A stretch of DNA of 64,000 nt, from the NCBI GenBank assembly GCA_040218735.1, contig JAVJQW010000022.1, positions 139,901 through 203,900 on the forward strand, written 5' to 3'. Numbering within the stretch: the stretch's first letter is position 1; each line of letters begins with the position of its first letter. Below the pieces are notes generated by a model. That model searched no databases. It was not told the DNA's origin and worked only from the letters and a program-made list of their open reading frames with translations. Below, in pieces: positions 1 through 64,000 of this stretch. The stretch comes from Deltaproteobacteria bacterium (GTDB lineage: Bacteria > Myxococcota > Kuafuiibacteriia > Kuafuiibacteriales > Kuafuiibacteriaceae). A program made the position numbers and the translations under genes.

Positions 1-251
1 TTGGCGTTGGTGCCGAGGCTTCGGTCGATCGTCTCGCGGTTCGTCACGGGGCCGACGACGAACGCGATGACCTCGTCGTGCTCCCCGACGATGCGCGCGC
101 TCGTCGAGTACCGCGCGGCGACGAACAGGGGCGCGACGTTCTTCTCGACGACGACGCCGTGGCGCCCGCCGACGCAGGCGAGCACCTCGGCGGCCCCCGG
201 GGCGGGACCGCCATGGTGGAACACACCACCGACATCGACCGCACCCGCCAC
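1..251 (-). CDS. N-terminal part of a gene running off the window start; possibly asparagine-synthase-like
   Basis: Not in the ORF track. Manual minus-strand translation from GTG 251: MAGAVDVGGVFHHGG...VIAFVVGPVTNRETIDRSLGTNA, with strong GC3 bias and open to base 1. The G-x-V-x-N pattern loosely resembles the AsnB GEIYN region. Divergent from rfbA. Confidence 0.4.
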   Translation of the reverse strand, partial: MAGAVDVGGVFHHGGPAPGAAEVLACVGGRHGVVVEKNVAPLFVAARYSTSARIVGEHDEVIAFVVGPVTNRETIDRSLGTNA

Positions 252-339
252 CTCGAATCGTCATGGCGCGCCGCGAAGTCCGCGTCAACGCCGGCCGCTT
301 TGACAGGCGTACGGCCCGACGCTACGCAGTCTTTCACCC

Positions 340-1242
340 ATGCGACGCAAAGGCATCATCTTGGCGGGGGGCTCCGGGACCCGCCTCCACCCCCTCACGC
401 TGGCGATGAGCAAGCAGCTCATGCCGATCTACAACAAGCCGATGATCTACTACCCGCTGTCCGTCCTGATGCTGGCGGGCATCCGGGACGTGCTGATCAT
501 CTCGACGCCGCACGACCTCCCGCACTTCAAGAACCTCCTCGGTGACGGCGCGTCGATCGGCATGCGGTTCGAGTACGCCGAGCAGCCGAAGCCCGAAGGG
601 CTGGCGCAGGCGTTCACGATCGGCGCCGACTTCCTCGACGGCGCGCCCGCCGCGCTCGTGCTCGGCGACAACGTCTTCTACGGCCACGGTCTGCAGGAGA
701 AGCTGTTCCGCGTGGCGTCCGGCGACGGCAACGCGACCGTGTTCGGCTACTACGTGAAGGACCCGGAGCGGTACGGCGTCGTGGAGTTCTCGCCCGACGG
801 GCGGGCGGTCGGCCTCGAGGAGAAGCCGGCGGAGCCGAAGTCGAACTACGCGGTCGTGGGGCTGTACTTCTACCCGGAGGACGTCGTCGAGCACGCGCGT
901 GCGCTGAAGCCGTCTAAGCGCGGTGAGCTCGAGATCACCGACCTCAACCGACGTTACCTGGAGGCCGGTCGCCTGAACGTCGAGCTGCTCGGGCGCGGCG
1001 TCGCGTGGCTCGACACGGGGACACACGCCAGCCTGTTGCAGGCGGCGACGTTCATCGAGGCGGTCGAGGAGCGGCAGTCCTTGATGATCGCGTGCATCGA
1101 AGAGGTCGCGTTCCGGATGGGCTTCATCGATCGTGAGGCGCTCGCGAAGCTGGGCGAGGCGCTCGGCAAGTCACCGTACGGTCAGTACCTGCTGCGCGTC
1201 GCGAAGGAGGAGAGCACGATGGACCTGGGGCGTCGGCCGTGA
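340..1242 (+). CDS. rfbA: Glucose-1-phosphate thymidylyltransferase
   Basis: [55 protein letters not shown] motifs; 300 aa. Confidence 0.97.
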
Positions 1243-2108
1243 AGCGCGTTGCGGTGATCGGGGCCGCCGGGCAGCTCGGCTCGGCGCTGGTGAAGGTGCT
1301 CGAAGAGCGCGGGTTGGAGCCGGTCCCGTTCACCCGCGGCGCGCTCGACGTCTGCGACCACGACGGGACGAAGGCGACGCTCGCCGAGGCGCGGCCGGAC
1401 GCGGTGATCAACACGGCGGCGTACCTCGCGGTCGACCTCGCCGAAGACGAGGTCACCCAGGCCTTCGCGGTCAACGCGATCGCGGTGAAGAACCTCGCGC
1501 TGGTGACGGCGGCGCTCGACGTCCCGCTGGTGCACGTCAGCACCGACTACGTGTTCGGCGCCGACGCCTCGCGGAGCACGCCGTACACGGAGACGGACGC
1601 GCCGGGGCCGCAGGGGGTGTACGGCAACTCGAAGCTCGCCGGGGAGTACTTCGTCCGCGAGTACGCGCCGAAGCACTACGTCGTGCGGAGCGCGGGGCTC
1701 TACGAGACGATCGGGAGCCGCAAGAAGGGCGGCAACTTCATCGAGACGATGTTGAAGCTCGCCGCCGCGGGGCGCTCGCTGAAGGTGGTCGAGGACCAGG
1801 TCCTCACGCCGACGTACACGCCGGATCTCGCGGCGGCGATCGTCGAGCTCCTGCGTACGGAGGCCTACGGGCTGTACCACGCGACGAACGGCGGAGACTG
1901 CTCGTGGTACGCGTTCGCCGGCGCGATCTTCGAGCTCGCGGGCGTCGAGGCCGACCTGTCGCCCACGACGACGGCCGAATACGGTGCGAAGGCGCCACGT
2001 CCGGCGTACTCGGTCCTCGACAACACCAAGCTGCATGCGGCCGGTGTCACGCCGCTACGGAGCTGGCGAGACGCGTTAGCTGCATATCTTTCGCGGCGAA
2101 ATGCGTGA
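1239..2108 (+). CDS. rfbD: dTDP-4-dehydrorhamnose reductase
   Basis: [43 protein letters not shown]; GTGA overlap with rfbA. Confidence 0.95.
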
Positions 2109-2391
2109 TCGGTGCGTGCTGCGTAGGCACGCTTCTGGCAAAACAACTTGCGGTATTGAGTGGATTATGCTAAGTTGTATCCATTGAATAGACGGCAGGA
2201 TCAACCCATTCGATACCTCGAAAACATTTCGAAATCCTCCCAGCTCCTGCCCGGACCAACCTAGGCCCACGAGGCGCGTCCCTTCGACTTTCCCACCTCG
2301 GACGCGACCTCACGCAACACCACTCTCGAACAGACTGAACGCACTACGTGGCGCACCGCACGCGTGCGCCCTGGCCCAAGGAGGACCTATT

Positions 2392-3351
2392 TTGAGCACC
2401 GCCATCGATACCCACACCATGACCCCGCGCCTCTTCACCCACACGCTCCGTCCCGAGTGGGGCATGGGCCTCGTCGTCGCGGACGAGCCCGAGCGCCTGC
2501 GCCTGCAGTGGGAGGACGGCGAAAACCGCACCTTCGCGCGTGACTACCTGGGCCTGCTCGAGAACGTCGAGCCGGAGGCCGACGACACGGAGACCGAGCG
2601 CGTGCTCGAGAAGCTGATGCGCGCCGTCGGCGTCTCGCGGGTCCGCGCTCGCATCATGAAGCGCGGCGCGACCGACCGCCCGATGCAGCTCGACGAGCAG
2701 ATCGCCGCGTTCAAGGAGCAGTACCCGAAGGGGTTCTCGGACCCGGCGTGGCTGTCGGCCTCGCGCGGCGTCGGCGCCAAGCGTCAGCTGAAGCGTCATC
2801 GTGACCCGTCGATCGCCGACGCGCGTCGCATCTTTGCCCGCGACCGCATGAAGAGCCTCCGCGACGAAGGCAAGAGCGGCGTGCTCTGGAACGGCTTCAT
2901 CGAGGTGCTGAAGAAGACGGACCTCGCGACGATGAAGACCGACGTGAAGCCGCTGTCGGACGTCGGCGCCGCGGAGCAGGCGGTCGCCATGCGTCGCCTC
3001 TACGACTTGCTGTACGTGGACGGCTCGATGACGTCGCAGTTCAACCACTGGCTCGCGTCGATCACGTTCGGCGACAACACGCCGAGCTGGGCGCTCGCGA
3101 CGACGGTGCCGGCGCTCGTGCAGCCGGACCGCCACTTCTCGGTCCGCCCGACGAAGGTGCGTCAGCAGGCGAAGTGGATGGCGCCGAAGCTCAAGGTGGG
3201 GCGCTCTCCGATCGGCCAGACCTACCAGGAGATCGTGACGATGGCGCTCGCCGTGAAGACCTCGCTCGAGCTCGAAGAGGTCGAGCCCGCCGACCTGGTG
3301 GACGTCGCCGACTTCATGGCCGACACGCTCACCAACAAGCGCAAGAAGTGA
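2392..3351 (+). CDS. Hypothetical protein with an N-terminal HxxxPEWGxG (DUF3553-like) module
   Basis: AAGGAGG RBS at 2378-2384 before TTG 2392; host-like codon usage; 319 aa. Confidence 0.75.
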   Translation: MSTAIDTHTMTPRLFTHTLRPEWGMGLVVADEPERLRLQWEDGENRTFARDYLGLLENVEPEADDTETERVLEKLMRAVGVSRVRARIMKRGATDRPMQLDEQIAAFKEQYPKGFSDPAWLSASRGVGAKRQLKRHRDPSIADARRIFARDRMKSLRDEGKSGVLWNGFIEVLKKTDLATMKTDVKPLSDVGAAEQAVAMRRLYDLLYVDGSMTSQFNHWLASITFGDNTPSWALATTVPALVQPDRHFSVRPTKVRQQAKWMAPKLKVGRSPIGQTYQEIVTMALAVKTSLELEEVEPADLVDVADFMADTLTNKRKK

Positions 3352-3359
3352 ATCACGCT

Positions 3360-3383
3360 CGCGCGGGGCGTCCGCCCCGCGCG
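3360..3383. terminator. Hairpin between convergent genes
   Basis: Perfect 11-bp inverted repeat CGCGCGGGGCG-TC-CGCCCCGCGCG; no U-tract. Confidence 0.55.
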
Positions 3384-3698
3384 TTACTTGCTGGCGAACT
3401 TGGCCGGGTCGGCCTTGAAGTCCTCGTCGCACCCCGCACAACAGAACGCGTAGTGGCGGGCTTCGTGCTCGATCACGACGGTGTCTTCCTCGACCTCGAA
3501 CACCTCGCCGCTGACCGGGCACTTGGCCTGCGTGCCGGCCTTCGGCTTCTCGGCGAACGACGTCGGGACCGGCTGGCTCGCGGCCTTCTCCGGCTGCGCG
3601 GCCTTCTTCGCCGAGTCCGTGGTCGGCGCCGCGGCCTCCTTGCAGGCGAAGCTCATCGCGAAGACGAGGGTGAACAGCGTGGCGATCAGGATGCGCAC
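3384..3698 (-). CDS. YHS/TRASH-domain lipoprotein (metal-binding)
   Basis: Signal with lipobox SFAC; CPVSG...YAFCCAGCDEDFKADPAKF. Confidence 0.85.
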   Translation of the reverse strand: MRILIATLFTLVFAMSFACKEAAAPTTDSAKKAAQPEKAASQPVPTSFAEKPKAGTQAKCPVSGEVFEVEEDTVVIEHEARHYAFCCAGCDEDFKADPAKFASK

Positions 3699-3738
3699 GC
3701 CCCTTAACTAGCGACAACGACCCGGCGAGACAACGAAA

Positions 3739-4323
3739 TCAGGGCACGAGGGCGACGCAGGCGAGCGCGGTCATGACACCGCCGATCGCGGAGCCCAGGA
3801 GCGTCTCGAGCGGGGTGTGATTCTCGGTCCGAACGCGCGCCCACGCGACGATGGGGACGAGCACGAAGAGGGGCGCGGCGGTGAGGCCGTAGACCCACGT
3901 CGCGGAGGTCGCGACGCCCATCAGGCCGGCGCAGTGAATCGAGGGCTTCACGGTGCGGTTGAAGGCGAACAACGCGAGCGTGACCCCGAGCGCCGCCCAG
4001 CACATCGCGGTCGCGAGGGGAAAGGGGTACACCCAGGTGAAGATCGCGGCGGCGACGGCGAGCGAAATCGCCGCGACCGGGTAGAGGAAGCGCCGGTTCT
4101 CACGGCGCACCAGGTAGAGGTCGTCGCCGAGCCAGCCCAGCCGAAACGCGAGGCCCGTCGTGGCGAGCGGGAGCACCACGCAGACGCCGGTCACGAGCGC
4201 GGCGATGGACCAGAGCCGGGCCGTGAGGCCGCCTTCGTGCTCGATCGCCGCGTACAGCGCGACGAAGAACCCCGGCACGACCGGGTGGAAAACCAGCGCG
4301 AGGACGCGCGCGAAGGACCTCAC
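3739..4323 (-). CDS. Polytopic membrane protein, PAP2-superfamily-like
   Basis: About 6 hydrophobic segments; KPSIHCAG and WARV..ENHTP motifs. Confidence 0.7.
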   Translation of the reverse strand: MRSFARVLALVFHPVVPGFFVALYAAIEHEGGLTARLWSIAALVTGVCVVLPLATTGLAFRLGWLGDDLYLVRRENRRFLYPVAAISLAVAAAIFTWVYPFPLATAMCWAALGVTLALFAFNRTVKPSIHCAGLMGVATSATWVYGLTAAPLFVLVPIVAWARVRTENHTPLETLLGSAIGGVMTALACVALVP

Positions 4324-5306
4324 CGCGCCACCGCGGCGTAGACCTCACGGTGCCGCTCCGCGACGGACGCCCACGACATCGTCTCGGCGCGCGCGCGTGC
4401 GATCGCGGGGGCGATGGGGTCGGCGAGTGCGGCGTCGAGCGCGTCGAGGTGGGCGTCGAGCGCGCCCGCCGGGGCGAAGCGTGCGACGTCTTCGTCCAGG
4501 TAGGTCGAGGCGCCCGCGTACGCGGAGGTCACGACGCCCAGCCCGCAGGCGAGCGCCTGCAGGACGGTGTTGCTCGCGCTGCCGCCGCGCAGCGGGAGGA
4601 AGAGGACGCCGGCGGACTGGAAGAGCTCGAGGAGCGACGCGTCGGAGATGTCGTGGTGGCACCGCACGTGGTCGTAGCCGGCGAAGCGACGACCGACCGC
4701 TTCGGGGATCACGAGGTCGAACTCGAGGTCGGGGCGGCGCGCGACGGCGGCGAGCAGGAGGTCGAAGTCGCGCAGGTGGTTGCCCACGGTGAGCACGTGG
4801 CGGCCGCGCGCTCCGCCGGGGCGCCAGTAGTCGACGTCCACACCGAGGGTCAGCCGGAACACCCGCGGGACGCGCGACGACCAGACCGCCTCGTTGTGTT
4901 CGTCGAGGACGATCACGGCGTCGAGCTGCGACCACACGCGGGGGGAGCGCACCAGCGCGTCGAAGCGCTCGGGGGGTTGGTGGAACGTCGCGACGACCTT
5001 GTGGCGCGGATCGATTCGCCCGGTCGCGAGCAACAGATCCTCGCCGTACATCACGTGCACCACGCCGGGCGCACCCCGCGCGCGCAACGCGAGCTCGAGC
5101 TCCGCGACGAGCGAAGGCGCGCCGTACCACGCCGTCCGCGTGAACGGCTTCCACAGCCGACGCGTCGCGGCGCCGGCCACCCGCCACAGGCGCCCGGACG
5201 GCGCGGTGACGACGGCGTCGGCGTCGAGGTGCCGCACGAGCTGGTTGTACCCCGCGCGGGTCTTGTGGTGCGGCATCCGCTTCGTGACGAGGTACAGCGG
5301 CGGCAC
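4320..5306 (-). CDS. Glycosyltransferase family 4 (GT-B)
   Basis: LGVDVDYW, VG..LRDFD, SNTVLQALACGLGVVTS, SWASVAERHREVY. Confidence 0.85.
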   Translation of the reverse strand: MPPLYLVTKRMPHHKTRAGYNQLVRHLDADAVVTAPSGRLWRVAGAATRRLWKPFTRTAWYGAPSLVAELELALRARGAPGVVHVMYGEDLLLATGRIDPRHKVVATFHQPPERFDALVRSPRVWSQLDAVIVLDEHNEAVWSSRVPRVFRLTLGVDVDYWRPGGARGRHVLTVGNHLRDFDLLLAAVARRPDLEFDLVIPEAVGRRFAGYDHVRCHHDISDASLLELFQSAGVLFLPLRGGSASNTVLQALACGLGVVTSAYAGASTYLDEDVARFAPAGALDAHLDALDAALADPIAPAIARARAETMSWASVAERHREVYAAVAR

Positions 5307-5307
5307 G

Positions 5308-6435
5308 TCACGCTCCCAGCGCGCGGCGGACGGCGTCGATGATCGTGGTGCGCTCCTCCAGCGTCAGCGAAGGGCGAATCGGAAGCGCGAGCGTCTCGTG
5401 CGCGGCGCGTTCGGCGTGGACGAGATCCCCCTCGCGGTAACCGAGCGAGGCGAACACCGGCTGCAGGTGAAGCGGCGTCGGGTAGTAGATCTTCGTCTCG
5501 ATGCCCTCGGCGGTGAGCGCTTCGCGGACGCGGTCGCGCGCGGCGCCGAGGCGAACGACGTACTGGTGGTGCGCGTGACGCGCCGGCGGTGAGGGGCGCG
5601 TCGGGACGACGATCGACAGCTGAGCGAAGGCGTCGTCGTACGCGGCGGCGTTGAGCTCGCGTCGGCGTCGCTTCGAGTCGAGGTGCTCGAGCTTGACGAG
5701 GAGCGCGGCCGCCTGGAGCGCGTCGAGGCGGTGGTTGCCGCCGAGCCGTTCGTGGACGAGCCGATCCGACATCCCGTAGCTCCGGAGGCTCCGGATGCGT
5801 TCGGCGACTTCGTCGTCGTTCGTGACCACCGCGCCGCCGTCGCCCAGCGCGCCGAGGTTCTTGGTCGGGAAGAAGGAGAAGCAACCCAGCTTGCCGTGGG
5901 TGCCGACGTGGCGGCCGTCGTTGGCGATCGCGTCCACCCCCTGCGCGGCGTCCTCGACGATCCAGATCCCGCGCGGGCGCGTGAGCGCGCGGAGCCCCTC
6001 GAGGTCGGCGGCGAGGCCGAACAGGTGCACGGGGAGCACGACCTTGGTCCGCGCGGCGCGCGGGTCGTTCGCGAGGAAGTGGGCGAGGGCGTCGGGATCC
6101 AGGTTGAACGTGACGGGGTCGATGTCGACGAACGCGACCTCGGCGCCGAGCCGCGCGGCGACGCCGGCCGGGGAGTAGAACGTGTACGGCGTGGTGACGA
6201 CGACGTCGCCGGGGCCGACTTCGCGTTCGTGGAGCGCGAGGGTGAGGGCGTCGGTCCCGCTGGAGACGCCGATTGCGTGCGCGGCGCCGACGTAGCGGGC
6301 GAACGCGCCCTCGAAGGCCGACAGCGTCTCCCCCATGATGTAGCTGCCGCTGTCGATCGCGTCCTTCACCGCGGCGTGCAGCGCCTCGGCGAAGGGGGCG
6401 TGTTCGCGCGCCAGATCGACGAACGGGATCTTCAC
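5308..6435 (-). CDS. DegT/DnrJ/EryC1/StrS aminotransferase
   Basis: IPFVDL, SSGTDAL, VHLFG, EDAAQ, FSFFPTKNLGALGDGG (PLP lysine). Confidence 0.95.
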   Translation of the reverse strand: MKIPFVDLAREHAPFAEALHAAVKDAIDSGSYIMGETLSAFEGAFARYVGAAHAIGVSSGTDALTLALHEREVGPGDVVVTTPYTFYSPAGVAARLGAEVAFVDIDPVTFNLDPDALAHFLANDPRAARTKVVLPVHLFGLAADLEGLRALTRPRGIWIVEDAAQGVDAIANDGRHVGTHGKLGCFSFFPTKNLGALGDGGAVVTNDDEVAERIRSLRSYGMSDRLVHERLGGNHRLDALQAAALLVKLEHLDSKRRRRELNAAAYDDAFAQLSIVVPTRPSPPARHAHHQYVVRLGAARDRVREALTAEGIETKIYYPTPLHLQPVFASLGYREGDLVHAERAAHETLALPIRPSLTLEERTTIIDAVRRALGA

Positions 6436-7196
6436 GTCTTCTTCTTCGCTCGGGTGAGCTCGGCGTACGCCTTCACGACGTCGGGGATGTCGCCCTGCGT
6501 GACGACCTCACCGCGCTCCAGGAGGATCATCCGCGTGCAGAGGCGCTTCAGCTCCTCCATGTTGTGCGAGACGATCACCACGGTGGCGTCCTCGTCCTTC
6601 ACCATCTCCTCGATGCGGTTCACGGAGCGCTGCCGGAACGCGGCGTCGCCCACGGCGAGGGCTTCGTCGATCAGCAGGATCTCCGGCTTCACGGCGGCGG
6701 CCACCGAGAACCCGAGGCGCGCGCGCATGCCGGAGGAGTAGGTGCGCAGCGGCTGGTGGATGAACTCGTCGAGGTCGGCGAACTCCACGATCTTGTCGGC
6801 GAGCTGCTCCATCTCCTCGGGGGCGTAGCCGCTGATCGCGCCGGAGAGTTTGATGTTCTCGTAGCCGGTGAGCTCGTCGCGGAAGCCCGCGCCCAGCTCG
6901 AGGAGCGAGGAGATGCGGCCCTTCGTCTCGACGTGCCCCTTGTCGGGCTCGTAGATGCCGCACACCACGCGCAACAGCGTGCTCTTCCCCGAGCCGTTGC
7001 GACCGACGAGGCCGATCACCTCGCCGCGCTGCACTTCGAACGACACGCCGTTGAGCGCCCAGAAGTCGCGCTTGCGGTCGGGGTGGCGGCGCCCGGTGAC
7101 GAGCTCGAGGAACGCCTCCTTCACGCCGCGCGCGCGGTAGCGGACGATCGGGAAGGAGAGGTGCACGTCCTCGACGGTGATGACCGCGGTGCTCAC
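6432..7196 (-). CDS. wzt: Polysaccharide ABC exporter, ATP-binding subunit
   Basis: GRNGSGKST, YSSGMRARLGFS, ILLIDEALAVGD. True start is probably GTG 7196, overlapping the wzm stop; the track ORF to 7868 is an overextension. Confidence 0.92.
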   Translation of the reverse strand: MSTAVITVEDVHLSFPIVRYRARGVKEAFLELVTGRRHPDRKRDFWALNGVSFEVQRGEVIGLVGRNGSGKSTLLRVVCGIYEPDKGHVETKGRISSLLELGAGFRDELTGYENIKLSGAISGYAPEEMEQLADKIVEFADLDEFIHQPLRTYSSGMRARLGFSVAAAVKPEILLIDEALAVGDAAFRQRSVNRIEEMVKDEDATVVIVSHNMEELKRLCTRMILLERGEVVTQGDIPDVVKAYAELTRAKKKT

Positions 7197-7963
7197 AGGA
7201 ACTTCACCGCCTTCTTCTCGTACTTCTTGAAGTACAGCGCGCCACCGACGAACGTGAGGATCGCGATGCCCACGCCGTACGCCATGTAGAGGTCGCTGAA
7301 CGCGTACGGCTCGTTCATGACGGCGCTGCGTCCGAGCGAGATGTAGATCGACAGCGGGTTCAGCAGGTACACGCCGAGGATCTCCTCGGGCACGCGCGTG
7401 ATCGGGTAGATGAGCGGCGACCCGTAGAACAGCAGGCGCAGCGTCACGCGAATGACGTAGCCGACGTCCCGGTACAGCGCGTTCACGCAGGCCACGAAGA
7501 ACGCGATGCCCGTCGCGAACAGCGTGATGAGGAGCGCCGCGATCGGGAAGAAGATGATCCGCCACCCCGGTACCGCCTCGTAGACGAAGAGGAACGGCAC
7601 CACCGCGAACATCGACAGGCCGAACACGACGAGGTTGCTGCCGACGTGTGCGTACACGAACACTTCGCGCGGGATGTAGACGCGGCGGATGAGCGAGGCG
7701 TTCGACGTGAGCGACACCGCGCCGGCCTGCACGATGGCGCCGAAGAGGTTGTAGGGCAGGACGCCGAGGATGACGATCAGCGCGTAGCCGGGCTCGTCGA
7801 CGCGCGCGATGACGTCGAACAGGAAGTAGTAGATGCCGACGAGCGACAGCGGCTCGAGCAGCGACCACAGGTAACCGAGCAGGGTGCCGCGGTATTTGAC
7901 CTTGAGATCGCGCTTGATGAAGTTCTCGAGAACGTACTGGTTCTCTTGGATGACGCGAAGCAC
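7193..7963 (-). CDS. wzm: Polysaccharide ABC exporter, permease
   Basis: RDLKVKYRGTLLGYLWSLLEP, YRDV, PLIYP, LNPL; ABC-2 type with about 6 TM segments. Confidence 0.92.
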   Translation of the reverse strand: MLRVIQENQYVLENFIKRDLKVKYRGTLLGYLWSLLEPLSLVGIYYFLFDVIARVDEPGYALIVILGVLPYNLFGAIVQAGAVSLTSNASLIRRVYIPREVFVYAHVGSNLVVFGLSMFAVVPFLFVYEAVPGWRIIFFPIAALLITLFATGIAFFVACVNALYRDVGYVIRVTLRLLFYGSPLIYPITRVPEEILGVYLLNPLSIYISLGRSAVMNEPYAFSDLYMAYGVGIAILTFVGGALYFKKYEKKAVKFL

Positions 7964-8003
7964 CCCGGACGGCCTTTCGCGCCCCTCATGTCACGAATCT
8001 CGT

Positions 8004-8357
8004 TCAGTCGGCAAACGTTCGACGCTGCAATAGACCTCGCGCCACGAACAGCAGCGCTGCCAGCACCCCGAACACCAGCGCGAGGCCGATGTTGTGCAGG
8101 GACTCACCGACGCCGAGGAGCGTGATCGGGTACTGGTCGGGCTGCGGCAGGCGCTGGATCGCCGAGAAGGTGCGGATGACCCCGGCCGTGAATCCGAGCA
8201 GCCCCGAGATCCCGGTCGCGACGAGCGCCGCCGGGATCGCCGAGCCCACGGGGCGAGACGGGCGGACGAGCGCGCGCACGAGGAGCGCCACGGCCAAGGT
8301 TCCGAAGACGGTGGTCGGGTACATCCCCCAGCCACCGAGTTGATAGGCATCGAGCAT
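8004..8357 (-). CDS. Small 3-TM protein, MotA/TolQ/ExbB-like
   Basis: 3' part of the track ORF, from ATG 8357: MLDAYQLGGWGMYP...GLLGFTAGVIRTFSAI...GVGESLHN; 117 aa. Confidence 0.7.
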   Translation of the reverse strand: MLDAYQLGGWGMYPTTVFGTLAVALLVRALVRPSRPVGSAIPAALVATGISGLLGFTAGVIRTFSAIQRLPQPDQYPITLLGVGESLHNIGLALVFGVLAALLFVARGLLQRRTFAD

Positions 8358-8459
8358 CGATAGGTTCCCTCCTAGCGGGAGGGACAGCGGGCGAGGCGTG
8401 GCGGTTCCCCGCGCGCGACGTTTCCCGAGGCGTATGTCATACTCTTCCACCGATCCCTC

Positions 8460-10397
8460 ATGGGCAGCGGAGACAACTCCGGCCGGGACGCCGGCCGTCG
8501 TCAGGGTCGGAACACGACCTTCGAGGCGGAGGCGTACAAGTCCGACGATCTGCCCCCGATCCAGCCGTCCGATCTGATCGACCCCGAGGTGACCGGCCAC
8601 GCGATGGTCGACGAGCAGATCGACGGGTACCACCAGCCCACCGCGATGTTCGACAAGGGCGAGTTCCTGGGGGAGCTCGCGCAGATCGTGGACGGGGCGC
8701 CCGAGACCCGGGCGCGGGTGGAGGCCGAGGAGGCCCCCCCGATGGGGTGCCGGCTGATCATCGTGGCGGGGCCGGACCTCGGGATGGAGTGGGCGTTCAA
8801 GACGCCCGAGATCGTCCTGGGGCGCGACGAGGACTGCGACCTGATGATGTCGGACATCGCGGTCTCCCGGCGCCACGCGAAGCTGGCGCTGGAGGGCGAT
8901 CACTTCGTCCTGCACGACCTCGGCAGCGGGAACGGCACCTACCTGAACGGGGCGCGCATCGAGCGCGAGGAGCTGTCCCCCGGCGACGAGATCACGGTCG
9001 GCGAGCGGACCCTGCGGTTCGTGGAGCTGAACGAGGCCCCGCCCACGGCGGCGGCGCACCCGGTGCCCAAGGACCTCCCGCAGGAGCCGTCCGTCGGGGA
9101 GCCGGCGGTCGACGACGAGGGGTTCGCGCCGCTGACGGGGCGGTCGGCGGTCGCGGTCGACGCGGCGGAGCCGGCGGTGGAGGTGGCGCCGGATCTCGAC
9201 GGGGCGCCGCCGTCCGACGTCCCGGCGCCGGGCGCTGCGCTGAAGCGGTTCGTGCGGATCGGCGGCGTGGTCGTGTTGCTGCTGGCGCTCGGCCTCGGCG
9301 GCTGGCTCGCGTACGACATGTACCAAGCCGGTGAGACGGAGGCGATGGCGCTCGCGCGTGCGAAGCGCGAGTTCCTGCAGGGCATCGAGCTGGTGAAGGC
9401 GAAGCGCTGCGGTGACGCCAACGTCCTGTTCCGTCGGGTGCTCGAGGTGCGCCAAGGGTACGCGCCAGCCGAGCGCTACCTCGTGCACTGCACGAAGGAG
9501 CTGTCGCAGTGGAACGAGCTGGAGGCGGCGCGGCTGCTCGCGCAGGACGGGCAGTACGCGGAGGCGATCGAGGCGCTCGAGAAGGTCGACCCGGACAGCG
9601 TCTACTCGTCGGACGCGCAGGACCGAAAGAAGAAGTACCAGCGCGTGCTCGCGGAGCGCACCGTGATGCGGGGGCGCGACGCGCTCGATCGCGGTGACTT
9701 CGACGCGGCGGACGAGCTCGCGGACCGCGCGCTGGATCAGTTCCCGGGGCTTCGGAGCGCGCTGCTGTTGAAGCAGGAGATCGAGGAGGCGCGCGCGGGC
9801 GCGAAGCCGAAGCCGCGTCCGAAGAAGAAGTTCACGATTCCGCCGATCCTCCTGCGCGCGGTCGCCCTCTACAAAAACGCGCAGATCAGCGCGGCGATCG
9901 ACGCGGCCGAAGCGGCGGGCGGCGACGAGGCGCGCGAGTACGCGCAGCGCATGAAGGAGCTGAAGACCTTGATGACGCGGGCGCGCGAGGCGCACCGCAA
10001 CAAGGCGGCCGCGGAGCTGCTGCGCATCGCGCCGCAGGCGCTGGACCTCGACAAACGGGTGGCCGGCGGCGAGGGCAAGGTGCGGCAGCGCCTGAAGAGC
10101 TACTACGCCGACGGGCTCTACCTGAAGGGGATCGAGGCGTACCAGGGCGGCGACGACGTGAAGGCGTTTCAGCTCCTGACGGAGGCCGTTCGCGCGAAGC
10201 CCGGGCACCGACTCGCGGAGACGCGGCTCGCCGAGCTCAACGGGAAGGCGCGGCAGATCTTCTGGGACGGGTACGTGCTGAAGGACTCCGATCCCGCGAA
10301 GACGCGACGGATCTTCTTGCGCCTCACGAGGATGACGCGCGCGTCGAACGAGTGGCACAAACGCGCGAAGCGCTGGTTGGCCGCGAATCCCGGATAG
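8460..10397 (+). CDS. FHA-TM-TPR protein
   Basis: FHA motifs LGR..DCD..SD..VSRRHA..DLGSGNGTYLNG; Pro-rich linker; single TM; helical TPR-like C-terminal region. Confidence 0.88.
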   Translation: MGSGDNSGRDAGRRQGRNTTFEAEAYKSDDLPPIQPSDLIDPEVTGHAMVDEQIDGYHQPTAMFDKGEFLGELAQIVDGAPETRARVEAEEAPPMGCRLIIVAGPDLGMEWAFKTPEIVLGRDEDCDLMMSDIAVSRRHAKLALEGDHFVLHDLGSGNGTYLNGARIEREELSPGDEITVGERTLRFVELNEAPPTAAAHPVPKDLPQEPSVGEPAVDDEGFAPLTGRSAVAVDAAEPAVEVAPDLDGAPPSDVPAPGAALKRFVRIGGVVVLLLALGLGGWLAYDMYQAGETEAMALARAKREFLQGIELVKAKRCGDANVLFRRVLEVRQGYAPAERYLVHCTKELSQWNELEAARLLAQDGQYAEAIEALEKVDPDSVYSSDAQDRKKKYQRVLAERTVMRGRDALDRGDFDAADELADRALDQFPGLRSALLLKQEIEEARAGAKPKPRPKKKFTIPPILLRAVALYKNAQISAAIDAAEAAGGDEAREYAQRMKELKTLMTRAREAHRNKAAAELLRIAPQALDLDKRVAGGEGKVRQRLKSYYADGLYLKGIEAYQGGDDVKAFQLLTEAVRAKPGHRLAETRLAELNGKARQIFWDGYVLKDSDPAKTRRIFLRLTRMTRASNEWHKRAKRWLAANPG

Positions 10398-10447
10398 CGT
10401 CGGTTCGCTTTGCCGCGGTCGAGCGCATGGGTTAGGACTCCGCGTCC

Positions 10448-13165
10448 ATGCAGCGCATCGCGGCCACGCTCGAGCGCGCACGTGCGCTGAACACGGACGT
10501 CGAGCAAGGGCTCGACGACCAGGCGGTACGGGCGAGCCGGGCGGCACACGGGGCGAATCGCGTCCCCGAGGTGCCGCCGAAGCCGGTCTGGAAGATGTTC
10601 CAGGAGGCCCTCGCCGACAAGACGCTGCTCATTCTGATCGGCGCGGCGGTCTTGTCGCTGGGCGTTGAGCTGCTGCAGGCGCGCCTCGACCCGGCCTACG
10701 CGCCGCACTACATCGACGGGATCGCGATCCTCCTCGCGGTGCTGATCGCGTCGCTCGTCACCACGGTGAACGAGGCCGGCGCGGCGAAGCAGTTCTCGGA
10801 GCTCAACAAGATCCGTGACGACATCGAGGTGAAGGTCCTGCGGGCCGGGCACGTGAAGAAGGTGTCGATCCACGACCTCGTCGTCGGGGACGTCGTGTAC
10901 TTCGACGCGGGCGACAAACTCCCGGCGGACGGGTTGCTCCTGTCGGGGGCGGACGTCGCGATCGACCAGTCGACGCTCACGGGTGAGTCCGTCCCGGTCG
11001 ACAAGGACGCCGAGGACCCGCAGCTCAAGGGCGGGACGACGGTGACCGGTGGCTCCGGGTGCATGTTGATCGAGGCGGTCGGTGAGCAGTCGGAGATCGG
11101 CAAGCTCCAGCGTGCGCTCACCGACGACGAGGACGCCCCGACGCCTCTGCAGGAGCGCCTCGCGGTGCTGGCGGATCGCATCGGGTACTTCGGGTTGGGC
11201 GCGGCGATCCTCACGTTCGCGGCGCTGTCGATCTCGGCCGGAGTGCGGGGCGAGATGCCGGTCGCGATGACGCTCGAGACCGCGCGGCACCTGCTGACGT
11301 TCCTGATCGTCGCGGTGACGATCATCGTGGTCGCCGTGCCGGAGGGGCTGCCGCTCGCGGTGACGATCTCACTCGCCTACAGCGTCAAGAAGATGGCGCG
11401 CGACAACAACCTCGTCCGCAAGCTCGCGAGCTGCGAGACGATGGGCGCCGCGACGGTGGTGTGCTCCGACAAGACGGGCACGCTCACGAAGAACCGCATG
11501 AGCGTGGTGGCCGGGCACGTCGCCGGTCATTCGTTCGAGGAGGCCCCCACGAAGGACGCGCTGGGCGACGCGGCGCAGGCGTTCGCGGACGTCGCGGCGA
11601 TCGACGCGACGGCGTTCCTCGAGCGGGACGACGCGGGCCACGTCACGTACGTCGGTAACCCGACGGAGTGCGCTTTGCTCGCGCTGATCGAGACGTGGGG
11701 CTTCGACTATCGTGCGCTGCGCGACGCCGCGGATGTCGTTCATCAGCTCGGCTTCACGTCGGATCGGAAGCGCATGTCGACGTTGGTGAAGAGCGGGGAG
11801 GGGCATCGGCTCCTCGTGAAGGGCGCGCCCGAGGTCGTGCTGGAGCGGTCCACGCGGTTCGTCGCGGCGTCGGGCACGGAGCGGCTCGACGACGACCAGC
11901 GCGCGGCCCGCCTCGCGGACGTGGAGCGGTTTTCGTCGCAGGGGCACCGCACACTCGCGCTCGCGTACCGCGACTTCGGCGGGGCGGCGCCCGACGGCGC
12001 AGACGCGCTGGAGTCGGACCTCGTACTGCTCGGCGTCGTCGCGATCGCGGATCCGGTGCGGCCGGAGGTGAAAGAGGCGGTCGCGGAGTGCCGGCGCGCG
12101 GGCGTGGAGGTGAAGATCGTCACCGGCGACAACCCGCTGACCGCGCAGAGCATCGGCACGCAGATCGGTTTGATCGAGGACGGGGACCTGGTGATGGAGG
12201 GCGCCGAGTTCCGCGCGCTCTCGGACGAGGAGGTCGTCGCAAGGCTCCCGAAGCTCCGGGTGCTCGCGCGCTCCGTGCCGACCGACAAACACCGCTTGGT
12301 GTCGCTCCTGAAGGCCAACGGTGAGGTCGTCGCGGTCACCGGGGACGGCACGAACGATGCGCCCGCGCTGAAGGTCGCGGACGTCGGGTTCTCGATGGGG
12401 ATCACCGGGACCGAAGTCGCGAAGGAGGCGAGCGACATCGTGCTGCTCGACGACAACTTCGCGTCGATCGTCGGGGGCATTCAGTGGGGGCGCTCGATCT
12501 TCGAGAACATCCGCAAGTTCCTCCAGTTCCAGCTCACGGTGAACGTCGTCGCGCTCGGGACGGCGTTCCTTGCGGCGGTGCTCGGGTTCGGCATTCCACT
12601 GAATACCGTGCAGCTGCTGTGGGTGAACCTGATCATGGACACCCTCGCGGCGCTCGCGCTCGCGACGGAGCCGCCGACCGAGGAGCTCTTCGAGCAGCCC
12701 CCGCACGGGCGCCACGCGCCGCTCATCACGCGGGCGATGTGGACGTCCATCCTGACGATGGGGCTCGTGATGATCGGCGTGCTCGTCGCGACGATGTGGA
12801 CGGACTGGATCGTCCCGGGCACGACGGCGCACGCGGAGAAGCTCACGTTTGTCTTCAACGCCTTCGTGATGATGCAGCTCTTCAACGAGGTGAACGCACG
12901 CTCCACCCGCTTCGACCGCGGTGTGTTGCGCGGCTTCGCGGACAGCCCGCTGTTCGTCGCGGTGCTCGTGGTGACGTTCGGGCTGCAGATCGTGATCGTG
13001 CAGCTCGGCGGCGACTTCTTCCGCACCGTCCCGCTGTCGATGGACCTGTGGATTCGCAGCGTGGTGGTGGGCGCGTCGACGCTCGTCCTCGGGTTCGTGC
13101 TGCGCGCGGTGCTGCGCAACGCGCCGAAGGCCTGGTACGGAGAGGCAAGCCCGGACGCGACGTGA
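10448..13165 (+). CDS. Calcium-translocating P-type ATPase, PMCA/P2B type
   Basis: TGES, VVAVPEGLPLAVTISLAYS, CSDKTGTLT, KGAPE, TGDN, TGDGTNDAPAL, QLLWVNLIMDT. Confidence 0.95.
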   Translation: MQRIAATLERARALNTDVEQGLDDQAVRASRAAHGANRVPEVPPKPVWKMFQEALADKTLLILIGAAVLSLGVELLQARLDPAYAPHYIDGIAILLAVLIASLVTTVNEAGAAKQFSELNKIRDDIEVKVLRAGHVKKVSIHDLVVGDVVYFDAGDKLPADGLLLSGADVAIDQSTLTGESVPVDKDAEDPQLKGGTTVTGGSGCMLIEAVGEQSEIGKLQRALTDDEDAPTPLQERLAVLADRIGYFGLGAAILTFAALSISAGVRGEMPVAMTLETARHLLTFLIVAVTIIVVAVPEGLPLAVTISLAYSVKKMARDNNLVRKLASCETMGAATVVCSDKTGTLTKNRMSVVAGHVAGHSFEEAPTKDALGDAAQAFADVAAIDATAFLERDDAGHVTYVGNPTECALLALIETWGFDYRALRDAADVVHQLGFTSDRKRMSTLVKSGEGHRLLVKGAPEVVLERSTRFVAASGTERLDDDQRAARLADVERFSSQGHRTLALAYRDFGGAAPDGADALESDLVLLGVVAIADPVRPEVKEAVAECRRAGVEVKIVTGDNPLTAQSIGTQIGLIEDGDLVMEGAEFRALSDEEVVARLPKLRVLARSVPTDKHRLVSLLKANGEVVAVTGDGTNDAPALKVADVGFSMGITGTEVAKEASDIVLLDDNFASIVGGIQWGRSIFENIRKFLQFQLTVNVVALGTAFLAAVLGFGIPLNTVQLLWVNLIMDTLAALALATEPPTEELFEQPPHGRHAPLITRAMWTSILTMGLVMIGVLVATMWTDWIVPGTTAHAEKLTFVFNAFVMMQLFNEVNARSTRFDRGVLRGFADSPLFVAVLVVTFGLQIVIVQLGGDFFRTVPLSMDLWIRSVVVGASTLVLGFVLRAVLRNAPKAWYGEASPDAT

Positions 13166-13253
13166 TCGCCGTCGTGTCGCAACGAATCCACACGCGTGAA
13201 TCCGGGGCTCGGTCGTTCACCCGATTCGGGCGTCGCCGGGTGCGGTACGGAAC

Positions 13254-14123
13254 GTGCTCTCGTCGAGGCCCGTGCGGACCCGGGCGCTACTCCTCCTGAC
13301 CCTGCTCACGGCCTGCGGCTCCTCCGCGGTGGAGCAGGACGTCACCCTCCGGGTCGTCCGCGGCGGCGAGGTCGTGCACGCCGCCGGCACCATCACCGAA
13401 AACGCGGACTCCGGCGAGCCGATGCTCGCTGCGCGGTTCACGGTGGACGCCGGGCGGACCGCGACGCTCCTCATCGTCGGCGACCCGCCGACGGTCGCGA
13501 TGTACGAGGAGTGGCGCGGCGAGAAGAAGCTCTTCGCGGGCCAGATCCGCGACGAGGAGATCGCCGGCCGCCTCACGCGTGCGGAGATCGGCGCGCGCAT
13601 CCAGTTTGCCTTCATGGCGGTGGATGGCAGCCAGGCGATCAAGATCGAGGGCGCCGCCACCGTCATCGAGGTGCGCGGAGCGCCGCAGCCCGAGGCGAGT
13701 GGGCAGGTCGTCGTGACGTACGACGATGACCCGACCTACGAGGACCCCTACTACGACGACACGACGTACGACGAACCGTCGGGTTGTGAGTCGTACGAGC
13801 CGGAGCCGGAGCCTGAGCCGGAGCCCGAGTACGAAGACGAGACCTGGGAGGACAGCAGCGGCGGCGGCTGCGGCGGCGTCGAGGGCGACACCGTCGAAGA
13901 CGACTGGGACGAGGAAGAGGAGTGGGAGGGCGACGACTGGGAGACGGACGAGTCCTACGAAGGGGACGACTCCGCGGCCGGCTGCGAGGGAGACACCTAC
14001 GAGGCCTCCGTCTCCTACGACCGGCGTCGCACGCGCCGCATCGTCCGCGGTGCGTGGCTGTGGCTCTGGCCGCTCGGCGTCGTCGCGTTCTTCAACCGCC
14101 GCGCGCGCCGCGCTCGTTCCTGA
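13254..14123 (+). CDS. Lipoprotein with acidic low-complexity tail and C-terminal TM/Arg-rich end
   Basis: Lipobox LTAC; D/E/Y/W-rich region with repeated GC-x-(G)EGD; ends WLWLWPLGVVAFFNRRARRARS. Confidence 0.7.
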   Translation: MLSSRPVRTRALLLLTLLTACGSSAVEQDVTLRVVRGGEVVHAAGTITENADSGEPMLAARFTVDAGRTATLLIVGDPPTVAMYEEWRGEKKLFAGQIRDEEIAGRLTRAEIGARIQFAFMAVDGSQAIKIEGAATVIEVRGAPQPEASGQVVVTYDDDPTYEDPYYDDTTYDEPSGCESYEPEPEPEPEPEYEDETWEDSSGGGCGGVEGDTVEDDWDEEEEWEGDDWETDESYEGDDSAAGCEGDTYEASVSYDRRRTRRIVRGAWLWLWPLGVVAFFNRRARRARS

Positions 14124-14183
14124 AACCCCTCGGCGCGACGAGTCCGTCGACGACGCTCCGCGTATCGCGCATCATGCGCCGCG

Positions 14184-14963
14184 ATGCGCCTCGACCGAAC
14201 GCTCCGCGACCGCTGGTCTCGAGAAGACGACGCCTGGACGTTCACCATGCCCGAGGGGTGGGGGCAGGGCCGCTCCGTGTTTGGTGGCTTCACGGCGGCC
14301 GCCGCCGTGGCCCTCGCGCACCGCGACGCGGGTGACGACCGCCGCCTCCGCACCGTCTCGATGCAGCTCATCCGCCCGACGAAGCCCGGCCCGACGAAGG
14401 GGCGGTGCACCGTCGTACGCGAAGGCGCGAACGTTCGCTTCGTCGAGGTGCGCCTCGCGCAGGATGACGCCGACGTCGCCGCGGTGAGCGCCGTGTTCGT
14501 CGCCCCGCGCGCGGGCTCGACCGACGCGCCCCCGCTCCCCGCGTGGGACGGGCCCGACGTCGAGTCGCTCGTCGACCTCCCGTACATCGAAGGCGTCATC
14601 CCCGAGTTCACGCAGCACGTTCAGATGCGCTGGGCCGACGGCCTCCCGCCGTTCTCCAACGGAAAGGAGGCCCGCTTCCGGGGGTACTGCCGCGGACCGT
14701 TCGGCGACGCGGAGGGCCTCGTCGCGCTCCTCGACGTGTGGCCGTCCCCGTCCCTCGCGCTGCTCTCGGGCCCCGCGCCCGCGAGCACGGTGAGCTGGAC
14801 CGCGCACCTGTTGGAGGTGCCTGCGGACTTCGAACGGTGGTTCCGGTTCTCGTACGAGACCGTCGCGGGGCGCGACGGGTTCCACACCAGCGTCGGCGCG
14901 CTGCACGACGCCGACGGTCGACTCGTCGGCTGGACGGAGCAGCTCGTCGCGGTGTTCGGCTGA
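14184..14963 (+). CDS. Acyl-CoA thioesterase family (double hot-dog, TesB-like)
   Basis: WGQGRSVFGG, LLDVWP, ASTVSW, LHDADGRLV...EQLVAVFG. Confidence 0.85.
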   Translation: MRLDRTLRDRWSREDDAWTFTMPEGWGQGRSVFGGFTAAAAVALAHRDAGDDRRLRTVSMQLIRPTKPGPTKGRCTVVREGANVRFVEVRLAQDDADVAAVSAVFVAPRAGSTDAPPLPAWDGPDVESLVDLPYIEGVIPEFTQHVQMRWADGLPPFSNGKEARFRGYCRGPFGDAEGLVALLDVWPSPSLALLSGPAPASTVSWTAHLLEVPADFERWFRFSYETVAGRDGFHTSVGALHDADGRLVGWTEQLVAVFG

Positions 14964-14966
14964 GCG

Positions 14967-15749
14967 CTACATCGCCGGCTGCGTCGGCTGCGCCTCGTCC
15001 GGCGGGGTCACGGTGAAGATAACCAGCGAGTGCGCGTCGAGCGAGGTCCACGCGCCGGGGAAGAGCGGCTCGCTCGCGACGACGCGCCCGGAGACCGGGA
15101 CCACGGAGCCCTCCTCCGCGACGATCGTGTACAGCGGCGGCGGCGTCCCGCGCGTGGCGGTGCGGAGCGTCAGGAGCGACGACCCGTCCGTCGCGACGAT
15201 CGCAAACGACGCCGCGGCGCCCGCGCGCGTCGCGAGCTGGGTGACCTTGCCGACGAGCGTCTCCAGCGCGCCCGCCATCGCGTCGGCGTCGGTGCGCCCC
15301 TGCAGGGCGTCGAGCCACGTCGCGAACAACAGCTGCGACGGGCTGCCTCCCGAGGCCGCGGCGAACGCGCCGTCCGAGAGGCCCTCGGTGAGCGGGCGAC
15401 GGAAGACGTCGTCGAAGCGCTCGAGCTCTCCGTCGTGCGCGAACAAAAACGGCGTCGCGGCGAACGGCTGCAGGCCCGACAGCTCCGCGGGGTGCGCGTC
15501 GGCGCGTCGGATCTCGGCGATCGCACACTCGGCGGGGTAACGGCGCGCCGCCTCCAGCGCGTGCCCCTCGCTCCACAGCGGCATCCGCGAGCGCACCCGG
15601 ACCGGGTCGGGGTGGCCGTCCAGGGGGAACCATCCGAGCCCGAACCCGTCCGCGAACTCCGCCGCCTGCCGCACGAGCGCGTACGATCCGCCCTCCAGCA
15701 ACGTGGCGGGGCTCATCTGAGGTCCGAGGTAGGCAGCGATTCGACCCAT
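14967..15749 (-). CDS. Class II glutamine amidotransferase / EgtC-like protein lacking the N-terminal Cys
   Basis: MGRIAAYLG, ADGFGLGWF, QPF...FLFAHDG, VVASEPL..W. Confidence 0.8.
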   Translation of the reverse strand: MGRIAAYLGPQMSPATLLEGGSYALVRQAAEFADGFGLGWFPLDGHPDPVRVRSRMPLWSEGHALEAARRYPAECAIAEIRRADAHPAELSGLQPFAATPFLFAHDGELERFDDVFRRPLTEGLSDGAFAAASGGSPSQLLFATWLDALQGRTDADAMAGALETLVGKVTQLATRAGAAASFAIVATDGSSLLTLRTATRGTPPPLYTIVAEEGSVVPVSGRVVASEPLFPGAWTSLDAHSLVIFTVTPPDEAQPTQPAM

Positions 15750-15797
15750 GGCGCAGCTTCCATACCGGATGCTCCGCCCGCAGTCACTGCGCGAGCG

Positions 15798-17258
15798 TCA
15801 ATCGGGTTCGGCGATGACACTCACCGCGCCGTCGTCGGCGTGCAGAACGTAAGCCCGCCGCATGTCACTGATCGCGATGGCGCCGAGTCGCAACGACGGC
15901 AGCCGCACCGTCGACTGCACGCGAGGTCGCATCACCGGTCCACGGTCGATGAACGCCACCCGCCCCGCCGAGCTCGACAGCACGACGCGATCCGTTGCGA
16001 GGTCGTAGGCGAGGTCCGAGAGCTGCTCGACCTCCGGCACACCGACACGCCGCACCGCGGTCTCGTTCGTCGCCGCCGCGTCGTACTCGAAGTAGCAGTG
16101 CCGCTCGCGCGCCGCGCCCATGTAACACGCGCCGAGGAAACCGAGGGTCTGCCGCTCGATCTGCACGAGGCGCGTCGGCACGATGCTGCCCAGCGACAAC
16201 CCATCCGCGCGCGACAGGTCGGTCAGCAGCGCCATCGTCATCGTCGCGGTCACCGAGAACAGCGACGATGAACCTTCGGCGGTCGCGGCCGCGATCGCGG
16301 TCGTCGTGTCCAACGCCGCGAGGCTCGTGATGCGCTCCGCCTGCGTGCGCGGCGCGTCGCGCGGCGTGAGCGTCGCGGCCTCGTAGACGATCAGCGCGCT
16401 CGTCGCGCCCTCCGTCACCGCGACGAGCACACCTTCGCTCGTCACCGCCATCGCGTCGGGGGCGCTCGGGAGCGTCGCGCGGTACTGCACGGCGTTGTCG
16501 TTGGTCTCGACGCGGACGAGCTCGTTGCCGGCCACGAACACCGCCGCGCCGCCCGGGGCCGCCGCGATGAACCGCGCCCCCGGGACGCTCACCATCGTGT
16601 CGACCGCCGTGTTCCCGTTCGGGTCGATGCGGTAGACGGAGCTCTCCACGAGGACCCAGACCGACCCCGCCGCGAACACGGCGTCCGACGCGCTGGCGCC
16701 CTGGCGCAGCGTGACCTCGGCTTCCTTCTTCGTGTTGGGGTCGACGCCGTCGACGAGCTCCAGGTACAGGCCGGTGTGCTCGGTGTCGAAGCGCTCCTCG
16801 CACGAGCTGCTGTGACAGGCGAGCATTGCGTAGGTCGGTGAGAAGTCGACGGCGCGCGGGTAGAGCCCGCCGCGACAGCACACGGGCTCCCGAGAGAGGC
16901 GACCGCCGCCGCTGCGCTTCACGACGAGCGTGATGCTCGGCTCGTAGTCGTTCTCGACCGCGGGGTCCGCGCCGACGAAGCCCTGCCACTCGCGGGGGTT
17001 CGCCGATGCGTCCGTTGCGTCGTGGTAGATGCCGATGGCGCACTCGTCCTGCTCGACGAACACGTTGCGCGCGACGCCCTGGTCGAGGTCCGCGAAGACG
17101 AACCAGTCCTGCGCGAAGTTCATCGGGAAGGGCGGGTCGCAGTTGTCACCCACCGCCGGCGGCGGGCCGATCAGGTTCGGATCCGCGTACTCGGGATCAC
17201 CGGGGCCGGCACAGCCCGCGAGCATCGCGAGCGTCGCGGCCCCGATCGTCCAGCGCAT
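15798..17258 (-). CDS. Lipoprotein with probable beta-propeller C-terminal region
   Basis: Lipobox LAGC; repeated beta-strand blades; 486 aa with host-like codons. Confidence 0.7.
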   Translation of the reverse strand: MRWTIGAATLAMLAGCAGPGDPEYADPNLIGPPPAVGDNCDPPFPMNFAQDWFVFADLDQGVARNVFVEQDECAIGIYHDATDASANPREWQGFVGADPAVENDYEPSITLVVKRSGGGRLSREPVCCRGGLYPRAVDFSPTYAMLACHSSSCEERFDTEHTGLYLELVDGVDPNTKKEAEVTLRQGASASDAVFAAGSVWVLVESSVYRIDPNGNTAVDTMVSVPGARFIAAAPGGAAVFVAGNELVRVETNDNAVQYRATLPSAPDAMAVTSEGVLVAVTEGATSALIVYEAATLTPRDAPRTQAERITSLAALDTTTAIAAATAEGSSSLFSVTATMTMALLTDLSRADGLSLGSIVPTRLVQIERQTLGFLGACYMGAARERHCYFEYDAAATNETAVRRVGVPEVEQLSDLAYDLATDRVVLSSSAGRVAFIDRGPVMRPRVQSTVRLPSLRLGAIAISDMRRAYVLHADDGAVSVIAEPD

Positions 17259-17261
17259 GGC

Positions 17262-18131
17262 TCAATCGTCTTGCACGAGTGAGATCGAATCGCCAGCCGC
17301 AGCCGACGCACGGGCGGGCTCGCGGCGGGGTTTCTCGGAGGGGATGTCCTCGTCGTCTTCCTCGATCTCGGCGTCCACCGCGTCCTCGACGTCGTCGAGC
17401 GCGTCCATCTCGCCGCTCGTGAGCGCGGCGCGTTCGCCGGCTTCGAGCATGCCCATGTCGTTCATCTTCGCCTTCAGCGCGGCGAGGTCGTCCGACAGCG
17501 GACCGGCCTCGAGCATGTCGATCTCGGACGCGAGGTCGCGGTCTTCGTGCCCGCTCGCGTACGCCGCGAGCTCCCACGTCGCCTCCGCCTCTGCCTCCGC
17601 GCGCTCCACGCGTGCCTCGAGTCGTTCGAGTCGTTCGCTCGCGCTGTTCTCCGACACCGCCGAAAGGGTGGAGGCGATGTGGCGCTGCGCCTCGGCACGC
17701 TTCGCGCGCGCGAGGAGGAGCGAGCGCTTGCGCTTGGTCTCTTGGAGCTTCGCCGTCAGCTCGGACAGTGCAGTGTTCAGCTCCTGCACGGCCTTCTTCT
17801 GGCCTTCGAGTTGATCTTCGAACTGCGCCGCCGCAGCGATGTTCTCCTTCTTGCGCGCGAGCGCTTCGACCGCGAGATCGTCGCGCCCCGCCCGCACCGC
17901 GGACATCGCCTTCTTCTCCCAGTCCTCGGCCTTCGCCTGGTGCCGCTCGTACTGCTTCGAAAGACGCTTCTCGTCGGCGATCGACATCGCGACGCGACTC
18001 TTCGCCTCGATGATCTGCTTCTGCATCTCCTGGATGGCGGCGTTCAGCATCTTCTCCGGGTCTTCGGCCTTCGAAATCAGGTCGTTGATGTTCGACCGGA
18101 GGAGGTCGCTGATTCGCTGAAAGAGCCCCAT
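17262..18131 (-). CDS. pspA: PspA/IM30 family protein
   Basis: From ATG 18131: MGLFQRISDLLRSNINDLISKAEDPEKML; coiled coil; GRDDLA.EAL; LAALKAKM; acidic tail. Confidence 0.9.
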   Translation of the reverse strand: MGLFQRISDLLRSNINDLISKAEDPEKMLNAAIQEMQKQIIEAKSRVAMSIADEKRLSKQYERHQAKAEDWEKKAMSAVRAGRDDLAVEALARKKENIAAAAQFEDQLEGQKKAVQELNTALSELTAKLQETKRKRSLLLARAKRAEAQRHIASTLSAVSENSASERLERLEARVERAEAEAEATWELAAYASGHEDRDLASEIDMLEAGPLSDDLAALKAKMNDMGMLEAGERAALTSGEMDALDDVEDAVDAEIEEDDEDIPSEKPRREPARASAAAGDSISLVQDD

Positions 18132-18242
18132 GTTCGCTCGACCCATTGTAGCACCGCGGCGAGGGCTTCGCGCCCCTCCCCATACCCTTCTACGAACTTG
18201 CAACGGCCGAGGGCGCGTCGGTGTTCCGATACGTGCTCGCCG

Positions 18243-20240
18243 TCAAAGGTACTTGTCCAACCATCGGAACATCTCGCCGTACCAGAAGACGTAGTTGTGT
18301 GATTTCAGCACCCAGTGCCCTTCGTCCGGGAAGTAGACGAAGCGGGCCGGGACGCCCTGGGTCCTCAGGGCCGTGAACATCTGCTGGCCCTGCGAGAGGT
18401 GCACCCGGTAGTCCAGCTGGCCGTGGATCACGAGCGTCGGGGTCTTGGCGTGCTGGATGAACCGGTGCGGCGACCACTTGTCGTAGAGGTCCCGCGACCG
18501 ATGGGGCGGCCCGCCGAACTCCCACTCGGGGAACCACAGCTCCTCGGTGTCCCCCCAGAACGACTCCAGGTTGTAGACCCCGGCGTGTGAGATCAGACAC
18601 GCGAAGCGGTCCGTGTGCCCCGCGATCCAGTTCACCAGGTACCCGCCGTACGACGCTCCCCCGGCGCAGGTCGCCTTGGGCTTGATGAACTTGTTGGCCT
18701 CGACGGCGTCCGTGTACGCGAGGACGTCCGCGTACGGTCCCCCGCCCCAGTTCTTCGTCACCGCGTCGACGTAGGCCTGCCCGTAGCCGACCGACCCCCG
18801 CGGGTTCGGCATCGCCACCACGTACCCCTGAGCCGCGAACAGCTGCGGGTTCCAGCGCGGGTGCCACTGGCTGATCCAGGCCCCCTGCGGGCCCCCGTGG
18901 ATCAGCATGAAGAGCGGGTAACGACGCTTCGGGTTGAATCCGGGCGGCGTGAGGACGAACCCGTGGACCTTCGTCCCGTCGTTCGCCGTCGCGACCTTCT
19001 CCTGCGCGCGGCCGAGGAAGTAGTGCTCGACGAAGCTGCGGTTGAGCGAGGTGATCGGCGTGGCCTTCTTCGTCCGCGGGTCCCAGCGCCAGACTTCGGG
19101 GGGCGCCTCGAACGTCGTCGCGACGAACACCACCTCGCCGTTCGGCCCCGCCGACGGGTACTTCACGGAGCGGTCGCCCACGATGCGCTCCGCCGCGCCC
19201 GACGCGCGGGGCAGGCGGAAGAGCGCCTTGAAGCCGCGGTCGTACGCCGTCACGAACAGGGTGTCCTCCCCCGACCACACGATGTCGCGCACGCCGCGGT
19301 CCCAGTCCTTCGTCCGCGCGACGGTCTTCTTGGTCTCGCGGTCGTAGATGTGCAGCACCGGCCGGTCCGCCTCGAACCCGGGCCGCGCGAAGGCGGTGTA
19401 CGCGACGTAGCGTCCCGACGGCGACGCCACCGGGTTCGCGTCCCACGCTGGGTTGTCGGTGAGCTTCGCGGGGCGCCCGGAGAAGAGGCGTTTTTCGTAC
19501 AGGTCGTTGTTGGTCGACCGCGCGCGGTCCTCGCCCTGGTGCCGGGCGAACACCACGCTGTCCTTCGTGAGCGTCCAGCCGGCGCCCGCGTTCAGGACGT
19601 CCGTCGGGACCGCGAGAGGCCCCGGGGTCAGGTCCTTGGGGGCCGCGCTCTTGTCGACGGGCACCACGAACAGGTGCGATCGCGTGCCTTCGTCCCATCC
19701 GGACCAGTGACGGTACAGGAGGTCGTCGTAGACCCGCGCCTTCACCGGGTCGTCCGCCTTCTTCTTCTCGGCGGCCGCGTGGCACTCGGCGTCGCGGCAG
19801 GCCGGGTCGATCTGGCCGACGAACACGATGAACCGCCCGTCGGCCGTGAAGCGGGGCTCCGCGATGCCCGGCCCGAAGGTGAACAGCACCGTCGGCTCGC
19901 CGACCTGACCGACCTCGAACACCATCAGCGCCGCTTCGCCGTCCGACTTCCCGACGAACGCGAGGCGGCGCCCGTCCGGCGACCACGTCGGGCTGTGACC
20001 GCCCGAGCGGGTGATTGCCCGCGGCGCGCCGTCGTTGGCCGGCATCAGGTAGAGCTGGGTGTCGGAGGCCTTCGTGGGGTGTTTGTCGGTGATCGCGAGC
20101 GCGACCCAGCGCCCGTCGGGCGACAGCGCGGGGGCCCCCGGCCAGCGGACTTCGAGGGAGGCCTCGGGGGTGAGCGGCTTCTTCGCGAGCGCGGGGGTGC
20201 AGACGAACGAGAGCGCGAGCGCGAGCATCCAACGGGTCAT
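18243..20240 (-). CDS. S9 family peptidase (dipeptidyl-peptidase 5-like), secreted
   Basis: Signal peptide; PD40 repeats (WSPDGR); IHGGPQG, GASYGG (Ser), DYRV (Asp), DEGHW (His). Confidence 0.95.
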   Translation of the reverse strand: MTRWMLALALSFVCTPALAKKPLTPEASLEVRWPGAPALSPDGRWVALAITDKHPTKASDTQLYLMPANDGAPRAITRSGGHSPTWSPDGRRLAFVGKSDGEAALMVFEVGQVGEPTVLFTFGPGIAEPRFTADGRFIVFVGQIDPACRDAECHAAAEKKKADDPVKARVYDDLLYRHWSGWDEGTRSHLFVVPVDKSAAPKDLTPGPLAVPTDVLNAGAGWTLTKDSVVFARHQGEDRARSTNNDLYEKRLFSGRPAKLTDNPAWDANPVASPSGRYVAYTAFARPGFEADRPVLHIYDRETKKTVARTKDWDRGVRDIVWSGEDTLFVTAYDRGFKALFRLPRASGAAERIVGDRSVKYPSAGPNGEVVFVATTFEAPPEVWRWDPRTKKATPITSLNRSFVEHYFLGRAQEKVATANDGTKVHGFVLTPPGFNPKRRYPLFMLIHGGPQGAWISQWHPRWNPQLFAAQGYVVAMPNPRGSVGYGQAYVDAVTKNWGGGPYADVLAYTDAVEANKFIKPKATCAGGASYGGYLVNWIAGHTDRFACLISHAGVYNLESFWGDTEELWFPEWEFGGPPHRSRDLYDKWSPHRFIQHAKTPTLVIHGQLDYRVHLSQGQQMFTALRTQGVPARFVYFPDEGHWVLKSHNYVFWYGEMFRWLDKYL

Positions 20241-20353
20241 GACGGCGGCAGGTGTATCAGGCTCGGTCGGCGATGCGTAGGTGAGCGGTGTGATCGCCCG
20301 AACGCCGCCCGGAGAACTGTACGGGCGGCGCGCGTGCGTGCGATGTTCGACGC

Positions 20354-21700
20354 GTGCGCATAGCCGCGATGTTGCTGGTGCTCCTCTTCGCCGTGCCCGC
20401 CCAGGCCGCCGGCTCGGGGACGCTCCTGGACTTCGTGAAGGGTCGCAACGATCTGTCGAAGCGCGAGCGCGCGCGCTGGACCCGCGCGGTGAAGCTCCGC
20501 TTCGGGGGCGCCGCGCTCAACGACGAGGCCGAGGACCGCCCGGAGATCGGGGTCGCGAAGGCCATCCTCTCCGCGGCGATCTTCATGGGCGTGAAGCCGA
20601 AGAAGGCCGTCGACGCCGCGTGGGAGGGCTGGCGCGGGGCGCTCGGTTACGTCCCGCCGCCGATCGCCATTCACTACGAGATCCTGACCCTCCAGGGGCG
20701 CAAACCCCGGGGGCGGGCCATCGACCTCGCGTTCAAGTTCCCGGACTACTACAACGAGGAGATCGCGCCGGAGCTGGTCGCGTACTGGGAGGAGAACCTC
20801 GCCGCCGGGAAGATCCCCGATGCGGCCCTCGAAGAGACCAAGGAGGCCCTCGTCGCCACCCGCATCAAGATGCGGCCTCTCCTCCTGGACAAGCTCCGGC
20901 TGATGGCGGCGCTCGCCCGTGAGCTGGAGACCGCCGACGGCGCGCGCCGCGCCGAGATCGAGAAGGACCTCGGCGAGCTCGACGACGAGCTGAAGCGCGC
21001 CTTCTCCCGCGTCGCCCGCCGCCCGGAGGTCCTGGACCGCCGCAAGAAGCCGTACGACCGCCTCCGCATCCAGCTGGAGGACATGGGGCTGAGGCCGACC
21101 CCCGAGGATCGCCTCCTCGACCCGCGCGCCGCGCCGCCGCCCCGCAAATCCGTCCCGCAGGTCACCGAGAAGCCCGTCGAGCGCGGCGACGACGGGACGG
21201 TGCTCGCGGAGCCCGACGAGGCGCCGCCCGCGGTGCTCCCCCCGCAGCCGCGGCCCGGCGATCGGGGCAAGTTCGAGGACATCGTCCCCGGGCGCACCCT
21301 CGCGGAGCTGGTGAAAGCCTACAAGCAGCGCCTGGAACGCGCGGTCCAGGGGTGGCTCGGGACCCCGTATCGGTGGGGGAACGGGACGCCGAAGGTGGGC
21401 ACCGACTGTTCGGGGTTCGTGCAGGCGCTGTTCGGCAACGTGTTCGAGATCCGGCTCCCGCGTGTCAGCCGCGATCAGTACCGGACGGGCCGGTCCGTCT
21501 CGCGGAAGGATCTTCGCCCCGGCGACCTCGTTTTCTTCGACACACGCGACGCTGGGCGTATAAATCACGTCGGCGTCTACGCCGGAAAAGGGATGTTTGC
21601 GCACGCCAGCTCGAGTCGTGGCGTGGTCTACGACAAGCTCGCGTCGCGTTACTTCGCGCGAGCCTACCGCGGCGCGCGTCGACTGCTCGCTTATCCGTGA
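20354..21700 (+). CDS. NlpC/P60 (C40) peptidase with large helical N-terminal domain
   Basis: Signal peptide; LGTPYRWG, DCSGFV, LPRVSRDQ, PGDLVFF, HVGVY, FAHASS. Confidence 0.92.
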   Translation: MRIAAMLLVLLFAVPAQAAGSGTLLDFVKGRNDLSKRERARWTRAVKLRFGGAALNDEAEDRPEIGVAKAILSAAIFMGVKPKKAVDAAWEGWRGALGYVPPPIAIHYEILTLQGRKPRGRAIDLAFKFPDYYNEEIAPELVAYWEENLAAGKIPDAALEETKEALVATRIKMRPLLLDKLRLMAALARELETADGARRAEIEKDLGELDDELKRAFSRVARRPEVLDRRKKPYDRLRIQLEDMGLRPTPEDRLLDPRAAPPPRKSVPQVTEKPVERGDDGTVLAEPDEAPPAVLPPQPRPGDRGKFEDIVPGRTLAELVKAYKQRLERAVQGWLGTPYRWGNGTPKVGTDCSGFVQALFGNVFEIRLPRVSRDQYRTGRSVSRKDLRPGDLVFFDTRDAGRINHVGVYAGKGMFAHASSSRGVVYDKLASRYFARAYRGARRLLAYP

Positions 21701-21721
21701 GGCGGCGGCGCACGAGGCAGC

Positions 21722-24700
21722 ATGACGGAGACTGGCGTTCGGCCCGAGCCCCTGGTGAAGCGGGGTTTGGTGCGCCGAGTCCTCAAGGGCATCGCCGTCA
21801 CGTTCGGCTTCTTGTTCATCTTCGCCGTCGGCTTCCTCTACTGGGCGTTCAAGACGGGGCGCGCCGTGGAGGCCGTGCGGCAGGAGATCGCGGTCGAGCT
21901 CGATCGGCGGTGCGGGGTCGAGGCGGAGTTCAGGAAGCTCACGCTCGACCCGCTCGCCCGGAAGATCAACCTCGAGCAGCTGTCGATGCGGCACAAGGGC
22001 GGCGACGAGATCGTCGCGGTCGAGGAGGCGATCGTCCGCCTGGATCTGCTGCCGCTGTTCTACGGGCGGCTGCAGCTCGACGCGATCGATCTGCTGCGTC
22101 CGCGCGCGCGCATCGCGTTCGTCGACGGCGTGCCGGTGAACCTGCCGGAGTGTGTGCGCCCGAAGGACGACACCGAGTCCGCGCCGATCGTGCTCGGCAT
22201 CTCGGGGCTGTCCGTCGAGGACGGTGAGGTGCAGCTCGCGGTCGACGACATCACGCAGATCGACGTCGCCGACCTCAACGTTCAGCTCAAGCCGGGCGTG
22301 TCGAGCGGCGTGGACCTGACGATGTCGATCGACGACGGCTCGGTGCAGGTCGGGACCGCGACGCACGCGCTGACGCGCGTTCGTTTGAATGGACACCTGG
22401 AAGGGCTCTTGTCGCGGCCGCGCGCGATCGTACTGGAGCAGCTCGCGGTGGGCATCGGTCGCGTCGACGCATCGGGGTCGGGGTCGATCGATCTTCTCGG
22501 ACCGGTCTACGAAGCAAAGCTGGGGCTCGAGCTCCCGCTCGACGCCATCGAGGACTTCGTGCCCGGCGTCCCGAAGATGAAGGGGGCGGCGCGGTTCGAC
22601 GTCGCCGTGGCGGGGACGTTCCTCGACCCTCGGGGTGCAGGCTCGGTGCGCGTGAAGGGCGCGAAGATCGACGCGTTCTCGCTCGGCGACACGCTGGAGG
22701 TCGACTTCTCCGCGGACCGACGCGGCGTGAAGATCAACGAAGTCGAAGTGCGCCTCGCGGACGGCGCGATCCGGGGGAAGGGCGGCATCAACTTCGACGA
22801 CCACTACTCGGCGTCCTTCGACACCACGCAGGCCGACGTCTCCCTCGCGCGGGTCTTCGAGTCCCTCGGTGTGACGGGGCCGTGGGTCGATCTGATCGGG
22901 AGCGGGACGACTCAGCTCTCCGGGACGCTGGACCCGGTCGTGCTCACCGGACCGTTCGAGTACGACGTCGTGAACGCACGTGTGTACGACGGCGCGTGGG
23001 ACCGGCCGGTGGTGTTCGGCAAACCTCGGGAGTCGATACCGCCCGAGAACCTGATGCTCGCGATCGACGCGGCGCACGCGACGGGGATCTGGCACTTCGG
23101 TCTGGACGGCGTGCGGCTGGAGGACATTAGGCTGACGTCGGGCGCGACGGAGGGGCACGCGGACGTCGCCGTGCGCTTCGGCGAGCAGGGCGGCGTGTCG
23201 ATCACCACGAACTTCCCGTCGTTCGACTTCGTCGACCTCGGTCCGATCGCGGGGCTCGCGTTCTCCGGGGTGGGGACGATGTCCGGCGAGCTGTCGGGGC
23301 CGTTCGAGGAGCTCGTCGGCGTCGGCGCGTTCGAGTTCGCGGACATCGAGATCGGCGGCATCCCGTTCGGCGGGGGGACCGGGACGGTGCGGTGGCACGA
23401 CATCGTGTCGCTCGACGTGAGCGGCATCCAGGGGCGCCTCGGCGAGTCGAGCTACGAGGGGCAGGTGCAGGTCACGCTGACCGACGACGTCCCGCTGAAC
23501 ATCTTCGGCGAGGTCACGCGCGGTCGCATCGAGGACCTGTTGATACCGTTCGGCGTCGACGGCCGGGAGTGGGGCGACCCGACCGGGAAGATCGCCGCGA
23601 AGTTCGATCTCACGGGGCCCGTGACTGCGCTGACCGGCCCGATCGACATGCAGGTGGAGTCGGCCGCGATCGTCGGCGAGACGACGCAAGGTGGGCGGCT
23701 GATCGGGCGCATGGAACGCGGACGAGTGGTCGTCGACTCACTCCAGCTCAAGAAACACGAGGGGCGCATCTTCGGGAGCGGCTGGATCGACCCGAACCTC
23801 GGCAACCTGCAAGCGAACTTGCGCACCGCGGGCGCGAAGCTCCAGTCCATCGATTTGATTCGCACCACGCAGCCGAAGCTCGACGGTGACTTGGCGCTGA
23901 CCTTCGAGGTCGGCGGGTCGTTCATGGGCGTGACGGGCACGATCGCGGCGGACCTCGAAGAGGTCGCGGCCGGCCCCGTGAAGCTCGGGCGCGGGCGCTT
24001 CGACGGGAAGCTCCGCGGCGCGAACATGGAGTACGTCGCGTCGGCGCTCCGCGACCGCCTGAAGTCGACGGGCGTCATCGGCCTCGGCAGCGGCATCCCG
24101 TACACGGCGAAGATCACGTACACGGACGTCGCCGCACCGGACATCGTGAGCGGCCTGCAGGGCCACCGCGACTACCGCGGGACGACGACCGGCACCGCGG
24201 ACCTGTCTGGCTCGCTCGTCGACTGGCACCTGTCGAGCGGCAAGGTCTACCTCGAGAAGGGCGTGCTCGATCTCGACGGCGTGCACCTCGAGACCTCGGC
24301 GCCCGCGCGCTTCACGATGACCCGGGGCGTGCTCGAGACGAAGCGCCTCAGCATCACCGGTCCACGCACTCGCCTCACCGGCGAGGGGCGCTTCGGGTCG
24401 CAGGCGATCGACATGAAGGTGTCGGGCCGCATCGACCTCGCGATCGCGGAGCTGCTCAACGAAAACGTGGTGAAGGCGGGCGGCAACCTCCTCGTCGACG
24501 CGACGCTCGGCGGGCGCCCCGACGCGCTGACGCTGGTCGGCGCGGGCCGCATCGAGCGAGGTCTGCTGGAGTGGGCGGGCTTCGACAATCGCATCACCGC
24601 GATGACGGCGGACCTCACGTTCTCGCAGTCCACGATCCTGATCGAGCGCGCCGTCGGGCAGTGGGCGGGTGGCAAGATCGCGATGAACGGCAACGTGCTC

Positions 24701-25684
24701 CTGGAGAGCTACCTGCCGCGCCGCTTTACGCTGAACCTCAACCTCACGGACGTCGCGCCGCGCATGACCTACCCGACGCTGGACGTCTACGGCGTGCTGA
24801 CCGGCGCGGTGCAGATCTTCGGGACGCAGGACCGTATCAAGGTGCGCGGTGACCTCGACGTGCGCCGCGGGCGTGCGCGGCCGAAGATCGATCTGCAGAG
24901 CCTCGTTGGCTCGAACCGCATCGCCGATGTGTACGACCCGTCGCGGGAGGTCGTGGACCTCGACGTGCACTTCCACGCGAAGGACAACGTCCGCATCAAG
25001 AACGACGATGTCGATCTGGAGGCCACGGGTGACCTGCGGCTGACCGGCACCAACGAGCGCTACGGCATGCTCGGCACGGCGTCGCTGATCCAGGGCGGCC
25101 GCGTCGCGTTCATCGGACGCGAGTACACGATGGAGAGCGGCACGGTGACCTTCAAGGATCGCTACCGCTTCGACGTGGGTTACGACCTCATCATGAGCGC
25201 GCAGGCGTGCCAGGCGCGCATCCGCGTGAACCTCGTCGGCTCGTTCGAGGACGTGAGCACGACGTACTCCAGCAACCCGGAGATGGACGAACGCAACATC
25301 GTGTCGTGCCTGATCCGCGGCGTGAAGGTGACGGACCTCGACCGCGACCTCGCGTCGTTCGCGGGGAGCGCGCTGCTGAAGCTGTCGGGTGTGGACCGAC
25401 AGGTGAAGAAGGTGCTTCCGATCGATCAGATCGACGTGACCACCGAATACTCGTCCCAGGCGCGCGCGTACGAGCCGCGCGTGCTCGTCGCGAAGGACCT
25501 CTCGGTGCTCGATCGCCCCGCGCGCCTCGAGTACTCGAGCTCGCTCCTCAGGACGAACGACCAGCGCGCGGCGCTCCGCGTGCGGCTCACGCCGCGCCTC
25601 AACCTCCAGTTCGGTTGGACGTCCTCCGAGGACGTGCCCTACGGCGACTGGGGTCTCGACCTCAAGCAGCGCTGGGAGTGGTGA
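21722..25684 (+). CDS. tamB: Translocation/assembly module TamB-like (AsmA-like) protein
   Basis: 1320 aa; N-terminal TM anchor; repeated beta-taco pattern; C-terminal beta strands ending WEW; upstream of an Omp85 gene. Confidence 0.85.
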   Translation: MTETGVRPEPLVKRGLVRRVLKGIAVTFGFLFIFAVGFLYWAFKTGRAVEAVRQEIAVELDRRCGVEAEFRKLTLDPLARKINLEQLSMRHKGGDEIVAVEEAIVRLDLLPLFYGRLQLDAIDLLRPRARIAFVDGVPVNLPECVRPKDDTESAPIVLGISGLSVEDGEVQLAVDDITQIDVADLNVQLKPGVSSGVDLTMSIDDGSVQVGTATHALTRVRLNGHLEGLLSRPRAIVLEQLAVGIGRVDASGSGSIDLLGPVYEAKLGLELPLDAIEDFVPGVPKMKGAARFDVAVAGTFLDPRGAGSVRVKGAKIDAFSLGDTLEVDFSADRRGVKINEVEVRLADGAIRGKGGINFDDHYSASFDTTQADVSLARVFESLGVTGPWVDLIGSGTTQLSGTLDPVVLTGPFEYDVVNARVYDGAWDRPVVFGKPRESIPPENLMLAIDAAHATGIWHFGLDGVRLEDIRLTSGATEGHADVAVRFGEQGGVSITTNFPSFDFVDLGPIAGLAFSGVGTMSGELSGPFEELVGVGAFEFADIEIGGIPFGGGTGTVRWHDIVSLDVSGIQGRLGESSYEGQVQVTLTDDVPLNIFGEVTRGRIEDLLIPFGVDGREWGDPTGKIAAKFDLTGPVTALTGPIDMQVESAAIVGETTQGGRLIGRMERGRVVVDSLQLKKHEGRIFGSGWIDPNLGNLQANLRTAGAKLQSIDLIRTTQPKLDGDLALTFEVGGSFMGVTGTIAADLEEVAAGPVKLGRGRFDGKLRGANMEYVASALRDRLKSTGVIGLGSGIPYTAKITYTDVAAPDIVSGLQGHRDYRGTTTGTADLSGSLVDWHLSSGKVYLEKGVLDLDGVHLETSAPARFTMTRGVLETKRLSITGPRTRLTGEGRFGSQAIDMKVSGRIDLAIAELLNENVVKAGGNLLVDATLGGRPDALTLVGAGRIERGLLEWAGFDNRITAMTADLTFSQSTILIERAVGQWAGGKIAMNGNVLLESYLPRRFTLNLNLTDVAPRMTYPTLDVYGVLTGAVQIFGTQDRIKVRGDLDVRRGRARPKIDLQSLVGSNRIADVYDPSREVVDLDVHFHAKDNVRIKNDDVDLEATGDLRLTGTNERYGMLGTASLIQGGRVAFIGREYTMESGTVTFKDRYRFDVGYDLIMSAQACQARIRVNLVGSFEDVSTTYSSNPEMDERNIVSCLIRGVKVTDLDRDLASFAGSALLKLSGVDRQVKKVLPIDQIDVTTEYSSQARAYEPRVLVAKDLSVLDRPARLEYSSSLLRTNDQRAALRVRLTPRLNLQFGWTSSEDVPYGDWGLDLKQRWEW

Positions 25685-25688
25685 GCTG

Positions 25689-28600
25689 ATGGGTCTCGGC
25701 ATCGCGGCGTTGGTCGCGCTCACCGTCGCGCAGTCGCCGGCACCGGAGCCCGAGCGCATCACGGGGCTGGTGATCGATCGCGTGACGTTCGAGGCGGCGC
25801 CGACCGAGGACATCGACGACCTCCGTCAGCTCGCGGGGCTCGTGGAGGGGGAGGCCTTCTCACCGTCGGCGGTTCGCCGCGCGGTGAAGGTGTTGTTCCG
25901 GGTCGGTCGCTTCGAGAACGTGCTGGTGTACGCGACGCGCGACGACAATCGCGTGCGGGTTCGCGTGGTGCTGCCGCCGCGCGGCATCGTGCGTGCGCTG
26001 GAGGTGATCGCGAGCGAGGAGCTGACGCAGGAGGAGATCGAGGAGGCGATGGGGGCGACGGCCGACAGCCCGATCGATCCGCGTCGGTTCCCGCAGATGC
26101 GCGACGCGCTGGAGGAGGTGCTGCGCGACCGAGGTTTTCGGCAGGCCGCGGTGGGGTTGGCGTTCGAGCCGGCCGACGACAGCGGTGGGCTTCGCGTCCT
26201 GGTGCGCATCGACGAGGGGCCGCAGACGGTCGTGCGAGCGATCGCCCTGAACGGAGAGACGAAGCTGCCGCGGTGGGAGGTCGAGCGACGGCTCGGCGTT
26301 CGGCCCGGGGACGTCGTGGACCTCCGCGAGATTCGCGCGGCGCTCGAGAAGCTGACGCAAGACTACAAGCGGGCGGGCTTCTGGGACGCGCAGATCGCGT
26401 TGACGGACGTGGTGGCGAAGCGCGCGACGCGTGAGGGCTCGCCGCTGGCGGACGTGGTGTTCACCGTGGCGCCCGGGCCGGCGGTGAAGGTCGAGCTGGT
26501 CGGCAACGCGGTGATGCCGACGCGGATGCTGGAGCAGGACACGGTGCCGTTGGTGTCGCTGGGGACGGGGCCTTCGATCGTCGCGGAGGTGAAAGAGCGG
26601 ATCGTCAATCGCTACCACCGGCGCGGACACTTCGCGGCGCGAGTGCGCGAGCGGGTGACGACTTCGCCGGACGACAAGCAGCGTACCGTCGCGTTCTTGA
26701 TCCACGAGGGGCCGGTGGGCCGGGTGGGACGCTTGGCGTTCCCCGGCAACACGGAGGTGGACCGGGAGACGCTGGAGCGTCAGGTGGAGGACCTCGTGTC
26801 GAACGCGATGGCCGACGAGCTGAGTCGGCCGGGTGCGGATCCGGCGGAGGTCTCGGCGCTGTTCGGGGACCACTCCACGCAGCGCCCGCGGACGCCGGCG
26901 CAGCCGGACAGCACGGCGCCGAAGCCGGACCGGCTGTACATCGCGCGGGCGTACCAGCAGGCGGGTGACGTCATCGCGGACATGTATCGCGCGCGTGGTT
27001 ACCAGACGGTGAAGGTCGCGGAGCCGGACGTGCGACCGCGCAAGAACCCGACGCTGTTGGACGTGTCGATCGCGATCGAGCCGGGGATGAAGTGGACGAT
27101 CGGGGCGCTGTCGTTCTCGGGGAACGACGCGGTGACGGCGGGTGCGTTGTTCGAGCTGTCCGGGATGGATCCGACGGTGGTCGGTGGGACGGCGGTTTCG
27201 TTCGATCAGGTGGAGGAGGCGCGCCGGGCGATCCTCACGAAGTACCGGAACGACGGCTATCTGTACGCGTCGGTGTCCGAGAGCCTGCGTCAGGTGCCAC
27301 CGCGGGGTTCGTTGGGGAGCTTCGGGTTCGTCGACACATCCACGAGCGCGCCGCTGGACGTGCGCGCGGTGTGTCAGCGCGCCGAGGAGGCGGGCGAGGA
27401 CACGTGTCCGGTGGAGCTGGTGTTCCGGATCGACGAGGGGCCGCAGGTGAAGACGCGCGAGGTGATCGTGCGCGGGGTGAACATCACGCAGGGCGGGGTG
27501 GTGCGGAGTGAGTTGCTCGTGAAGGACGGGAAGATCCTGAGCGAGGACGACATGGTTCGCACGCGCGACAACCTGTTGCGGGTCGGGGTGTTCGAGCGGG
27601 TGACGGTGAGTCCGTTGGACGAGGATCAGGTGGCGTCGGAGAAGGACGTGATCGTCGATGTTCGCGAGCGGAAGAACTACTCGCTGGAGCTCGGGATTGG
27701 TGCGTCGACGGAGGAGGGCGTGCGCGCGTTTGCGGGGTTCGGTGACTCGAACCTCGGCGGGAGCGCGTTGCGGCTTCAGCTCCTCGGCAAGGTGAACGTT
27801 TGGTTGCCGCAGCTGTTGGTGCTGTACGACTCACAAATCCGTGAGCGGATTCAGTCGTTCTACAATGACTTCTCGACGTTCGAGCGCATGGAGTACGAGG
27901 TCGCGGCGGGGTTGAGTTACCCGCGCATCTTCGGGTTGCCGCCGGGGTTCACCGCGGGGCTCGATGTCATCGCGTTGCGCGACTACGATCCGGCGTTCGC
28001 GGAGAACACGCAGAAGATCACGTTGATCGGAAACTACAAGGGGTGGCGCCCGGTGGTGGCGGATGCGCCGCGCCCGGTGGCGATTCAGGTGCGCACCGAC
28101 TTCGAGCGTGCGGACCTGGACTGTAACAACGACCTGGATCGTCCGGAGCTGTGCAGCACGGAGCTGTTCGATCCGAACCGGCCGCGCGTCGAGGGTTCGA
28201 ACATCTACATCTCGGCGGGGCCGTCGGTGAGTTGGGATTTGAGGGACGAACCGCTGAACCCGTCGGCGGGGGCTTATCTGGAGGTCTCCGGAAATTACGC
28301 GAAGGGGTTGGATTCGAACTCACCCGACCACGTGACGGTGGAGGGTCGGGCGAACGTCTATCTGCCGGCGCCGTACATGCGGGGGGTGGTGTTGGCGGTG
28401 TCGTTGCTCGGCGGGAAGATCTTCCCGATCAGCAGCGACGAGGTGCCCGTCAACCGCCGCTTCTTCGCGGGCGGCCGGCGCACGGTGCGTGGGTATCCGG
28501 AGAAGACGCTGCTGCCGCAGGACACGACGCTCGACGCGGACGGCGTGCCGACCGTGACGATCTCCCCCGGCGGTAAGTTGATGCTCGCGCTGAAGTCCGA

Positions 28601-28877
28601 GGTGCGCATCGCGCTGTTCGGCCCGCTGTCGATGGCGATGTTCTACGACGTGGGTGACCTGTGGTTCGACGGTAACTTCTCGCTGTCGACGGAGCAGACG
28701 ATCGGCCCCGCGGACGCGCCGCGCACGGCGACACGAACCCTGGCGCAGGGGATCGGGCTCGGCGTGCGCGTCGCGACGCCGATCGGACCGCTGGCGGTGG
28801 ACTTCGCGGTGCCGCTGAACCAGCGCGACCCGGGCGCCACGGACCCGCAGCTGCACTTCGCGGTGGGGACGTTCTGA
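25689..28877 (+). CDS. BamA/TamA (Omp85) family protein with multiple POTRA domains
   Basis: POTRA repeats (IDEGP, Y...GY); barrel motifs FFAGG..TVRGY, TPIGPLAVDFA; C-terminal F. Confidence 0.92.
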   Translation: MGLGIAALVALTVAQSPAPEPERITGLVIDRVTFEAAPTEDIDDLRQLAGLVEGEAFSPSAVRRAVKVLFRVGRFENVLVYATRDDNRVRVRVVLPPRGIVRALEVIASEELTQEEIEEAMGATADSPIDPRRFPQMRDALEEVLRDRGFRQAAVGLAFEPADDSGGLRVLVRIDEGPQTVVRAIALNGETKLPRWEVERRLGVRPGDVVDLREIRAALEKLTQDYKRAGFWDAQIALTDVVAKRATREGSPLADVVFTVAPGPAVKVELVGNAVMPTRMLEQDTVPLVSLGTGPSIVAEVKERIVNRYHRRGHFAARVRERVTTSPDDKQRTVAFLIHEGPVGRVGRLAFPGNTEVDRETLERQVEDLVSNAMADELSRPGADPAEVSALFGDHSTQRPRTPAQPDSTAPKPDRLYIARAYQQAGDVIADMYRARGYQTVKVAEPDVRPRKNPTLLDVSIAIEPGMKWTIGALSFSGNDAVTAGALFELSGMDPTVVGGTAVSFDQVEEARRAILTKYRNDGYLYASVSESLRQVPPRGSLGSFGFVDTSTSAPLDVRAVCQRAEEAGEDTCPVELVFRIDEGPQVKTREVIVRGVNITQGGVVRSELLVKDGKILSEDDMVRTRDNLLRVGVFERVTVSPLDEDQVASEKDVIVDVRERKNYSLELGIGASTEEGVRAFAGFGDSNLGGSALRLQLLGKVNVWLPQLLVLYDSQIRERIQSFYNDFSTFERMEYEVAAGLSYPRIFGLPPGFTAGLDVIALRDYDPAFAENTQKITLIGNYKGWRPVVADAPRPVAIQVRTDFERADLDCNNDLDRPELCSTELFDPNRPRVEGSNIYISAGPSVSWDLRDEPLNPSAGAYLEVSGNYAKGLDSNSPDHVTVEGRANVYLPAPYMRGVVLAVSLLGGKIFPISSDEVPVNRRFFAGGRRTVRGYPEKTLLPQDTTLDADGVPTVTISPGGKLMLALKSEVRIALFGPLSMAMFYDVGDLWFDGNFSLSTEQTIGPADAPRTATRTLAQGIGLGVRVATPIGPLAVDFAVPLNQRDPGATDPQLHFAVGTF

Positions 28878-28879
28878 GG

Positions 28880-28904
28880 CGGCCCGCCCGTGACGGGCGG
28901 GCCG
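28880..28904. terminator. Hairpin between convergent genes
   Basis: CGGCCCGCCCG-TGA-CGGGCGGGCCG, an 11-bp perfect inverted repeat. Confidence 0.55.
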
Positions 28905-28917
28905 GGACGAGGCGGGG

Positions 28918-30879
28918 CTAGAACTCTTCGACCGCGACTTCGGAGGCGGTGACGATAGTCTCACCGTCCACGACGAACGAGGTCTCGAGCACTGCCGAGT
29001 CGACGAAGTCGAAGTTGAACTCCGATCCGAGGTCGACGACGAACTCCTCGTCGGGGTTCTCGACCTCGATTTTGATGCCCCCCATCGTCGGGTCGCACCA
29101 CGCCGGCTGGCACGGCGTCATGCGTAGAACCATCGTGTCGAGGTCCTCGGTGGCCGCGTCGTACTCGATCTTTCCGGAGAACATCGACTGCCAACCCATA
29201 CAGGCTGGACAAGACGGTTTCCCGGGCTGAGGTCCGACCCAGGGACGCTCGATGTTCTGGTCGATCAGGGGGACCGTCGGAAGGTTCGTCAGCGTCGCCG
29301 GCGTCAGCGGGCCGCTGAGGAGTCCCGGGAACTCGATGTCGATCACGGCGCTCATGTCGACGACGACGTTCGCACCGGCCGGGCGTGCGGGGCACGTGGC
29401 CGGGCACGCGGCGCCCGCGCACACGGCGTGAATCGTGTTGCAGATGTCGATGCGGCGTTGACTGAAGGTCGTGGAAAGGCCCGTGGCACCCTGCTGGAAG
29501 TCCGCGGGTTCGGGCAGCAGAACACCGTTGTCATAGACGAGGTCCACGATATCTCGACGTTCGGCCTGCGAGTCGTAGCGCCAGATGAGCGCGGCGAGCC
29601 CGGAGAACGCCGCCGCCGAGACCGACGTTCCAGAGCGAGCGAGCGTGGGGGGCGAGCCGATGATGTTCTGCGCAAAGGTATCCACGACGCCGAACGCAGC
29701 CGGGCCGACGATTCGTGGCGTGCCGCCGTTGCGCGCAACGCCGAGCGTCTCGTCGCGGCCACTCACAGCTCCGATTGCGTAGAGCGCTGGGCGGTAGCTC
29801 GAGGTCGCGCCGTCGCTACACAGCGTGTCTTCGAACTCCCATCCTCCCGGGTAGAGCGGTCCGGTCTGAGTGGTCACCTGTGCGCGGTTGCCGGCGGCCG
29901 CGACGACGAGCGCGCCTGCGCAGGCCGCGTGCTGGATCGACAGCCAGGCCGCGAGCCCGGTCGTTCGCATGTCGGGGCCGTGAAGACCGGAGTACCTTTC
30001 GTGCCAGCCGATGCTCATGTTCATGACGAGGTTTGCGGAGCTGGCGCTATACTTCCAGTCGTACAGAGCGCGGTCGATGGCGTCGGCCACGTCACTCGGG
30101 TAGCCGTGGGCGCCGCCGTCGAGCGTGAGCGCCTGGTAGGTGAGGATGTCCCCCGCACAGTCGATCTCGGTACCGTTGCGGGAGATGCAGCTCGCATCTC
30201 GTGCGATGGAGCTGACGATCATCCCGTGGTCGGAGTCACCAGGGGGGGGGGCGACGGGGCTCCCATCGGGGGTCGAGTCGATGACCGCAATACGTACCGG
30301 GTGGCCCCCGGGGATCTGCGCACCAGGCCCGAAGTTGGCGTGGTTGAGTTGCGCGCGATACGCATCGCGCAAGAGCGTCGCGGACGCAGGCTGCGTCGGG
30401 AGGAACTGCGGCGCGACGACTCGGCAGTCACGTTCCAACCGCATCCTGCCGGTGTTCGGGAGAGCCGAGATGACCGGAGGCCCCGGGTTGGACGAGGACT
30501 CGATCCACTCGTATTTACAGAACCGATCGAGCTCTTCGGGGTGCTCGGGGAAGTTGCCGCCAACCCAGTTGCTCGTGAACAGGGGGCTGACCTGCCAGGA
30601 GCCCCCCGGAGTCAGCCGACCGGCGGCTGGGCACGTGAATTTGCTGCTGATCGCCGTGAGGTAGTACCCGATCCACCGCTCGTCCACGCACGCGTCCTGC
30701 AACTCCGGCGGGAGGGCGCCCTCGCGTCCCCCGCACGAGTAGCTCCCGCCGCCAGGCGGACACGGTGGAGGCGTGAAGCCCATCGTCGAGATCGACGACG
30801 TCGCGACGCGGAGCGTCTCGGGCTGTTCGGGACCGCAGGCCACGAGGGGCAGCAGCGCGAGGAAGTAGGTTCTGTTCAT
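28918..30879 (-). CDS. S8 subtilisin-like serine peptidase, lipoprotein, Cys-rich
   Basis: Lipobox LVAC; IAVIDS (Asp), DHG (His), NMSIG, AAAGN (oxyanion Asn), SGTSVSA (Ser). Confidence 0.9.
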   Translation of the reverse strand: MNRTYFLALLPLVACGPEQPETLRVATSSISTMGFTPPPCPPGGGSYSCGGREGALPPELQDACVDERWIGYYLTAISSKFTCPAAGRLTPGGSWQVSPLFTSNWVGGNFPEHPEELDRFCKYEWIESSSNPGPPVISALPNTGRMRLERDCRVVAPQFLPTQPASATLLRDAYRAQLNHANFGPGAQIPGGHPVRIAVIDSTPDGSPVAPPPGDSDHGMIVSSIARDASCISRNGTEIDCAGDILTYQALTLDGGAHGYPSDVADAIDRALYDWKYSASSANLVMNMSIGWHERYSGLHGPDMRTTGLAAWLSIQHAACAGALVVAAAGNRAQVTTQTGPLYPGGWEFEDTLCSDGATSSYRPALYAIGAVSGRDETLGVARNGGTPRIVGPAAFGVVDTFAQNIIGSPPTLARSGTSVSAAAFSGLAALIWRYDSQAERRDIVDLVYDNGVLLPEPADFQQGATGLSTTFSQRRIDICNTIHAVCAGAACPATCPARPAGANVVVDMSAVIDIEFPGLLSGPLTPATLTNLPTVPLIDQNIERPWVGPQPGKPSCPACMGWQSMFSGKIEYDAATEDLDTMVLRMTPCQPAWCDPTMGGIKIEVENPDEEFVVDLGSEFNFDFVDSAVLETSFVVDGETIVTASEVAVEEF

Positions 30880-31643
30880 GGATCGTCTCCCGGAGACGGC
30901 ACCCCGGGCGGGGTACCTGAGCTAGTTGGTTCGAGCTGGAACCGATGCTCGACGACGCGTGCGCCCGTTGGTGGCGTCGCCCAACTCGCCGTCGGATCCG
31001 CGATCGGATCCGAGCTGACGACGAGGACGAGCCTCCACGCCCCCGGTTCGAGATTCACGTCCTCACCGAACGTGCCCCCCACCCGAAACGCGCCATCCCG
31101 CGTGACCACCGGGCCCGTCCACGAGTGGGCGGTCCCGTCGGCGTCGACGGCGACTGCGCTCAGGTGCGCGGTCCCCTCGACGGTCACTCGGGGGCGGACG
31201 ATGACGTCGACCTGACTGCCCGCCACGTAGCGGTAGTCGTCCGTCGTCGGCGTATCGCCGCGCACCACCTTCTCCCCCGAGCGCACGACCATCGCGTACT
31301 CGGGGAGAGCGGGGGTGCTCGGCGCCGTGACGAAGAGGACGACCGCCGCTGCTGCGGCCGCCGCAAATCCCGCGGCGGCGCCCAGCCGGATTCGGTTTCG
31401 CCGCTTGGCCGCGAGGTCGACGACCTCCGCCTGCGGTGCGACACCGAACAAAGCCTCGGTCATTCGTGCCCGTTCGTCATCGTCCAGTGGCTTCAACGCT
31501 TCCACCGGTGGAGCGCCGTCGGGGAGCCGATCCTGTCGGCCCTCCTTCGCGGCGTCCCACCAGTCATCCGCTTCGTGCGATCGCGCCTCGACCATCTGTC
31601 CCAGCTTTCGGAGGAGGTCGTCTCGGCCATCGTGGTCCGTCAC
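30876..31643 (-). CDS. Putative membrane anti-sigma factor
   Basis: Short cytoplasmic N-terminal region, VVDLAAKRR then a TM helix, beta-rich extracytoplasmic domain; overlaps the sigma stop (GTGA). Confidence 0.7.
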   Translation of the reverse strand: MTDHDGRDDLLRKLGQMVEARSHEADDWWDAAKEGRQDRLPDGAPPVEALKPLDDDERARMTEALFGVAPQAEVVDLAAKRRNRIRLGAAAGFAAAAAAAVVLFVTAPSTPALPEYAMVVRSGEKVVRGDTPTTDDYRYVAGSQVDVIVRPRVTVEGTAHLSAVAVDADGTAHSWTGPVVTRDGAFRVGGTFGEDVNLEPGAWRLVLVVSSDPIADPTASWATPPTGARVVEHRFQLEPTSSGTPPGVPSPGDDP

Positions 31644-32281
31644 AACGCCCCCCGCTGCTTCCTTCCGGGTTCAGTGGCCGGATCTGACTCGATTTGCTCG
31701 AAAACTTTCATCAGGGTCTTCCGAATGCGCGAACGCCACGCATAGACCGCGTCTCGGGACATCTGATGGTGCTCCATGATCCACGCGACGTCTCGCTGTT
31801 CGACGAACAGGAGTCGAAACATCTCGAATCCCTGGTCCGAGAGCTCGCGTTGGAGGCCCTCCAGGAGCTGCGAGAGCTGCTGTTTGGAGATCGCACGCAC
31901 CTCGGGCGTGGGGCCCTCCGCGATGTCCTGATCGAAGTCGGCGGGGTCCTGCGCGTCCTCGGCGTGGCCGCTTTGGCGCCCGCTCGTGAGGATGTTCAGG
32001 ACTCTGCGCTCCGCGACCATTCCGACCCAGCCCTCGAGGGTCGCGCCCCGCTTCGGGTCCCAGCCGCGGAGGATTCGTCCGTCGTCGTCGAGGAGGATAC
32101 GAAAGACCTCCTGGGTGAGGTCGAGGACGTCCTGGCGCGCCCCCCGACGCCGTCGCACGAGGGCCGCGTTGACCTGGCGTTGAATCGCGGGCGTCAGACG
32201 ATCGACGAGCGCGCGGCAGGCCGTGGGATCACGCGCGAGGGCTCGTTCGATGAGCTGGAGGTCGGAGCCGTGCGGCGCCAC
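31640..32281 (-). CDS. ECF-type RNA polymerase sigma factor
   Basis: Region 2 DVLDLTQEVF..L...WDP.RG..LEGW; region 4 FRLLFVE...MSRDAVYAWRSRIRK. Confidence 0.88.
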   Translation of the reverse strand: MAPHGSDLQLIERALARDPTACRALVDRLTPAIQRQVNAALVRRRRGARQDVLDLTQEVFRILLDDDGRILRGWDPKRGATLEGWVGMVAERRVLNILTSGRQSGHAEDAQDPADFDQDIAEGPTPEVRAISKQQLSQLLEGLQRELSDQGFEMFRLLFVEQRDVAWIMEHHQMSRDAVYAWRSRIRKTLMKVFEQIESDPATEPGRKQRGAL

Positions 32282-32352
32282 TTACACGACCGCCGTTGGG
32301 GTCTCAGTCTGCATCTTGTGCTCCCCGCACATCCAAGTCCCCTGCCATGAGT

Positions 32353-32365
32353 GGCCGTTGATGGT
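32353..32365 (-). promoter_or_regulatory. 13-mer ACCATCAACGGCC upstream of the sigma gene, also found at 37597-37609
   Basis: Exact match in two intergenic regions of the same cluster, same orientation. Confidence 0.35.
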
Positions 32366-32398
32366 CGAATCCTTCGTTCGGCTCGGGCAAGTGGAGGA

Positions 32399-34927
32399 TC
32401 AGCGGACGAGGAGCACGAAAGCGTCCGCGGCCTCACCGACGGCGCGTAGAGCGACCTGGTGAGCGGCTAGCAGGTTGCTCTGATCGGCGGAGATCCGGCC
32501 GTGCAGTGCTGTCGCATATGCGAGAGCATCAGCGCTATCGACTTCGCGATGTGTTGCGATGACAACCTCGGAACCCGCGATCGCAAAGGCCTGAGCAACC
32601 CCTATGCCACCCTCGTCAAGCGTCCCGGTCTTGGCGGTCTCACACCCAGATAAGATCACTCGGCGCGGTACTGATCGCAGCAGAAGAACGTCACCCACGC
32701 TCAGTTCCGTGTCAGCTAGGAGCAAGGCAGAGTCCCATCCCTCCGGTCCCGCACTTCTTCCGTGTCCTGCGAAATGAAAGGCGTCCGCGTTCTGCACCGC
32801 TTCAATGACGGCACTACGGGTCGCGGATCGGCCGGAGATATGGACCAAACTACGCTGCGGGTAGAGGTGTTCGATCTGCGATGCTTCGCGTCGCGCTGCC
32901 ACGAGGTCCCGGCGAGGATCGGATACGATTAGCTGGTTGCTGGCCCGTGTAGGTGCATGGCTAGGACCAAGGTCGAGACCAAAAGCTACAGGTATCTGCA
33001 CACGGAGGTCTCGCGCTAGAGATGCGGCGGTCTCGGGGCGATCAGCGAGGACTAGGATTCTCGCTGCCTCAGAGAGCTCGACGTCGTCGATAGCGGCCGC
33101 TATCCCTTTGTCTAACGGACGAACGGAGATGCCGTTCGCGGTTCGTACGAACAATGTGGGGCCTCGATCTGTTTCGATTGGAAGTGTGACCAGGTCGCCC
33201 GCGGCGAATGCAGGGTCGCGGGTTGGCGTTCGAGGTCTGAGCAGTGCCAACGCTGTCTCCATCGTGTGGTCGACGGCGGTAGCGAGGGCACGTTCTTTTG
33301 CGTCTGCCCGACCGACGTCTTGTTCGGCGGTCGCCCAAGCTTCGTTAGCCCGATAGGAAGCCAAGGCTTCTCGGGCCTCTTCGACAGCAGCAACGCTGTG
33401 AGCCCACTCGGAACCGTCAGCGCCGTGTAGCCGGTGGACCTCCGCGATTGCCGCGAGCGTTAGGTAGGCGCGCCGTCGCGCTCGCCGAGCCACCGTGAAC
33501 GCTTCCAAATCGGCGCCTCGCCCGAGAAGCACTGTAACAAGTTCGCGGGCGCTTTCACTTCGCTCGTTGAGCCAGGCAAAACGCCCTTGTCGGGCAGGCA
33601 TGAGGAACGCCTGCCTTCCAAGAATATCTTCAGCGAGTCGATACTGTTCCTCGGCCTTCGTGACCTTCAAACCTTCGCGGTATGCACGCCCCGCCCCGAG
33701 TCGGGCTCGCCATTCTAGAGCTTCGTAGCGAGTACGCGATGCTCGTTGAGCAAGCCGCACGAACGCATCAGCCGCTGACTCGGTCTGGCCGAGCGCAAGT
33801 TCCAGGCGGGCTCCAAGCAGTGCAATCCAAAGTCGCTGAACTGGGTCCTGTGTCGCGTTGGCTTGCTCGAGCCATACGCTCGCTTCGGCCGAATCCTGCA
33901 GTTCAAGATGTGCGAGAGCCAGGTTGATGATGTGGTGATTTCGAGTGTCCTCGTCCGCGCAGCTACGCTTGGAGGCGTGAATGCCAGCCTCGAAGAGGCG
34001 GGCCGCGGCGCGGGTGTCGTCTGGCCGCTTGAGCATCAGTCGAGCCCACCCAGCGTTGAGTATGTCCGTCGACCATTGGCATCCGCCTGGAGTTGACAGA
34101 CGACTAAGCTCGTCAAAGATCTCTACGGCCTCGGCTGCACGGCCTGATTCCAAAAGAAGCAAGCCACCGAGACTCGCAGCGTCTCGGAGCGCAGGATCTC
34201 CGAGTCGGCGGGCCCACCGAATCGCGTCATCGAGCTCGCGGTGCGCGGTCCGGCGATCTCCGAGGCGCCAAGCAACGAAGCCGCGAAGCCAGCCCATCAA
34301 GACTCGAGATCGACCATCGAAGGACGCTCCGAGGGGAAGGTCACGTCGACGACGCTCCGCCTCCGAGAGTTGTCCAAGAGTCGTGATTTCCAGGTACGTC
34401 AGCGCGTACGCGATTTCTCTCCACCTGTGCGCCAACTTGGAGTTGCGCGCGAGGTCTTCCGCTTCCTCGAGGAGGTGGTGCGCCTTCTCCGCGTCCCCCC
34501 GCCTCAGTGCCCTGAGCCCCGCCTGGTGCAGCCGGTACGCCTCCCTCGGGCCCGCTTCCGCCGGGGTCGCGGTCTGAACCCACTTCAGCGGGAGCTCGAA
34601 CCTCCCGCCCTTCATGTCCACGCGCACGCGCTCGGCGTGGTCCTCGAGCGGCAGCTCCAGCCTCGCGCCGTCCTCCGCGGGGATGAGCTTCGTGGCGACC
34701 TCGTCGCCGTCGATCTGGACTTCGACCTTCGAGGAGGCCGAGGCGTCGAACCACACCGTCAGCGTCGAGCCCGAGGTGTAGAGGCAGGTGCGGTCGGCCT
34801 TGATCTCCGTGCAGCCGCGGAAGACGCCGAAGAGCTCGGGTTTGGGGGGCGACGCCTTGCAGGCGAGCGCCGCGCTCGCCAGCGCGACGAGGGCGAAGCC
34901 CATCGAGGTGGCGCGGTCGCGGCGCAC
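32399..34927 (-). CDS. TPR-CHAT (caspase-like, C-terminal CHAT domain) protein with lipoprotein signal
   Basis: MGFALVALASAALAC lipobox (ATG 34903 is an alternative start); TPR-like helices; catalytic HFAGHG and LSGCET. Confidence 0.9.
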   Translation of the reverse strand: MRRDRATSMGFALVALASAALACKASPPKPELFGVFRGCTEIKADRTCLYTSGSTLTVWFDASASSKVEVQIDGDEVATKLIPAEDGARLELPLEDHAERVRVDMKGGRFELPLKWVQTATPAEAGPREAYRLHQAGLRALRRGDAEKAHHLLEEAEDLARNSKLAHRWREIAYALTYLEITTLGQLSEAERRRRDLPLGASFDGRSRVLMGWLRGFVAWRLGDRRTAHRELDDAIRWARRLGDPALRDAASLGGLLLLESGRAAEAVEIFDELSRLSTPGGCQWSTDILNAGWARLMLKRPDDTRAAARLFEAGIHASKRSCADEDTRNHHIINLALAHLELQDSAEASVWLEQANATQDPVQRLWIALLGARLELALGQTESAADAFVRLAQRASRTRYEALEWRARLGAGRAYREGLKVTKAEEQYRLAEDILGRQAFLMPARQGRFAWLNERSESARELVTVLLGRGADLEAFTVARRARRRAYLTLAAIAEVHRLHGADGSEWAHSVAAVEEAREALASYRANEAWATAEQDVGRADAKERALATAVDHTMETALALLRPRTPTRDPAFAAGDLVTLPIETDRGPTLFVRTANGISVRPLDKGIAAAIDDVELSEAARILVLADRPETAASLARDLRVQIPVAFGLDLGPSHAPTRASNQLIVSDPRRDLVAARREASQIEHLYPQRSLVHISGRSATRSAVIEAVQNADAFHFAGHGRSAGPEGWDSALLLADTELSVGDVLLLRSVPRRVILSGCETAKTGTLDEGGIGVAQAFAIAGSEVVIATHREVDSADALAYATALHGRISADQSNLLAAHQVALRAVGEAADAFVLLVR

Positions 34928-34978
34928 GATCCCCTACGAGGTATCACACGTGGGCCGCGACCGGCCATGGGGCCCAGG

Positions 34979-35551
34979 TCAGCTGCTGCACTCGGACATC
35001 GTGCACTGCTCGAAGCGCTGCTCGCACTGCAGGGAGCACGCGGGGAAGCCGCTCGGACCCTTGACCGCGCACCACGACACGCACGCCACCAGCTTCAAGC
35101 TACACTTCGTGCAGTCCCACTCGCCGCCGTGGGACCCGCCCGACGGGGGCGGGTTCGGGAGCGGCGCCGGGTTGTAGCAAGGCTGGTCGAGCGCCTCGAA
35201 GAACGCGCAGTACGGATCCTGGAACGGCGCCGGGTGGAACGGATCCGGGAAGTACTGCTGCCCCGGCACGCCGATCGTGAACGCCGCCTGGCGCGCGTTC
35301 TCCTTCGTCAGCGCGTAGCCGACGCCCTGGTGCTCCACCACGCACCCGTCGCCGCCGCAGATCACCGGCAGGTCGCGACAGTACTCGGGCATCACGTCTT
35401 CGACGCACGAAACCGCGTCGCAGCACATCGCCACCTCCGATTCGAACCTCGCCGCCGCCGTCTTCTCCGCGAGCTCCGGCTCCGCGCCCGCGCACGCCGT
35501 GAAGCCCGTCGCGAAGAGCGCGAGCGCCATCATCTTCTTGTCGTTGGTCAT
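34979..35551 (-). CDS. Cysteine-rich lipoprotein
   Basis: Strong AG-rich RBS; lipobox FTAC; 17 Cys in 190 aa. Confidence 0.75.
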   Translation of the reverse strand: MTNDKKMMALALFATGFTACAGAEPELAEKTAAARFESEVAMCCDAVSCVEDVMPEYCRDLPVICGGDGCVVEHQGVGYALTKENARQAAFTIGVPGQQYFPDPFHPAPFQDPYCAFFEALDQPCYNPAPLPNPPPSGGSHGGEWDCTKCSLKLVACVSWCAVKGPSGFPACSLQCEQRFEQCTMSECSS

Positions 35552-35575
35552 CGTCTCTCTCCTTCTTTCTTCGAC

Positions 35576-37570
35576 TCAGTTCGCGAAGCCGGCCTGAACG
35601 GTGAACTCGTTCAGCGACTCCGCGGAGTTGTTCGACAGCACCGACTCGTTGTCCGTCTCGACTGACATCCGAATGCGCCACGTCCCGTTGTTGAGCGCGC
35701 CAAGCGGCAGGAACTCGACCGACGAAAACGAGCTCCCCGCCGGCAGCGACGGCGCGCTGCCCGAACCCAGGCTCACGATCGCGCCCCCCGCGTTCACCGC
35801 GAAGAAGTGGGCCGTCCACGTGCCCGCGCCTGCGCTGGTGTTCGTGACCGAGAACGTGACGGGCAAGTCGTCTTGCGGTTCGTAGGTCCCCGGGTAGGCC
35901 TCCACGAAGTCGACCTCGAGGTTGGGCTGCGGCCCCTGGAACGTCAGCGTCTGAACCTCGAATCCGATCGGAGCGACCCTCCGGTTCGAGGACAGGAGGG
36001 ACTCCGGATCACTCGGATCCGCTTTGACTTCGATCGCGAGCCAGTACGTGCCAGCCGGGACCCCCGAGAGCGACACGGCGTCGGATCCCGAGTACGTGTC
36101 GCCGGCGTCCAGCGAGGGGCCGCTGCCGGTGCCGACGAGGAGGGCGTCCTCCGTGAAGAACGGACTCGGGCTGAGGTAGATGTCGGCCGACCAGGGCTTC
36201 GCATCGAGCTTGCCCTTGTTCTTCACCTCGAACGTGAAGTTCACGGCGCCCGAGCTCGAGTACACACCCGGCGTCGCCTCGACCTCCAATACTTCGAAGT
36301 CGACCTCGTGATTTTCGATGACGATGATGTCCATATCCATGAGGATCTCGTCCCGACCCTCGTTGTTCGATTGATTCGCGTCGGGCGCTTCGACCCAGAT
36401 GCCGATGAAATAAGTTCCCGGCGTGACCGAGCCGGGCACGGTGATCGTCGCCGCCGGGACGGCCAGCATCCCGAGCGCGTCGATCGTGACGTTGGGGTCC
36501 TGCCACGACCACAGCGTGGTGTCGCTCGCGCTGATCGAGCCGTTGTTGGAGAGCTTGATGTGTACCTTGACCGGACCGCTGTAGTCCGCCTCCGAGTAGT
36601 TGTGGACGTAGATGCCGTTCACCTCGAGCTTGTCGCCGGCGGCCGGAGCAATCGACTTGTCCTCGATGTGCAAACCCACCGGAGTCAGATCGGGGACGTC
36701 GGGGCGCTCCTCGTAGATGACCTCTCGCAGGACGTCGAAACGCGTCCCGTTGATTCGGACGTAGCGAATCCCTTCGGGCCAGATTGGGTACACCGTGCTC
36801 GCGACCGCACGTGCCGTGTGGTCGTCCTTGTCGGCGAGCGAGCTGCCGCTCATGCCTCCGTAGCCGGCGATGTTCACCTGCACGCGGTGCGCGGTCGGAC
36901 ACCAATCAGCGTCGCCGCTGGTGTACACCATGCTGCCTGCGAGCGGACCGAGCGTCGGGAACGAGTAGCTCTCGTAGTCACCGTGCGTGAGGGCGTGACA
37001 CGAAGCCTCGCCGTAGCCGTACCAACCCGTCAGCGCTCCGATGGGACGATCCAGCGTCACGATCGCCATGTCCCAGTTCCACAGGCCGTGGACCGTCCAG
37101 CCCTCGAACGCCGTGACCTTCTCGATCTCCGCGGTTCCGTACGCCAACGTACCGGGCGTGGCCGTTCCGTGTTCGATTCCGAACCAGCCGAAGTCGGGAT
37201 CGTGAAAACAATGCGCCGCGGTGAGTACGTGGCGTGCGTCGATCATCGTTCCGCTGCACTCGCCGACGTTGACCGTCGCGCGCGCCGGCCACTGACCGGG
37301 GTCGTCCACGGGAGCGATCTCACCCATTCCGAACAGGGTCCCGTAGAGGTCACCGCCGAGCTGGCCGCTCTCTTCGCGTGGACCACCTCCGTTCATGACC
37401 AGGCGTCGCGTCGTCTCGCGGCCCGTCCTGACGTCGTAAGTGAGGACGTTGCCCACACCCTTGGGTTCCTCGGGCGCCGTGAGTTGGGCCGTCGATGACT
37501 GGGCGCTCGCTGGGTTTGGGCATACGAGGGCCACTGCGGCGACGGCCGCGCATTTCGAGAGCGTTTTCAT
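35576..37570 (-). CDS. Trypsin-like (V8/glutamyl-endopeptidase-type) serine protease with CARDB/Ig-like domains
   Basis: Signal peptide; CSGTMI, LTAAHC (His), WDMAIV (Asp), GGMSGSS (Ser); three PDLT/VDFE/PNLE...NN modules. Confidence 0.9.
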   Translation of the reverse strand: MKTLSKCAAVAAVALVCPNPASAQSSTAQLTAPEEPKGVGNVLTYDVRTGRETTRRLVMNGGGPREESGQLGGDLYGTLFGMGEIAPVDDPGQWPARATVNVGECSGTMIDARHVLTAAHCFHDPDFGWFGIEHGTATPGTLAYGTAEIEKVTAFEGWTVHGLWNWDMAIVTLDRPIGALTGWYGYGEASCHALTHGDYESYSFPTLGPLAGSMVYTSGDADWCPTAHRVQVNIAGYGGMSGSSLADKDDHTARAVASTVYPIWPEGIRYVRINGTRFDVLREVIYEERPDVPDLTPVGLHIEDKSIAPAAGDKLEVNGIYVHNYSEADYSGPVKVHIKLSNNGSISASDTTLWSWQDPNVTIDALGMLAVPAATITVPGSVTPGTYFIGIWVEAPDANQSNNEGRDEILMDMDIIVIENHEVDFEVLEVEATPGVYSSSGAVNFTFEVKNKGKLDAKPWSADIYLSPSPFFTEDALLVGTGSGPSLDAGDTYSGSDAVSLSGVPAGTYWLAIEVKADPSDPESLLSSNRRVAPIGFEVQTLTFQGPQPNLEVDFVEAYPGTYEPQDDLPVTFSVTNTSAGAGTWTAHFFAVNAGGAIVSLGSGSAPSLPAGSSFSSVEFLPLGALNNGTWRIRMSVETDNESVLSNNSAESLNEFTVQAGFAN

Positions 37571-37660
37571 TCCTACTTCCCTCCGAACTCAGTTCGGGCC
37601 GTTGATGGTTTCGATGGTTGTCCCTTCAGGACGAACCACCGCGGTCTGACAGCTCGGAGG

Positions 37661-40459
37661 TCAGAAAGTCGACAGCTGCAGACGGTTGCCGCGCAAGATG
37701 ACTTGCCGCGGCCGAATGTTCAGCGTCTCCAGGACAGGCACCCGAACCGCGATCGGGTTGTTGACGATGCTCCCCTGCGACAGATCGATCTCGCCATCCT
37801 CGTGTCGCTCTTGCTCCACCTCGAGCGCCAGCGTCTCGTTGTCGCGGAGTGTGAACGCCTCGAGGCGCAGCTTCGCCTCGCTGATCCGCAGCGCCGCCGC
37901 CCCCGGCAGCTCGCCCGTCGTGCTCCGGGCGACGATGAGGTTCTTGATGACGGCCAGTGGAGTGTCCCGCAGGATGACTCCGGTTCCGCGTGTCCGGGTC
38001 ACCTGGAGTCGGTCCAGCGTCACGTCATACTTCATCCCGTCGAGCAGCACGCCGTAGCCGGCGGCGTTGTCCACCAGCAGGTCGTTGACCGTGATCTCCA
38101 GGTGTACGCCGATGAACGCCGCTCGACCCGCGTCCAACTGCGACACCTCGAACGCGCTCGTCGCGGTCGTGACGCGGACCCGATCGAGGCGCGCAACCAT
38201 GTCGGGGAGCACGGAACCATCGTCGAGCTCGAAGCCGGGGTCGTTCGTCAGCGAGACGCCCCGGACGAGCGGCTTCGTCTCGACGACGAGGTCGTCGATG
38301 TCGATGTCGAACGCGCCGTAGCCCAGGAAGCCGTGGCGATCGAACTCCGTGAGCGACGCGCGCGCGAGCCTCACCGTCGACAGCGGACCCGCACCGAACG
38401 CGCCGCCCGGTTTGTCTTCTTGTCCCAACGGCGCGCGCACGTTGCGGACGATGACGTCCTCGAAGTCGCCCCGCGCGTCTCTGAACGCGACGTCGATGCC
38501 GTTGCCGACCACACCCTCCACCCGCACGCGCCGCGCCGTGATCGCGCCGCCGCCCGCGACGATGATCGCTTGGGCGCCGGTGGCGTCGTTGCCGACGTCC
38601 TCGATCGTGAGGTTCGTGACCGTCGCCGTCGTGCTCGGCTCCAGCACCGCCAAGGCCTCGTCCCAGATCCCTCGCAGGTGCACGCCGTTCAGCGTCACCG
38701 CGGCGGCCGCCTGCGCGCGGACGCCGTAGCGCCCGGTCGCGTCGAGCGCGCCCTCGACCACGAGGTTCTCCGTGACGAGCGCGCCTCCGACGACGAGCAG
38801 ACCCGCGGCGCCGCCGCGCACGTGGAGGTTGCGGAGCGTGACGTCCGCCGACTCGAAGAACCCCGACAACACCCCCACGCCGTCGACGGACCGCGTGTCT
38901 TCGACGACGACCTCGTCGAGCTGGGCCGCCGCGTTTGCGACGCGTAGGCCGGTGACGAGCGGCCGCTCGATGTACAACCGGCGGCCTTCGAGTCGGCCGT
39001 TGGCGAAGACCAGAGCCGCTGGGAGGTCACGCCCGCGTTGCCGGTCGAGGCTCGAGTCGCGGATCGCGACGCGATCCACGTCGACCGTAGCGCCCTCGAC
39101 GAAGAGCGCCGAGCCCGCTACCCGATCGAAGGAGACGTCGATCAGCATGACGGTCGCGCCATCGCGCGCGACGATCCCCATGCCCGCGTTGGCTGTGGTC
39201 ATCACGTCGAACACCGTCACACGTACGAGCTCCGCTTCGCCCGCGAACGCCGCGAGCGCGTTGCCGGTGACCGGCCCGATCGTGACGTCTTCGAGCACGG
39301 CGCGTCCCGTGATGGAGAGGAGGTCGGCGTCCCCGGGGTCGGTGTCGCGCACGCGCGCCCGTCGCAGCTCGAGCACGCCGTCGACCGGTACATGGTTCGT
39401 CGCGAGGACGACGTCTTCGAGGATCGCGGTGGCGTCGACGGGGACGTCGAGCTGGGTGGCTTCGAACGTCACGCCCTGAGCGCGAGCGCGCAGCTCGATG
39501 CGCGGCGCCGCGACGGTGGTCTGCGCGGCGCACTGACCGACGAGCGCGACGTCGAGGGTCCACTGCGCGGCGGAGTAGACACCGGGGGCGAGCGCGATCG
39601 TCGCGCCCGGCGCTGCGGTTGCGAGCGCGTCCATGAGGTCGTCGTAGGGGAGGGTGGAGGTGCCGTTCCCGTTGGGCATCGCGTCGTCGTCGACGTAGAC
39701 GGCGTCGGGCGGGAGCGTCGGCCACGCGCAGGTCGCGCCGACCTCGACGCAGGCGCCGGCCTCGATGCGCTCGCCGTCGCCGCAGGTCGGAACGTCCGGA
39801 TCGAACGGCGCGCAACCGACGACGCCGCTGTCGAAGGTCTTGGAGGATTCGCCGTCCGTGCACGTGAAGACGACCGGGCTCGGTGGTATCGGTTCCATCG
39901 GGCTCATCGGTGTCGCCGGGAGGTCGGGGAGGCGGTCACAGCTGACGTCGAGGACACGAAGGGCGGGCTCCGGGGCGCCGATCAGCTCGCTGCAGGACCG
40001 GTTCGTGTCGACCTTCAGGCGAACGTCGGAGAACTCCTTCGGCGTCTCGTCGACCTGCTCCCAGTCGCCGGTTTCCTCGGCGAGGCGCGTCCACCCTACG
40101 AGGAACGGGGCGAGGGTGCGGCCTTCGTCTTCGGTGAGGAGGCGCACCAGCCTGTTGGCGTCGGGCTCGGCGACGATGCCGAGGTCGATCAGGGACTCCT
40201 CGTAGTAGCCGACGAAGAGCCGCTCGCCGCCTTCGACGCCGAACATGCGATAGAAGGCGTCGATGGGGCCGCCGTAGACGGTCACGGGGGCGCCCTCGAC
40301 CGCGAGGATGACGGTTTGGGCGCCGAGCGGCGGCTCACGCGCACGGAGCTCGAAGGCCGCGTCGCAGCCCGATGTGAACCACGCGCATACGATACCGAGG
40401 CCTGTGGCTAACGTTGTTCGCACAGCGTCCGATGAGAGGATCCAGCGCACCAGGGTCAT
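37661..40459 (-). CDS. Lipoprotein with right-handed parallel beta-helix repeats
   Basis: Probable start ATG 40459; TSGC lipobox; VYVDDDA..GNGT..PY...DAL....GATIALAPGVY, then about 25-aa beta-helix repeats. Confidence 0.8.
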   Translation of the reverse strand: MTLVRWILSSDAVRTTLATGLGIVCAWFTSGCDAAFELRAREPPLGAQTVILAVEGAPVTVYGGPIDAFYRMFGVEGGERLFVGYYEESLIDLGIVAEPDANRLVRLLTEDEGRTLAPFLVGWTRLAEETGDWEQVDETPKEFSDVRLKVDTNRSCSELIGAPEPALRVLDVSCDRLPDLPATPMSPMEPIPPSPVVFTCTDGESSKTFDSGVVGCAPFDPDVPTCGDGERIEAGACVEVGATCAWPTLPPDAVYVDDDAMPNGNGTSTLPYDDLMDALATAAPGATIALAPGVYSAAQWTLDVALVGQCAAQTTVAAPRIELRARAQGVTFEATQLDVPVDATAILEDVVLATNHVPVDGVLELRRARVRDTDPGDADLLSITGRAVLEDVTIGPVTGNALAAFAGEAELVRVTVFDVMTTANAGMGIVARDGATVMLIDVSFDRVAGSALFVEGATVDVDRVAIRDSSLDRQRGRDLPAALVFANGRLEGRRLYIERPLVTGLRVANAAAQLDEVVVEDTRSVDGVGVLSGFFESADVTLRNLHVRGGAAGLLVVGGALVTENLVVEGALDATGRYGVRAQAAAAVTLNGVHLRGIWDEALAVLEPSTTATVTNLTIEDVGNDATGAQAIIVAGGGAITARRVRVEGVVGNGIDVAFRDARGDFEDVIVRNVRAPLGQEDKPGGAFGAGPLSTVRLARASLTEFDRHGFLGYGAFDIDIDDLVVETKPLVRGVSLTNDPGFELDDGSVLPDMVARLDRVRVTTATSAFEVSQLDAGRAAFIGVHLEITVNDLLVDNAAGYGVLLDGMKYDVTLDRLQVTRTRGTGVILRDTPLAVIKNLIVARSTTGELPGAAALRISEAKLRLEAFTLRDNETLALEVEQERHEDGEIDLSQGSIVNNPIAVRVPVLETLNIRPRQVILRGNRLQLSTF

Positions 40460-40494
40460 CGTCAATCGCCCGTGGCTGCGCCGGAGTCGCCTGG

Positions 40495-40842
40495 ATGAGC
40501 ATCGCACGAGGAGCGCCCCGAGTGGACGTCGAACGGCTGCGGGTCGGGTACGGCGGCGGCGTCCACCGCGTCCGCGGGAACGTCTCCGCGACGGGCGTAG
40601 GCTTCTGGATCGACACCGTGAGCCCGCCGCTCGTGAACGACGCACTCCTCGTCGAGGTCGAGGCCGTCAACGAGGAGCCGGTGCTCGTCCCGGCCCGTGT
40701 GCGGCATGTGCGCTACGACAACACGCGCAAGGCGTACTACGTAGGTGCGGCGTTCGTGCCCACCGACGAGCTCGTCGACGCGTCCCTGTACCGGTACGTC
40801 GAGGAACGCATGTTGTCGTCGCGGACCGGCGTCATCTGCTGA
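40495..40842 (+). CDS. PilZ domain protein
   Basis: RGAPR (RxxxR) and NVSATG (D/NxSxxG); VRHVR...VGAAF. Confidence 0.75.
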   Translation: MSIARGAPRVDVERLRVGYGGGVHRVRGNVSATGVGFWIDTVSPPLVNDALLVEVEAVNEEPVLVPARVRHVRYDNTRKAYYVGAAFVPTDELVDASLYRYVEERMLSSRTGVIC

Positions 40843-40885
40843 CCGTCCTTCGACAAAGCGGTTTTCGTGGGATAGTGGGTGCTGA

Positions 40886-43516
40886 ATGGCCCTCACGTTT
40901 TCTCTGAACGGACACCAGCGCACCGTGGAGGACGTCCCCCAGGGGTCGTCGCTCCTGAACGTGTTGCGCGAGGATCTGGGCCCCGACCGGACCATCTCGC
41001 TCAAGGACGGGTGCGCGCCGCAGGGGCAGTGCGGGTGCTGTCTGGTGTTGATCGACGGCAAGCCGCAGGTGTCGTGCGCGATGCCGGCCGAGAAGGTCGA
41101 CGGCAAGTCGCTGCTGACGCTCGAGGGTGTGCCGCACGAGGAGAAGCGCCTGTACGGCGAGGCGTTCGCGCGCACCGGCGGGTTGCAGTGTGGTTTCTGC
41201 ATCCCGGGCATCGTGCTGCGGGCGAAACACGTCCTCGACAACAACCCGAACCCGACCGACGCGGAGCTCAGGAAGAAGCTCGACGTCCACCTGTGCCGGT
41301 GCACCGGCTACCAGCGGATCATCGAGGCGATTCAGCTGGTGGCGGCGGTGAAGCGCGGGGAGGCGATGCCGCCCGCGGACACGTCGGGGAAGGTCGGGAC
41401 GAACCTGGATCGGTACGAGGGGATCGAGCTCGCGCTCGGCGAGCGGCCGTACGTCGACGACATGTACCCGGAGGGGATGCTGCACGGCGCGGTGCGGTTG
41501 TCGGATCACGCGCGGGCGCGCGTGGTGAAGATCGACGCGACGAAGGCGCTCGCGATGCCCGGCGTGGAGCGCGTGGTGACCTACAAGGACGTGCCGGGGG
41601 ATCGGTTCTACGGGCTGATCGTCCCGGACTGGCCGGGGTTCATCGCGGAGGGCGAGGTCACGCACTGCGTGGGGAGCTTCATCGCGGCGGTGGCGGCGGA
41701 TGACCTACGCACGGCGCGTGCGGCGGCGGCGGCGATCGAGATCGAGTACGAGGTGCTGGAGCCGGTGTTGGATCCGGAGAAGGCGCTCGAAGAGGACGCA
41801 CCGAAGGTGCACCGGCGCGGGAACAAACTGTCGCACTCGCGCATCGAGCGCGGCGATGTGGAGAAGGCGCTCGCGGAGGCGACGCACGTCGCGACGGGGG
41901 TCTACGAGACGCAGCGCATCGAGCACGGTTACCTCGAGCCGGAGAGCGCGCTGGTGGTGCCGCAGGACGGCGGGACGCTGAAGCTCTACTCGCAGGGGCA
42001 GGGCATCTTCGACGACCAGCGGCAGGTGGCTTCGTTCCTCGACATGTCGACGGACCAGGTGCAGGTCGCGCTGGTCCCGAACGGCGGTGCGTTCGGCGGC
42101 AAGGAGGACATGTCCGTGCAGCCGCATGCTGCCTTGCTCGCGAAGGTGACGGGCAAGCCGGTGAAGGTGACGTTGACGCGCGAGCAGTCGATCCGCGTGC
42201 ACCCGAAGCGGCACCCGATCAAGATGTATTACACGGCAGGGTGTGATGCGGACGGTCGAATCCTCGCGATCAAGGCGAAGATGATCGGTGACACCGGCGC
42301 GTACGCGAGCGTGGGCGCGAAGGTGTTGGAGCGCGCGGGTGGGCACGCGTGCGGGCCGTACCGCGTGGACAACGTGTTGGTGGAGGCGACGGCGGCGTAC
42401 ACGAACAACCCGCCGGCCGGGGCGATGCGTGGGTTCGGTGCGAACCAGGCGAACTTCGGGTTGGAGTCGATCATCGATCAGCTCGCGGAGAAGTGCGGCA
42501 AGGACAAGTGGCAGTTCCGCTACGACAACGCGGTGCAGGTCGGGGACATCTTCTCGACGGGGCAGGTGCTGGAGAAGTCGGTCGGGATCAAGAAGACACT
42601 CGAAGCGGTGAAGCCGCACTACGACGACGCCAAGGCGCGCGGGCGCGCGGTGGGGCTCGGGTGTGGGATCAAGAACAGCGGTATCGGCAACGGCGCGTCG
42701 GAGTGGGGCAAGTGCCGGCTGGTCGTCGAGGACGACGGGACGATCTCGCTCTACAACGGCTACACGGAGATGGGTCAGGGGCTCCTGACGATCCTGATTC
42801 AGTTCGCGTGTGACGTGACGGGGCTGTCGCCGGATCTGTTCCGCGCGAAGGTGGACACGACGTTTGCTTTGCAGTGCGGTCAGACGACGGGCTCGCGTGC
42901 GACGTTGTTCGGCGGCAACGCGGTGATCCTCGCGGCGGAGGACATGAAGAAGGCGCTCGAGGCGGTGAACGGGGACTTGGATCAGTTGAAGGGGCGCGTG
43001 TTCGTCGGTGAGTTCCTGTGTAACGACACGGTGCCGCTCGGGGCGCCGGTGGAGAATCCGAAGACACACACCGCGTTCGGGTACGCGACGCAGCTGGTGA
43101 TCCTCGACGAGAAGGGTCAGCTGGAGAAGGTCGTCGCGGCGCACGACGTCGGCAAGGCGATCAACCCGGTGTTGTGCAGCGGGCAGATCGAGGGGTCGCT
43201 GCACATGGGGCTCGGGTACGCGCTGTCCGAGGAGCTGCCGTGCGGTGACGACGGGATGCCCGAGAACATGACGATGCGTGGCCTTGGGATCCTGCGCGCG
43301 CGGCACACGCCGCCGATGGAGATCATCTTGGTCGAGGAGCACGAGCCGGAGGGGCCGTACGGTGCGAAGGGCGTCGGGGAGATCGGCTTGGTGCCGACGG
43401 CCGGCGCGGTGCAGGGTGCGTTGTACGACTTCGACGGCGAGCGCCGCTACGTGCTGCCGATGAAGACGTCGCCGGCGGCGGCGCCGATCGTGGGGCGCCG
43501 CGCTTCGAAGCGATGA
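40886..43516 (+). CDS. Molybdopterin oxidoreductase with fused 2x[2Fe-2S] domain; selenium-dependent xanthine dehydrogenase-like
   Basis: GC...GQCGCC, QCGFC.PG, LCRCTGY; GGAFGGK, AMRGFG, EMGQG, TTGSR, AKGVGEIG. Confidence 0.9.
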   Translation: MALTFSLNGHQRTVEDVPQGSSLLNVLREDLGPDRTISLKDGCAPQGQCGCCLVLIDGKPQVSCAMPAEKVDGKSLLTLEGVPHEEKRLYGEAFARTGGLQCGFCIPGIVLRAKHVLDNNPNPTDAELRKKLDVHLCRCTGYQRIIEAIQLVAAVKRGEAMPPADTSGKVGTNLDRYEGIELALGERPYVDDMYPEGMLHGAVRLSDHARARVVKIDATKALAMPGVERVVTYKDVPGDRFYGLIVPDWPGFIAEGEVTHCVGSFIAAVAADDLRTARAAAAAIEIEYEVLEPVLDPEKALEEDAPKVHRRGNKLSHSRIERGDVEKALAEATHVATGVYETQRIEHGYLEPESALVVPQDGGTLKLYSQGQGIFDDQRQVASFLDMSTDQVQVALVPNGGAFGGKEDMSVQPHAALLAKVTGKPVKVTLTREQSIRVHPKRHPIKMYYTAGCDADGRILAIKAKMIGDTGAYASVGAKVLERAGGHACGPYRVDNVLVEATAAYTNNPPAGAMRGFGANQANFGLESIIDQLAEKCGKDKWQFRYDNAVQVGDIFSTGQVLEKSVGIKKTLEAVKPHYDDAKARGRAVGLGCGIKNSGIGNGASEWGKCRLVVEDDGTISLYNGYTEMGQGLLTILIQFACDVTGLSPDLFRAKVDTTFALQCGQTTGSRATLFGGNAVILAAEDMKKALEAVNGDLDQLKGRVFVGEFLCNDTVPLGAPVENPKTHTAFGYATQLVILDEKGQLEKVVAAHDVGKAINPVLCSGQIEGSLHMGLGYALSEELPCGDDGMPENMTMRGLGILRARHTPPMEIILVEEHEPEGPYGAKGVGEIGLVPTAGAVQGALYDFDGERRYVLPMKTSPAAAPIVGRRASKR

Positions 43517-44154
43517 GCACGTACCGCTCGGCGCTGCTCGCGGGAGCGGAGGCGATGGGGTTGGCGATCTCGGACGAGGTCGCGGACGGGCTGGCGGTGC
43601 ACCACGCGCTCGTCGAGAAGTGGGCGAAGAAGATCAACCTGACGACCGTGGTCGAGCCGACGCGGGCGGCGTCGGTGCACGGGTTGGACTCGCTGCTGTT
43701 CGCGGAGCTGGTGGAGGACGACGGGGGTGTCACGGTGGATGTGGGATCCGGCGGCGGGTTCCCGGGGATCGCGGTGGCGTTGATGCGGCCTTCGCTTTCA
43801 CTGGTGTTGCTGGAGCCGATTCGGAAGCGTGCTTCTTTTCTGCGCACGGTGTTGGCGGAGCTGGGGCTGAAGCAGGTGCGCGTGGTGGAGGGGAAGCTGG
43901 AAGCGGCGCCTTTGCCGGGGCGTATCGCGTGGCCGGTGGACCGGATCGTGTCGCGGGCGACGATCCCGCCGGTGGAGCTGGCGACGCGGGCGGTGAAGCA
44001 CTTGCGGCCGGGTGGGGTGCTGGTGTTGTCGGGGGGGGCGGGGGCGCCTTCGGTGGAGGCGTTGGCGGCGTCGGGGTTGGTGCACGAGGAGCGGCGTAGG
44101 TATGCGCTGCCGGGTGGCGAAGGGCGGGTGCTCGATCGGCTCCGGGCGCAGTAA
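43513..44154 (+). CDS. rsmG: 16S rRNA m7G527 methyltransferase
   Basis: KWAKKINLT, H.LDSL, DVGSGGGFPGI, LLEPIRKRASFL, VSRA. Confidence 0.92.
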   Translation: MSTYRSALLAGAEAMGLAISDEVADGLAVHHALVEKWAKKINLTTVVEPTRAASVHGLDSLLFAELVEDDGGVTVDVGSGGGFPGIAVALMRPSLSLVLLEPIRKRASFLRTVLAELGLKQVRVVEGKLEAAPLPGRIAWPVDRIVSRATIPPVELATRAVKHLRPGGVLVLSGGAGAPSVEALAASGLVHEERRRYALPGGEGRVLDRLRAQ

Positions 44155-44171
44155 TTGGGTGAGTCGGAACC

Positions 44172-45227
44172 TCATTCTCCGTCGTCTCGAGGAGAACGTC
44201 GGGCTTGAACGCCAACGATCGCGTCCTCGCTACGGCTCGTTCGGAGGGGCTGGGTCGTGAGGATCGCTCCGTCTTCAGTCGTTTCACACCGAACGACCGC
44301 GCTCCCATTTTCTGCCGAGCGGCCAATGAGCTCGTACCCATTCTCGTGACTGAGAACATCTGCCCGCTGGAGTGGGCAGTTCGCTCGCTCAACTCGGGAG
44401 GTGATCTCGCCGGTCGAGATATCGATGACGAACAGAGACTGCGGACTCCATACCCAGGCGATGCGATCGTCCGAGGCGACGGCAACGAAATGCACGTCCT
44501 CGGAGAACGAGATGATCTCTCGGGCCCGTATCTCGTCGTTCTGGACCTCGAGCACCTGAACCCCCGGGCGGTTCGAGAGCGGGACCAGGATGCGGCTGGA
44601 CCCCATCGACGGCATTCCGAGCCGATCGTCGGTCGTCCACGCGTCCAACCGCCGCCATTCGGTCCCCGAGCGCCAGAGCTCGACTCGGCCAAACGCCGAG
44701 CCGACCAGGACATCTCTGCCCACCTGAGGTGTCTGCAGGAAGTCCGGCCCGGTGAGCATGACACCGGTGTCGAAGACCTCGTCCCGAGCCTGGATGAGCG
44801 AGCGACCGCTGACCTCGTAGGTGCGCACGCGCTGACCGAACGTGGAGATGACCAGGGGAGATCCGCTTGCATCGACGGTACACGCCTCGATGTCGATGTC
44901 CTCGATCGGCGCACTCACGCTCGTGAGCGTTGCGGTCGATGCTTCGAACACACGAACGCGGCGGTCCTTGGCGTACGTACACGTGAACTCGCCTCGCAGT
45001 CCGAGCCCCCACCGCTCGAGCGCCCGGTTTGTGTTGGACGCGAACAGCCGGCGCCCAGCGTCAGCGGCGCCATCACGTCCGAGCGCAACCAGCTCGATGT
45101 CGGAGTCGGTCCAGCGGACCGCGACGAGCGCCTCGTCGCGACCGGAGGCCGCGTCGCCGGTACACGCGACCATCGACAGTCCGAGGGCGACGAGGCCGCC
45201 GCGGAGGCGTCTACCGTCCGTGCACAA
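44172..45227 (-). CDS. Hypothetical lipoprotein, beta-propeller-like
   Basis: LVALGLSMVAC lipobox; beta-rich; start uncertain. Confidence 0.55.
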   Translation of the reverse strand: MCTDGRRLRGGLVALGLSMVACTGDAASGRDEALVAVRWTDSDIELVALGRDGAADAGRRLFASNTNRALERWGLGLRGEFTCTYAKDRRVRVFEASTATLTSVSAPIEDIDIEACTVDASGSPLVISTFGQRVRTYEVSGRSLIQARDEVFDTGVMLTGPDFLQTPQVGRDVLVGSAFGRVELWRSGTEWRRLDAWTTDDRLGMPSMGSSRILVPLSNRPGVQVLEVQNDEIRAREIISFSEDVHFVAVASDDRIAWVWSPQSLFVIDISTGEITSRVERANCPLQRADVLSHENGYELIGRSAENGSAVVRCETTEDGAILTTQPLRTSRSEDAIVGVQARRSPRDDGE

Positions 45228-45352
45228 GGTACTGCCAATTTAGTCGAGCCCACCCCACCGTGTCTCGGACCGGCGTCCTGACGCCGCCGACGCGCGTCGT
45301 GGATCGGCTGCGGTGGGCGTGAGCCGGGGCCTCGCCGTGGTATCTTCGTTTC

Positions 45353-45568
45353 GTGGAAGCCGACGCTCGCGAGCGCCGGGCGATAGCCCAGCGCGAGGCC
45401 AACGCGCGGGCCGCCGCCCGCGGTGAGCCGCTTCCGTTTCCCAACCCCTGGGACACGCTCGACCCGACGAAGGTCGGCCCCGACGCGACGCCCGAGGAGA
45501 TCACGGCGAGCTACCGGGAGTTTCGTAGGCGATGTCGGACGAAGACGAGGCGGCAGCTTACACTTTAG
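45353..45568 (+). CDS. Small hypothetical protein
   Basis: 71 aa, GC3-biased, PLPFPNPWD motif. Confidence 0.45.
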   Translation: MEADARERRAIAQREANARAAARGEPLPFPNPWDTLDPTKVGPDATPEEITASYREFRRRCRTKTRRQLTL

Positions 45569-45736
45569 ACCATGACGACGCTCCGCTTCGCGGACCGTCT
45601 TGGCACAGCCGTCTGACCGACCGCTTCGCGCTCGGACTCCGTCTAGAAGCGTTCGTCGAGGTGCTGCGGCGCCGGTCCCCATCGCCGACCCATTCGAGCT
45701 CCTTCGGAACAAGCTCGCGAACCGTGCGCTCTAGCG

Positions 45737-46615
45737 CTACTGAAGCTCCGCCTTGGTGACGAGCTTCTTGAGAACTTCGTTTCTGTCGTCGGTCATGACG
45801 AGCTCCTCCATGTCGGAACGATCGACGAGCACCAGACGAAGTCCATGCGTTCGCTTGGTCCGAGCCACGTCGTAGACCGGACCTGTGAACCCCCCTGCGG
45901 CAAAGAAGAACCCGAGCGCACCGGGTCGGTCCTGCACTTTCGTGGCGAACCATCCGACCTCAGGGGTACCGACGGACTTGGTCCAGTTCTTCGCCTCGCA
46001 CAGGATGAACGCGGGTTGCTTGGACCAGAACGGGTCCGTCGATTCGTTGCGGATCGCGACGTCGAGCTCTTCGGCCGGCGTGCGCAGGTTGCGCCCCGCT
46101 TCGAGGAGTCCGGGCACCGAGGTCATGAACATCAGAATGAGCTCTTCGAGACGCCGACCCTTCGCGTGCGCCGAGCCCTCCCCGAGCTTCGACCACAGCT
46201 GGCGGATCAGCGCGTCCGCGACGGGGCGACCGCGCTGTTGGGCGCGCACGGTCTCTCGGATCTGGCTCAGCTTTGCGGTCAGCAGCGTCGGGAGTAGCGG
46301 GTCCTTGACGAGGTAGTCGTAGGCGCCGCCGCGGAACGCGCGGCGGATCGAACCTTCGTCCGCGAATCCTGTCACGAGCAGAACCTTGGCCGTGGAGAAG
46401 CGCGCGGACTCCAGAAGATCGACGCCGTCATCGGGACCCGATCCGCCCTGGAGACGTTTGTCGAGCAGGACGACGTCGAAGTCGCCGGTCTCCCACGTCG
46501 CCTTTGCCTCCGCGCTCGACCCGACGATCGTGCCCACGTAACCCTCGTCGGCGAGGATCTCGGCGTACGTCTCCTGCATCGCAGGATCATCTTCCACGAC
46601 CAGCACGTTGAGCAT
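45737..46615 (-). CDS. Response regulator (REC) fused to an Mrr-like PD-(D/E)xK restriction endonuclease domain
   Basis: REC: VLVVEDD, DVVLLD (phospho-Asp), VTG, YLVK. Nuclease: KGRRLEE, EELDVAI, LCEAKNW..VG, GFFFA..GFT. ATG 46615 lies 10 nt after the kinase stop. Confidence 0.88.
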   Translation of the reverse strand: MLNVLVVEDDPAMQETYAEILADEGYVGTIVGSSAEAKATWETGDFDVVLLDKRLQGGSGPDDGVDLLESARFSTAKVLLVTGFADEGSIRRAFRGGAYDYLVKDPLLPTLLTAKLSQIRETVRAQQRGRPVADALIRQLWSKLGEGSAHAKGRRLEELILMFMTSVPGLLEAGRNLRTPAEELDVAIRNESTDPFWSKQPAFILCEAKNWTKSVGTPEVGWFATKVQDRPGALGFFFAAGGFTGPVYDVARTKRTHGLRLVLVDRSDMEELVMTDDRNEVLKKLVTKAELQ

Positions 46616-46625
46616 GATGGCTACC

Positions 46626-48170
46626 TTACGCCGTCGGCAGCTCGAGGACGAACCTCGCACCACCCAGGCCTGACTCTTCCACTCTCACGGTTCCGCGGTA
46701 CTCGCCACACACGACCTCTTGAAGGAGTGCGAGCCCCTGCCCGGTGCCGTCCGGCACCGTGCTGAACCCTCGCTCGAACACGCGGGTCCGAAGGTCGGGG
46801 TCGACCCCGCGGCCGTCGTCGTCGACGTGAATCACCACGGTGCTGTCCGTCCGATGGCCGGAGACGACGACCGCGACTCGTCCGTCGGGTCGACCGTGGC
46901 GCCGGGCGTTTCGAATGACCTCGGCGAGCGCGTGTACGAGTCGGAGCCTTTGACCGTGGAGCTCCGTCCCGCGGATGGCGTCGAGCGATCGTCCCACGTC
47001 GGAGCCGTTGGCGATCGCGATCGCGTCCTCGACGACCGCGGCCGCATCGAACGTTTGTGGAGGCGATTGGGAGCTCCCGTAGAGCGCGACGAGATCTTCC
47101 ACGAGCTTGAAGGCGCGCTTCACGCCGGTTCGCGCTCGCGCGAGACGCTGGGTTTCGGTCTCGCTCCAGTCGGGCGCGGAGGTCATCTGGTCGAGCGCGA
47201 AGTTTGCTGGGCCCAGCGCGTTCCTGAGCCCGTGCGCCATTGTCTCGACCACCCATTCGGCCGCCCGTCGCTCGGTTCCGGGCACCACGCTCGAGTCGTC
47301 CATGCGCGCCGCCGACGCCTGTTCGAGGAGTGCGCCAAGCACGGCTTGGGCGGGATGGTCGCCGGAGCGGAGCTCCTCGAGGAGGGCCAGCCCTTCCGGC
47401 CAGACTTCGTACTGTTGGAGTTCGGGGTCTGAACTCGTCCACAGGAGCCCCAACCGTTCGAGTCGAAGAATCGACGTCCAGGCGTACGGAAACCATGGCC
47501 CCTCCTCCGCGTCCAGGCCGCCCTGCCAAACGACCATTTGCGGGGTAGCGATGAGGTGCTCGATGGTCGCTCGACTCAATCGCCACGCGTCCTTTGCGCC
47601 GGTTGACTGCAGAAGCTCGTTCGTGAGGATCCAGCGGACGGCATCGCGTCCGGTGAGTCGCGTCAGAACACGTCCTGCCGCGGTCGTGATACCGCGATCC
47701 ATGATGCCGACCTCTTCCGCGTACCGCAGAACGTCGGTGTCTTCGCTCCACTGGTTGACCGTCTGGAGCGCCGCCTCGATCACGGACCACTGGAGTCCAT
47801 CCGGAGGCTCCACGGGCAGGTTGAGCAGAGCGCGCAGGGCGGCGTCGAGGAACCTACGGGCTTCGGCTGGCGCTTCGACGCCCGCGGCCAGGATGCGCCG
47901 GTATACCCTCCGCAGGACGGCCCGCCTCGGTCCCGGGCCCAGCCACTCACGAACGAGGTTCGCGCGCACCTCACTGGGGTCCGGAGGAACGAAGAGCGCA
48001 TTCATGTGCTCTTCCTGCTGCGCTTGCCGAGCCAAGGCGACTCGCTCTTCGACCCCCGCCGTGACTTGCGCGCGGTAGTCGGCCGGCGGCATCACGTCGT
48101 CGAAGTTCGGCCACGCTGTCGTCCGGTGTAGCCCGTCGCGTAGCGCGGATTGCAGCTCGTCCAGCCACAC
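46626..48170 (-). CDS. Soluble histidine kinase with winged-helix-like N-terminal region
   Basis: H-box AHGLRNAL, N-box EVIRNARRHG, G1 DDDGRG, F VFERGFST, G2 GTGQGL, GARF; no TM. Start uncertain (GTG 48170 or ATG 48005); the track ORF to 49001 is antisense to the next gene. Confidence 0.85.
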   Translation of the reverse strand: MWLDELQSALRDGLHRTTAWPNFDDVMPPADYRAQVTAGVEERVALARQAQQEEHMNALFVPPDPSEVRANLVREWLGPGPRRAVLRRVYRRILAAGVEAPAEARRFLDAALRALLNLPVEPPDGLQWSVIEAALQTVNQWSEDTDVLRYAEEVGIMDRGITTAAGRVLTRLTGRDAVRWILTNELLQSTGAKDAWRLSRATIEHLIATPQMVVWQGGLDAEEGPWFPYAWTSILRLERLGLLWTSSDPELQQYEVWPEGLALLEELRSGDHPAQAVLGALLEQASAARMDDSSVVPGTERRAAEWVVETMAHGLRNALGPANFALDQMTSAPDWSETETQRLARARTGVKRAFKLVEDLVALYGSSQSPPQTFDAAAVVEDAIAIANGSDVGRSLDAIRGTELHGQRLRLVHALAEVIRNARRHGRPDGRVAVVVSGHRTDSTVVIHVDDDGRGVDPDLRTRVFERGFSTVPDGTGQGLALLQEVVCGEYRGTVRVEESGLGGARFVLELPTA

Positions 48171-48278
48171 GAGGCGGACGCTACCGCCGCCTGGGGGGAG
48201 AGGCCAGCACTCGAGCGTAGGACTTGCCCTCGCGGTCAGTTGCGCGCGCGCCGGGTCCGGCGGGATTCTCCCCGGTCT

Positions 48279-49076
48279 ATGGCACTCAAAGATCTCACCA
48301 TCGAATCCATGGTCACCATCGTCGGGGCGTGGGTCGACGCGAAGCGCGACCGGCCGGTGATCGAGAAGTATCCGAAGCTGGCGCCGTTCCTCCCGGACCT
48401 CGGCGGGTTGCAAGATGCCTTGCTCTCGGCGGGGCATCGCGAGCCCTCGAATACGTCGGAGGAGCTCGAGCGCGTGCGCGCGGAGCTCAAGGAGCTGGAC
48501 CGCCGGCACGACGCGGTCGTGCGCGGCATCGACCAGGTGCTCGCGGGGCTGTCGCAGCTCGCGGCGAAGGAGTCCACGGCGTCGACGCTGGAGCGCCTGC
48601 GCGAGACGTTGCTCCCGGAGGGCCGGCGCGTGGTCACGTGGAGTATGCGACGGCAGGGCGGCGCCGCGGAGCGCGCGGCCTCGCGGCTGACGTCGGCCCA
48701 GAAGAAGGCGCTGCGCGAGATGAAGATCCCGGGCGGGACGCTGATGGGCTTCTTCAACGAGCGCGTGACGCTCGCGCGGAAGTTGGTCGAGCTGGACCGC
48801 CAGCGCGTCGCGCTGTTGGCGGCCCTGGACGGCGACGGACCGACGATCGCGAACTACGACGCGACGCTGAAGTTCGTGCGCACCGTGGGGTTGTTCGTGT
48901 CGATCGCCGAGGTGAGCGACATGGAGGACGCGGACCGGGAGCGGTTGCTCGGCGACCTGGAGGCGGCGCTGGAGAACGCGGAGGCGCGGCGGTCGGCGCA
49001 CGTGGAGCGGGCGATCGAGGAGGCGCTGGAGGACCTGGACGCGTCGGCGGAGGCCCAGCCGGCGGGGGATGCTTAG
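48279..49076 (+). CDS. Helical hypothetical protein
   Basis: From ATG 48279: MALKDLTIESMVTIVGAWV...; host-like codons; 265 aa. Confidence 0.75.
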   Translation: MALKDLTIESMVTIVGAWVDAKRDRPVIEKYPKLAPFLPDLGGLQDALLSAGHREPSNTSEELERVRAELKELDRRHDAVVRGIDQVLAGLSQLAAKESTASTLERLRETLLPEGRRVVTWSMRRQGGAAERAASRLTSAQKKALREMKIPGGTLMGFFNERVTLARKLVELDRQRVALLAALDGDGPTIANYDATLKFVRTVGLFVSIAEVSDMEDADRERLLGDLEAALENAEARRSAHVERAIEEALEDLDASAEAQPAGDA

Positions 49077-49082
49077 CCGGGG

Positions 49083-49319
49083 TCAGCCTGCTTGTCGAAG
49101 ATGAAAGACCGGGGCGGTTGCGATCGGCTTCCGTCCGCCGTCCTGAAGTAGTCGTTCGATCCGTTCGACCGTCTCCGGCTCGAACTCCACGTCGCCACAG
49201 CTGTCGCAGACGAGCGCCGGGACGTCGTCGATGACGATCAGCTCGCCACCAGGTCGAACGGTGTGGGGCACGAGCTTGCGGTCGTAGGCTCCCGGACAAT
49301 CGTTGATAGAGCACTTCAT
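49083..49319 (-). CDS. YgiT-type zinc finger protein (MqsA-like antitoxin domain)
   Basis: MKCSINDC...LIVIDDVPALVCDSCGDVEF.PETVERIERLL; 78 aa. Confidence 0.85.
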   Translation of the reverse strand: MKCSINDCPGAYDRKLVPHTVRPGGELIVIDDVPALVCDSCGDVEFEPETVERIERLLQDGGRKPIATAPVFHLRQAG

Positions 49320-49390
49320 CTGCGACCTCGCTGCGTTGGCGTCAACCACTTCGGAGCGGAGGGTACAACGACGCGACGCTGTGGTTCGCG
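49316..49390 (-). pseudogene. 3' remnant of a DUF4258-like toxin gene
   Basis: Reads ...VVVPSAPKWLTPTQRGRR*, whose TGA overlaps the YgiT ATG (ATGA); no start upstream. Confidence 0.55.
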
Positions 49391-49596
49391 CGGCGCCGAG
49401 GTGAGCGAGATGGAGGGCGCGGACCGGGACCGCGTGCTCTCGGACCTGGAGTCGGCGCTGGAGAACGCGGAGGCGCGGCGGTCGGCGCAGGTGGAGCGGG
49501 CGATCGTGTAGGGGTTGGAGGACCTGGAGGCTTCCGTGGAGGCCCAGCCGCCGGATGATCGGTTGGCAGCGCCTTAGCGGGTGCCGTGAAAGGGGG

Positions 49597-49730
49597 TTCG
49601 GAGGCTGTGACAGGCTCAAGATTGGGTTTGAAATCCGATTTGGAGTCTGTCGGAGGGTCGAGATTGGGTTTGAAACCCGATTCGGAGGCTCTCGGAGGGT
49701 CGGATCTGGGTTTGAAACCGGATTTGGAGC
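49597..49730. repeat. 42-bp tandem repeat, about 3 units, palindromic core GGGTTT-G-AAACCC
   Basis: Units start at 49616, 49658 and 49700; partial unit from 49597. Confidence 0.85.
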
Positions 49731-50072
49731 CTACGCGGACTCGACTTCGGCCTCGCCGACGCGCGCCTCCAGGTCGCCGAGGGTGTCGCGCATCTGTTCG
49801 CGTGCGGACTCAAGGACCCGTCGCTCGACCTGGTCCTGGACGACCGCCAGTGGCACCAGGCGGCTGTCCCGCGATCCTTGATGCTCCTGGATGGTTCGAT
49901 TGGCTCAGCGACTCGAGGCGTTTGGGCATCCTATCCGCCCGGTGAGCCGCCGGCTTGGCTCGCGAGTCGCTTCTTCGCGGATACGGCCGCTGCCCTCGCT
50001 TCTGCATCGCGCAGGCGCTACCCGTGGGCGATCAGCCTGTCATGGGGGCTCGGGCGAGCACGTCTCGCCACC

Positions 50073-50174
50073 TTTGCCGATGAAGTCCGCGCAGCCTTCG
50101 TGGAGTGTGCGCCAGAAGCGCTCTATCTTGCCCTCGGCTGTGGCTTTTTAGGGCCGCGTGTGGATGAGCGTGAG
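50073..50174 (-). pseudogene. DDE integrase/transposase (rve, IS481/Mu-like) relic
   Basis: Manual translation LTLIHTRP*KATAEGKIERFWRTLHEGCADFIGK; TAA at 50148-50150. Confidence 0.7.
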
Positions 50175-50337
50175 GTCAGGCGAGTACGCACCTCGCGCGT
50201 GTATGAATGTGGCCGCCAGTGCCCAGCCGTTTCCTCTTTCCATCGGGCACCGGAACGCTTCATCCGGACCGCCACGAGGCTTCCAGGTTGCCTCCATGTT
50301 GTTGGACCAGGAGGCCCAGGGCGGTGATGCGGTCGGC

Positions 50338-53300
50338 TCAGACCGCGAGCACCTCGACGACCTCGGCGATGACGCGCAGCTCGTCGGGATCTGCGGAGGT
50401 GAAAGTCAGGGGCTCGAACTCCGGGTTCGCGGGCCGGAGCACGATGCGCTTCGCACCGTCGGATCCCTGCTCTTCCCTGTAGAGCTTGATGGTGTACTGG
50501 CCGCCGGTGTCGGGATCGGTGGGCCCCGCGTGGCGCACGAGGACGGGGCGCTCGGGAGAGGATGGGAGGGAGACGCGGCGGAAGAGGCAGTAGGCTCCGT
50601 CGGGGATGGTGGGCTCCATCGACCGGCCGGTGACCTGGGCGACGAACATGCCCCGTGCGAGGGGCTTGGCTGCGCTCGGGGTCACCCATTCGAGGCTGTC
50701 GTCATCGAGATCGGGGACGTCTTCCTGGAGCTCGCTCCAGGCGGTTGCCGCGATCTCGAACTCGATCAGCGGCACACAGGTACTGTAGCGCTCCTGCGAC
50801 GCGGGCTCGACCCGGCGGAACGGAAGCACCTTCGCGGCGCCACCAGTCGGCTCGGCCTCGTCGAGGAGGTCGAGGGCCGGGAGGCTCTGCACCAGCTTCA
50901 GCGTCTCGAGGCTCACGGTGATCACCCGGAGCAGGAGGGAGAGCGGGTAGCGTGGGTCGCCCATGGTCTCGGTGGCCCAGGCGTTGGCGTCCTTCTCGAT
51001 GCCGCTCGCTTTGTCCGTGGTGACGCTCTGGCACTTCATCACCCACCCTATCGCGGGCTTGCCGTTGACGACGTAGTCATACGCCTCCAGGGGGATGTCG
51101 CGGACGGTGATGAAGTCATTGTAGTGGATAACGGTCTTGTCCTTGCCCTTCCCGAACCGCATCTTCTCGACCCGGTAATGGTTGGCGGTGCGGCTGGCCG
51201 ACTCTTCGACCTTGGCCTTGTACTCGGGCACCTTCTCGTAGCCGACGTGCAGCTCGCCCAGGGTGCGGCCGGCCTTGCTGAAGGCCCAGAAGTCTGCAGC
51301 GGTCCTCACGCGAGGGATGCGCGGAAGCTCCTTGCCAAGGTTGTCGGCGTAGCGAGTGCGGTAATCCGGGGCGTGTAGGATGCCGTAGACGTAATAGAAT
51401 AGGTCTTCCTTGGTGATGGGCTCACCCGGGTAGGCGGACTGGAAGTGGGCGAGGCCGGCGTCGGTGATGCCGTCGCGGCGAGTGGTAGCGGCTGAAGGCT
51501 TGTTTGGGGCGGGGAACATTGCGCCAGCCCCATCAGCTTCCTCCGGACCGGTGTCGGCGGAATCGTAGACGAAAAGCGGGAAGTACTGAGATCCAACCAT
51601 ATCCGTCGCATGCAGGCTCGGGACAACATCTGCCATCATCACCGAGAAGGCGCTTCGCGACTCGCCAGCGGTGACCCCGATGACGCGGTTTGCCACGTCA
51701 ACGCGAGGAAAGAGGCGTGGCATCTGGTAGACCATCTCGTTGAGCTTGCGGTCGAAGTATAGCCAGCGGCGCGAGAAGGGTCGGTACAAGCTCGGCACTA
51801 TACGCATTGCGTCGAAGCGCAGCCGTCCTCCCTTCGCAAATTCGTTCTTAAGGGCTCTCGTCCAGGAGATCTTCGAAGGGTCTGTGTCTATGAAACCTTT
51901 GAGCAGTCCTTTCCGCCCCTTCTTGTGGAGCTCGCGATGGGCGCCATCGAAGCGAGACAGCTCCGCGTTGTAGAACCTGATCATATTGCCCATGTTGTGG
52001 CTGAGGCCGGGTTTCGATGGGTTCGAAGCCCACGCATCGCGATTCGTAACCACGCCTAGCGAGAACATTGAGAAGACGCGGGCCGAGGACTCCTCCTTGT
52101 CCTTGATACCTGCAGCAATATGAACGCGAAAGCTCTCGTCACGCTGCTTGAGCCAGTCGCCGTGCTGGTCAGGCGATACGAGGATCCAACCTTCCGCTTC
52201 ACTGATGCCTCCCACGCTGGCGAGATCAGTAACCGCAGCGAGCTTTTTCTCACGACTTAGGTAGGCCCCTATGTCGCGAAAGTAGATCTGAGCGTGTTCC
52301 TTGATGTTAGGGTTCTTTACCAAAAGCGAGATTGCGACTGGCGCGCGGCTACCGCTTCCGAAGACTTTCCCGCCTTCCTTCTTTGAGCGTTCGCCAGCCG
52401 TTCGCTGATTGCCGCGTAAATGAAACACGTACAGGCTGCTGAATTCCTCGGCGAGGCACTTACGCAGGCCGTCGAATGTCGGGGCTTCAACGAAGCCCGC
52501 GTTGGTCACGAACCCAACAATCCCACTATTGCCGACACGATCGCTCGCCCAGCGGATAGCACGGACGTAGCTGTCATAAAGCCCTTTGGAAAGCTTGGCG
52601 TCAGATCGATCAACATAAGACTGAGCGATGCGTCGGTCGAGCTTCGGATATTCGATGTTCGCGTTGTTGTCGTTCTCACTGTTCTGGCCCACCGAGTACG
52701 GTGGATTCCCGACAATTACCCGGATATCGAGCTTCTTCTGTCGCACTCGCCGCGCGCTGTTATCCACCAGGACCCGCGATACCAGATCGTCCTTCTCGTA
52801 CAACTGGAACGTATCGGTCAGACAGATCCCCTCGAACGGCTTGTATGCACCACCAACGACACCGTGGTACGCCGCCTCGATGTTGATCGCCGCGATGTAA
52901 TACGCCAGCAGCACGATCTCATTCCCGTGGATCTCCTTCGCGTATTTCCGCGGCAGCTCCTCAGTCGAGATCAGCCCGCTTTGGATCAGCCGCGTGATGA
53001 ATGTGCCCGTGCCGGTGAACGGGTCGAGGATGTGCACGCCCTCGCTGCCGAGCGTCTGTCCAAACTCAGTCTTGAGCAGATGGTCGACGCTGTTGAGGAT
53101 GAAATCGACGATCTCGACCGGTGTGTAGACGATGCCGAGGCGCTCGGACATCTTCGGGAAGGCGTTTCGAAAGAACTTGTCGTACAGCTCAACGACGATC
53201 TTTTGCTTCCCCTCCGCGCTCTCGATGCCCGAGGCTCGCATCTTGACCGACTCGTAGAACGCCTCGAGGGTGCGCGACTCCTTCTCTAGGTGGTGCTCGT

Positions 53301-55791
53301 GAAGGGTATCGAGCACGCCCTGCATCGCGCGGGACATCGAGTTCTCGGAGGCGAAGCTCTGGCCGGAGAATAGCGCGTCGAAGACCGGTTTGGTGACCAG
53401 GTGCTGGGCGAGCATCTCGACGATCTCGTCCCTACTGATGCTGTCGTTCAAGTCGTCTCGCAGCTCCGCGGCGAAGCGGTCGAACGCCTCGCGCTCCTTG
53501 GCGTTGGCCGGGTTCTCGAGGATGCCGGTGATCCGGTCGATGTGGGTCCGAGCGATCTTGGCGATGTCCTTCGCCCACTCCTCCCAGTGCTGGCGGTTGC
53601 CGACCTTCTGGACGAGCTTTGCGTAGATCGCACGCTCGATCTCGCCGATCTCGAACTCCAGCTCCCGCTGCTCGGGCTTCTGGAGGTTCTGGGCGGCGCC
53701 GATGGTGCGACCGCCCTTGGCCGCCTGTTTCGCCGCCTCCTTCTTCCTCCCTTCGCCCTTCTTGGTCTTTGACCGCCGTGTTAGCTTGTCGGTGACGGCG
53801 ACGACCTCCATCTTGGCGGGGTCCCTCGCGTCGAGGTCGAGCTTGTTGATCATCGCGTCGAAGCGATCGTCGTGGGACCGGAGCGCCTGGAGCACCTGCC
53901 AGACCACCCTGTAGGTGCGGTTGTCGTTGAGCGCCTCGTGGGGCTCGACTCCCGCCGGGATCACCACGGGGAGCACGATGTAGCCGCGCGCCTTGCCCGG
54001 TGCGTTGCGCATGACGCGGCCGACCGACTGCACCACGTCAACCTGCGAGCTCCTCGGTGTAAGGAAGAGTACCGCGTCAAGGGCCGGCACGTCCACGCCC
54101 TCGGAGAGGCAGCGCACGTTGCTCAGGATGCGGCAGGTGTCGGCGTCGGTGCTCGCCTTGAGCCAGGCGATCTTTGCCTCCTTCTGCGAGGCGTTCATGC
54201 TGCCATCAACGTGCGCCGCCTCGCAGCGGAGAACCGGATGATGACCGGCCTCCTCCTCGCTCTCACTCTCCTGGTATGCCTCGACTACCGCCTGGAACAT
54301 CTCGGCGATGTTCTTGGAGCTGACCTTGTGGACCTTGGCGCTCTTCCGACGCTCGATCACCTGGCAGAATGCGACCGCGCGCTTCATCGGCCCGCGATCG
54401 CCGGGGAGCTCCTCGGCCAGGCCTTTCTTGGCCAGCGCCTTCCAGCACCCGACAATCTTTGCCGCATCGTCGACCCGGAGTTCGTTGTTCTCGTCCTTGA
54501 GCAGGCTCTGGAGTCGCCGGCTCACGTGCTTCTCCTCGACCGCCAGCACCACCACCTTGTAGTCGACTAACAGGCCGCGCTTCACCGCCTCAGAGAAGGT
54601 GAGCACGTAGAGGTTCGGCCCGAAGCGCGCCTCGTCGTCCATCGAGTAGATCGCCACGTTGTCGCGCTCAGCGGTGGCCTTGGCCGCGTCACCGAAGATA
54701 CGCGGGGTCGCGGTCATGTAGAGGCGCTTCTTGCCGCGCAGAAAGACCGGGTCGTGCACCTTCACGAAGTGGCTCTCGTCCTCGCCCTCGTACGTAGACC
54801 CGGTGGTGCGGTGCGCCTCGTCGCAGACGATTAGGTCGAACTCCGGGACCCCGTGTTCTTGCTGGGCGAGGTGGAGTACCTCGATCGAGTGGTAGGTCGC
54901 GAAGACCACGGTCATGTGCTCGGCGTCGTGCCGCTTCTTCATCTCGCGGGCGAGGCGACTCGGGTCGGTGGTTGCCGGGTACTGTAGCTCGTGGACGAAG
55001 GTCTGGACGGTGTCGTCGTCCTTTCTCCGCTTCTTGCCCACGTCGCTGTCCGAGCACACCGCGAAGCTCTGGAGCCGGAGGGTGCTCTCCTGGGTCCACT
55101 CGGTGAGGCTCTGGGAAAGCAAGGCGAGGCTCGGCACCAGAAACAGCACCCGCTGACCCGGCCCCGCTTGTTCCTCGGCGATCTTCAGGCTCGTGAACGT
55201 CTTGCCGGTGCCACAGGCCATGATCAGCTTACCGCGGTCTCGGTCTTTCAGCGCCGCCACGACCAGCTCGATGGCGGTGCGCTGATGGGGGCGCGGGTCT
55301 TTCTTGCCGCGCAGGGCTGGCGCCTTCTTCGGCGCGAAGCTCGACCAGTCGACGAGACTCCCTTCCAGCGCGGCGAGGTCGATCTTGGTGACGGGCGTTT
55401 GCTGATCGAGCAGCGCGGCCTCGGCGTGGTCACTCCAGAGGTTGGTGGTGCTGACGATGATCCGGCGCGCAAATGGCTTCTTGCCCGAGGCGGTGAAGAA
55501 ACTGTCGATATCATTCTTCTGGACCTTGTGGCTCGCCGGGTAGAGCTTGCACTGGATCGCGTGGACCTCATCGGTGACCGTCTCGGCAACCAGATCGATC
55601 CCGACGTCCCGCTTGTCCTGCCCGTGTCGCCCAGCCCACGTCGCGTAGGGAACGATGTCGCGGTACAGCTCGCGATATGCCGGCTCGTTCTTGAAGTAGG
55701 CGACGATGAGCTCCTCGAAGTATGTCCCCGCCTCGCGGTTGGTCACGGCAGAGGATCGGTACTGGTCAAGCAGCGTCTGGAGGGCGGTCAC
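50338..55791 (-). CDS. Type ISP (LlaGI/LlaBIII-like) single-polypeptide RM enzyme with C-terminal S24 (LexA-like) domain
   Basis: Nuclease GIDLVA..AIQCK; helicase MACGTGKT, DEAH, TATP, QSVGRVMR; MTase LDPFTGTGTF, NPPY; TRD; S24 GRSMEP...TIK. Start GTG 55791 or 55806. Confidence 0.93.
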   Translation of the reverse strand: MTALQTLLDQYRSSAVTNREAGTYFEELIVAYFKNEPAYRELYRDIVPYATWAGRHGQDKRDVGIDLVAETVTDEVHAIQCKLYPASHKVQKNDIDSFFTASGKKPFARRIIVSTTNLWSDHAEAALLDQQTPVTKIDLAALEGSLVDWSSFAPKKAPALRGKKDPRPHQRTAIELVVAALKDRDRGKLIMACGTGKTFTSLKIAEEQAGPGQRVLFLVPSLALLSQSLTEWTQESTLRLQSFAVCSDSDVGKKRRKDDDTVQTFVHELQYPATTDPSRLAREMKKRHDAEHMTVVFATYHSIEVLHLAQQEHGVPEFDLIVCDEAHRTTGSTYEGEDESHFVKVHDPVFLRGKKRLYMTATPRIFGDAAKATAERDNVAIYSMDDEARFGPNLYVLTFSEAVKRGLLVDYKVVVLAVEEKHVSRRLQSLLKDENNELRVDDAAKIVGCWKALAKKGLAEELPGDRGPMKRAVAFCQVIERRKSAKVHKVSSKNIAEMFQAVVEAYQESESEEEAGHHPVLRCEAAHVDGSMNASQKEAKIAWLKASTDADTCRILSNVRCLSEGVDVPALDAVLFLTPRSSQVDVVQSVGRVMRNAPGKARGYIVLPVVIPAGVEPHEALNDNRTYRVVWQVLQALRSHDDRFDAMINKLDLDARDPAKMEVVAVTDKLTRRSKTKKGEGRKKEAAKQAAKGGRTIGAAQNLQKPEQRELEFEIGEIERAIYAKLVQKVGNRQHWEEWAKDIAKIARTHIDRITGILENPANAKEREAFDRFAAELRDDLNDSISRDEIVEMLAQHLVTKPVFDALFSGQSFASENSMSRAMQGVLDTLHEHHLEKESRTLEAFYESVKMRASGIESAEGKQKIVVELYDKFFRNAFPKMSERLGIVYTPVEIVDFILNSVDHLLKTEFGQTLGSEGVHILDPFTGTGTFITRLIQSGLISTEELPRKYAKEIHGNEIVLLAYYIAAINIEAAYHGVVGGAYKPFEGICLTDTFQLYEKDDLVSRVLVDNSARRVRQKKLDIRVIVGNPPYSVGQNSENDNNANIEYPKLDRRIAQSYVDRSDAKLSKGLYDSYVRAIRWASDRVGNSGIVGFVTNAGFVEAPTFDGLRKCLAEEFSSLYVFHLRGNQRTAGERSKKEGGKVFGSGSRAPVAISLLVKNPNIKEHAQIYFRDIGAYLSREKKLAAVTDLASVGGISEAEGWILVSPDQHGDWLKQRDESFRVHIAAGIKDKEESSARVFSMFSLGVVTNRDAWASNPSKPGLSHNMGNMIRFYNAELSRFDGAHRELHKKGRKGLLKGFIDTDPSKISWTRALKNEFAKGGRLRFDAMRIVPSLYRPFSRRWLYFDRKLNEMVYQMPRLFPRVDVANRVIGVTAGESRSAFSVMMADVVPSLHATDMVGSQYFPLFVYDSADTGPEEADGAGAMFPAPNKPSAATTRRDGITDAGLAHFQSAYPGEPITKEDLFYYVYGILHAPDYRTRYADNLGKELPRIPRVRTAADFWAFSKAGRTLGELHVGYEKVPEYKAKVEESASRTANHYRVEKMRFGKGKDKTVIHYNDFITVRDIPLEAYDYVVNGKPAIGWVMKCQSVTTDKASGIEKDANAWATETMGDPRYPLSLLLRVITVSLETLKLVQSLPALDLLDEAEPTGGAAKVLPFRRVEPASQERYSTCVPLIEFEIAATAWSELQEDVPDLDDDSLEWVTPSAAKPLARGMFVAQVTGRSMEPTIPDGAYCLFRRVSLPSSPERPVLVRHAGPTDPDTGGQYTIKLYREEQGSDGAKRIVLRPANPEFEPLTFTSADPDELRVIAEVVEVLAV

Positions 55792-56016
55792 GCGCCTACT
55801 TGGCACGCGTAAGAGCTGGCCTGCAAGGTCCGGGAACGATGGGATTCTGCATCGGGCGATTGCCTCAAGCGCTCGGCGCAGGCCTTCGTCATTCGATCGG
55901 AGGTCCAGGGCGCCTGCCGCAAGGTTGAGCGTGATCTCTCGCTCAGCGCGTGGTGCCGAATCACCAGCGCCAGCAGTTGCTCGTGCGTCGCGCCCAGACG
56001 CGCTTCAGCGTGTGCT

Positions 56017-56136
56017 GTGATATCCCGGCGATCTGCAGTCGGCCACATCCAACGAGGCTTCGAGCTGGCGGTCGATATCCATGCGGGCCGCCGCCTCGGG
56101 GGCGATGTTACCGGTCGTGGGTGGGGCCCGGCTCAT
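56017..56136 (-). pseudogene. Type I RM HsdR N-terminal relic
   Basis: MSRAPPTTGNIAPEAAARMDIDRQLEAS, then a frameshift to W...DRRDI; resembles the HsdR start PExxARxxIDxxLxxxGWxxQD. Confidence 0.55.
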
Positions 56137-56209
56137 GCAGAGGGCTCAGAGATCCCACATCAGGCGGCTCGGGCTCAAGCTCCCGGTTTTTGTTTCTGAT
56201 ACCTGGCTG

Positions 56210-57634
56210 TCAGGTCAACGCGATCGGCTGGTGGTTGTTCACCGCCAACCCAAAGCTATCGATCGGCACCCCACACAGCCTCGCGATCGTGACCCACAGG
56301 TCCGCGTGGTGGTGGCGGCCGAACGTCTTGCCGTAGTTGATGCCCGACTCGATCTGCGCGCCGCTCCGATCCACGCCGCCGATGAACACCCCCTGGCGAT
56401 CCCGCGGCTCCACGTCGGGCAGATCCAGCCACCGCCCCCGCCGGATCCCACCGCCGCCGCCGATCACCGTGTGCACCTTCGACCGGGTGTCGTGGCCGCC
56501 CGTCTCGACCTCGCCCGTGAGCACGATGATCGTGTTGTCGATCATCGGGCGCCCGTCGACGTCGATCGTGGTCTCGAGCGAGCGGACGAACTGCACCATC
56601 TTCGTCACGTACCAGGCCGCCCAGCCCTCGAAGGCGAGGCGCATGTCCGCGTTTTCGTAGTGCGCGATCTCGTGGTGGAAGTCGGAGCCGTAGATGTTGC
56701 CGACGCGGGCGGTGCCCATGCTGTCGACCCAGTCGAAGTCGCGGTACTGCTCGCCGAGGCCCAGCACCGCGACGCGGTGGGTGTCGGCGAGGAACGCGAC
56801 ACGGATCAGCTCGAAGTAGTTGTCGATCTCCTGCTCGATCGCCTGGTTGTCGCCGGGGCGCGGCGGGATGTCCGCCGGGTCCAGGCCGCCCATCGCGCCG
56901 CCGGAGAAGCGGCCGCTCAGGTCGTTCATCGCCGTGAGGTACGACTCGAGCTTCAGACGCTCGGTGCCGCTGACCTTCGCCATCATGCGCTCGGTGTCGC
57001 GGCCGAGGTACGTGAAGAGGCGGTCGCGGACGGCGCGGCGGCCGCGGTCCATGTCGCTGTTCGCGCTGTCGTTCAGCGGGTCGATGATCGCGTCGAACGC
57101 GCGCCGCGCCGAGGTGTACGAACCCAGCTCTTGGTTGTTCCCGTCGAAACACGTCGGGTTGTACGGGCGGCCCCACGAGCGGAAACCGGCCGTCACGCGC
57201 AGCGCGTTGACGCCGAGCGTGTTGGCGACGAGCCAGTCGATCGACGGCCCCATCGGCTCCGGGAAGTGCGCGCCGAGCTGCGCCGAGCTCCCTTCACCCC
57301 ACGGGACGGCGGCGGTGAAGATGTCGGAGTAGGAGACGTCGTGCGCGTTGCCCCAGAGGGTGCCGCGCAGTCCGTCGACGAAGACACACTGGTCCTTGAT
57401 CGCCTCGAATCCATTCAGTGGAGCTGGGATCGTGAAGTCGGTCTCGGAGCCGGAGAAGACGCCGTAGTCGCGGTCGCGCCCCCAGCCGTGCTGGAGCGGG
57501 ACGAGGAGCAACCGCACCGGCGCGGCGTCGGTCTGGCCCATCGCGACCTTGGACGAGAAGAAGCTGCTCGCGAGCGCGGTGCCCGCGCCGAGGCCCTTGA
57601 GGAAGAAACGTCGATCGAATCCGCGGCGCGTCAT
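56210..57634 (-). CDS. DUF1552 domain protein, Tat-exported
   Basis: DRRFFLKGLG Tat signal; SIDWLVA; KLESYL; FLADTHRV; HHEIAH; GRPMIDNTIIV. Confidence 0.85.
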   Translation of the reverse strand: MTRRGFDRRFFLKGLGAGTALASSFFSSKVAMGQTDAAPVRLLLVPLQHGWGRDRDYGVFSGSETDFTIPAPLNGFEAIKDQCVFVDGLRGTLWGNAHDVSYSDIFTAAVPWGEGSSAQLGAHFPEPMGPSIDWLVANTLGVNALRVTAGFRSWGRPYNPTCFDGNNQELGSYTSARRAFDAIIDPLNDSANSDMDRGRRAVRDRLFTYLGRDTERMMAKVSGTERLKLESYLTAMNDLSGRFSGGAMGGLDPADIPPRPGDNQAIEQEIDNYFELIRVAFLADTHRVAVLGLGEQYRDFDWVDSMGTARVGNIYGSDFHHEIAHYENADMRLAFEGWAAWYVTKMVQFVRSLETTIDVDGRPMIDNTIIVLTGEVETGGHDTRSKVHTVIGGGGGIRRGRWLDLPDVEPRDRQGVFIGGVDRSGAQIESGINYGKTFGRHHHADLWVTIARLCGVPIDSFGLAVNNHQPIALT

Positions 57635-57636
57635 GA

Positions 57637-59295
57637 CTACTCTCCCGCCTCGCGAACGCCGAAGCTCTCCGTGCGCACGATGGTCACCGCCATGTCGCGC
57701 ACCCGATCCTCGCCCTCGGCGACCGCCTCCGCGAAGCGCTCGACCTCACACCCGTCGCCGGTCTGCCCGAGCGCGTAGGCGAAGTAACTCTCCAGGACCT
57801 TCTTCCGCAGCGAAGACGACGCCGCGATCGAGCGGAAGTAGCCGGGGCCGTCGTCGAACTCCAACGTCTCGGTCGTGAGGTCGATGGAGCCGGATGCGTC
57901 GATGGTGACGTCCTGCTTCTCGGTGAGGCGGAAGCGCCCGACCGGGTCGAAGTTCTCGTAACCGTAACCCGCCGGGTCGATCACGTTGTGGCAGTACGCG
58001 CAGCGCGCCTGGGCGCTGTGGGTTCGGTGGTGGATGTCGCGCGTCGACGTCGTCTCGGGATCGAAGGGCGGGATGTCCTCCGTCGCGACGCCGGTGATGT
58101 CGTCCGGCGGGTCCGGGATGTCGTAGCCGAGCAGCTGCTCGAGCGTGAAGACGCCGCGCTTCACGATGCCCGTGTTGCCTTCGCCCGCGTGCACCGCGAG
58201 GAACGCCGGGTGCGAGAGCATGCCTTCGCGTTCGGAGGCGTCGGCGGTGGTCAGCGTGGGCGCGTCGAACGCGCTCGGGTCCATCCCGAAGAACGGCGCG
58301 GCGCCGGCGTTCACTTCGAACTGCTGGCCGGAGAAGACGTCGAGGAACGTGGCGTCGGCGGCCGCGAGGCGCACCAGGAGCGATGCGCGCGCGCTGTCGC
58401 CGAGCGCGGCGCGTGCCGCATCGTCGAGGCCGAACTCGGGGGCCTTCGCGCGGGTGTAGATGTTCTCGAAGTTCAGGTAGTCCCAGAAGAACGCGACCAT
58501 CGCTTGTGTGAAGCGGTCGTCCTCGATCATCCGCTCGGCCTGCTGCTCCAACGTGGCGGGATCCTTCAGCGAGCCCTCCGCCGCGAGCGTGAGCAGCGTG
58601 TCGTCCGGCGGCTCGTCCCACAGCGTGTACGCGAGGAGTGACGCGAGCTCGTAGTCCGTCAGCGGCGCCATCGCGCCCGCGCCTTCGCCGATCTCCGTGC
58701 GGTACAGTGTGTTCGGCGACATGACCATCGCCTGCACCAGGAACGACATCTGCTCGGCGCGCGTGCCCGGCGCCTGCGCGACGGCGGCGACGCCTTCGAG
58801 GAGCTCGTCACGCTCGACCGTCGTGACCGGGCGACGCCACAACGTGCGCGCCATACGCGTGATCGCTTCGTCGAAACAATCATCCTCGGTCGCGGCGATG
58901 CAGTCGGTGAAGGACGTGACGTTGGTGGTGACGTGATCCGAGACCTCGAGCGTCGACGCGTAGAGCGCGTCGATCGTCACGGTGGTGATGCGCAGCTTCG
59001 CCGGGTCGTTCGCGAGGCCGACGGTCGGGTTGTCGTCTTCGAAGCGCGGCATGAGTACGCCGTCGAGTGGACCGAAGGTCGCCGCGAGGGTGTTCACGTA
59101 CTGGGTCGGCGTGAGGCGACGAACCTGCGGCGTGAGGTTCGGGCTGTCTTCGACGCAGCGCTCCTCCGGGGTCGGCGGATCGGGGATGCGTTGCACGGGC
59201 GGCGTGAACGCTTCGTCCTCGACCGGTGGTTCACCGATGCGACCCATACAACCGCCGACGAGCATCGCGATCAGGATCGGGGCGGGGCGCTGCAT
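57637..59295 (-). CDS. DUF1592/DUF1588/DUF1595 (PSD/PSCyt) lipoprotein with CxxCH
   Basis: From ATG 59295: VGGC lipobox; VRRLT..QY.NTL; WRRP; YELAS.LAY.LW..PPD; CAYCH..IDP.G.GYENFD.VGRFR. Confidence 0.88.
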   Translation of the reverse strand: MQRPAPILIAMLVGGCMGRIGEPPVEDEAFTPPVQRIPDPPTPEERCVEDSPNLTPQVRRLTPTQYVNTLAATFGPLDGVLMPRFEDDNPTVGLANDPAKLRITTVTIDALYASTLEVSDHVTTNVTSFTDCIAATEDDCFDEAITRMARTLWRRPVTTVERDELLEGVAAVAQAPGTRAEQMSFLVQAMVMSPNTLYRTEIGEGAGAMAPLTDYELASLLAYTLWDEPPDDTLLTLAAEGSLKDPATLEQQAERMIEDDRFTQAMVAFFWDYLNFENIYTRAKAPEFGLDDAARAALGDSARASLLVRLAAADATFLDVFSGQQFEVNAGAAPFFGMDPSAFDAPTLTTADASEREGMLSHPAFLAVHAGEGNTGIVKRGVFTLEQLLGYDIPDPPDDITGVATEDIPPFDPETTSTRDIHHRTHSAQARCAYCHNVIDPAGYGYENFDPVGRFRLTEKQDVTIDASGSIDLTTETLEFDDGPGYFRSIAASSSLRKKVLESYFAYALGQTGDGCEVERFAEAVAEGEDRVRDMAVTIVRTESFGVREAGE

Positions 59296-59443
59296 GCCCC
59301 CACGATGCCGGAGGGGCGTGGAAGGAGAAAAGGCGAGGATCCCCCTGGAGTTGCTACACCTCAGGGTGGGGTGTGTGGACACCAGTCCACGTAAGTCTCG
59401 CGTAACTGAAGCGTGGGCGCTGAGGGCGCAAGGTGAATTCACC

Positions 59444-61180
59444 ATGTCAGGCACCTCGAACGTCACCGGCACCAACCCGAACCGCTTCTTTCAGATCGAT
59501 CGCATCGAGCAAAACGACCGCATTCAGCTCCAGGACGAGGGCCGGCAGGCCGTCGAGGACCTCGCGGAAGAGGTCGCCGGGCCGGCTTCGCAGCGCCCCA
59601 CGACCCAGACCGCGGCCGACGCGCGCGCCGCCATCGCGTTCGATCCGACGACGCAGCAGATCGTCGCGGGCCTCGACGCCATGCCGACGGCGGAGCTGAA
59701 CGACGACGGGACGTTCACGGTCACGGGCACCGAGGGCGACGACCAGATCCTGGTCGAGGAGCGCGACGACGTGGTGTCGGCGTACTACACCGACGCCGAC
59801 GGCGAGCAGCACCTCATCGGCTCCGCGGACGCGTCCGAGGTGGAGCGTGTCGAGGTGAACGCCGGCGAGGGCGACGACGTGATCGTCAACGACGCCGACG
59901 CGGCGACGCTCGACGCGGGCGAGGGCGACGACGTCGTCATCAACACGCAGGGCGGCGCGACGATCGCGGGCGGCGACGGCAGCAACGAGATCTACAACTC
60001 GGGCGACGACGTTACGATCGCCGCGGGTGAAGACGTGGACAGCACCGACGCCGTCTTCAGCGCGGGCGACGGGGTCACGATCGACTACGCCAACGGCGGC
60101 GGGCACAACGTCGCGAGCATCGGCAACGACGGGACGATCGGCGTGAACGGCGACGGCGCGAACGTGAACGTCGTCGGCGACGGTAACGCCGTGAACCTCG
60201 GCGGGTCGACGAGCTTCGCGACGGTGCAGGGCGACACAAATGCGATCACCAGCGACGTCGGCGGCAACGCGGTCGCGGTGGCGGGCGACGGCAACGCGAT
60301 CGACCTCGCGGTCGGCGGCAACCTCACGGAGATCGTGGGCGACCAGAACGTGTTCGTCGGCGACGACCCGGCGGGCATCGCGCTCGCGAACTTCGATGAG
60401 CTCGACGTGGACGGCGACGGCTTCCTCCGCGCCGAGGAGCTCGCGCAGGTCCCGGGCGGCGAGGCGCTGGTCGAGGCGAGCGATGCGCTGATGTTCGGAT
60501 CGATCGAGTCGGGCAACGAGGCGTGGCACGGCGTGTCGCGCGCGGACCTCGAGCAGGTGAACGCGATGATCGCCGAGGACCCGTCGCTGTCTGTCGACGA
60601 CGTGGCGCAGCAGCTGCGCGAGTCGTCTTGGCTCGGGCAGCGCATCGCGGCGGGGGGCGACGAGGTGACGGCGGAGTCGTTCTCGGCGGCGGTCGCGGAG
60701 TACCGCGGGAGCCACGAGGTCGACGCGATCGACGGGCTCGCGCCGCTGGAGCTGGACCCGAACGTCGTGAGCCTGTGGGGCGACGGCAACGGCGTCGCGG
60801 CGACGGCGCCGAACACCTGGGTGCAGCTCGCGGGCAACGGGAACAACGTCGCGCTCGGCGGCGACATGAGCGCGGTGTTCGGTACCGGCGACGCGAACCA
60901 GATTGCGCTGGCGGGCGAGCAGTCGCTCGCGGCGTTCGCCGGCAACATGAACGGCGTGCTGTCGGGCGGCGGCAACGCGATCCTCGGCTTCGGGAACGGC
61001 AACGAGGTCGAGAGCGTCGGTGAGGACCAGGTGTTCCTCGACGGCGGGTACAACTTCTACAACGGCGAGCTGCAGATGCCGTTGCTCCCGTACTTCACTT
61101 CGATGGGGCCGGACTTCGGCTACTCCGAGGAAGAGCTCATGCAGATGCTGTTCGCGCAGAGCGGGCAGGGGGCCTGGTGA
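59444..61180 (+). CDS. Acidic G/D/N-rich beta-roll/RTX-like protein with EF-hand
   Basis: From ATG 59444: AGEGDDVI repeats, many GDGNxVxL units, FDELDVDGDGFLRAEEL; no signal peptide seen. Confidence 0.75.
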   Translation: MSGTSNVTGTNPNRFFQIDRIEQNDRIQLQDEGRQAVEDLAEEVAGPASQRPTTQTAADARAAIAFDPTTQQIVAGLDAMPTAELNDDGTFTVTGTEGDDQILVEERDDVVSAYYTDADGEQHLIGSADASEVERVEVNAGEGDDVIVNDADAATLDAGEGDDVVINTQGGATIAGGDGSNEIYNSGDDVTIAAGEDVDSTDAVFSAGDGVTIDYANGGGHNVASIGNDGTIGVNGDGANVNVVGDGNAVNLGGSTSFATVQGDTNAITSDVGGNAVAVAGDGNAIDLAVGGNLTEIVGDQNVFVGDDPAGIALANFDELDVDGDGFLRAEELAQVPGGEALVEASDALMFGSIESGNEAWHGVSRADLEQVNAMIAEDPSLSVDDVAQQLRESSWLGQRIAAGGDEVTAESFSAAVAEYRGSHEVDAIDGLAPLELDPNVVSLWGDGNGVAATAPNTWVQLAGNGNNVALGGDMSAVFGTGDANQIALAGEQSLAAFAGNMNGVLSGGGNAILGFGNGNEVESVGEDQVFLDGGYNFYNGELQMPLLPYFTSMGPDFGYSEEELMQMLFAQSGQGAW

Positions 61181-61971
61181 TGATCGAAGCGCACCTGTCG
61201 AAGCACCTCGGGCGCCCGCGTCGGGTCATGACGATGAAGAAGGGGGCGTCCTCGCCGTCCGCGATCCGTTCGCTGACGTTTGCGCAGTTCGCGCCGGGCG
61301 GACCGCGAAAGCCGGTCGTGTACGCGACGGTCGGCGGGTGTCAGCACCGGATGGACGACGGGCGCCGGATCGAGGCGATCGCGATCTTCAAGGCCGAGCC
61401 GCGTGGCGTTCAGGCGGTCGCGGTGCGGGAGCTGTTGGCTTCGGTGGTGTTGACGCCCGAGGCGTGTGGTCGCGCGCTGCGCTTCGGTGACGTGGTGGAT
61501 GCGCCGAAGGTGTTCGGGCCGGCGGGCCTGCGGATGACGGCGGTGCTGGTGCTGCCGCCGATGACGTTCGCGAAGCCGTTCCACCGCGCGCGGGTCGGCG
61601 AGGAGACGGTGGACTTGGTATGGGCGGTGCCGGTCTTCGCGGAGGAGGCGGCCTACGCGCGCGCGCACGGGACCGCGGCCTTCGTCGAACAGTGCGCCGC
61701 GCAGAAGGTGGACCTCACGGACCTGAAGCGGCGCGCGGCGGACGTGACGATGACGCGGGAGCAGGCGCGGACCGCGGCGTACACGGAGACGGTGGCGCGG
61801 TTGTCGGCGGTGGGGGCCGCGGGACGGCGGTCGGCAGGGACGGGCGCGGGACGGCGGTCGGCAGGGACGGGCCCGGAACGCCCGTCGGTGGTGAAGCCGC
61901 GGCGGGTGGCGGCGACGACGCCCGCCCTCGAGCTCGCGAAGCGCCCGGTCCGCGCGACGCATCGCGTGTAG
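61177..61971 (+). CDS. Suppressor-of-fused (SUFU)-like domain protein
   Basis: IEAHLSKHLG, YATVG, GD, VDLVWAVPVFAEE..YARAHG, DLKRR. Tail has a 27-bp duplication (AGRRSAGTG x2, 61819-61872). Confidence 0.75.
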   Translation: MMIEAHLSKHLGRPRRVMTMKKGASSPSAIRSLTFAQFAPGGPRKPVVYATVGGCQHRMDDGRRIEAIAIFKAEPRGVQAVAVRELLASVVLTPEACGRALRFGDVVDAPKVFGPAGLRMTAVLVLPPMTFAKPFHRARVGEETVDLVWAVPVFAEEAAYARAHGTAAFVEQCAAQKVDLTDLKRRAADVTMTREQARTAAYTETVARLSAVGAAGRRSAGTGAGRRSAGTGPERPSVVKPRRVAATTPALELAKRPVRATHRV

Positions 61972-62388
61972 TCACCTTCGTCAGTGATGGCTTGCGTATG
62001 TCGCGAGCCGAGTTTCGTGCCTGGTGCCGGCGTGAGGAGAGCGCATACCGGGCGTACGCAACCGACGACGACGATTGCCGAAGGTGGCGCGGGCAGCAGG
62101 CGCGACAGGCGGCCGCGAGATACGTGAGGAATCGCTGACGCAGGTGACTACGGGCCGCTAAGGGGCCGCAATCGGCAGAGTGAATCGGCTGCGGCTCTCA
62201 TCCGGCGACGGCGCGAATTTCGATGTGCGGCGCCGACCATGCTGTGCGCCGACGTGACGGAACGCCGCGATCGCAACGCCGTGCTTCGCCTGCAGTGAGG
62301 GGGGAGGGGCCACGGGCGCTCGCGTCCGAATGCCCGCGCGGGCGACGACGCCAGCCCTCGCTCGACCGGTGAGGCCCTCCGCCTGACC

Positions 62389-63147
62389 GACATGGCCCGG
62401 GCCGGGCGACTCGCGCTGCGCGATGTTCAGGCTCGGTGGGGCCTGCATCGAGCGGGACATGGCCCGGGCCGGGCGACTCGCGCTGCGCGACGTTCAGGCT
62501 CGGTGGGCCCTGCATCGAACGGGACATGGCCCAGGCCGGGCGACTTGCGCTGCGCGATGTTCAGGCTCGGTGGGCCCTGCATCGAACGGGACATGGCCCG
62601 GGTCGGGCGACTCGCGCTGCGCGATGTCAGGCTCAGTGGGCCGTGCATCGAACGGACATGGCCCATGGCCGGGCGACTTGCGCTGCGCGATGTCCAGCCT
62701 CGGTGGGCCCTGGATCGAACGGGACATGGCCCGGGCCGAGCGACTTGCGCTGCGCGACGTTCAGCCTCGGTGGGTCCAGCCTCGAACGGAGATGGCCCAG
62801 GCCGCGCGACTCGCGCTGCGCGATGTCCAGCCTCGGTGGGTCCTGGATCGAACGGGACATGGCCCGGGCCGGGCGACTCGCGCTGCGCGATGTTCAGCCT
62901 CGGTGGGCCCTGCGTCGAACGGACATGGCCCAGGCCGGGCGACTTGCGCTGCGCGATGTCAGCCTCGGTGGGCCCTGCATCGAATGGGACATGGCCCGGG
63001 TCGGGCGACTCGCGCTGCGCGAAATTCAGCCTCGGTGGGCCCTGCATCGAACGGACGTGGCCCGGGCCAGGCGACTCGCGCTGCGCGATGCTCAGCCTCG
63101 GTGGGCCCTCGATCGCACGGGACATGGCCAAGGCCGGGCGACCGCGC
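62389..63147. repeat. Tandem array of 11 full plus 1 partial 65-68-bp palindromic repeats, non-coding
   Basis: Consensus GACATGGCCCGGGCCGGGCGACTCGCGCTGCGCGATGTTCAGCCTCGGTGGGCCCTGCATCGAACGG; units start at 62389, 62456, 62523, 62590, 62655, 62723, 62789, 62856, 62922, 62988, 63054, 63121. Confidence 0.95.
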
Positions 63148-63158
63148 CTCACGCCGAC

Positions 63159-64000
63159 TCAGCCGCCGTGAGGCTCCCGATTCCAGGGACCCTGACCAGT
63201 CCGGGCGGCTCTCGCCGCACGGATCCGCCGTGCGATGAAGCCGTGGCCCTGGACCTCCCGGGCCGCGTGCAGGTTGTGGGCGCGACAGAGCAAGCGCAGC
63301 TCCCCGACTACGCTCTTGGCGCCCAGCGCGCGCCCGCCCACGTGATCGAACTCGAGGTTCGATCGTTCGCTGCATCGCCGACCGTCCGGGCTGACGTACG
63401 TGCACCGCGCGCCGTCTCGCTCGACGACCGCGCGGCGCGTCGCCGCCGGGACGTACGCTGCGCCCGCCGGCGCATCCTCGGCGGGTTTCGAGCGCGGACG
63501 ACTCGTCTTTCCGTTCTTCTTCCGCTCCAGCTTGTCCACGTAGAGCGAGAGCGCCGCTTCGAAGATCTCCCCGATGTCCGTCCCAGGCGGGGTGAGTTCC
63601 TTGGCGCGATCCAAGAGCGCGTTCGCTTCGGCGCTCCCGTCGAAGCGAAAAGCGAACGTGTCGGGCGTCGCCGCCTCGACGCGGTCGTCACTGCTCTTCG
63701 CGCCGGGGAACTCGGTAGCGATCAGCATCTCGACTTCAGCCTTGGACTTGTTCTTCGCCTGCTCGACGAGGCTGTGGGCGTTGTCGTCGTTCATGAACTT
63801 CGAGAGCTTCGCGACGCCCGTCATGTGCAACTCGCCGGTCGCGATCATCCCGAAGACCTCGGGCACCCGCCGCGCCGCGCGCACCACGGCGACGCGCCGG
63901 CACGCCTGGTCCTCGGTCAGCCCGAGCCCCTCGACGCAGAACCGAAACAGCGAGCTGAAGCCGCGCTCGACGTAGAGCTTGCGCCGCTCGATCTCCGCCA
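63159..64000 (-). CDS. DUF222-like / HNH endonuclease protein, 5'-truncated by the window end
   Basis: Frame open to the window edge: AEIERRKLYVERGFSSLFRFCVEGLGLTEDQACRRV..AARR.P; C-terminal RDGARCTY...RC...LEFDH...LCRAHN. Confidence 0.88.
   Translation of the reverse strand, partial: AEIERRKLYVERGFSSLFRFCVEGLGLTEDQACRRVAVVRAARRVPEVFGMIATGELHMTGVAKLSKFMNDDNAHSLVEQAKNKSKAEVEMLIATEFPGAKSSDDRVEAATPDTFAFRFDGSAEANALLDRAKELTPPGTDIGEIFEAALSLYVDKLERKKNGKTSRPRSKPAEDAPAGAAYVPAATRRAVVERDGARCTYVSPDGRRCSERSNLEFDHVGGRALGAKSVVGELRLLCRAHNLHAAREVQGHGFIARRIRAARAARTGQGPWNREPHGG

Follow-up and report, generated by a model that had tools for sequence, protein, structure and literature searches.

The genes for an ECF sigma factor, a putative anti-sigma, a TPR-CHAT protein and an S8 subtilase form a conserved module of myxobacteria and acidobacteria, which is widespread and unnamed. 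We found it on the minus strand of the analysed 64 kb stretch (the window), in a cluster of six same-direction ORFs at 28918..37570. The module is probably, in our judgement with moderate confidence, a four-component RIP signalling system, in which an exported CHAT protease cuts a single-pass anti-sigma at Arg128 and frees the sigma factor for promoters of secreted-protease genes. The computed support consists of gene linkage, topology signals, catalytic conservation, an invariant Arg, a promoter motif and one natural fusion. The cluster and its features are as follows.

37625..37650, minus strand: candidate promoter GTCAGA-N16-TGAA at the cluster head, ahead of trypsin-CARDB (pattern match)
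35576..37570, minus strand: trypsin-CARDB (Pfam Trypsin E 3.5e-9, CARDB E 2.5e-8)
34979..35551, minus strand: Cys-rich lipoprotein with 17 Cys, no Pfam or NCBIfam match, lipobox FTAC20
32399..34927, minus strand: predicted exported TPR-CHAT cysteine protease (Pfam TPR_MalT and CHAT)
32399..34420, minus strand: hypervariable low-GC3 tract of the CHAT gene, covering most of the TPR and the whole CHAT domain
32353..32365, minus strand: 13-nt element, with a second copy in the trypsin leader (37597-37609)
31640..32281, minus strand: ECF sigma of a Myxococcota/Acidobacteriota family (NCBIfam sigma70-ECF E 1e-9; Pfam Sigma70_r2 below cutoff)
31663..31688, minus strand: candidate internal promoter GTCAGA-N16-GGAA within the 3′ end of the sigma gene, with the anti-sigma starting 45 nt further on (pattern match)
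30876..31643, minus strand: putative anti-sigma, no Pfam family, assigned by topology and gene position
31260..31262, minus strand: Arg128 codon of the anti-sigma, an invariant residue; predicted cleavage site between R128 and G129
28918..30879, minus strand: predicted exported S8 subtilase (Pfam Peptidase_S8 E 2.6e-10; lipobox LVAC15)
28880..28904, no strand assigned: hairpin rich in G+C, seen by eye where the tamA-like and S8 genes converge, between their stop codons

A sequence-only reading of this DNA had described six co-oriented genes, the last three overlapping by 4 nt, and all of them were recovered at the coordinates it gave. The overlaps join sigma to anti-sigma and anti-sigma to S8, while 117 nt separate the CHAT and sigma genes. 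Its statement that three proteases keep their catalytic residues was also borne out (CHAT H722/C762, S8 D201/H218/S419, trypsin H120/D167/S241). The same holds for their predicted export signals (S8 LVAC15, CHAT ALAC23, an apparent type I signal peptide on trypsin), which were called heuristically from lipobox patterns and hydrophobic leaders and, for trypsin, by eye. The hairpin is likely the 3′ boundary of the cluster; it was not flagged by the terminator scan, which requires a T tail. No sigma-70 promoter was found across 28500-40900. The 13-nt element matched only two sites in the window at no more than one mismatch (chance mean 0.16), with a query derived from these same two sites.

To assess conservation we used 57 GTDB family loci anchored on the sigma factor alone, with 21 distant-sigma loci as controls (78 loci fetched in all). 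An anti-sigma-like gene was present in 52/57 family loci, TPR-CHAT in 45/57 and S8 in 32/57, compared to 0/21 controls for each; the controls belong to other phyla than the family, whose loci are not independent of each other (16 are from Acidobacteriota and three from one MAG). Neighbourhood conservation, proposed earlier as a check, was therefore seen for the CHAT, sigma, anti-sigma and S8 genes (45, 57, 52 and 32 of 57), but homologues of trypsin-CARDB and of the Cys-rich lipoprotein were found in 0/78 fetched loci. Among the 40 loci with full flanks, 38 had the anti-sigma, 36 CHAT and 27 S8; there was no CHAT without anti-sigma and no S8 without CHAT. S8 was missing from 9 of the 36 complete CHAT-bearing loci and CHAT from 4/40 (L002, L024, L028 and L035). 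The commonest gene order was sigma-anti-CHAT-S8 (24/57 loci), and CHAT adjacency was also kept in divergent and convergent arrangements. In locus L019, anti-sigma and CHAT are fused in frame in one ORF with uniformly high GC3 and no internal signal peptide.

Labelled loci came from Myxococcota (35), Acidobacteriota (16) and Pseudomonadota (3). Tree distances correlated between sigma and CHAT (rho 0.65) and between anti-sigma and CHAT (0.57), with 0/500 permutations reaching these values, which shows co-inheritance only. The sigma tree is a quick version with 6/55 branches well supported, and we therefore make no claim of transfer; the sigma factor had no plasmid match. The earlier proposal of a CRISPR-independent extracytoplasmic CHAT/anti-sigma/ECF sigma module is upheld by this conserved gene content. 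Its remark that cas genes are absent also stood, as Pfam on 30 window ORFs and PADLOC on 22 detected none. Cas families were likewise not detected among 148 neighbouring proteins scanned of the about 540 non-core genes called in the loci. A 66/67-nt array at 62319-63187 was considered as a CRISPR candidate; it has no unique spacers and was therefore rejected.

Single-sequence searches were weak for both proteins (for CHAT nothing under E 0.17 in the PDB, for the anti-sigma 2 proteins only), and profiles were therefore needed. The CHAT protein consists of a signal with lipobox C23 (K at +2), a disulfide-bearing beta-sandwich, a TPR superhelix and the CHAT domain (AF2 model pLDDT 91). The catalytic His and Cys were invariant in 37/37 family sequences at ~27% identity. 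The lipobox ALAC23 was missed by a strict regular expression and found by a relaxed one. In the family, a hydrophobic leader was present in 34/37 proteins compared to 45/470 internal windows and a lipobox in 22/37 compared to 2/470, counts that omit 11 CHAT ORFs, from 9 loci, for which no N-domain was located. Predicted export is the norm in this family (34/37), and the lipobox, which had been called unusual for CHAT proteins, is not so within its own subfamily. According to PMC3222651, Lys at +2 is an inner-membrane lipoprotein signal; this fits the window CHAT, yet was found in only 2/22 family lipoboxes and was set aside.

The anti-sigma has a helical cytoplasmic N-domain, one TM helix (about residues 87-106) and a periplasmic Ig-like domain (110-240). 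Its position as the +1 gene together with this topology corresponds to the layout of single-pass RIP anti-sigmas, and we infer from the same features that the N-domain is the putative sigma binder. The family comprises 2,876 representatives (50% clustering, E<=1e-10), and the TM helix was present in 145/150 members. The window protein contains no Cys, and the zinc motif HxxxCxxC occurred in 0/150. No consistent Pfam family was obtained (13 families with one member each), comparison with PDB sequences gave no convincing match, and the N-domain matched no ASD in Pfam or the PDB. The fold search, with rows mainly covering residues 110-241, returned a generic Ig-like sandwich (best Z 9.7, rmsd 3.0, 97 aligned); in the Atlas, one neighbouring cluster has 18% zf-HC2. 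Comparison by hhalign gave no sign of homology linking the anti-sigma to the CHAT N-domain (probability 0.2%).

Arg128 was invariant in 49/49 anti-sigmas from the loci and was the sole invariant column in 150/150 sequences with a mean column identity of 24%, of which 107 were top matches of a profile that already contained the Arg. Five of the 52 anti-sigmas were left out of set A2 because of frameshift, low complexity or uncertain start (L007, L008, L016, L027 and L048); four visibly retain the Arg, and in L027 the motif lies outside the span viewed. The following residue is G, S or A in 95% of sequences. Arg128 is located in a coil (123-136, block pLDDT 63) about 20 residues outside the TM helix. 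It is therefore a plausible candidate cut site in a flexible periplasmic loop, in agreement with the earlier suggestion that the external domain of the anti-sigma is cleaved, but the invariant Arg could also be a binding or structural residue.

In the mechanism that we propose, the anti-sigma would tether the ECF sigma at the inner membrane. The separate exported TPR-CHAT, usually lipid-anchored, would sense an extracytoplasmic protein signal via its TPR superhelix and become active, by analogy to DdvA and Csx29; we propose it as both sensor and site-1 protease. A cut after Arg128 would shed the Ig-like cap, and an RseP-type site-2 protease together with cytoplasmic proteases may then liberate the sigma factor, as suggested for DdvA, which RseP cleaves when its TPR-CHAT is missing (PMC11506125). 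The sigma factor would transcribe GTCAGA-N16-CGAA promoters driving S8, additional anti-sigma as negative feedback, and secreted proteins specific to a lineage, which in the window would be trypsin-CARDB and the Cys-rich lipoprotein. Separase, a CHAT relative, cleaves after Arg, and the Craspase CHATs cleave after Met or Leu (PMC11506125), so that Arg specificity is not given. Against the proposal, CHAT cleavage was never observed even for DdvA, whose H862A and C907A mutants act as wild-type absent the signal (PMC11506125).

Alternatively, the TPR-CHAT might be an RseB-like binding partner or gate that shields the anti-sigma via Arg128, with another host protease acting at site 1 and the CHAT activity serving another substrate or self-processing. 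This missing CHAT cleavage of DdvA speaks for it, as does the DdvA active site, which is described as incomplete (PMC11506125), and the CHAT-less loci L024 and L035 retain an anti-sigma with the Arg. We nevertheless consider a gate unlikely, as the dyad is invariant at about 27% identity and kept in three hypervariable alleles, and a loop Arg followed by G/S/A fits a scissile bond.

Upstream of S8, anti-sigma and variable secreted genes we found a family ECF-type promoter motif, GTCAGA-N16-CGAA. At a leave-one-out score of at least 14 it preceded 16/33 S8 genes compared to 3/834 control windows, leaving 17/33 S8 genes without a site at this threshold. Overall, 51 matches were found in 962 kb of family loci compared to 0 in 299 kb of control loci. 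In 15/52 anti-sigma genes, including that of the window, a site lay no more than 110 nt from the start, 13 of them at 38-53 nt. No bipartite motif was enriched by enumeration upstream of the CHAT or sigma genes. Among the genes after promoter matches are those for secreted proteins, M36-propeptide proteins included.

In the 64 kb window, GTCAGA-N16-NGAA matched only twice (chance mean 0.41; 7/100 shuffles gave two or more), with a pattern relaxed after the cluster-head site, whose first -10 base is non-consensus, had been seen. At the position occupied by C in 47/51 family matches, the two sites carry T and G; the promoter matrix did not recover them and neither was among the 12 best window scores. 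Allowing one mismatch gave 6 matches, not above chance (4.1). The motif itself was found by computation, and we infer its recognition by the sigma factor. S8 in the relatives and trypsin in the window lie downstream of a predicted family promoter and are therefore likely targets, and from sequence both look like outputs rather than triggers. S8, with its triad and oxyanion Asn invariant in 34/34 and a hydrophobic N-terminus in 26/28, is the conserved fourth member and probably a regulon output; trypsin-CARDB, which is locus-specific, is probably another. For the Cys-rich lipoprotein, also locus-specific, the best Atlas score was 0.76, a lead only.

These data bear on the idea that trypsin, S8 or both have an upstream role, either by activating CHAT or by cleaving the anti-sigma directly. 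S8, found in 27/40 complete loci, has an invariant triad and carries export signals, two-protease cascades with CHAT occur in type III-B CRISPR (10.1101/2023.06.23.546230), a subtilase is paired with CHAT in ECF54, and positive feedback by induced S8 would be compatible. However, trypsin is found in 0/78 loci, 9/36 complete CHAT loci lack S8 with no S8 locus lacking CHAT, and a family promoter of its own precedes S8 in 16/33, which makes an upstream role distinctly improbable. For the same reasons, including the Cys-rich gene (0/78), the three-protease cascade of the sequence-only reading was not retained. That all three proteases are outputs, a secreted prey- or protein-digestion kit, with the Ig domain as the sensor cut by a general periplasmic protease, is less probable still: CHAT lies downstream of an internal promoter in the commonest order (24/57 loci), and secreted proteins such as M36-propeptide follow promoter matches, but the L019 fusion and DdvA tie CHAT to the anti-sigma, and CHAT also adjoins it in divergent and convergent arrangements.

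The RIP module proposed here, with CHAT as site-1 protease, is a split variant of systems already known, DdvA/DdvS and ECF54. In Myxococcus xanthus DdvA, a periplasmic TPR-CHAT is fused to the anti-sigma (PMC11506125, PMC6061681; PDB 8ROT, 8RW5). Both systems combine an ECF sigma, a single-pass anti-sigma and an extracytoplasmic TPR-CHAT (by predicted export here) with a His-Cys dyad, a proposed CHAT site-1 cut followed by RseP, and a 16-nt promoter spacer. The DdvA structures 8RW5/8ROT were the best solved-structure match of the window CHAT (profile E 1.6e-12, Foldseek rank 1-2). In contrast to DdvA, CHAT here is a separate exported protein, fused in 1/45 loci (L019, which has the DdvA topology), and the anti-sigma lacks the zinc motif (CHCC in DdvA) and has its own Ig-like domain with the invariant Arg. 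The promoter is GTCAGA/CGAA and not the GTAA-n16-CGT of DdvS (PMC6061681), and the predicted targets are secreted proteases and lipoproteins, whereas the DdvS regulon is CBASS/CRISPR.

Csx29/Csx30 had been named as the precedent; DdvA/DdvS is closer, as is the ECF54 context. In the type III-E CASP/Craspase system (Csx29-Csx30-CASP-sigma, PMC10028731), as proposed here, a TPR-CHAT releases an ECF sigma by cleaving a separate anti-sigma; that sigma has promoters in its own locus, and there is a structural match to the window CHAT. The system differs in being cytoplasmic, activated by Cas7-11 and RNA and cutting after Met or Leu, whereas export signals are present here and no Cas7-11, Csx30, Csx31 or CRISPR array is adjacent among the ORFs scanned. 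In the supplement of Casas-Pastor 2021 (PMC7826278), the ECF54 sigma is described with a subtilase, a TPR-CHAT and a conserved gene at +1, the same context as here, and its predicted -35 GTATCAG has TCAG in common with TGTCAGA. According to that description ECF54 is 100% actinobacterial and without anti-sigma, with a carboxypeptidase-regulatory-like domain in the +1 gene product and CTCC as the -10 element, while our family is from Myxococcota/Acidobacteriota, with a TM helix in the +1 gene, CGAA and proteases predicted to be exported. In the same supplement, ECF210 (Sorangium, Sandaracinus, Chondromyces), whose genera overlap with L006, L024 and L027, is left uncharacterised by its authors, with no context or promoter described. 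Cyanobacterial HetF-PatU3 (PMC9457339) is likewise a CRISPR-independent CHAT/caspase protease with a dedicated substrate, and caspase/ECF/DUF1822 neighbourhoods (PMC8195603) combine a caspase with an ECF sigma; as described, these have another substrate family, no S8 and no reported exported Ig-capped anti-sigma. In the literature covered, which includes few subscription papers, we found no account of the split exported form and none of its cut site or promoter.

According to the DdvA work, validating that a periplasmic CHAT serves an anti-sigma as site-1 protease has to await identification of the signal (PMC11506125). The split form bears on this question: enzyme and substrate are encoded by separate genes, with one invariant candidate bond and a predicted reporter promoter, so that it is testable in trans. 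It also suggests that the ECF54 +1 gene may be an overlooked anti-sigma and its subtilase a target. Despite 2,876 representatives, the anti-sigma family has no Pfam name.

Finally, the CHAT gene of the window is a mosaic, hypervariable past codon ~169 among near-identical relatives. A breakpoint was located at codon 169 (dLL 50.7 compared to a maximum of 7.7 in 200 shuffles), and GC at 4-fold sites was 0.56 in codons 181-842 compared to 0.98 in codons 1-180. The relatives P0127 and P0128 show 92-98% identity across aa 51-150; beyond aa 200 identity is 38-70% and 36-74%, respectively. The GC mosaic is not a family-wide trait (0/36 relatives). No second copy of the tract was found among 20 direct-repeat families examined of at least 60, which thus gave no sign of a silent cassette or template. 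A doubtful but attractive extension is that TPR-CHAT is a bacterial extracellular pattern-recognition protease. Its sensor-protease cassette might vary among near-identical strains, through exchange or hypermutation, and so detect various foreign proteins from phage, predators, prey or non-kin cells; anchor, anti-sigma, Arg cut site and sigma would stay fixed, and one conserved cut would turn on a secreted-protease kit. If true, thousands of anti-sigma clusters would belong to a caspase-like surface pathway for immunity or prey sensing that does without CRISPR and has receptors that diversify, and the hypervariable alleles would be a handle for ligand discovery. Pseudogene decay of the tract was rejected, as the frame is open and the dyad intact. 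The catalytic dyad is retained in three hypervariable alleles, and columns kept in all three comprise 137/202 of the family-conserved compared to 155/456 of the variable positions.

All six minus-strand genes of the cluster (28918..37570) were found as the sequence-only reading had described them, and the domain calls along the cluster were trypsin plus CARDB, no family, TPR plus CHAT, ECF sigma, no family and S8. The catalytic motifs of its proteases are intact, their N-termini look exported by heuristic prediction, and both 4-nt gene overlaps are real; the gap between the CHAT and sigma genes is 117 nt. A hairpin bounds the cluster, facing convergent tamB/tamA-like genes. Judged by the closest relatives of its sigma, the host most probably belongs to Myxococcota. 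As that reading had stated, no cas genes were found among the window ORFs scanned. Two further features lie within or beside the cluster:

32282-32314, minus strand: 10-codon, ATG-initiated frame with a good ribosome-binding site upstream of sigma; its TAA immediately precedes the sigma GTG start, in frame with sigma, and translational coupling is possible.
37661-40459, minus strand: co-oriented beta-helix protein gene upstream of the cluster, with a possible lipoprotein leader; a candidate promoter lies between it and the trypsin gene.

To describe the neighbourhood across genomes, a GTDB scan was anchored on the sigma alignment alone, and among the matches listed, which are a sample, those at E<=3e-19 gave 57 family loci, and 21 weak ones at E>=2e-8 served as controls. 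When searched with profiles seeded from the window proteins, the family loci listed contained an anti-sigma-like gene in 52/57, a TPR-CHAT gene in 45/57 and an S8 gene in 32/57 cases, while the same profiles found none of the three in the 21 control loci. In loci with full flanks the counts were 38/40, 36/40 and 27/40, respectively; every such locus with S8 also had CHAT, and every one with CHAT also had the anti-sigma. Read by eye, sigma-anti-sigma-CHAT-S8 was the commonest gene order (24/57), and the order of the window was found again in its nearest relative, locus L001. Distances in the trees of the four genes are correlated for each pair, least so for anti-sigma and S8 (rho 0.25, 8/500 permutations); this shows co-inheritance, not co-evolution, and the family loci are not independent samples. 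No cas families were detected among the 148 neighbouring proteins scanned, of about 540 non-core genes called. The linkage counts bear out the proposed conserved neighbourhood, and the core idea of the sequence-only reading stands: the CHAT/anti-sigma/sigma module is real, conserved and CRISPR-independent.

Several family loci showed individual features. The sigmas of L002 (9992-10759) and L028 have neither an anti-sigma nor a CHAT gene nearby, and that of L002 is extended at its C-terminus by about 45 aa. Several sigma paralogues occur within single Polyangiaceae and Myxococcales MAGs (L007, L034 and L048; L040 and L046), three of them with the module. In L007 (1110 onward, plus strand), a gene for a 2,829-aa protein whose N-terminal domain is of SpvB type lies upstream of sigma, which is itself preceded by a family promoter site. 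In five loci (L018:17064, L023:7935, L030:7839, L033:15850 and L053:2961), S8 is followed by a member of an unnamed family whose proteins reach about 770 aa; the gene has its own family promoter site in four of them, and the only Pfam match was a weak one to GEVED.

Export of the CHAT protein was examined for the 37 homologues whose N-domain could be located, with 470 internal windows as comparison. A hydrophobic leader was present in 34/37 vs 45/470 and a lipobox in 22/37 vs 2/470. Two of the three leader-negative proteins show a leader by eye; the third, from a Haliangium MAG (L019:10624-14067, plus strand), is an in-frame anti-sigma::TPR-CHAT fusion without an internal signal. Family promoter sites in this locus precede sigma, S8 and a divergent lipoprotein gene. 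The residues H722, C762 and E681 do not vary across the CHATs (37/37); a second acidic residue, D670, is conserved too. In the predicted structure of the window protein (pLDDT 91), a beta-sandwich and a TPR superhelix accompany the CHAT domain; the best structural matches to this model were DdvA, followed by separase and Csx29, and DdvA was also the best CHAT match by profile.

The anti-sigma candidate consists of N-terminal helices, a single TM helix and an Ig-like domain, and its position and topology suggest that it binds sigma. Its family comprises 2,876 representatives at E<=1e-10, with no consistent Pfam family and no zinc motif in 150 sequences; in the Atlas it lies near unnamed clusters from Myxococcota and Acidobacteriota and near others containing 18% zf-HC2 and 33% DUF4384. 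Arg128 is invariant in 49/49 anti-sigmas and is the sole invariant column across the 150 sequences, 107 of which were picked by a profile already containing the Arg. The following residue is Gly, Ser or Ala in 95%, and the model places Arg128 between two strands, in a coil of low confidence. Together, these properties point to Arg128 as a candidate scissile bond. Two points count against this assignment, the Arg-holding profile behind 107 of the rows and the variable specificity of CHAT relatives: according to PMC11506125, separase cleaves after Arg and craspases after Met or Leu.

We consider it somewhat probable that the exported TPR-CHAT protein is the anti-sigma protease. A signal would activate it, the activated protein would cut the anti-sigma at Arg128, RseP-type proteolysis would follow, and the released sigma would switch on S8, further anti-sigma and secreted proteins encoded locally. 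That CHAT, with its invariant residues, is a gate that does not cut appears unlikely. An S8/trypsin cascade acting upstream, close to the three-protease cascade proposed from the sequence, is improbable: that cascade was not borne out, as homologues of trypsin-CARDB, like those of the Cys-rich and upstream beta-helix genes, were found in 0/78 loci, and S8 and trypsin are read as targets of sigma from the promoter evidence described below. Slightly more improbable still is that all proteases are outputs.

Motif enumeration upstream of S8 genes yielded GTCA-N18-CGAA, and the promoter matrix reads TGTCAGAA...GCGAA. In leave-one-out scoring, 16/33 S8 upstream regions reached at least 14 vs 3/834 control windows. 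Further matches lie upstream of sigma genes, before varied genes, and inside the sigma gene about 50 nt ahead of anti-sigma starts. Across 962 kb of family loci the plain pattern had 51 matches, compared with none in 299 kb of controls, which are from other phyla. Among 20 non-core genes downstream of matches, several begin like lipoproteins or encode TSP3, RTX, fungalysin-propeptide or GEVED domains; 10 lack a Pfam family, and the matches before two housekeeping genes are probably due to chance. In the window, the relaxed pattern GTCAGA-N16-NGAA matched twice, before trypsin (37625..37650) and 45 nt before the anti-sigma (31663..31688), an offset shared with L001, L026 and L031. These two sites are weaker evidence because at least two matches arose in 7/100 window shuffles, the first -10 base is non-consensus, the matrix missed both, and the pattern was relaxed after the first site had been seen. 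The spacer has the same length as that of the DdvS promoter, as given in PMC6061681.

Csx29/Csx30 had been cited as the precedent; closer ones are DdvA/DdvS and ECF54. DdvA/DdvS works alike (PMC11506125, PMC6061681), but the module differs in fusion, zinc domain, promoter and regulon. ECF54 has the gene set in common with the module, whereas host, TM anti-sigma, export and -10 element differ (PMC7826278, PMC8999054). The logic of Csx29-Csx30-CASP-sigma (PMC10028731) is also shared, but the module is without Cas proteins. Our literature search on this system did not find the split, exported form described.

The window CHAT gene is a mosaic. Its four-fold-site GC is 0.98 in the first part and 0.56 after a breakpoint near codon 169 (dLL 50.7 vs <=7.7 in 200 shuffles), and a comparable mosaic was seen in 0/36 CHAT relatives. 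Two database proteins, P0127 and P0128, are 92-98% identical to the window CHAT at residues 51-150 and 36-74% beyond residue 200, and differ from each other as much as from it. The sigma and anti-sigma of the window have counterparts, both probably encoded on the same contig as P0127, that match them at 97% and 98% identity. Family-conserved columns are preferentially retained in the hypervariable tract, which indicates purifying selection. Cassette exchange or local hypermutation of the sensor is possible, the comparison comprising three proteins and one DNA sequence. A defence role might be suggested by the DdvA analogy and this hypervariability, which form its whole basis. With a predicted cut site and promoter, a natural fusion and hypervariable alleles, a periplasmic CHAT as anti-sigma protease becomes testable.

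Elsewhere in the window, the following features were observed. The first, adjoining the type ISP gene, possibly forms a defence island with it; a CRISPR reading of the array was rejected.

45737-49001, minus strand: histidine-kinase-like ATPase gene, then a gene that joins a response-regulator receiver to an Mrr-like nuclease domain.
48905-49559: 166-nt direct repeat (87%), copies 489 nt apart.
49587-49712: three 42-nt repeats.
62319-63187: spacer-less tandem repeat, unit length 66/67 nt, its span corresponding to about 13 units; no unique spacers.
63159 to window end, minus strand: ORF directly beside the array, with what we take to be an HNH-like motif.
50338-55806, minus strand: type ISP restriction-modification enzyme carrying an additional S24-like domain at its C-terminus; four-fold-site GC falls to 0.5-0.7 across the specificity region, resembling the CHAT tract.

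Follow-up and report, generated by a model that had tools for sequence, protein, structure and literature searches.

What does a soluble histidine kinase control when the response regulator encoded beside it ends in a nuclease domain? This question is raised by two adjacent genes in the 64,000-nucleotide stretch of Myxococcota DNA that we analysed, here called the window. We propose that they encode a phosphorelay-gated DNA nuclease with a role in defence, a statement that, taken as a whole, we hold at a probability of roughly 55%; reduced to the phosphorelay-gated nuclease, with the defence role set aside, it can be held with good confidence. The initial annotation of this locus had offered a related interpretation, which is partly supported by the evidence given below, and the features concerned are collected in Table 1.

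Table 1. Coordinates of the kinase-regulator pair and its parts within the window
Feature	Position	Strand	Description and basis
Response regulator gene (P0001)	45737..46615	(-)	292 aa, REC + Mrr_cat; translation, Pfam
Mrr_cat PD-(D/E)xK nuclease domain, residues 178-272	45800..46084	(-)	Pfam 29.8 bits, gathering score 21
K209 codon	45989-45991	(-)	nuclease residue
E207 codon	45995-45997	(-)	nuclease residue
D185 codon	46061-46063	(-)	nuclease residue
REC domain, residues 4-106	46298..46606	(-)	Response_reg, Pfam E 4e-16
Phospho-acceptor D52 codon	46460-46462	(-)	in REC domain
Spacer, kinase stop to regulator start	46616..46625		10 nt
Histidine kinase gene (P0002)	46626..48170	(-)	514 aa, GTG start, soluble; ORF and translation
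HATPase_c catalytic domain, residues 407-513	46632..46952	(-)	Pfam E 3e-18; holds N, G1, F and G2 boxes
Phospho-accepting His313 codon	47232..47234	(-)	H-box A-H-G-L-R-N-A-L
Sensor domain, residues 1-298	47277..48170	(-)	AlphaFold2 model, pLDDT 90.1, pTM 0.83
Canonical winged helix in sensor, residues 196-270	47361..47585	(-)	confident model; weak MarR/PadR matches
Intergenic region common to operon and divergent gene	48171..48278		presumed operon promoter region; gene coordinates

The kinase gene stops with a TAA at 46626-46628 and is followed on the same strand, after the short gap that had already been noticed, by the ATG of the regulator gene; many relatives show a 4-nt overlap of the pair instead. 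A simple scan of the presumed promoter region found no sigma-70-like site, and simple promoter and terminator scanning of the operon was uninformative. Upstream DNA is available for 56 related loci, and in 53 of these the regulator is immediately preceded, on the same strand, by the same kinase, a pairing far beyond chance; no third conserved gene was found among the 64 related loci compared. The kinase and the REC-Mrr_cat regulator are a real family, kept together across many myxobacteria. We found 19 full-length regulator homologues and 57 near-full-length loci, and nearly all members come from Myxococcota. Their occurrence there is patchy: of 401 genomes sampled from this phylum, at least 34 have a member at E≤1e-35, a minimum since only six candidates per genome were scored. 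The patchiness is seen inside single families and genera too; in one family (f9), 30 of 172 genomes carry a member, and none was found in the single congeneric genome, which is 75% complete. There are several paralogous and divergent clades, with two to three copies in some genomes, and some copies have decayed. Viral contigs yielded no family members, their three matches all being REC-only, and among 160 matching plasmid records none covers 80% of the regulator protein.

At Pfam E≤1 the regulator consists of Response_reg and Mrr_cat and nothing else. The proposal that its C-terminal domain is an Mrr-type nuclease is borne out both by the Pfam score, which exceeds the gathering score, and by hhalign, in which the domain is homologous to the catalytic domain of EcoKMrr (probability 89%, E 2.3e-6), with D185, E207 and K209 in register with D203, Q217 and K219 of that enzyme. 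PF04471 is also precomputed for 17 of the 19 full-length homologues, and in the model of the regulator the secondary structure of the nuclease part follows the alpha-beta-beta-beta-alpha-beta order of elements, as fits a restriction-endonuclease-like fold. In 54 aligned regulators, which span roughly 33-72% identity to the window regulator, the phospho-site residues D9, D52 and K104 are invariant and T82 is present in 53, and the nuclease residues E157, D185, E207 and K209 are likewise conserved in 53, the single miss being a gap in a truncated copy; both the phospho-site and the E..D..ExK motif are intact, as had been read from this one copy. Structure searches with the whole regulator (Foldseek pdb; VIA wide) gave receiver-domain matches alone, since the REC domain filled the lists, which are therefore silent on the fold of the C-terminal domain; a profile of that domain gave nothing against PDB sequences at E≤1. 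We looked for longer proteins with the nuclease part in fused form and saw none, a result of little weight. Outside the family, the nuclease domain has its closest relatives in effector-type fusions, namely NACHT-HEAT-Mrr_cat, HEPN_Toprim_N-Mrr_cat, AP2-Mrr_cat and HSDR_N-Mrr_cat proteins.

The kinase shows the classical features of two-component kinases: its DHp helix carries the histidine, and the ATP-binding domain that comes next has the N, G1, F and G2 boxes. Its N-terminus lines up with the N-termini of 36 homologues in the alignment, and its highest Kyte-Doolittle 19-residue mean is only 0.87, so that it is without a membrane segment, in agreement with the initial annotation. The boxes listed there can be read directly in the sequence (H313; N421; G1 at D450-G455; F box at about F465/F469; G2 at G475-G479), and the HisKA match in Pfam is weak (residues 308-362, E 0.039). 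The phospho-accepting histidine is conserved in all 37 aligned kinases; the position after it is glutamate in 35 of them and glycine in the window kinase and one homologue (L001), and because the window H-box carries no acidic residue there, its kinase chemistry might be weakened.

The N-terminal sensor has a confidently modelled fold made up of a helical bundle (residues ~1-145), a conserved core (~146-195) with the invariant residues Y150, G166, W180 and E185 in the homologue alignment, and a winged helix (~196-270). Two winged-helix segments had been claimed, of which the second is canonical in the model, whereas the first (147-166) is a helix plus hairpin that alone forms no clear winged helix. 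The sensor has relatives in 358 cluster representatives at E≤1e-3, and it is accompanied by a kinase ATPase domain in 93 of the 95 long representatives scanned. The model gave no match against Foldseek pdb at E≤0.001 and no usable match against the ESM Atlas.

We suggest that this soluble kinase would detect an intracellular cue through its helical and winged-helix domain, the cue being more likely a protein or a small ligand than DNA, and would autophosphorylate on H313 and hand the phosphate on to D52 in the regulator. Phosphorylation of D52 would make the receiver domains pair by their alpha4-beta5-alpha5 faces, and this pairing would bring together, or release, two Mrr-type PD-(D/E)xK domains that then cut DNA. 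The prediction of a regulator homodimer is consistent with the pairing step, with a median ipSAE of 0.45 in three runs vs. 0.00 for the best control, a mark reached in the calibration by 20 of the 30 solved pairs and by one of the 23 single chains; the runs have at least 45% of contacts in common, with a partner pLDDT of at least 80, and the predicted interface (residues 85-118) is that same alpha4-beta5-alpha5 face. Solved structures of receiver dimers already show this face, so the result may reflect likeness only. The likeliest role of such a device would be in conflict, as a defence against phages or mobile elements that may act through abortive infection, in the manner described for Detocs and proposed for the REC-type Shedu.

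The initial annotation knew of no characterised system with this architecture, a claim that the literature does not support. Rousset et al. (bioRxiv 10.1101/2023.01.24.525353) present Detocs (DtcA/DtcB/DtcC) as a validated defensive two-component system, in which infection is sensed by a histidine kinase whose phosphorylation target is a REC-effector, and in which His and Asp mutants lose defence; its effectors are mainly a PNP ATP nucleosidase, with a minority of restriction-endonuclease (PF18742), TOPRIM or transmembrane type, and its detection rule demands all three genes, including a stand-alone "buffer" receiver. In Gu et al. (bioRxiv 10.1101/2023.08.10.552793), Type 1F Shedu is REC-DUF4263, often beside a histidine kinase, predicted from 39 instances, with phosphorylation-induced pairing proposed. 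The concept of a phosphorelay-gated PD-(D/E)xK nuclease is in print. PADLOC-DB 2.0.0 has no named system for the pair, in agreement with the annotation, and no match for the kinase, with the proviso that Detocs models may be lacking in that library. In the literature searched we found no description of a REC-Mrr_cat regulator, although the effector list of the Detocs preprint (Table S5) might contain related operons; a survey of myxobacterial two-component systems (PMC4603909) makes no mention of Mrr or nuclease, and in a paper on conflict systems (PMC7159879) Mrr-like effectors and receiver domains come up solely for vWA-MoxR systems, which have no kinases. Among single proteins, the NLR-like and other sensor-Mrr_cat fusions (e.g., NACHT-HEAT-Mrr_cat, L062), whose nuclease domains form the closest clade (33-38% identity), likewise place Mrr_cat as the terminal effector behind a sensor, but they hold both in one protein with an NTPase switch, whereas the window pair keeps them separate and would use phosphotransfer instead.

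How the parts themselves are to be understood allows several readings, beginning with the nuclease domain. Most response regulators act by binding DNA, and a PD-(D/E)xK fold may be co-opted for binding alone, which favours an ordinary transcription regulator with Mrr_cat as a non-cutting, DNA-binding output; the near-complete conservation of E157, D185, E207 and K209 over so wide an identity range, together with their alignment with the catalytic residues of EcoKMrr, speaks against it, and we give it very little credence. The initial annotation had pictured an Mrr enzyme split by a phosphorelay, in which the winged helix of the kinase binds foreign or modified DNA and switches the nuclease on. 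EcoKMrr, the Type IV methyl-directed restriction enzyme of E. coli K-12 (b4351), indeed has a homologous catalytic domain, but it is a single polypeptide that finds its target with its own N-terminal DNA-binding domain, where the window regulator has REC. Neither protein of the pair matches the Mrr_N winged-helix domain in Pfam, a profile comparison of the sensor with EcoKMrr gave no similarity (probability 0.4%), and, as far as such comparisons tell, sensor and Mrr N-domain have only the generic winged-helix fold in common. Direct sensing of DNA by the kinase is also doubtful because the sensor is net acidic in all 37 homologues (median charge -11), and in 35 of 37 the winged-helix segment has a negative or zero net charge; an Mrr enzyme in two halves is thus unlikely. 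The pair might also belong to a system that has a name already, be it Type 1F Shedu or a Detocs subtype whose effector is a nuclease, given that all combine a kinase with a REC-effector, which in Detocs replaces the usual DNA-binding output, that the Detocs authors report restriction-endonuclease variants, and that Type 1F Shedu, as described by its authors, joins an N-terminal receiver to a PD-(D/E)xK-superfamily nuclease with a kinase gene adjoining. One PADLOC SduA model even matches the regulator, but at residues 3-63, in the REC part alone (E 2.8e-4), and the nuclease is Mrr_cat (PF04471), with no DUF4263 at Pfam E≤1 and no PF18742. Unlike the three-gene Detocs with its dtcB receiver and its main PNP effector, as its preprint describes them, the window unit has two genes; a Detocs-like third gene was considered and rejected, being absent from the operon and from the conserved neighbourhood of the related loci. 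The Detocs kinase, by the same description, carries TPRs, whereas in the window kinase we detected none in Pfam at E≤1, nor TPR proteins among the structural matches listed, although residues 1-145 are helical in the model and a distant relation to a TPR sensor may exist. By sequence and gene content the family appears to match neither system, Detocs being compared by description, and we regard a named system as improbable.

A weightier alternative to defence, which we consider doubtful and nonetheless take seriously, is a lineage-specific cellular device, that is, a kinase-controlled nuclease of myxobacterial physiology used, for example, to degrade DNA when cells lyse in development or undergo programmed death, or to process damaged DNA. 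In its favour are the near confinement of the family to Myxococcota, the lack of phage or plasmid copies in the collections searched and the genomic neighbourhood. The locus had been placed in a defence island, which is right for the window, with a Type ISP enzyme at a distance of 2.2 kb, but not for the family, which outside the window has housekeeping genes as most of its neighbours (PrmA/RsmE, RF3, GlmU-like, RibA, pyruvate kinase, pseudouridine synthase, UreD). The enrichment near defence genes that was expected did not emerge either, since a specific defence-model match lies within two genes in just 4 of 36 other loci (L013, L028, L032 and L038), a coarse comparison that relied on our own gene calls and had no background set, in which the other PADLOC matches are generic domains. 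Residence in a defence island is not a family property, and the window copy is an exception. The neighbourhood is conserved within genera (e.g., Polyangium), which suggests long residence. Extra REC matches in the flanks are parts of sigma-54 activators. Against a cellular device stand the patchy presence even within families and genera, the several divergent paralogues with some decayed copies, the closest nuclease relatives in NACHT or HEPN-type conflict architectures, and the setting of the window copy, in a variable stretch of lower GC and GC3 beside a restriction enzyme. The congeneric genome shows no similarity to this low-GC stretch; an insertion with clean borders was considered, that genome being too fragmented to show adjacency of the flanks. 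Taken together, the family probably serves defence or conflict.

A bolder version of the phosphorelay-gated nuclease, which we put forward tentatively as a possibility, is an unnamed immune or suicide module of social bacteria in which a dedicated cytoplasmic kinase, with a sensor fold peculiar to this family, would directly recognise a molecule derived from phage or stress and license a chromosome-cutting Mrr-type nuclease by phosphorylation-driven pairing. It would then be a second, independent two-component immunity without the buffer or the TPR sensor of Detocs, present in Myxococcota with several paralogous specificities.

Since the general idea has already been published, the gain lies in a new family and a new sensor and not in a new principle. 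If our reading is true, the pair would provide a compact case, in two genes, of DNA cleavage under phosphorelay control, its sensor domain having no described relatives, and both what a cytoplasmic histidine kinase recognises in infection or stress and whether receiver pairing suffices to arm a PD-(D/E)xK nuclease would become testable. Two-component immunity, validated so far only for Detocs in Proteobacteria, would then reach the Myxococcota, a phylum whose defence repertoire has been little studied.

The unit under study consists of a histidine kinase (P0002) and, 10 nt downstream in the sequence, a response regulator (P0001) whose output is an Mrr-type catalytic domain, and we consider this pair to be a phosphorelay-gated nuclease with a probability of about 0.8. 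In the kinase, Pfam recognises HATPase_c at residues 407-513 (E 3e-18), matches HisKA weakly at residues 308-362 (E 0.039), and finds no family in residues 1-300; the GTG start gains support from the N-terminus, which lines up with those of 36 homologues. H313, N421, the G1 (D450-G455), F and G2 (G475-G479) boxes can all be read, and no membrane segment is present, the top 19-residue hydropathy mean being 0.87; the soluble kinase with complete boxes and the 10-nt gap of the initial annotation both stand. An acidic residue normally follows the phospho-His of the H-box; here it is Gly in P0002 and in its closest relative, from locus L001, and Glu in 35 of the 37 aligned kinases, while H-G was also read in 4 of 95 wider kinase representatives.

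Features of the window, with positions counted within it
Feature	Position	Strand	Remarks
TPR-CHAT protein	32399-34927	-	842 aa
Trypsin-CARDB protein	35576-37570		adjoins TPR-CHAT protein
rsmG	43513-44154		
Variable region	44172-56200		
P0001 response regulator	45737-46615	-	ORF, ATG start at 46615, 292 aa
P0002 histidine kinase	46626-48170	-	ORF, GTG start at 48170, 514 aa
H-box of P0002	47229-47234		
Divergent gene of no stated family	48279-49076		between rsmG and Type ISP gene
Direct repeat, two copies	48905-49070; 49394-49559		166 nt, 87% identity
Small zinc-finger gene	49083-49319		YokU-like, antitoxin-type; between rsmG and Type ISP gene
42-nt unit	49587-49732		three tandem copies, 73-77% identity; gap before Type ISP gene
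Type ISP restriction-modification enzyme	50338-55806	-	1822 aa; PADLOC REase_MTase_IIG, E 0

The regulator joins a Response_reg domain (residues 4-106, E 4e-16) to an Mrr_cat domain (residues 178-272, 29.8 bits against a curated Pfam cut-off of 21). In an alignment of 54 regulators, D9, D52 and K104 never vary, while T82 and the nuclease residues E157, D185, E207 and K209 each occur in 53; for the nuclease residues, the odd one out is a truncated copy. Built from 46 sequences, a C-terminal-domain profile aligned with residues 198-280 of E. coli EcoKMrr (probability 89%, E 2.3e-6), pairing D185 with D203, E207 with Q217, and K209 with K219; the Pfam score and this alignment bear out the Mrr_cat domain that had been expected there. 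Modelled at full length with AlphaFold2, the regulator reached pLDDT 85 and pTM 0.80, and the order of elements in the model, namely the E157 helix, the strand from D185, and the strand with E207-x-K209, fits the PD-(D/E)xK core; structure searches with this full-length model matched receiver domains only, which leaves the nuclease fold a prediction. Beyond the family, the Mrr_cat domain is closest to that of stand-alone proteins of ~175 aa, of HEPN_Toprim_N-Mrr_cat (L069), AP2-Mrr_cat (L071), HSDR_N-Mrr_cat (L074, L076) and of a NACHT-HEAT-Mrr_cat protein of 1235 aa in a Blastocatellia MAG (L062:2782-6486). The last of these is NLR-like, with a nuclease as effector: it ends in an Mrr_cat domain from the clade that lies nearest the nuclease of the regulator. 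Several of these fusions place Mrr_cat as the terminal effector behind a sensor.

The pair is inherited as such. A search of 5.8 billion proteins returned 19 full-length regulator homologues (39-72% identity), with PF04471 precomputed for 17, and when one genome was scanned per species, 79 loci came up, 57 of them with a near-full-length REC-Mrr regulator, near-duplicates such as seven Polyangium loci included. Almost all of the 57 are from Myxococcota, with carriers in Sorangium, Polyangium, Chondromyces, Corallococcus, Archangium, Hyalangium, Pyxidicoccus, Haliangium, Nannocystis, Enhygromyxa and Kofleriaceae. Upstream DNA was present for 56, and in 52 of these the C-terminal half of a kinase ends, by tblastn, on the same strand at most 150 nt from the regulator start; at L052, Pfam HATPase_c and an N-domain match identify the gene upstream as a kinase. 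The co-occurrence check proposed for the pair thus came out positively, with a kinase directly upstream in 53 of 56 loci (absent at L011, L018 and L043) and a 4-nt overlap of the two genes in many. Relatives of the window's other genes were not found at related loci, nor was a third recurring gene beyond genus-level synteny. A regulator match at E<=1e-35 occurs in at least 34 of 401 sampled genomes of the phylum, the window's own genome among them, a lower bound because 6 candidates per genome were scored; split by family, this makes at least 30 of 172 in one and, with the window's genome not counted, 2 of 19 in that of the window, whereas two others gave 0 of 67 and 0 of 21. The tree of 53 regulators contains several well-supported clades, with families mixed within them, and the window's regulator and that of L001 form a divergent pair; some genomes hold 2-3 copies, and searches of viral contigs and plasmids yielded no members. 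Decay is suggested for some copies: the regulator is broken into two ORFs in Sorangium cellulosum So0157-2 (L024) and in L072, and at L013 the N-terminal part of the kinase fails to align, with a type III R-M pair directly upstream.

The initial annotation supposed that the kinase senses DNA or phage, in an Mrr-type enzyme split by a phosphorelay. The model of sensor residues 1-298, from a 37-sequence alignment, is confident (pLDDT 90.1, pTM 0.83) and shows a helical bundle (about residues 1-145), a strongly conserved core with invariant Y150, G166, W180 and E185, and a canonical winged helix (H200-208, E211-215, H216-219, H231-239, E243-247, E251-256). Foldseek against the PDB gave no match at E<=0.001, its weak rows being winged-helix proteins such as MarR, PadR, eS10, SqrR and TubR, and the sequence profile weakly matched MarR 2rdp (E 0.008, residues 198-282) and PadR 4ejo (E 0.02), which agrees with the second of the two winged-helix segments initially read. 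The split-Mrr origin is unsupported, since the sensor profile has no similarity to EcoKMrr (probability 0.4%), and so is DNA sensing, given that the sensor is acidic in all 37 homologues (median net charge -11, range -18 to -3) and its winged-helix segment net positive in just 2 of 37; this acidity makes a protein or a small molecule a likelier cue than DNA. The sensor domain itself is widespread, with 358 cluster representatives at E<=1e-3 (296 at E<=1e-10); among the 150 matches listed, at least 120 are representatives of 440 aa or more with the domain N-terminal, and of 95 long representatives scanned, 93 carry HATPase_c and none another output. DUF3322, the domain that Wadjet JetD-type proteins have at their N-terminus, is weakly matched (E 4e-4) inside the sensor region of one of the 95.

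To these parts, with their intact residues and the co-inheritance of kinase and regulator, established two-component chemistry would add that the kinase autophosphorylates on H313 and passes the phosphate to D52 of the regulator. In the model proposed here, phosphorylation would pair the receivers and so assemble a two-headed nuclease. The predicted regulator homodimer passes its controls, with a median ipSAE of 0.45 over three runs against 0.00 for the best control. In calibration, 20 of 30 solved pairs attained the pass mark, as did 1 of 23 single chains; the runs have at least 45% of contacts in common and partner pLDDT of at least 80. The interface lies in residues 85-118, on the alpha4-beta5-alpha5 face, and because many solved receiver dimers use this face, the pass may be memory of solved structures; the prediction shows likeness rather than binding and fits the receiver-pairing model of activation.

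We put the odds of a role in defence or conflict at about even or slightly better. The pair lies between rsmG and the Type ISP gene, as does a lipoprotein-like gene. Over window 44-56 kb, GC falls to 0.60-0.67 from 0.68-0.71 on both sides, and GC3 is 0.81 in the regulator versus 0.88-0.94 in the flanking housekeeping genes. A congeneric genome (75% complete) yielded no copy of the regulator. There, rsmG is followed over 3.6 kb by genes for L28, S18 and an LppC-like protein; this stretch bears no resemblance to window 44.2-56.2 kb, and the same holds for the 5 kb that precede the DUF1552 gene. Insertion is not provable because that assembly is too fragmented. We regard window 44172-56200, with its lower GC and GC3, as a variable region, though one for which no clean borders emerged. 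The defence island initially described does not extend to the family: two genes each side at 36 non-redundant loci (139 proteins, called by our own GC3-based routine, which reproduces the window's genes) are mainly housekeeping by Pfam on the first 69, and PADLOC on all 139 found specific defence models at only 4 loci (L013, type III R-M and PDC-S03; L028, PtuB; L038, NsnA; L032, PDC-S09), its remaining matches being generic (Ser/Thr kinases, methyltransferases, OmpA, sigma-54 activators, cyclases).

Other features of the window were also observed. The Type ISP enzyme (Mrr_cat_2, ResIII/helicase, ISP coupler, N6_Mtase, Type_ISP_C) has an extra C-terminal, LexA-like Peptidase_S24 (residues 1679-1817, E 4.9e-8), an add-on because the PADLOC IIG model stops at about residue 1644, and this tail may have a regulatory role, through self-cleavage or a response to RecA. 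The direct repeat copies the 3' end of the divergent gene, flanks the zinc-finger gene, and looks like a scar of insertion or recombination. The TPR-CHAT protein combines a MalT-like TPR region with a C-terminal CHAT protease domain, an architecture typical of conflict systems.

The architecture and, as we infer, the gating logic of the initial annotation were right, and its supposed lack of precedents was not, the logic being that of two earlier systems. Detocs is a validated defensive two-component system of three genes, including a buffer receiver, with a TPR-bearing kinase and endonuclease (PF18742), TOPRIM or transmembrane effector variants (bioRxiv 10.1101/2023.01.24.525353); Type 1F Shedu is a predicted class of 39 REC-DUF4263 nuclease proteins, often beside a kinase (bioRxiv 10.1101/2023.08.10.552793). 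The logic is common to both and to the present family, but its gene content and, by the Pfam and PADLOC-DB profiles, its sequences differ from each. No description of a REC-Mrr_cat regulator appeared in the literature searched, the supplements of the two preprints being places that might list related operons, and the family has no name in PADLOC-DB 2.0.0, as anticipated. We place the kinase/REC-Mrr_cat family, as a probable further variant, with a kind already known, the phosphorelay-gated nuclease.
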